A DNA stretch of 24,384 nt, from the NCBI GenBank assembly GCA_964619725.1, contig CAZUFC010000119.1, forward strand, positions 1 through 24,384, in the 5' to 3' direction. This stretch comes from an uncultured bacterium. GTDB lineage: Bacteria; CSSED10-310; CAZUFC01. Each line of letters starts with the position of its first letter. Position 1 is the first letter of the stretch. Position numbers and translations under genes: made by a program. The notes below the pieces were generated by a model, which was not told the DNA's origin, did no database searches, and saw nothing but the letters and a program-made list of their open reading frames with translations. Shown in pieces: positions 1 to 24,384 of this stretch.

Positions 1-166
1 CTTTTTTATCGTTTTGATCCAGGTGTTTTTCTATCGATTCCAGCATTCGGTCCGTTATTTTTTTTCTGAGACGATAGTCCCAGTTTTCCTTTATATTTCC
101 GTCGGAATCCTTTTCGGGTATTTTAAAATGAATATCTGAAAGATGAAGGATGTTTATTCTGGTCAT
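1..166 (-). CDS. Metallophosphoesterase (calcineurin-like) domain protein, N-terminal fragment; runs off the left edge
   Basis: Not in the ORF track. ATG at 166 (minus), with AGGGAG RBS within 171-180. Translates MTRINILHLSDIHFKIPEKDSDGNIKENWDYRLRKKITDRMLESIEKHLDQNDKK with no stop to the edge. ILHLSDIHF is the first D-x-H metal-binding motif of this superfamily. Confidence 0.85.
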   Translation of the reverse strand, partial: MTRINILHLSDIHFKIPEKDSDGNIKENWDYRLRKKITDRMLESIEKHLDQNDKK

Positions 167-297
167 TTTTTTCTCCCTTGATTATTTTGGCAATTGCAAA
201 GCTGAACGGCATTTTAGCGCTTTTTTGAAGGCTTTGCATCAGAATTTTTATTTTTTTAAGGTGTGGTTATTGGACTGTTAAGCTTTTCATTTCTTTC

Positions 298-374
298 TCA
301 CCATGAAGCGCATGAAGAGCATGAAGTTGTCTGTGAACATCGACTCAAATCGGGTTATCATAGGTTCGTCATCA
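298..374 (+). repeat. Direct repeat copy 1 with 9-bp-period (CATGAAGNN)x3 core
   Basis: TCACCATGAAGCGCATGAAGAGCATGAAGTT (298-328) is identical to 744-774. TATCATAGGTTCGTCATCA (356-374) matches TATCACAGGTTCGACATCA (802-820) at the same 446-bp offset. Confidence 0.9.
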
Positions 375-385
375 AAAATAATGAC

Positions 386-540
386 GGGATTGATCAAACC
401 GGAATTACACTTCTTGCAAAACTTTTGACAGTTTGTTTCAGTAATCTGGGTCGAGGCCGGTATCGGGATCGGGAACGAAATCGAAAGGACGGGATATTCG
501 GAAGAATCGTAACCTTAAAGGACGCATTTTTTATCAAGCC
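386..540 (+). mobile_element. MITE-like element family A, degenerate copy (155 bp)
   Basis: Starts GGGATTGATCAAACCGGAATTACACTTCTTGCAAAACTTTTGACAGTTTGT, closely matching the reverse complement of 23297-23347. Has internal ATCGGN-like hexamers and ends ACGCATTTTTTATCAAGCC, a decayed TGATCAATGCC terminal inverted repeat. Confidence 0.7.
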
Positions 541-632
541 ATAGTGACGATACCATGATACGATGTCGAAAAAGAATATATCAATTTTCAACCGAAATGT
601 TCATTCCGTCAGATAATTCGACGACTCATCTT

Positions 633-661
633 CTACATGTTCTTCATGATCTACATGGTGA
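633..661 (-). repeat. Inverted copy of the (CATGAAGNN)x3 repeat
   Basis: Reverse complement TCACCATGTAGATCATGAAGAACATGTAG versus TCACCATGAAGCGCATGAAGAGCATGAAG at 298 and 744: 24/29 identical by hand count. Confidence 0.85.
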
Positions 662-743
662 AATTCTTCTTTTTCATCAGCAAAGTCGGTGAAACGCCTT
701 CGGCAGCCGTTCGATGGAGAGAATTTTTACTTTGATATTTTTT

Positions 744-820
744 TCACCATGAAGCGCATGAAGAGCATGAAGTTTTCAGAAAAAAGCATCTACGAATAGT
801 CTATCACAGGTTCGACATCA
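744..820 (+). repeat. Direct repeat copy 2 with (CATGAAGNN)x3 core
   Basis: 31-bp exact match to 298-328 plus a 17/19 match to 356-374, both at offset 446. Confidence 0.9.
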
Positions 821-821
821 C

Positions 822-967
822 GTTTGGTTCGGTATCGGAGTCGGTTTCGGGGTCGGAATAAATAATTACGAGGAGATGTTGTTTATCTTTGTCAGATTTT
901 CTAGGCTTCTCAATTATTCAAGACTGCGAAATTCCTAACTTCGCAACACGAATTTTTGATCAATGCC
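822..967 (+). mobile_element. MITE-like element family A, partial copy (left end missing, right end intact)
   Basis: Hexamer run GGTTCGGTATCGGAGTCGGTTTCGGGGTCGGA (~826-857). 936-967 TAACTTCGCAACACGAATTTTTGATCAATGCC matches TAACCTCGTAAAACGCATTTCTGATCAATGCC (reverse complement of 23152-23183). Confidence 0.6.
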
Positions 968-1080
968 ATTCTTCTTATACATACTGCGTTATTCAACTGA
1001 ATACGCATAGTTTCCTTATCCGGTCGATTTTTAGCTTCTCGCCCGGGATTTGACCGGCATCGTTGCTTAAACCTTGGCGA

Positions 1081-1111
1081 TGCGAAGGCAGGCTTCCAGC
1101 CTGCTTTTGCA
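1081..1111. repeat. GC-rich hairpin (REP-like or terminator-like) ~100 bp beyond the giant gene's stop
   Basis: TGCGAAGGCAGGCT-TCC-AGCCTGCTTTTGCA: 7-bp perfect core GCAGGCT/AGCCTGC, extending to 14 bp with G-U pairs on the + strand. A T-run follows only in the + direction, so a role as terminator for the minus-strand gene is uncertain. Confidence 0.5.
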
Positions 1112-1212
1112 GAACAAAGCTTTTAGTCTGACATAACCTTTCAAAGCCCCGGTAACCGTACCGGTTTCATACCTCTCCTTGTCCTTTTCGTTCTTTTTGT
1201 CCTTTTCATCTT

Positions 1213-1317
1213 TTATTTCGTTTTCATCGTTTGCTTTTTTCCAGGTTTAATAATGGTCAATATCGACAGTAATATAATCATCACGGCTATGCCTGTCATA
1301 TTGGTCGCGGGCACGGG
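1213..1317 (-). other. C-terminal tripartite sorting-signal-like segment (PVPAT motif + TM helix + basic tail; IPTL-CTERM/PEP-CTERM-like)
   Basis: [34 protein letters not shown] follows a ~105-aa Thr/Pro stalk. The motif-TM-basic layout is typical of exosortase/archaeosortase targets. Confidence 0.65.
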
Positions 1318-4300
1318 GGCGACGGTCGGTGTTATTGTGGGCGTGGAGGTGTATTCCGGGGTTTCTGTGGGTGAATTCGTGGGGGTGTTCGTTGGCGTTG
1401 TCGTTGGCGTATTTGTCGGGGTTTCGGTCGGGGTGTTCGTCGATTCCGGCGTGTTTGTGGGAACGGCAGTTTCCGTTTGTGTGGGCGTTATGGTGGGGGA
1501 ATTTGTGGGACTTGTTGTTGGCGTTAAAGTTTCCGTGGGTGATGATGTCGGTGTGGGACTTTTTGTTGCCGTGGGCGAAAGAGTAGGCGTCGGCGTTAAT
1601 GTGGGGGTAAGCGTCGCTGTCGGTATTTGTGTGGGGGTCGCCATGGGGGAATCCAGCCAATCCAGGTAATTTACGTCGTCGGTTACCCTGTCTCCCGGAT
1701 CATTGTCGTTGCCGTCGTTCACGCATCCGTCATAGCCGAAATAATTGTCGTCCGGACCTCCGGCATCGCCCCACCAGTTGAAAGTCGCATCTATGCAGGT
1801 CGTATCGTCCGTATTGCGCACTCCATACGTGGTATTGCCTTCTATGTTGTTTCCTTTTGTCGTCGTTCCTCCTATTACGGGTTCCGCTCCTGATTCAGCG
1901 AATACTCCGAAACGCTGGCCGGTCAGTATGCAATTTGTTATTTCCGGTTGCGTTCCCACTCCGCTTGCTCTTACGCCGGAATATGAATTATTGCCGATGC
2001 GGCAGGAATGAATCACGGGCTGAGCGCCTTCGTTGCAATAAATGCCTTCGCCTTTGCCGTATACTATTTCGCAATATTCGAAAGTGGGAGATGATGCGTA
2101 ACAGCTTATCATGTTCCCGGTTTCGTATCCGCCGTATTCGAATTTGACGTTTCTTATGATACAGCTCTCATCTACAGCGTAGTCACAGAATTTCAGTCCA
2201 GCCCATTCTCCCTCTTCGGACGGAGGTTGATAATAATCGTTGTGGGTGAATACGACGGGATTCTCCGGAAGCGCTTCTATCATCAGTCCGCCCGGTCTCT
2301 GGGAATCGTTTGAACCTATGGTCAGACTGTAATAATGGTTGAATTGCAGTTCGACTCCGGGTTCTATGGTCAATACGGCTGGATTGCCTGATTCGCCTGT
2401 TACCGTGACGTTTCCGTTTATCAGATAGGGTATGCCCTGGTTTCGCCAGAGGGCGTCAGCGATGAGAGTATCTGCGAAAACCAGTATTTTCTGGCCTCCA
2501 TTATTGATGTAAGAATTACCATGCATGGAATCGATGTTTCGTGCATAACAGCCGATGGGGTAGCTGCTGTTGAAGTTGAACTCGTTATTCGTTATTACCG
2601 GCAGGGCTGTGGATGAGTTAACTCTGATGCCGTAGCTGGATTGTTCGGAGATCGTGGAACCGTTAATCGTCGGACTGGAATCGCCCGTTATGTAGATGCC
2701 GTAGCTGGAGTTAGCCGTTATAAGGCTGTTCTGGACATCGGGAGATGCATCAATGCAATATATGCCGTAGGAGAGATTGTCGCGGACAGTGCACAGGTTC
2801 AATGAGGGTTGAGCGCCTTCACGGCAGACAATGCCGTAATCGGCGCCGAATCTTGATTCCACTTGGTTGAACGTTGGGGAACAGCCGTTACAGATGATAT
2901 TTTCGTAATCGGGATATCCTCCGTATTTTACAGTCGTATAATTCAGTTCAGTCAGCGCATCATCCGCATACAGCCCGAAATACAATCCGTTCCAGTATCC
3001 TGGTTCCTGGGGTTCTGAATCGCCGGCGAATACTACTCTTTCTTCGGACGTTCCCTGCGTGATCAACGCACCCGGCCTGGAATCGGACGCGTCATGCCCG
3101 ATGAAGAGTCCCCTGTTTTCTGCGAACAGCATGATGGTTCCGGATTCAACGGTTAACGCAGCGGTTTGATAATCCGTTCCGTAGACGGATACGTTATCGA
3201 CTATTTTGTAAGGTATGCCCGGATTATCCCAGCCGGCGTCTTGCGTTAGCGTGCCGCCTCGGAGGTAAATCTGCGGGTACAGGTTATCCTGGTAAGCATT
3301 GTCGTAAATGTTATCGATCTGGACGGCCCAGGCATACATCGGATAATCGTCATTATCGTCGAAAAGACTGCCGGTTATTACGGGCCTGGAAGCCGAATCA
3401 TGAATATATGTTCCATACTCCCCGTTCTCAAAGAAGACGCAATTATTCACTATGGGCGAACAGGAACCGTTCATATAGAGCCCCTCATCGGAGTTTAACG
3501 CGAGCGAGCAACCGGTTATGACGGGGGAGCAATCGTTCTGCAGTTTTATTCCGTTGTCGGTGTTGGATATGAAGTCGCAGCCTGTCAACAGCGGACTGGC
3601 TCCGTCCGTGCAATAGAGTCCCGATCCTGCACATTCCGTCGATTTCGTATCGTAAAAGGCGGGTGAACTCCCGTTGCAGTATAGGTTGTGCCTGGAGGAA
3701 TACCCGCCGTACTGAATGATGCAATGATTCAATTCACTCAAAGCGTCATCGGAATATGCGGCGAAATAGATGCCGTCCCAGAATCCGTGAACAGGCGCCT
3801 CAGTATCAGCGGTAAAAACGATTTTTGCGTCTTCGGTTCCAATTGCGGCCAAAGCGCCGGGCTGACCGGGATCAGTATCATGTCCGATGTAAATTTCCAG
3901 TTCCGGCCCCATCTCTATCACCGTTCCCTGTTCCAGCGTCAGAGTCGTCACGCCGTCTTCCCCATCCGTCCCCTGTATCGTCAGGTCGTTTTCCGTTATC
4001 TTATAGGGTATGCCGTTATTCACCCACAGGGCATCCCGGGTCAGCGTTTCACTCACTACGTATATCTGCTGGTTCAGGTTATCCGCATAACTGTTGTTCA
4101 TGAATCCGGGGATATGCCTGGCGAAGAGCCTGACAGGATAGTAATCGTTATCGTCGAAACAACATCCCGTCACGACCGGTGAAGAGTTCGCATCAGCGAC
4201 GTATATTCCCCAGTTGCAGTTCTCGAATATAATGCAGTTCGTTACGGAAGGCGATGAACCGCCGGTCATGTATATGGCGCAGCTTTCGTTATAACCGATG

Positions 4301-7300
4301 AAGCATTGACTCACGTCCGGATCGCTTCCGTAGTAGAGGCTGATGCCCTTGTTTCCGTTTTCGATGAATTCACAGTCGTATACTACAGGATCGGCGTTAT
4401 TGCAGAACAAACCGGCCCTTGAGGAATACCGGGAAACCGTATGGGTGATTGTGGGGGAGCAACTTTCGAGTTTAATGTTGTCATTGGAGGAATCTCCGCC
4501 GTATTCGACTATGCAGGCATCAAGTATCGAATCGTCGGAAGCGTAATCGTGGAATGTGATCCCGTCCCAGTATCCGGGCGAGGATTCCCAACCGGAGAAC
4601 ACTATTTCATTTCCGCCCGGGATTCCCTGAGCGTCAAGGGCTCCGGGATTAGCCGGATCGGATGAATGTCCGACTGTCAATCGTGCGGAAGAATTGAACA
4701 GCAGAACATTTCCAGGTTCAATCGTCAGGCATGTAATGCCGTCTGTGCCGTCCCGGCCCATAACGGTCAGGTCTGAATCGACGTACAGGGGCAATTCCTG
4801 GAAAGGCCAGGTGCAATCCTGCGATATCGTGCCGCCGCTGACCATGATAGCTTGTTTCGCATCGGGCAAACCTGCGTAGGTATTTCCGGTGATGTTCTGC
4901 AATTGATGAACATTGTAAATTTCTATGGGCCAGTCATTGATGTTTTTGAAGGCGTTGTTCTGAATGACCGGACCGGCGCCGGCAGCGGCATAGATGCCCT
5001 GACCGTTGTATTCGACAGAAAGGTTCGAAGCGACTGGAGAAGAATTACCGTCGCAATACAGGGCGTATTCGCTGCAATCGCTGATTGTTCCGCCATCGAA
5101 CAGGGGATCGGCGTCGTCCAGGTATATGCCGTGATGGTTGCTCTTGCTGACTGTGCAATTAGTTATGTTCGGCGAGCATGATTCGCATCGTATGCATGAA
5201 TTGATGGAATAACCGCCGTATTCCACCGTGCAGTAATCCAGGATGCTTTCATCATCAGCGGAATCTCTGAAACAAATACCGCCGATTCTGCCGGGATAGG
5301 GTTCGGAGGAAGCGCTGGTGAAAGTAATTCCCATTGATTCCGAACCGTCGGCGATCAGTTTTCCCGTGTCGCCGGAGGTTGCACCGCCTACGTAGATTCT
5401 GATGTAAGGATTATATTTTACCGTAACGCCGTCTTCGATCGTCAGGACAGCGTTATTACGAATCGTAACGTTGCCGGTCAGCAGCATGACGCCGCCGCAC
5501 GGCATATCAGCAGGCCAGGTCGTATCTTCCGTGATGTCGCCTGAAAAACTCCAGGGCGTGCATGACATCTCCGGAGATGCTGTCGGCGGAGGAGTCAATA
5601 CCGGAGTTTCCGTAGGCGCCTGCGTATAAACCGGGGTTGACGTTGCCGTATGCGTCGGCGAAGAAGTGGGCATTACCGTCTCCGTCGGCGTGGAAGTCGC
5701 GGTCAATACCGGCGTTTCAGTAGGCAGCGGCGATTCCGTCGGTTCAGGCGTTCCCGCGGGCGTGAACGTGGCCGTGTACGTTGCAGTAGGAACCGGCGTA
5801 GGCGTGTTCATTGGAGCGGTCAGCCAGTTTTCGTAATATACGTCTTCACTGACGTCATCGCCGGCATCATTATCATTCATTCCGTTCATACACCAGTCGG
5901 TACCGGCATAATCGTCATCGGGACCTCCGGCATCGCCCCACCAGTTGTATTGAGCTTCAATGCACGTATCCGAATATATGTTCCTTATCCCCTGTCCGTA
6001 GTTTTCGAAAATATTGTTTCCGCACCCCGGTACGCCGCCGATAACAGGTTCTGCAGCATCTTCAACATAGACTCCGTAACGCTGGCCGCACATTACGCTG
6101 TTGGTGACCACGGGATTTGTATTTCCGCCGACGGCATGTATTCCTTTGGAAACGTTGTCATGGATAATACAGGAATGAATAACAGGAGACGCGCCTGATG
6201 TGCAGTAAATGCCGGCATCATCCCCTTCAGTGAATTCACAATGCTCAAAAACAGGGGAACTCCCTTCACAGCATATCATTTCGGCATCTTCATATCCCCC
6301 GAATTCAAATACGGCATGCTTGATCAGGCAATGATCGTCATGCGCATATTTCCGGAAAATTATCCCTGTCCATCGTTGAGAATCCTGCGGCGGATCATAC
6401 CATTCATTGAAAGTAAACGTCACCTTCTCTTCAGGCGTTCCTTCAACCGAGAATCCGCCCCGATTCAATATGCTGTTTGTGCCGATATACAATCCTCGCT
6501 GCGGATTAAACTGAATTTCATTTCCCGCTTCAATCGTCAGGATCGCGATTTCGCCGGAATTTCCCCTGACCGTTATATCGCCCAGAACAAGATAACAGAG
6601 TCCTTCGTTTTTCCAGGTCGCATCCTCGACTATCCACCCAGAATCCACAAGTATTCGATCATAAGAATTATTGATGTAAATATTATCATGAACATTATCG
6701 ACATGCCCGGCCCTGCAGCGGACAGGATTATTATTGAGTGCGAAAGTGTTGTTTACTGCAGAGACTACGGTTTCTTCAGAATCCGCTCTCAATCCATAAT
6801 CCGAATTTTCCGATATTACGTTGCCGGATACGTTTGATAATGATTCGCCGTGGATATATATCCCTTCCCGGTCCGCCTTGATTTGACTGTCGAGTATATT
6901 TACGGATGAATCCGAACAATGTATGCCGTATTCATTATTATGATGAATATAGCAATTTGAGATGGAAATCTGCGAGTCTTCTTCGCAATAAACTCCGGAA
7001 TAAAGCCCGAAACGGGATTCGACGGAATTCAATAAGGGCTGGGCTGATCTGCAACGTATGTTGTCAAAACCGCCATTACCGCCGTATTCCACGATACAAT
7101 GTCTCAGTTCGGAAATTGAGCCTCCGGAAAAAGGCGTAAAATATATCCCGTTCCAGAAACCGGGTTCCTGCTCCTGCGCATCAGCGGTAAACAGAATCTC
7201 GTTATCCGGTTCTCCCAGCGCTTTTAATATTCCAGCATAGTCAGGATTCGTTTCATGTCCCACAACGAATTGGATTTCACTGCCCATGCGAATCTCAACG

Positions 7301-10300
7301 CCTGGTTCAATGGCCAATGTCGTTATCTGGTCTTCGCCGTCATTACCTCTGATGTAGACGTTTCCAGCGATCCGATAGGGTATGCCGCAGTTTTCCCAGA
7401 CAGAATCATCGACCACTGCACCTCCGACTATGTAGAGATAGGGGGATTCATTATCGGCATAATAATTCCCGTAGAAGTCACCGTAGTGTCTAGCCCAGGC
7501 ATAAACAGGATATCCGTCGTTGTCGTCGAAGAGGCAATCCAGCGCTGTTACCCCGCAATCCTGTGAATAGAGATGAACGCCGTCGTTTCCGTTTTCTCTG
7601 ACGGTTACGCCGGCAATCTCGACGGAAGCGCCGTTTTGCAGGTATATCCCGTAACTGGAGTTTTCCCATATTGATCCCCCGGTCATCAGAGGAGTAGAAT
7701 TAACATCAGCATAAATGCCATAGTGAGTGTTATGGTTTAAATTGCAATCAATCAGGGTTGGGGAAGCATTTTCCGTGCATTTTATTCCGGGGCCCCATCC
7801 ATATCTTGATTCCGTATGGAAGAGGTAAGGGGAACTGTCATAACAGTGTATATTTTCAATGTCCGAGTAGCCGCCGTATTCAATGATGCAATGCCGCAGT
7901 TCAGACTGGGAGTCGTCGGAATGAGCGGCGAAATATATGCCGCGCCAATCGCCGCATGCGGGGCATTCCTGGTCTGAGGTGAAAATTACGGGTTCATTCT
8001 CCTGACCCAGGGCGCGGAGGGCTCCGGCGTTATCCGGATTTTCATCTTCGCCGACATAAATGCTCCAAAGATCGCTGAAGTTCAACCGCACTCCGGCTTC
8101 AAGCGTCAGCACGGTGACTTCGTCATCGCCGTCCTGGCCTGATATGAAGATATCGCCGTTAATTTTATAGGGTATGCCCGGATTCTCCCACACAGCATCA
8201 TGGGCAATCGTATCACCGGCGACGAGAATCTTCTGACAGCCATTGTTTTGATAGAGGTTGCCGGAGAAGGCGCCGAAATGGCTGGCGTATCCGGCAACGG
8301 GATATGCGTCGTTATCGTCGAACATGCAACCAATAACAACAGGATTCGATCCGGCGCTCCCTGCAGTCATTCCGTAATCGCCGTTTTCATATATCAGGCA
8401 ATTGCTGATGAAAGCGGAAGAGCCGCCGGCGTTGCTTATGCCGTCATCCTGATTGTAAGCCGTCGTGCATGCGATAATGGTCGGCGAACTGGAATAATGG
8501 ATATAAATTCCGTCGACGCCGTTTGAGGAGAAATCGCAGTTTTCGATCATCGGAGAAGCGTTATTGATGCACGAAAGACCATGTTCCGATGCGTGACGGG
8601 ATTGAATGCCGGATAACTGCAGCGAACAACCGTCTATCGTAATATTCGTCGTCGCATAAGATACGTCGCATGAGGCAAGGATAGAATCGTCCGCGGCAGT
8701 GGAGTTGAATTTGATGCCTGTCCAACAGCCCGGCAATTCATTCCAGCCGGTAAAAACGACAGGTGCGCCAGGAACATTTCCCTGAGCGACGAGTCTGCCG
8801 GGCTGATTGACGTCGGTATCATGCCCCACAGCCAGCCCAGCTTCTTCAGCGAAAATAAGAGTCGTTCCGGGCTCAATACTCAACGAAGTAATTCTGTCCG
8901 GTCCATCGGTTCCTCTGACGAAAACGTCGCCCGTGAAGTAATAACCGATTCCCTGGTTTGCCCAGGAGCTGTCCTCCACGACAAATCCTCCGGCGACATG
9001 AATCGCTGCGCAATCTTCTGATAGTTCCATAAAAGTATTGTTTTCAATGTTATTAATACCTTTGACGTCATCAACGGAAACGGGCCAGCTCCCGGTTCTG
9101 ATGAACGCATTATCCGCAACGACCGGTCTGCATCCTGCAGCGATGCTTACGCCGCTCATGGTATCTTCAAATACATTGCCTGATATTAAAGGTTGAGAGT
9201 CTTCTGCTGCCAGTATGCCCCATTCGATGCAGCCGTTGAAAACCGAATTTTCGATCAGGGGACAAGCTTCGCCGTAACACGCTATACCGTGGTGACTGCT
9301 GAAACGGCATGTGCAGTCGCTTATCGAAGGCGATGCAGAATCGCAACGGATGTCGGCATTCGTTGCATTTCCAGCGTATTCTATGATGCAATATTGCAGT
9401 GAGCTGTCATCATAAGCCGAATCCCTGAAATGAAGTCCGTCGTATCTTCCGGGTGAAGGATCAAGGCGGTCGGATGTGAATAAGACAGGCTCTGATTCCG
9501 TTCCTGCAGCGATCAGGCGGCCTCTGTCGCTTCCCGTGGAGCCGCCGATAAATATCCTGGCCGAATTTTCGAATCTTACCTGTACGCCGGGTTCAATGGT
9601 CAGAGTCGCATCATTTCGCACGGCTATTTCCCCTGAAATCAAATATATGCCGTTCCAGGGATTATCGACATCCCAGACGGTATCAGCGACGATATCTTCA
9701 GAGATGCCCTGTGGAGTGGAGTACGGCGTAGGCGTAGGCGTGGCGCTGCTGGTTGCTGAGGGTCTCGGCGTTGCCGTAAAGGTCGAGGTCGCCGTTAACG
9801 TCGGCGAATGAGTCGATGTCGGCGTATAAGGAGCCGCCGTTGAGGTATATGCCGGGGTAAGCGTGAACTCAGGCGTTTCGGTCGGGACTGCCGTTTCCGT
9901 GGGCAGTGGCGTTTCCGTGGGGGAGGATGAGGGGATCGGCGTAGGTGTATTGATTGGAGCGGTCAACCAATCTGTATAATTTACATCATCGCTGACCTTG
10001 TCTCCGGCATCGTTGTTGTTGCCTCCGTTTACGCAATCGTCCGATCCGTGCAAATCATCATCCGGCCCCCCGGCATCGCCCCACCAGTTGAATCGTGCTT
10101 CAATGCAGGTCTCAGAATATAAATTCCTGACGCCGTAACTTGTATTCCCGAAAATATTATTCCCGGCGTCAACGGCGCCTCCGATAACCGGCTCGGCCCC
10201 GTTTTCAATATATATGCCGTACCGGTTTTCCGTTATGATGCTGTTTGAAATTAACGGGTCTGTATCGCCTCCCGTCATCCGCAAGCCGCTGTTGGAATTA

Positions 10301-13300
10301 TCGCGTATATTGCAGGAAAAGAGGACAGGAGATGCTCCGTTCGTGCAGTATATGCCGGCTCCTTCACCCTTTCTGAATTCACAATGTTCAAAAACCGGCG
10401 AACTCGCTTTGCAAAAGATCATGTGATCGTCGTCATAACCTCCGTACTCAAAAACCGCATGCCTGATAATGCAATGATCATCATCTGCATGATCGCCGAA
10501 GTACACGCCTTTCCATTCGCCTGATTCCTGGGGAGGAACATACCCCTCATTATATGTAAAAATGACAGGATTCTCCGGAGTTCCCTCCGCCTTCAGACCG
10601 CCCGGACTTATTACGCCTTCATTTCCAATGAATAATTGATAATAACGGTTAAACTGGAGTTCCACTCCGGCTTCCAGCGTCAACACGGCCAGGTTTCCGG
10701 AAAGTCCGCCCACCGTAACATCTCCGTTAATCAAATAAGGAATGCCGTCATTTATCCAGAGGGCATCGGATGAAACATTGCCGGAATCGACGAGTAATCT
10801 CTGCTGTTGATTGTTTATGTAATTGTTGTCGTGAATCATGTCAGCGTGGTCAGCGCGGCAGCGGACGGGATAACTGCTGTTCAAAGTAAATGTATTGCCG
10901 ATTATGGAGGGACGCGCTTCATTAGAGGGTATACGGATGCCCTGAGTCGGATGTGCTGATATTAAGTTTTGGGTTATTTCCGGTGAAGAATCGCCATCGA
11001 TAAAGATTCCATTATCAGCGTTGCTGCTTATTTCACAACCGGTTATCTGCGGTGAAGCGTCCTCGCATCGAACGCCGTATTTTGCATTATGATGTAAAAA
11101 ACATTCCTGGATAACCGGCATGGAACCTCCTGTGCAGTATACGCCGGAATTGCTGTTGTAACGCGATTCCACATTATCCAGTAGAGGCGATACGCCGTTG
11201 CAATGAATGCATTCCTCAAGATTGTATCCACCGTATTCAACCAGGCAGTGTTGCATTATAGAATTTTCCGGGTCGGAAAAAGGAGCGAAATAAATTCCTG
11301 ACCAGTATCCTGGGGAGGGCGCATCCGTATCCGCAGTAAAAATAACCGGATTTGAAGATTCGCCCATTGCCGTCAAAGCGCCGGCATAGTCCTGGTTTTC
11401 ATCATGTCCGATGTAGAATTTAATTTCGCTCCCCATAAGCAAAACAGCGCCGGCTTCAATGTTGAGAGATGTAATCTCATCATTCCCGTCGTTTCCACGC
11501 ACGTAGACATCGCCGGCTATGCGATAAGGGATGCCGGGATTTTCCCACAAAGCGTCCCGGGCAATGCGACCTCCTGCGATATAGATGCACTGCATGGCGT
11601 TTTCAACGTAGGAGTTTCCATAAAAATCGCCCGGATCGTCCGCATACAGAAATACCGGGTAACCGTCGTTATCGTCGAAGAGGCATGAGGTTATCGTTGC
11701 ATCGCTGCCCTGATCTTCAACATATAAGCCATGATTATTGTTTTCATGGAACGTGACGTTTTCAGCAGCTCCAGAACTCTCATTTCTGATATAGAATCCA
11801 TAGCTTGAATTCTCGCTGATCATGCCGCCGCTCAATACAGGCGACGAGCCGTTGTCTACGAACACTCCGTAATTGTTGTTGTGATGAAAGAAGCAGTCGA
11901 TCAATTCAGGCGCTGCGAAATGATCGCAGTATATGCCGGGACCTGAGCACCGGCATGATTCCGTATTTGAAATCAAAGGCGAGCTGTTGTAACAAGTTAT
12001 ATTTTCTATATCTTTTCCGCCGTATTCAACAACGCAATAATTCAGCTCGCACAAAGCATCTTCGGACAAATCATCGAAATAGATGCCGCCCCAATCGCCC
12101 TGGCTCTGCGGTTGTGATGCCGACGTAAAAAATACCGGTTCGCCGGGTTCGCCCAAAGCGCGTAACGCGCCTGGCAGGTCAGGATCGTCGGCATGTCCCA
12201 CGAAAATTGAAAATCCCGGATTGACCTTAACTTCAACGCCCGCTTCAATCGTAAGGGTCGTTACATGATCCGGACCGTCCGTTCCCCGGATAAAAATATC
12301 TCCCGTCAGTTTATAGGGGACGCCTGTATCTTCCCACACGCCGTCGATCGAAACGGTATCGCCCAGAACGTAAAATTCGTCGTATAAATTACCTGAAGCG
12401 GCATTATCGCTGAAAGCGCCTAACTGGCCGGCGAAAGCATACACTGGATAATTATTATTGTCGTGGAAGCCGCAGTTAGTAATTTGCGGACGGCAATCTG
12501 CCGTCGTGACCGCCAGGCCGTTCCCGAAATTTGAATTAAAGGAGCAATTTTCGATGACAGGCGAAGAAGCATGTTCGATGCGCAGTCCGTTTGAATCGTT
12601 CGACGTCATTTCACAGTTGATGATTGACGGCGAACTTGAGTGAAGTATTCGTAGGCCTTGCGCGGAGTTGTGCATCAACTGACAGTTCAGCAGCACAGCC
12701 TGGGAACCGCTATCGATATAAACGCCCGGTCCGTCTCCGTATCTTGAAATGGTATTGCTGATATAAGGGGAGCAGCCGTCAATCAGGATATTTTCATTAA
12801 TATCATACCCGCCGTATTCCACAACACAATAGTTCATGATCGATTCACCGGCTGCGTACCTGTTGAATGCGATGCCGTCCCACTCCGGACCGCTTTGAGA
12901 CCAGAGCGAGAATGTTATGATGCCGCTTCCTGAAAAACCGTCGGCAATAAGTTTACCCGGTTTGTCCGCATGCTCTTCATGACCGACGGTTATACCCGTT
13001 TGCTCGTTGAACAGAACAACCGCTCCCGGTTCCAGTTCAAGCGTCGTTACGCCGTCCTCCCCATCAGTTCCCTGCACGATGACGTCGTTTTCAGCGATAT
13101 AATAGGGTATGCCCTGATTCAACCAGGTCCCGTCTTTCGATATTACTCCGCCCTTGACGCGTACTGCGGCGTAATTATGCGGGAGGTTTGAGTAGCTGTT
13201 CCCGGCAATGTAAGGAACGGCGTGAATATTATCGACGGAAACCGGCCATTGTCCGTTGCCTGTAAAATTGTTGTTCATTACCGCGGGTAAGGCCGCAGCG

Positions 13301-16300
13301 CTGACCACTAATCCGTTCTGATCATTGTACTCAATAAGGCAGTTCGATATAAGCGAGGCTGACTCATACCCGACGTTTATTCCGGCGCTGCGACAACCTG
13401 ATACGGTGCATTCGGTTATGACGGGATGCGCTTTATTACAACAGTAAATTCCGTCAGCGCTGCTGAATTGAACACTGCAATGCTCGATAGTCGGCGAGGA
13501 TGAATCAAGCCTGATAATCGCATTGATCGAGGACCCTCCGTATTCCAGTGTGCAGTATGTCATGAAGCTGTCATCGCAGGCGGAATTTCTGAAATATATG
13601 CCTGCCCATTGACCGGGCGATTTGCTTGTTTTGGATGATGTAAAAAGTATGCCGTGGCTGGGATCGCCCTCAGCAAGCAGTTCACCGTTTTCTCCGTTAT
13701 CGCCGCCGATATATAGCCGGCGACTGGATTCGAAACGAACCTCAACGCCGTCTTCGATAGTCAGCACGGCATCGTTACGGACGGAGACGTTTTCCGCAAT
13801 CAGATAGATACCCTGATGCGGGTTATCTGTGGTCCAGGTCGTATCGACTATAATGTCTTCGGAGATGTTCATCGGGATAGCGGATGATGCCGGCGTGGGC
13901 ATAGGGGATTCCGTGGCCGTAGGAGGAATCGTAGGCGTATCGGTCGGTGTGGATGTCGCCGTGGGCGTGCGTGTCGGGAGGGATGTGGGAGTGTCGGGGG
14001 GAAGAGTCGGTTCAGGCGTTTGAGTAACGGTAGGGGATTGAGTCGCTGTCGGTGTATCTGTCGGCGAGCATGTGACTGTAGGCGTGTCCGTCGGTTCGGG
14101 TGTCGGTTGACCGGGTGCAGCGGTCAGCCAGTTCAAATAATTTACGTCTTCGCTGACATTATCCGCTGCATCATTATTGTTGCCGTCGTCCACGCACCCG
14201 TCGCTTCCGAATCCGTCGTCGTCCGGCCCTTCTGCATCTCCCCACCAGTTGCCGTTCGCCTGTATGCATGTGGAGGTATCGAGATTCCTCACTGCGTAGG
14301 ATGAGTTACCGGAAAATTCGTTGCCCGTTCCGCTGCCGCCGCCTATAACAGGATTCGATCCGCCGGTAATGTAAACGCCGTTGGGTTGACCGTTGAAAAT
14401 GCTGGAGCTTATTGTCGGATCGCTGCCGATACCGGTCGTATATATGCCGTATTCCGTGTTGTCGTGAAAGCTGCAGGAAAAAATTTCAGGCGATGATCCG
14501 TCTTCGCAATATATTCCGGCGCCGTGACTGTTTTTTATTTCGCAGTATTCAAACGTCGGCGATGAGAGGTCGCAATTGACGGCATGATCGCTGCCGTATC
14601 CCGCATATTCTATCACCGCGTGTCGGATGCTGCATATATTATCCTGAGCGTAATTGTGGAAGTATATACCGTACCATTCACCGGATGACGACGGAGTATA
14701 TCCGTCATTATAAGTAAACATTACGGGATTCTCCGGGGTTCCGTTCACAGAGATGCCGCCCGGATTTATTATGCTGCCGGAACCGATGTTCAACCGGTAG
14801 TATCTGTGCCATTGCATTTCCACTCCAGGTTCAATAACCAGGACGGCAGGATTTCCGTCTGTGCCTTTAACATCAACGTCGCCGACCATCAGGTAGGGCA
14901 CGTTCTGCTTATGCCATACGGCATCGGAAGATATGGTGTCTCCGTTCACGTATATCTTTTGAACAGCGTTGCCGCTGCATGCGTTTCCGGTTTGCCTGTC
15001 GAGATCGCCGGCATAGCAGCGTAAGGGATAGCTTCCGTTATCGTTCAAGGTATTGTTGGAAACAAGGGGATCGGCTGCTGCATGATTAACGTAAATGCCG
15101 TAGCTTGAATTTTCTGAAATTGAGTTGCCTGTTATTGCCGGAGAGGAAGCCTGCAGCGCATGAATCCCGTAAGCGGTATTGTGCGATATAAGGCAGTTAT
15201 TGATAACCGGCGAACCGTCGTCGCATGTGATACCGTTGTCCGTATTGTCGTGAATATTGCATCCGAAGAGTTCCGCTTCCGCGCTGTTGATGAAATATAA
15301 GCCTCCAGAACCCTGACGGCATTCCACGTTGTTCAGGGAGGGGCTGCTTCCATCGCAGCAGATGCTGTAACTGGAAGAATATCCGGCGTATTCGACGATG
15401 CAGTGGCTGATTTCCGATTCAGTCCCGTCTGCGAATGGACGAAAATACAGTCCGTCCCATGTTCCGGGCGAAGGAGTATCCGAATCGGCAGTAAAAATGA
15501 CTTTTTCTGCGGCATTACCTTCAACGCGGAGAGCTCCGGGATAATCGGGATTCGTCGCATGACCGACGTACAAGCCGTGATAGGAACCGAAACGCAACTC
15601 AGCTCCCGCCTCGATGGTCAGAACAGTCAGATCGTCCTCACCGTCCTGTCCGACCACGCTGAGGTCTCCCGTAATTCTGTAGGGTATTCCGGCGTTTTCC
15701 CATACTGAATCGTATATGACAGCGTCGCCCCACACATAAATAAACTGATTGACGTTGTTCACGTAGGTATTGTTTTGAAAACCCCCGATATGTCGGGCTT
15801 TCGCCATGACTGGGTATCCGTTGTTTCCGTCGAACAGGCAGCCTGTGAACAGAGGCAGACAATCCGTCCGGTCGAGGTATATGCCGTCGTTGTTGTTGGA
15901 TGAGATTGCGCAATCGGCAAAAACGGGCGAGCAACCGTCGAAAAGCTGAACTCCATAGGAACTGTTGTTGGAAATCGTGGTCCCTGTGATTACGGGAGAA
16001 CTTTGTAGTTCAGCATGAATGCCGTAATTCGAGTTGTGATGAAAATGACAATCAGATATAGCGGGAGATGAGCCATTACAGCAATAAACACCAGGACCTG
16101 AAGCGTACCGGGACTCGGTATTGGAAATGACCGGGGAACTGCCGGAGCAATAGATATTCTCACCGGGATCATATCCGCCGTATTCAACGATGCAATGGTT
16201 CATTTCGCACAATACATCAGAAGAGTAATCAGCGAAGTATATCCCTTTCCAGCCGCCCGGCGCCGGCGTATCGCCGTCCGCGGTAAAGAGTATTTTTTCG

Positions 16301-19300
16301 GACTCAGAGCCCAAAGCCTGCAAAGCTCCCGGAAGTCTGTGATTCTGGTCGTCGCCGATATACAGGCAATAATAAGCGCCGAACATCAACTCACATCCCG
16401 GATTCAGGGCCACCGTCGTTACGTCGTCCTCGCCGTCGTGTCCCTGCACCCAGACGTTTCCTGTCATTTTGTAGGGAATACCCGGATTTTCCCAGGAAGC
16501 ATCACGCGGGACGACGTCTTCCCGCACATATATCTGCTGACAGGCATTCTCGGTATAGGTATTGCCTGCGAATGCGCCGATTTGTCCGGCGAAACAGTTG
16601 ACGGGATAACTGCCGTTGCCGTCGAAGAGGCAATCCGTAACGGTGGGCAGGCAATGGGCATGAGCGATCCGCAGTCCGTAACCGCCATTTCCGTTCAAGC
16701 GGCAATTATTGATTTCCGGAGAGGCGCCGCCGGATATGTATATCCCGTAGTCTTCGTTTGAATTCATGTCGCAGTCGTGAATGAAAGGGGAGCTGAAATT
16801 ACAGGCATATATTCCGTGCCCGTCGTTTTGATAAATATCGGTTCCGTAAATGAATACGGAAGAATCGTCGCAGTCGATGCCGTTTCCTGCGGCGTAGCGA
16901 ACAGTGCATTGTCCGATGGTCATGCATGAATGGTGGAGATTAATGTTTTCGCCGCTTTTTTCCCTGGTTCCATAACCCCCGTGCTCGATTATGCAGAAAC
17001 GCAGCAAAGAATCATCGCTTGAATAATATTCAAATGTGATCCCATCCCAGTAAACGCTATCGGACCATCGAGTAAACCATATTTTCGTAGTGGAAGAACC
17101 GCCGTCAGCGATCAGCTTACCGGGTTTATTGGAAGTTTCGGCATGACCGACGGTCAATCCGGCCTGGGAGTCAAAATAAATAATGACGCCCGGAGCGACG
17201 GTCAATGTCGTTATTTCGTCAGGTCCATCCATACCTTCGACAGCTATGTCCTCGGGCAGGTAATAAGGAGCGGTCTGATCTCTCCAGAGACTGTCCCGGC
17301 TCACCGTTCCGCCTCCGACATATATAGCGTCATGGTCCGGTTCCAGGTCGGAGAAGACGTTGTCCCTTATTCTGTCGACCGTATCGGGATTCTCGACCCG
17401 GATGGGCCAATCGGTCGGCGTTTCAAAGGAATTGTCGATTATGACCGGTCTGCTGCCGCCGTCTGCGTAAACGCCGCCGGAGCAGTCGCGTATGATCGAA
17501 GCGGAAATATGCGGCGATGAATTTCCGAAGGCATAAACGCCGTATCCGCTGCAATTGCGAATAAGGCAATCCGATATGACTGCGTAGGAGGTCGCCCGGC
17601 AGCGTATGCCGTTGCCGGCGCAATAACGGATATTGCACTGATTTATGCTGGGAGAGGAAGTCTCGCAATAAACGCCCGCCGATGTGCCATATCCGGCATA
17701 TTCAATGATGCAGTTGCTGAGGGTACTGGAATCATCCGCCGCATCCCTGAAATATATGCCCCTGTATTGACCGGGAGCGGGATTGGGATTATCGCTCGTT
17801 ATCCAAATTTTGATCTCTTCATCGCCCACAGCCGCCAGTTTTCCACAATCTCCCGCCGTTTCTCCGCCGACATATAAACAGCAACCGCTTTCAAACCTTA
17901 ATTCGACGCCTTCCTGAATGGTGAGAACCGCGTTGTTTCTGATCGAAATGCTTGCCGTTATGTGGTATACTCCGTCGCATGTCGGCGATGTTTCACTCCA
18001 TGTCGTGTCCTCGATTATGTCTTCGGAAACGTAATAGGGGGCGCATGTATTGGTGGGAGTAACGCTTGGCGGAAGAGTCGCCGTATTCGTCGGCGTCGCT
18101 GTCGGCTGAAGGGTCGGAGTGAATGTCGGGGAAGCCGTCATGGTTGCGGTTGGAGTTAAGGTTGGGGTTCCCGACGGCAGGGGCGAAGCTGTGGGAGTCA
18201 AAAACGGAGCGCATTCATTTTGAATTATTCCATGCTCACAATAAATGTGACACATCTCCTCCAGGCGACCCATCTCCATAAATAACCAGCCGTCCCAGAA
18301 ATCCAGTATCGACTCAGGCGCATAAGTCGTGCATACTCTCCATATATTGTCCGGACCGTCTCCGAAAAAATCCCAGCAGAAGTCGCCCTGGTAATTATCA
18401 TCGTTAAAATCAAAAATATCCCATAATATGCAGGCGACCGTACCTTCGACGGACCACGGTATTTCCGGGTCGTTCCATCCTTTGGAGGCATTGCAGAAGG
18501 CATCATTGCAGCCGGGAGTGGGCGTGCCGTTGTTCGAATAAGCCATACAAACGCCTGTCTCCAGGTTATATTCTTCTTTTAAAGGAGCGCATGCGGGCGT
18601 CGCATGCGGTTCATTCGCATTGTCATATACGCTGCTTCCCGTGACTGCGCAGGCTGTAAAATGAGCCCAGGCTTCGTCCCATGCCAAGCCAAGATTTGTG
18701 TCTCCGCAAAAACTGTGCTCAGCCACAGGGGTATATGGAGCCAGGAATCCGTAAACCCAGCTTATATAATGCCCGTATTCATGCATTATTACCCCGTCAT
18801 CCCATTCGTCCAATCCGGGATCGTTTTGTATGACGATCTTGTCGCCGGGGATGTAATAAGAACCGCTTCCGTTACCCGGATACCACTCGGTGACGACCTG
18901 GGGCGGGGCTCCCGTTCCCGGCCTGTCGCACACCCATTCGAAAGCTTCCCAGGTTTTGTCGCAGATGTTCCAGGCTCCTCGATTGCTCTCAGCCGGCATC
19001 CACGTTCCCATGTCGTAAGCGCCGTCCGGAACGTTATCGACGGTATCCGTGACTGTCCGCAAAGTCATTTCGTAATCGTTAACCACCTTTACCGCCGCAT
19101 TTTCAGCATAAAAAGTCACGTAAATGTCCTGGGTCCCCCCTTCTCCGTCGACGTTATCCACAGGTCCGAAACTGAAATAACCCGTTTCATCCGTATAGGT
19201 CGTCGCCAACTGCTCGTCGCCTAATACGTCCTCGTCCCATAAAGCGCAATATGTGTATCGTGACGGAACTCCGCTTAAATAATTGAAATATCCGTAAACC

Positions 19301-19599
19301 GTTATGGTTCCCCGGTCTCCCCTGCCGCCAGTCGCCGGAGGTTCCCCGGCGACCGATGTCTGGCCGTCGACCGGTTCGCCGAACGAGGGCCTTTCCGGTT
19401 GAAAAATCGAACCGGCTGAATTTCGTTGTCCTTGATCAGCCGGTTCTCCAGCCGTTAACCCCTGTTGCACGTAGTTCCGAACAGGCTCGTTTTCCCCGGC
19501 GCTCACAGCTTCTCCAGCGCTTGCTTGAATTAAAACTAAAATAATTGATATAAATATGCTCGCCCCCATCAGGTACGAGATTTTCTTTTTTAGATTCAT
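1213..19599 (-). CDS. Giant (6128 aa) secreted/surface protein: zincin-like metalloprotease plus four right-handed parallel beta-helix modules, Thr/Pro linkers and C-terminal membrane anchor/sorting signal
   Basis: Uninterrupted 18.4-kb ORF. N-terminal MNLKKK, hydrophobic stretch and ASA signal peptide. HEYGH motif. Dozens of ~22-24-aa repeats of type sPxIxnCxIxxNxxxGIyc (PbH1/pectin-lyase-like). Five Thr/Pro-rich linkers. C-terminal hydrophobic helix and Lys-rich tail. Confidence 0.93.
1645..5555 (-). repeat. Beta-helix module 4 (~1300 aa; boundaries approximate)
   Basis: Begins [13 protein letters not shown] and ends [18 protein letters not shown]...[12 protein letters not shown]. Five internal LT(I/L/V)ExG...FT...WxGI sub-repeats. 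Confidence 0.85.
5813..9710 (-). repeat. Beta-helix module 3 (~1300 aa; boundaries approximate)
   Basis: Begins [12 protein letters not shown] and ends [18 protein letters not shown]...[12 protein letters not shown]. Confidence 0.85.
9955..13872 (-). repeat. Beta-helix module 2 (~1300 aa; boundaries approximate)
   Basis: Begins [12 protein letters not shown] and ends [18 protein letters not shown]...[12 protein letters not shown]. Confidence 0.85.
14120..18040 (-). repeat. Beta-helix module 1 (~1300 aa; boundaries approximate)
   Basis: Begins [12 protein letters not shown] and ends [18 protein letters not shown]...[13 protein letters not shown]. Confidence 0.85.
18226..19311 (-). other. Zincin (probable gluzincin) metalloprotease region of the giant protein, aa ~97-458
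   Basis: [16 protein letters not shown] (HEYGH at 18769-18783, aa 273-277) with downstream AWDEAWAHF (Glu309, 18673-18675) as candidate third zinc ligand. Preceded by a small beta-sandwich-like segment (LWDED...[11 protein letters not shown]). Confidence 0.7.
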
Positions 19600-19731
19600 T
19601 CTTTTACGCCTTTCGAATTTGCTTAATATTGTAATTCATTGTTTTAACGTCATTATTGAAATCTTAAAACATCTGGAAAAAGATAAAATAAGTCTTTCCG
19701 GCGTGTATTGACTTCCCCGTAAGATAAGTCC

Positions 19732-19760
19732 ATAAAATCCGGAATATAACCGTATTCCGG
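19732..19760 (-). terminator. Probable intrinsic terminator between the 161-aa gene and the giant gene
   Basis: Minus strand CCGGAATA-CGGTTA-TATTCCGG (perfect 8-bp stem) followed by ATTTTAT, starting 8 nt after the TGA at 19769-19771. Confidence 0.6.
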
Positions 19761-19768
19761 CTGCAAGT

Positions 19769-20254
19769 TCATTTTACTTTTACGGCGTTTGAGGAATAAC
19801 TCGAATAGTTGATTCCGTCTGAAGAGGAGCTATGATCGAAGCTCCCTTCATTCAAATCGCTGATCACGAATATGCGCTCAATCCTTTTTCCCCATTTTTC
19901 AGCAGTATTTATACTTTCCGCTGCAGCGCCGACCGCCTTGATTTTAAACTCTCCCGGTTCCGTTGCTTCCGCTTCAATTATAAAACTCTCGCGCTTCATT
20001 TTTTTCAGGTCGCCGCACCACCGCAATTCTCCGGCCCGGCGCTTCAATCCCTCCGGCAAATGGACCTCAATCATAATGTCCTCAAGATCGAAACCGCTGA
20101 AAAACTCCACCCGCAAGCTGAATTTTTCGCCGACGACCGGTTCGCCCTCGCCCCTCAGTTCGATGACCAGGGGAAAACCGAGCGAAGCCGCCGACTTACA
20201 TGTGAAAAAGAAAATAAAAGGAATGATCCCTAAAACAATTAATTTACTTTTCAT
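19769..20254 (-). CDS. Small exported beta-rich (Ig-like/beta-sandwich) hypothetical protein, 161 aa
   Basis: ATG at 20254 with AGGGGAG RBS within 20261-20270. Signal peptide MKSKLIVLGIIPFIFFFTCKSAA (weak lipobox FFTC possible). Alternating hydrophobic strands VGEKFSLRVEF, IEVHLPEGL, WCGDL, EPGEFKIKA. Confidence 0.8.
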   Translation of the reverse strand: MKSKLIVLGIIPFIFFFTCKSAASLGFPLVIELRGEGEPVVGEKFSLRVEFFSGFDLEDIMIEVHLPEGLKRRAGELRWCGDLKKMKRESFIIEAEATEPGEFKIKAVGAAAESINTAEKWGKRIERIFVISDLNEGSFDHSSSSDGINYSSYSSNAVKVK

Positions 20255-20628
20255 AATTTTTCTCTCCCCTCTTCATAAATGACGAGTCACGGCAACATTT
20301 TTTGAATACCGTTTTTTCGGCCATGACATGGACGAATCCACTGAATCAACCGTCATTACAAATATAAAGATAATTGTTTAAAAATTGTTAAATTCAAAAA
20401 ACTTTGAAATCATCATGCATTAAAAAACTAATTTAAGGCGCCTGATTCAATATTCACGTTTCAGCGGCGCATTATTCCAGATTTTAATCAGGAGAGAGTA
20501 TTTATTCAGGAGGAATTTTGACTTTCGATTTTTTTTGGATTAACAAAAGGATAAGTATTGATCGCAACCGTCTGGAAGGACAAGGCTGCGATTTTTTTAA
20601 TTCAGTTGAAAGAGGAGGAAATGGGTTG
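20255..20628. promoter_or_regulatory. AT-rich divergent intergenic region
   Basis: Visibly AT-rich 374 bp between head-to-head genes, with RBSs at both ends (AGGGGAG minus; AGAGGAGG at 20611-20618 plus). No convincing -35/-10 pair identified. Confidence 0.5.
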
Positions 20629-23118
20629 ATGAGAGCATTAAAAACAATAGTTTTAATTCTTCCGGCGCTCTGTGCCGTCGCGGTTTTGGCGGAAATCCCG
20701 TACCAGATATCTTACCAGGGACACTTGATGAATTCCGCTGGAGAGCCATTGGAAGGGAATTTCGGATTTACGTTCCGAATTTATGATGTAACAAGCGGCG
20801 GTACGGCGCTGTGGGAAGAGATTCAAAACAGCGTTGCCGTAACGTCTGGATTATTTCATGTCACGTTAGGAGGGACGGTCCCGATCGACCCGGAGCAGGT
20901 GGATTTCAACGGAAATTTCTGGCTGGAGGTTGAAGTCGACGGAGAAGCGCTGACGCCCCGGCAACCGTTAAACAGCATCGGTCAGGCCTACAGATCGGAA
21001 AATTCCGAAGATGTATACAACGAGGATATTCATCCGAGGAGCATTTCTATTACAGGTTACGGCGCCGTCATAGACGAGTATGGACAGTGGGTGGGCGATC
21101 CGACGGGCTTGATCGGTCCGACGGGTCCGCAGGGTGATACAGGGCCCATTGGTCCCCAAGGCGATACAGGATCAATTGGTCCGCAGGGCATTACCGGTCC
21201 CGTTGGCCCGCAGGGGGATACAGGCCCGACTGGAGAGACTGGTCCGATTGGACCGCAGGGTCATACCGGTCCAGTTGGTCCACAAGGCGACACGGGTTTG
21301 ATTGGCCCGCAGGGAGTTACAGGTCCGATTGGCCCGCAAGGCCATACGGGTCCGATTGGTCCACAGGGAAATACCGGTTTGATTGGTCCGCAGGGCGATA
21401 CCGGCGCCATTGGCCCACAGGGCGATACAGGATCGATCGGTCCACAGGGCGATACAGGTCCGATTGGTCCACAGGGAGATACAGGTCCGATTGGGCCGCA
21501 AGGCAATACAGGACCCATTGGCCCACAGGGCGACACTGGTTCCACAGGGCCGCAGGGTCATACAGGTCCCATTGGCCCCCAAGGCGACACAGGAATGGGT
21601 GGCCCGCAGGGCGATACCGGTTCGCAGGGCTCTCCAGGCGAACAAGGTCCCCAGGGCGACACGGGCTTCATTGGTCCGCAAGGACCGCAGGGGAATACTG
21701 GCCCGCAAGGACCCCAAGGTTATACCGGTCCGCAGGGTTCTCAAGGCGAACAAGGCTCCAAAGGGGACACGGGCCCCATTGGTCCGCAAGGACCGCAGGG
21801 GAATACAGGTCCGCAAGGACCCCAAGGTTATACCGGTCCGCAGGGTTCTCAAGGCGAACAAGGCCCCAAAGGCGACACGGGCCCTATTGGTCTGCAAGGA
21901 CCGCAGGGGCATACTGGCCCGCAAGGACCCCAAGGTTATACCGGTTCGCAGGGCCCTCCAGGCGAACAAGGTCCCCAGGGCGACACGGGACCGATTGGTC
22001 CGCTGGGACATACAGGTCCGGCAGGCCCGCAGGGCGATACAGGACCTGCAGGTCCTGTTGCGGGAAATGACGGACAAATCATTTACAATAACGGAGGCGC
22101 TGCCGGCGGAGCGGAAATATACTACAACGACGCCAACGGCTGCCTGGGCATTGGAACGAGTTCCCCGACGAGCGCGCTGCACATTGTTAAAAACTCACCG
22201 GCTGATTTTCTTGGCAGGCTTAAGAACCTGGGTTACAACGGAGTCTCCGGATTCGCCCTGTTTGATGAAGAGGACAATTTCCAGGCCGACATGGGTTGGG
22301 ACAACCAGGCGGACACGTTCAGATTGAGGGCCGGACCTGGGCAGAGCATCCATCTTTATGGGAACAATAATGCGAACAACGGCATCTATATTTCCGGGAC
22401 AAACTATATCGGTATTGGAACCAGGGACCCTCAAGCGAAATTGCACATCGAAGCGCCCGGAAACAACGTGGTGCGTTTCCGTGCCGGCACGACCGATCCT
22501 ACATTATACATCCATACGAGAAATGCCGACAAGGCAGCAACCATAACTTTCACGGACAATCCCGCTGCCAGCGTCGATCAACTCGCGATAGTGGGAACAA
22601 GCATGTCCGGAAATTATAACCTTGATTTCTATTCCATGTCCGGTGAAATAGCCTTTCGAACGGGAGGAACGGACTATAATACGGGAACAGAACGCATGGT
22701 CATCGCTCATGACGGCGATGTCGGAATCGGAACGACAGACCCCGGCAGTTATAGACTTTACGTGGCAGGCTCCGCATACTCAACAGGCGGCTGGAGCGGT
22801 TCAGACGCCCGATGGAAGACAAACGTCAAACCGCTTCGGAACAGTCTTCAAAAATTAATGCTGCTTCAAGGCGTGCAATACGAATGGAACCTGGATAAAT
22901 ACCGGAATATGGGCTTCACGCAAGGAACTCAAATCGGCCTGATCGCCCAGGATGTCGAACCCGTTATCCCCGAACTGGTCTATACCGGTGAAGACGGTTA
23001 TAAGTCGATTTCCTATGAAAAAATGACCGTTATCCTGATTGAAGCGCTCAAAGAACAGCAAAGGACTATCGCACGTCTTGAGAAAAAAATCGCTGCGCTT
23101 GAGGATGATATTCGATAA
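20629..23118 (+). CDS. Exported collagen-like trimeric fibre protein with C-terminal Peptidase_S74 (intramolecular chaperone) domain, ~829 aa
   Basis: Start moved from TTG 20518 to ATG 20629 (or TTG 20626) because of the AGAGGAGG RBS and signal peptide [25 protein letters not shown]-domain ISYQGHL...GGTALWEE...GLFHVTLG, then a Gly-X-Y tract, three GIGTxxP..L(H/Y)(I/V) repeats, SDARWKTNV...[16 protein letters not shown] and a coiled-coil end. Confidence 0.9.
21106..22059 (+). repeat. Collagen tract: 106 uninterrupted Gly-X-Y triplets
   Basis: 954 bp = 106 x 9, counted by hand from GLI to GPV. First part has a 27-bp (GPQ-GxT-GxI) period; 21619-21996 is ~3.5 copies of a 108-bp (36-aa) unit. Confidence 0.95.
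22801..23115 (+). other. Peptidase_S74 / chaperone-of-endosialidase auto-processing domain plus coiled coil
   Basis: S-D-x-R-x-K motif (SDARWK) carrying the Ser/Lys dyad, GLIAQ(D/E)V and PELV motifs, and terminal [22 protein letters not shown]. Confidence 0.88.
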
Positions 23119-23143
23119 AAAAATCAGCAAACAAAAAATTCAG

Positions 23144-23791
23144 TCATTGTCGGCATTGATCAGAAATGCGTTTTACGAGGTTACGATCCTGCGGAATATC
23201 CAACCATTTATTTTCGATTTCGATTTCGATTGCGATACCGATGGAGATACCGATTACGATATCGACCACGACCCCGATACCGATTGCGATACCGACACAA
23301 ATTGTCAAAAGTTTTGAAAGAATTGTAACCCCGGCTTGATCAATCCCAAAAAATCCAGCCTCATGGCGAAGACGATCCATCTCCCGCGTCAAAGAAATTA
23401 TTATTCCCTCTTGCTTAGCTCGAAGGAGAATTCCCAATACGCCTGTCGGCTTTAATCCCATCGCCCTGGCGACTGAACGGCCTTCTGCTTCGTCGATTAG
23501 AATCCTTCTGCTTCGTGATTCAATCGCAAGCGCTATTGCCGCAGCTTCCCCGGCATCCAGCGTCATCAAGAACGATTTTTTCAGACTTACTTGCGTCAAC
23601 GGTTTAATGATAATTATTTTAGAATCTATAGCCTTCTGAATTCGTTCCATTTCAGGATACTCATGACCGATGCTCGATTCTTTCAACACTTCTTGCGGAA
23701 TGGAAACATACGAGAATTGATCATGCAACAAATTAAGACGATTAAGACTTGCGAGATTCCATATCGGAGAAGTGTTGCTTACTGCTGACAT
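23144..23791 (-). CDS. DUF3368-type PIN-domain protein (putative toxin); native sequence to ~aa 148, then a 67-aa read-through tail into a repeat element; may be a pseudogene
   Basis: Real start is likely ATG 23791 (MSAVSNTSPI), with GGAGG upstream inside the antitoxin gene. Motifs VSNTSP, IPQEVLKE, LDAGEAAAIALA, ILIDEAEGR, GLKPTGVLGILLRAKQEG, EAGFF. The sequence after 23348 is element-derived. Confidence 0.8.
   Translation of the reverse strand: MSAVSNTSPIWNLASLNRLNLLHDQFSYVSIPQEVLKESSIGHEYPEMERIQKAIDSKIIIIKPLTQVSLKKSFLMTLDAGEAAAIALAIESRSRRILIDEAEGRSVARAMGLKPTGVLGILLRAKQEGIIISLTREMDRLRHEAGFFGIDQAGVTILSKLLTICVGIAIGIGVVVDIVIGISIGIAIEIEIENKWLDIPQDRNLVKRISDQCRQ
23152..23347. mobile_element. MITE-like element family A, complete copy (196 bp, 11-bp terminal inverted repeats)
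   Basis: GGCATTGATCA (23152-23162) ... TGATCAATCCC (23337-23347), 10/11 complementary. Internal hexamer array (TTCGAT/ACCGAT/TGCGAT-type, ~23212-23295). Homologous to 386-540 and 936-967 in inverted orientation. No target-site duplication evident. Confidence 0.75.
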
Positions 23792-24029
23792 AAGCAACGT
23801 CTTCCTCCAAATCCTGGTCGGTATAATGTCGAGGGATACCCCGCCGGCCAAGCAACAAGCCGAATTCGACACGGTTCAAGGAAGTCAGTTCGCAGGCCTT
23901 GCCGAACGATAGAATACCTCTGCTGTAAAGCGCCACAGCTAATTCTATAAAAAGCTGCCGGCGTTGTTCCGATTCAGGCATGCGCATCGCTTGAACGACC
24001 TCATCTGGAATTTCTAATATCAAACTCAT
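23742..24029 (-). CDS. UPF0175-family protein (putative antitoxin), ~95 aa
   Basis: Real start is likely ATG 24029 (MSLILEIPDEV). Family-like motif ELAVALYSRGILSFGKACELTSLNRVEFGLLLGRRGIP...YTDQDLEED. Overlaps the start of the PIN gene by 50 bp. The ORF-track extension to 24131 is repeat DNA. Confidence 0.85.
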   Translation of the reverse strand: MSLILEIPDEVVQAMRMPESEQRRQLFIELAVALYSRGILSFGKACELTSLNRVEFGLLLGRRGIPRHYTDQDLEEDVAYVSSKQHFSDMESRKS

Positions 24030-24031
24030 TT

Positions 24032-24384
24032 CACTCTCTAGTTTCTGTCCATAAACGGCGAATTTCCTCTGATGCTGCGTCACGCTGCGGATTCGCTCAG
24101 TCAAAGTAAACGTAATACACATCCTTCGCAAATCCTTGCCTTCCTTGCCTTAAGTAAAATTCGCTCGTTTGTGGATCAGAAACCGCAGTGCTTGTCCAGC
24201 ATAGAAATTTGAATCGCGAATCGAGTTTATGGACAAGCACTCTCTAGTTTTTGTCCATAAACGGCGAATTTTCCCCAATACTGCGTCAGGCTGCGGATTT
24301 GCTCAGTCAACGTATAAGCAATATCCCTACCTCGCAAATCCTTGTCTTAATTGCTTTAAGATAAATTCGCCCGTTTATGGATCA
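24032..24384. repeat. 206-bp-period tandem array of palindromic elements (143-bp element B alternating with a 55-bp mini-palindrome); continues off the right edge
   Basis: CACTCTCTAGTTT(C/T)TGTCCATAAACGGCGAATTT at 24032 and 24238, with similarity throughout the unit. Element B1 (24041-24183) has ~26-bp imperfect terminal inverted repeats. 24187-24241 has a perfect 12-bp IR, AGTGCTTGTCCA/TGGACAAGCACT. Confidence 0.88.

Follow-up and report, generated by a model that had tools for sequence, protein, structure and literature searches.

A giant, probably surface-sorted protein with a predicted thermolysin-fold head and a beta-helix body from an uncultured bacterium

The window analysed here is a stretch of 24,384 nucleotides from the genome of an uncultured bacterium, and it contains a single open reading frame of 6128 codons (1213..19599, minus strand). 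The question raised by this locus is what kind of protein such a frame encodes, and where that protein would act. An earlier note described it as a membrane-tethered protease carried at the tip of four beta-helical rods. The parts are each of a known kind, while their combination is unusual, and no known principle is overturned. The explanation favoured here, with somewhat more confidence than doubt, is a giant cell-surface or matrix protein, exported by Sec and sorted by an exosortase, that carries a zinc metallopeptidase at its anchor-distal N-terminus.

The gene and its assembly

The frame starts with ATG and its translation has no internal stops; from stop to stop it measures 6140 aa, the ATG lying only 12 codons past the upstream in-frame stop. 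As the earlier note had described, it is a single intact frame with a signal-peptide-like start, one HEYGH motif, four modules, Thr/Pro linkers and a tail in which PVPAT is followed by a transmembrane (TM) stretch and basic residues. The same note did not recognise the architecture as a characterised family, and this stands: Pfam, NCBIfam and homolog searches with the 6128-aa architecture gave no full-length match to one characterised family. When the head was sought in large proteins (3370-10724 aa), it was found in one of the 424 candidates scored, the query itself.

The DNA originates from a microbial mat. The genome is a short-read metagenome bin of 9.2 Mb in 344 contigs, 90.9% complete and with 6.5% contamination, and a misassembly had been named as a risk. 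Bin quality of this kind could point to an assembly chimera or a pseudogene, as could a 22-nt interval within the head (18781-18802, overlapping the HEYGH codons) that is bridged by no listed unitig. However, in an independent unitig assembly of the probable source run, one 18,037-nt contig runs colinearly across window positions 1000-18780, and so over all four modules, with 0 differences. The junction of head, linker and first module lies well within this contig, and a second unitig from the same run spans 18803-19900. In a second sample of the same study, pieces at >=95% likeness tile 30 of 30 bins of the region, and no joints, indels or variant letters are listed for it in the independent assembly data. 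The frame stays open over 18 kb. The DNA of the modules aligns only in patches, at 63-88% identity, and they are thus old duplications and not collapsed or duplicated assembly repeats. The same body plan, four modules of five units, also occurs in another genome of the phylum (G005). On this evidence a chimera or pseudogene is very improbable.

A predicted metallopeptidase head and its N-domain

The N-terminal part of the protein and the DNA upstream of it contain the following features, the signal peptide and the linker being read from the translation.

19769..20254, minus strand: 161-aa ORF with its own signal-peptide-like N-terminus; the head family's N-terminal domain as a separate gene
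19600..19768, minus strand: intergenic spacer of 169 nt, with flanking ORFs in different frames
19516..19599, minus strand: putative signal peptide, aa 1-28 (MNLKKK, then a hydrophobic run, with cleavage after ASA and before G)
19315..19515, minus strand: low-complexity linker, aa 29-95, with three GEP-containing stretches
18985..19314, minus strand: transthyretin-like beta-sandwich, aa 96 to about 205
18205..18984, minus strand: zincin catalytic part, aa about 206-465
18769-18783, minus strand: HEYGH, aa 273-277, the sole HExxH in the 6128-aa protein
18673-18675, minus strand: E309, the downstream Glu, invariant

The N-terminus looks like a Sec signal peptide. An AF2 model of the head (pLDDT 89.2, pTM 0.90) has the two-lobe thermolysin fold, with E309 on a helix (208-225, model numbering) that follows the HEXXH helix (173-187), and by score the N-terminal lobe is a transthyretin-like sandwich. 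The second His and the Glu are 32 residues apart, the latter in the motif AW(S/D)E(G/A)WA. In an alignment of 42 sequences H273, H277 and E309 are invariant and E274 is at least 90% conserved, and 143 of 149 head-homolog segments contain HExxH. The gluzincin-type head proposed earlier, which rested on these same residues, is borne out by the alignment and the model. The head is thus predicted, from the model, to be a zinc metallopeptidase domain of an uncharacterised thermolysin-fold family in clan MA(E), possibly mycolysin-like.

Homologs of the head make up 873 representative clusters at E<=1e-3, of which 251 remain at <=1e-10, and they come from many phyla of bacteria and archaea. For this widespread, unannotated family both a fold and a catalytic triad can now be predicted. 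The source names met for its proteins are ‘hypothetical’ or ‘PEGA domain-containing’. In a scan of 26 homologs, Ig-like domains, FlgD_ig, T9SS tails, dockerin or CARDB turned up in many, a mark of extracellular proteins.

Clan MA(E) includes MEROPS family M4 (thermolysin, LasB, aureolysin, ProA) and fungalysin (M36). The head is only 8-13% identical to these thermolysin-like peptidases, and the Pfam models Peptidase_M4, M4_C and M36 do not match it even at E<=10, nor does any other Pfam peptidase model. No Pfam family matches aa 1-500 at E<=0.01, no NCBIfam peptidase model matches the head, and PF02868 has no match across the whole genome. The FTP/PepSY propeptide of M4 is missing (no Pfam match in aa 1-500 or the 161-aa ORF); the head family instead has an Ig-like N-domain of about 100 aa, encoded here on a separate gene. 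As to mycolysin (M5), one language-model neighbour of the head is a cluster with PF27283 Mycolysin_M in 14% of its members, and the ESM Atlas cluster closest to the 161-aa ORF has the automatic name ‘Mycolysin N-terminal domain-containing protein’ (score 0.93). The mycolysin family is thus indicated by two separate parts; this kinship, drawn from ESM Atlas neighbours, is a lead only. M5, in subclan MA(E), is listed for 2 bacterial phyla in Table 2 of a 2014 survey (PMC3890501), whereas the head family occurs in many bacterial and archaeal phyla.

The 161-aa ORF was overlooked in the earlier account of the head, which was to that extent incomplete. Pfam gives no match to it. It is 29% identical over 122 aa (E 2e-14) to the N-terminus of a head protein from another genome, G003. 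With an iterated HMM, this N-domain was found in 59 of 149 head homologs, in all 59 of them upstream of the head, at a median gap of 68 aa, and just once in the genome studied here. At other loci it precedes the head as an ORF of its own in 8 cases and is fused to it in 10. In five of the eight split loci, each of the two ORFs begins with a signal-like N-terminus of its own, and the start of the second lies -7 to +16 nt from the stop of the first. By these comparisons the 161-aa ORF is the N-terminal domain of the head family supplied in trans, in a two-gene form that is recurrent, and the linker at aa 29-95 is the counterpart of the linker between N-domain and head in one-gene homologs. The head family is encoded either by a single gene or by a conserved pair of genes, which leads directly to the hypothesis of a partner or prodomain. 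A hairpin, CCGGAATA...TATTCCGG, was spotted by eye, unscored, in the 169-nt spacer past the small ORF.

The beta-helix body and its history

The remainder of the protein consists of modules and linkers, as follows. The modules were delimited with Pfam, BLASTP and a unit HMM, the linkers by composition and the stalk by translation and composition.

18031..18204, minus strand: Thr/Pro linker 1, aa 466-523
14128..18030, minus strand: module 1, aa 524-1824, five beta-helix units ending in NWWGD
13852..14127, minus strand: Thr/Pro linker 2, aa 1825-1916
9964..13851, minus strand: module 2, aa 1917-3212, five units
9685..9963, minus strand: Thr/Pro linker 3, aa 3213-3305
5809..9684, minus strand: module 3, aa 3306-4597, five units
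5539..5808, minus strand: Thr/Pro linker 4, aa 4598-4687
1666..5538, minus strand: module 4, aa 4688-5978, five units
1318..1665, minus strand: Thr/Pro stalk, aa 5979-6094

Thr, Pro and Ser exceed 60% at aa 463-523, 1825-1916, 3213-3305, 4598-4687 and 5979-6106. The modules are colinear in all six pairs, at 43-48% identity (BLASTP). Each of the four module segments matches Beta_helix (PF13229; 218-254 bits, cut-off 25.9) and NosD (PF05048; 115-153 bits), and the two modules scanned with para_beta_helix (TIGR03804; cut-off 19.45) gave 68.5 and 72.9 bits. Over the whole protein, Pfam finds nothing beyond Beta_helix, NosD and a sub-threshold DUF1565. In all four modules the autocorrelation has peaks at 262-264 and at 23 residues (z 6.4-8.6 at lag 23), and the unit HMM gives 20 abutting envelopes, five units of ~263 aa to each ~1300-aa module. 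From its sequence, then, the body is an array of right-handed parallel beta-helix (PbH1) repeats with 23-aa coils, arranged as 4 x 5 units. The beta-helical nature proposed earlier is upheld by the Pfam matches and the coil period; its ‘four giant rods’ resolve into 4 x 5 abutting units. Arithmetically, a length of ~100 nm is plausible, with about 11.4 coils in each of the 20 units and 4.8 A per coil.

Among 19 aligned units the conserved positions are chiefly G, hydrophobic residues, W, P, N and C, and a conserved charged cluster is missing. The PbH1 repeats have weak profile matches to mannuronan C5-epimerases and a phage receptor-binding fibre. The module is one common to ‘right-handed parallel beta-helix repeat-containing proteins’ (PF13229/PF05048; PF28492 in precomputed annotation), being found at 20-41% identity in 71 proteins of 712-2268 aa and 17 of 2269-5000 aa, all uncharacterised.

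The pole also occurs without the head. A paralog in the same genome (C39) has 8482 aa, six modules, the same tail and no head, and the protein from G005 is a headless one of 5762 aa with 4 x 5 units and a dockerin-like end. The earlier note had missed that the beta-helix pole is a common scaffold with headless forms. In a tree of modules, module 1 groups with the first module of the paralog and module 4 with its last (SH-aLRT 96 in each case), and modules 2 and 3 are sisters (SH-aLRT 100). As read from this tree, the end modules are orthologous between the paralogs and the internal ones were duplicated independently. The locus offers a clean natural case of a giant repeat protein changing length, and it illustrates the grafting of an enzyme onto a repeat scaffold.

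Sorting signal and likely mode of action

The C-terminus fits a genome-wide consensus.

1216..1317, minus strand: tripartite sorting signal, aa 6095-6128, consisting of P-V-P-A-T-N-M-T-G, a 14-residue hydrophobic stretch and a basic tail

The consensus P-[IV]-P-A-x-[SGN]-x-x-G, followed by a hydrophobic stretch and K/R, is found in 202 of the 8185 ORFs of at least 150 aa; the same pattern occurs 3, 1 and 2 times in controls. A T/P-rich stretch precedes it in 101 of the 202, which total 245,439 aa, about 8% of coding capacity, and of which 29 have at least 2000 aa. The head homolog of G003 bears a tail of the same type (VPAMSAGG). Curated sorting-domain models (IPTL-CTERM, PEP-CTERM, VPXXXP-CTERM) do not reach their cut-offs on the tail of the 6128-aa protein, whose sole NCBIfam match is midcut_by_XrtH (E 0.024, below cut-off); of eight typical tails of the genome, one passes IPTL_CTERM (22.5 bits vs 20.5) and one PEP_CTERM. 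The motif is nearest to IPTL-CTERM and the XrtH ‘midcut’ region, mostly below cut-offs. The genome has one exosortase-family ORF (PF09721, 35.5 bits, cut-off 25.7), with the exo_archaeo signature TIGR04178 (65.7 bits, cut-off 23). It misses the cut-offs of named subfamilies (XrtH, 76.6 vs 86; ArtB, 78.2 vs 150) and falls between these two. The gene is found in 14 of 14 genomes of the phylum and lies 100+ contigs from the giant gene, the link between tail and enzyme being co-occurrence. Sortase (PF04203) has 0 matches in this 90.9% complete genome, which sets the protein apart from LPXTG/sortase cargo, and BamA (535.7 bits) marks the genome as diderm.

Cargo of exosortases and archaeosortases (PEP-, IPTL-, VPXXXP- and PGF-CTERM proteins; the Haloferax S-layer glycoprotein) likewise has a tripartite signal after a Thr-rich stalk, and in those systems one sorting enzyme likewise serves many proteins. 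In a passage of a 2018 review, the C-terminal TM domains of such substrates are called ‘only temporarily anchored’, and the Haloferax glycoprotein is said to have been ‘long thought’ TM-anchored until ArtA processing was shown (PMC6098224); a temporary helix is also expected in part of a preprint (bioRxiv 10.1101/2023.06.07.544157). The review passage gives ‘as many as 52’ substrates for ArtA genomes, against 202 predicted here, and describes exosortases as without experimental analysis at that time (PMC6098224). For an exosortase-type enzyme between XrtH and ArtB this is an unusually large cargo set, and it is useful material because the sorting motif is well defined and exosortase biochemistry is barely studied.

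On the favoured explanation, the units would form elongated beta-helical segments of about 26 nm per module, roughly 100 nm in total, with the Thr/Pro linkers as hinges, serving as a spacer and perhaps also as a polysaccharide-binding scaffold. The exosortase would take off the C-terminal helix and pass the protein to a surface anchor or the matrix. The protease might then act at some distance, with proteins of particles, neighbouring cells or the mat matrix as its substrates, and the separately secreted 161-aa protein may bind the head as a prodomain-like chaperone or inhibitor.

Taken literally, the earlier ‘membrane-tethered’ would have the C-terminal helix remain in the cytoplasmic membrane as a permanent anchor. 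A hydrophobic stretch with a basic tail is typical of a stop-transfer anchor, and the review discusses a minor fraction of TM-anchored protein even in the case of the Haloferax glycoprotein (PMC6098224). Against this, a motif repeated before the helix in 202 ORFs would be needless for a plain anchor, an exosortase-family gene is present and conserved across the phylum, and in a cell that encodes BamA an inner-membrane anchor would trap a ~100-nm protein in the periplasm. With a genome-wide sorting signal, an exosortase gene and a diderm host, a permanent tether is unlikely and the earlier term is doubtful as it stands; cleavage by the exosortase, followed by re-anchoring or release, is predicted as the more likely course. 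It is more improbable still that the head is a catalytically dead binding module and the entire protein a pure adhesin. The silence of the Pfam and NCBIfam peptidase models and the lack of an M4-type propeptide would suit such a pseudo-protease, but both HEYGH and E309 are preserved here and invariant across the family, and the model shows a complete thermolysin fold.

A more serious alternative, still rather unlikely, makes the protein a matrix scaffold or adhesin first and a protease second. Its place would be the exopolysaccharide matrix of the mat, either as a released or as an embedded protein, with arrays that bind polysaccharide or other cells and a head limited to trimming its own protein or to local remodelling of matrix proteins, so that reach is irrelevant. 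The headless poles of the paralog and G005 imply that the pole has a function of its own, and the weak epimerase and fibre matches and the mat origin of the DNA fit this alternative. So do the genome's other giants, with their FG-GAP, CARDB, LamG, cohesin and beta-helix domains; in 8 such tail-bearing proteins (13 pieces scanned) the domains are adhesin-type with no clear enzyme, which makes an enzyme on such a scaffold the exception here. Yet the catalytic residues of the head are fully retained, its position opposite to the sorting signal fits display, and the conserved unit positions offer no clear carbohydrate-active site.

A bolder proposal, tentative and well short of an even chance, is that an almost unstudied phylum (13 other species-level genomes) coats its cells with a huge exosortase-sorted proteome, in which a length-tunable pole, with terminal modules conserved and internal ones freely duplicated, has acquired a protease of thermolysin fold, with a prodomain-like N-domain provided in trans by the gene next to it. 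If true, no characterised protein would compare with this long-reach, two-component surface protease, which would also be the first example of a new family of MA(E) peptidases whose partner subunit is separable.

Among other large surface proteins, type V (autotransporter or two-partner) adhesins have a C-terminal beta-barrel or an N-terminal TPS domain, both absent here (Pfam, whole protein). The giants of Omnitrophota, as portrayed in part of a preprint (bioRxiv 10.1101/2023.11.21.568195), are likewise very large and mostly extracellular, with attachment and degradative domains, and some have N-terminal peptidase domains (C39, S8). Unlike the 6128-aa protein, which combines a zincin with parallel PbH1 helices and a single C-terminal helix, they have many TM regions and SecA-like domains, their beta-helices are antiparallel, and they reach lengths of >30,000 aa.

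The giant gene and its assembly

The giant protein and the smaller features around it are laid out in the window as follows:

263-544, plus strand: ORF with a '...ITLLAKLLTVC...' end similar to that of the DUF3368 ORF, followed by a simple repeat
1213-19599, minus strand: giant ORF, ATG start, 6128 codons in one uninterrupted frame
19769-20254, minus strand: 161-aa ORF with a signal-like N-terminus of its own
20518-23118, plus strand: 866-aa protein, long collagen-type GPQGxTG repeat (Pfam Collagen, 157 bits), Peptidase_S74 at the C-terminus
23144-23872 and 23742-24131, both minus strand: overlapping DUF3368 (PIN-like) and UPF0175 pair

The best reading of the giant protein is a protease carried on a long stalk of beta-helices, at its tip, a reading that we favour, if only modestly. 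Its parts are of known kinds, newly combined into a variant. All of the parts listed in an earlier note, which worked from sequence alone, are present: a signal-peptide-like N-terminus, one HEYGH (aa 273-277, the sole HExxH in the protein), Thr/Pro stretches, four modules and a PVPAT-type tail. The Thr/Pro/Ser-rich stretches number five, with the four beta-helix modules between them, and the tail consists of PVPATNMTG followed by a hydrophobic stretch and [11 protein letters not shown]. The G+C content of the ORF is 50.7%, compared with 47.1% for the genome. The protein contains 197 cysteines (3.2%), many at recurring positions of a 23-aa coil ('nI.c..sSP', 'iyC', 'C....N'), which suggests disulfides or Cys ladders along the helix.

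The window is contig C119 in full (24,384 nt). The bin it comes from comprises 9.17 Mb in 344 contigs, with 90.9% completeness and 6.5% contamination. Repeat-driven misassembly of the giant gene appears unlikely. Any two of the four modules (six pairs) share 43-48% of their residues and are colinear across ~1290-1300 residues; their DNA can be aligned only as patches of 63-88% identity, and they are therefore old duplications. Public contigs were compared with the gene; the four runs concerned all come from one microbial-mat study, and there is no RNA run among them. An independent 18,037-nt unitig from the probable source run spans window 1000-18780 with 0 differences, and a second unitig from that run spans 18803-19900; the 22 nt between them, at the HEYGH codons, have no bridging piece among those listed. 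Pieces from another sample of the same study tile 30 of 30 bins of the gene. These contigs support the assembly. An apparent joint from 15772 to 11654 within the gene was rejected, as it amounts to an 18-nt and a 26-nt match on a contig whose long ends stay unaligned to either side; that contig is a paralog with short words in common, and the table of joints itself is empty.

The zincin head and its proposed N-domain partner

The N-terminal head (aa 96-465) is predicted to be a thermolysin-fold gluzincin, on the basis of its conserved HExxH and Glu, an AlphaFold2 model and fold comparisons. It has no match in Pfam or NCBIfam at E<=0.01, and at E<=10 it reaches no peptidase model in Pfam, where the sole matches are a sub-threshold one to TTR-52 and one to DUF7155. 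A phmmer scan over 1.84 billion cluster representatives returned 873 homologs at E<=1e-3, of which 251 reach <=1e-10 and 14 reach <=1e-30. The 149 relatives listed are 238-2492 aa in length, and HExxH is retained in the matched segment of 143 of them, mostly as HEYGH. In an alignment of 42 head sequences H273, H277 and E309 are invariant, precisely the residues that had been proposed as metal ligands in the earlier note; conservation is 90% or more at E274 and H295, and E309 lies within the motif AW(S/D)E(G/A)WA. The AlphaFold2 model built on this alignment (pLDDT 89.2, pTM 0.90) puts both His in a single helix and the Glu in the helix that follows, and Foldseek matches it in the PDB to the M4 peptidases ProA, aureolysin, vibriolysin, thermolysin and LasB (E 2e-7 to 1e-3). 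The structural check suggested in that note has thus returned a thermolysin-type fold with its His pair and Glu on successive helices. The first ~110 head residues also score as a transthyretin-like sandwich.

Membership of M4 itself is ruled out by sequence models, as no M4 model is matched. Mycolysin, which Table 2 of PMC3890501 lists as MEROPS M5 in subclan MA(E), is indicated by two independent look-ups in the ESM Atlas, to be taken as leads only: the neighbours of the head include a cluster with Mycolysin_M in 14% of its members, and the cluster nearest to the 161-aa ORF (score 0.93) is auto-named 'Mycolysin N-terminal domain-containing protein'.

Head loci located with a 10-sequence alignment number 58 and are spread over many bacterial and archaeal phyla. 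They include Methanoperedens, Thermoplasmatales and Bathyarchaeota among the archaea, and Pirellulales, Nitrospirota, Latescibacterota, Acidobacteriota, Myxococcota and Mycoplasmatota among the bacteria. Ten head-family clusters carry the source names 'hypothetical protein' or 'PEGA domain-containing protein'. The family is extracellular, since many of the 26 relatives scanned with Pfam have Ig-like domains, CARDB, FlgD_ig, T9SS tails or dockerin; Beta_helix/NosD was found in two of the 26. The head occurs once in the window's genome, and no other head-bearing protein of 3370-10724 aa was found among 5.8 billion clusters, within word-index sensitivity, the one of 424 candidates that scored being the query itself.

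A feature absent from the earlier account is the gene for a putative partner. The 161-aa ORF lies immediately upstream of the giant gene on the same strand, in another frame and across a 169-nt gap. It has no Pfam match, no paralog across the genome and nothing at E<=10 among PDB sequences. Its product aligns over 122 residues, at 29% identity and E 2e-14, with the N-terminal end of a ~1050-aa head protein from another genome of the phylum (G003). An HMM iterated from it detects this N-domain in 59 of the 149 listed head homologs, upstream of the head in all 59 and with a median gap of 68 residues; within the window's own genome the HMM matched the 161-aa ORF alone. Among loci from other genomes, N-domain and head are fused in one ORF in ten cases, and in eight the N-domain is a separate ORF directly upstream of the head. 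In five of these eight split loci both ORFs carry export signals, with the second start -7 to +16 nt from the first stop. Given this homology and the fused and split forms elsewhere, what the window carries is a conserved N-domain/zincin unit split over two genes, and the low-complexity aa 29-95 of the giant protein stand in for the inter-domain linker of N-domain/head proteins.

In the split locus of Candidatus Methanoperedens nitroreducens (L004, 5401-5445), both genes are in frame with a single TAG between them. Pyl read-through joining the two ORFs was rejected because the TAG is followed by AGGAGG and by an ATG 16 nt after it, which indicates two genes; the pair is an operon of two closely coupled genes. 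In the window, the 161-aa protein may bind the head and play the part of a prodomain, either chaperoning or inhibiting it. The propeptides of thermolysin-like proteases aid folding and inhibit activity (Tang et al. 2003, as cited in PMC517725).

The beta-helix pole as a shared scaffold

Each module shows 5-6 Beta_helix stretches and NosD in Pfam and has NWWGD at its end, and the motif [IVF][EK][YFH][GA]G repeats in the modules at ~263-residue spacing. An HMM of this unit, built from the giant protein, resolves five units in each module, 20 in total, which abut one another without a spacer. In each of the four modules the autocorrelation peaks at 262-264 residues and again at 23, which gives ~11.4 coils of 23 residues per unit. 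Conservation within the unit falls on Gly, hydrophobic residues, Trp, Pro, Asn and Cys, with no conserved charged cluster hinting at an active site among the 19 aligned units, and a unit profile search returned only weak PbH1-type likeness to mannuronan C5-epimerases and a phage fibre. A beta-helix rises by ~4.8 Å per coil. By arithmetic, this would give ~26 nm per module and ~110 nm for the 20 units if all residues are coiled and the units coaxial, and the five Thr/Pro linkers, of 58-128 residues each, would lengthen the pole further. The rod of ~100 nm originally proposed agrees with this coil arithmetic and remains an arithmetical figure, with a geometry deduced rather than observed.

The same pole is found elsewhere with other ends. 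Contig C39 of the genome encodes an 8482-aa protein with a signal peptide, six modules, Thr/Pro linkers and the same tail type, but no head; contig C25 encodes a protein with two modules, and four further ORFs have one long array each. In a genome of the same phylum and another family (G005, locus L078, C26:13500-33400) a 5762-aa protein has 4 x 5 units with Thr/Pro linkers, no HExxH, and dockerin-like repeats at its end instead of the sorting tail. A cohesin domain is present on a 12092-aa protein of contig C34 in the window's genome, and together with the dockerin-like end it hints at a cohesin-dockerin assembly of surface giants. Module sharers elsewhere comprise 71 proteins of 712-2268 aa and 17 of 2269-5000 aa, at 20-41% identity, and those that are named are called 'right-handed parallel beta-helix repeat-containing protein'. 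In precomputed annotations PF28492 occurs with module proteins that have no head, and is thus a feature of the module and not of the head. The pole is thus a family scaffold that can be reused.

In a quick maximum-likelihood tree (IQ-TREE) of 16 modules, the first modules of the window gene and the C39 gene form a pair, as do their last modules (SH-aLRT 96 in each case), while the two internal modules of the window gene are sisters (SH-aLRT 100) nested among the internal modules of C39. Because the terminal modules pair and the internal ones nest, the two genes descend from one multi-module ancestor, and their poles then altered in length through internal duplication. The head was either gained by one of the two genes or lost from the other.

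Readings of the protein as an Omnitrophota-type giant or as a type V adhesin were both rejected; against type V, the only Pfam matches are of beta-helix type. The Omnitrophota giants (bioRxiv 10.1101/2023.11.21.568195) are likewise extracellular and include proteins with peptidase domains, but their build is quite different.

The sorting tail and its genomic setting

The C-terminal tail was described in the earlier note as a membrane tether. A pattern for it ([IVLM]P[ATVSIL] plus a hydrophobic stretch and basic residues, all within the last 45 residues) is found in 202 of the 8185 ORFs of at least 150 aa in the genome. The control counts are 3 with internal windows, 1 with reversed tails and 2 with shuffled ones. 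As a consensus the tails have P-[IV]-P-A-x-[SGN]-x-x-G, ~13 hydrophobic residues and then K/R. The tail-bearing ORFs together make up ~8% of coding capacity; in 101 of the 202 the tail comes after a T/P-rich stretch. As to size, 82 have 1000 aa or more, and 29 have 2000 aa or more. In NCBIfam, seven of eight typical tails of the genome come near the 'midcut-by-XrtH' sorting region and three of eight near IPTL-CTERM, one of these above the cut-off, and the tail of the giant protein reaches midcut-by-XrtH at E 0.024 only. The head protein of G003 ends in a tail of the same kind. A candidate processing enzyme is encoded on another contig:

C134:12958-13527: exosortase-family gene, 190 aa, the single one in the genome

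This ORF passes the general exosortase signature and misses both XrtH (76.6 vs a cut-off of 86) and ArtB (78.2 vs 150). Across the phylum, 14 of 14 genomes have a homolog of the gene, at 38-58% identity. No sortase gene was found in the genome, and a sortase cargo reading of the tail was therefore rejected. The organism is diderm, as it encodes BamA (535.7 bits), and a permanent inner-membrane anchor would therefore trap the ~100-nm protein in the periplasm. With a tail common to 202 ORFs, an exosortase-family gene throughout the phylum and a diderm cell, the tether gives way to a sorting system in place of a plain TM helix. On the better reading, the tail helix would be a temporary anchor, cut off by an exosortase-like enzyme. 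A likeness is offered by the Haloferax S-layer glycoprotein, which according to section 15 of PMC6098224 was once thought to be TM-anchored and has its helix, now known to be temporary, removed by archaeosortase A. A literature search on IPTL-CTERM, XrtH and VPXXXP-CTERM found nothing on the present system. Sorting-system anchoring, together with the reusable scaffold and the separately encoded N-domain partner, thus corrects the first picture.

Giant ORFs are extraordinarily frequent in the genome, with lengths of 12092, 8482, 6404, 6399, 6140 (the stop-to-stop frame of the present gene) and 5416 aa and more, on contigs such as C34, C39, C8, C2, C9, C132, C31, C94 and C60. Eight other tail-bearing giants, scanned in 13 pieces, contain FG-GAP, CARDB, CarboxypepD_reg, LamG, cohesin and beta-helix domains and no clear enzyme domain. 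'Enzymes on poles' as a genome-wide theme was therefore rejected, and the zincin head is an exception on an adhesin-like surface repertoire. The closest genomes, 13 among ~200,000 species, share the phylum only, and the lineage is thus barely sampled. A normal bacterial rpoB (1740 bits) is found on contig C180; a second, very divergent rpoB-like frame (C78:14707-17577, minus strand, a 1903-aa ORF that matches in part, at 30-249 bits) may come from contamination or represent an unusual paralog.

The Peptidase_S74 of the neighbouring 866-aa protein is an intramolecular-chaperone domain, as in phage tail fibres, and BLASTP with the C-terminal part of this protein matched at least 30 other ORFs in the genome. 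The DUF3368/UPF0175 pair is probably a toxin-antitoxin module. Its DUF3368 ORF continues as a simple repeat of (GI)n/(DT)n type, and since a similar '...ITLLAKLLTVC...' end with a simple repeat is found at 263-544, a truncated second copy or a repeat element may be present close to the start of the contig.
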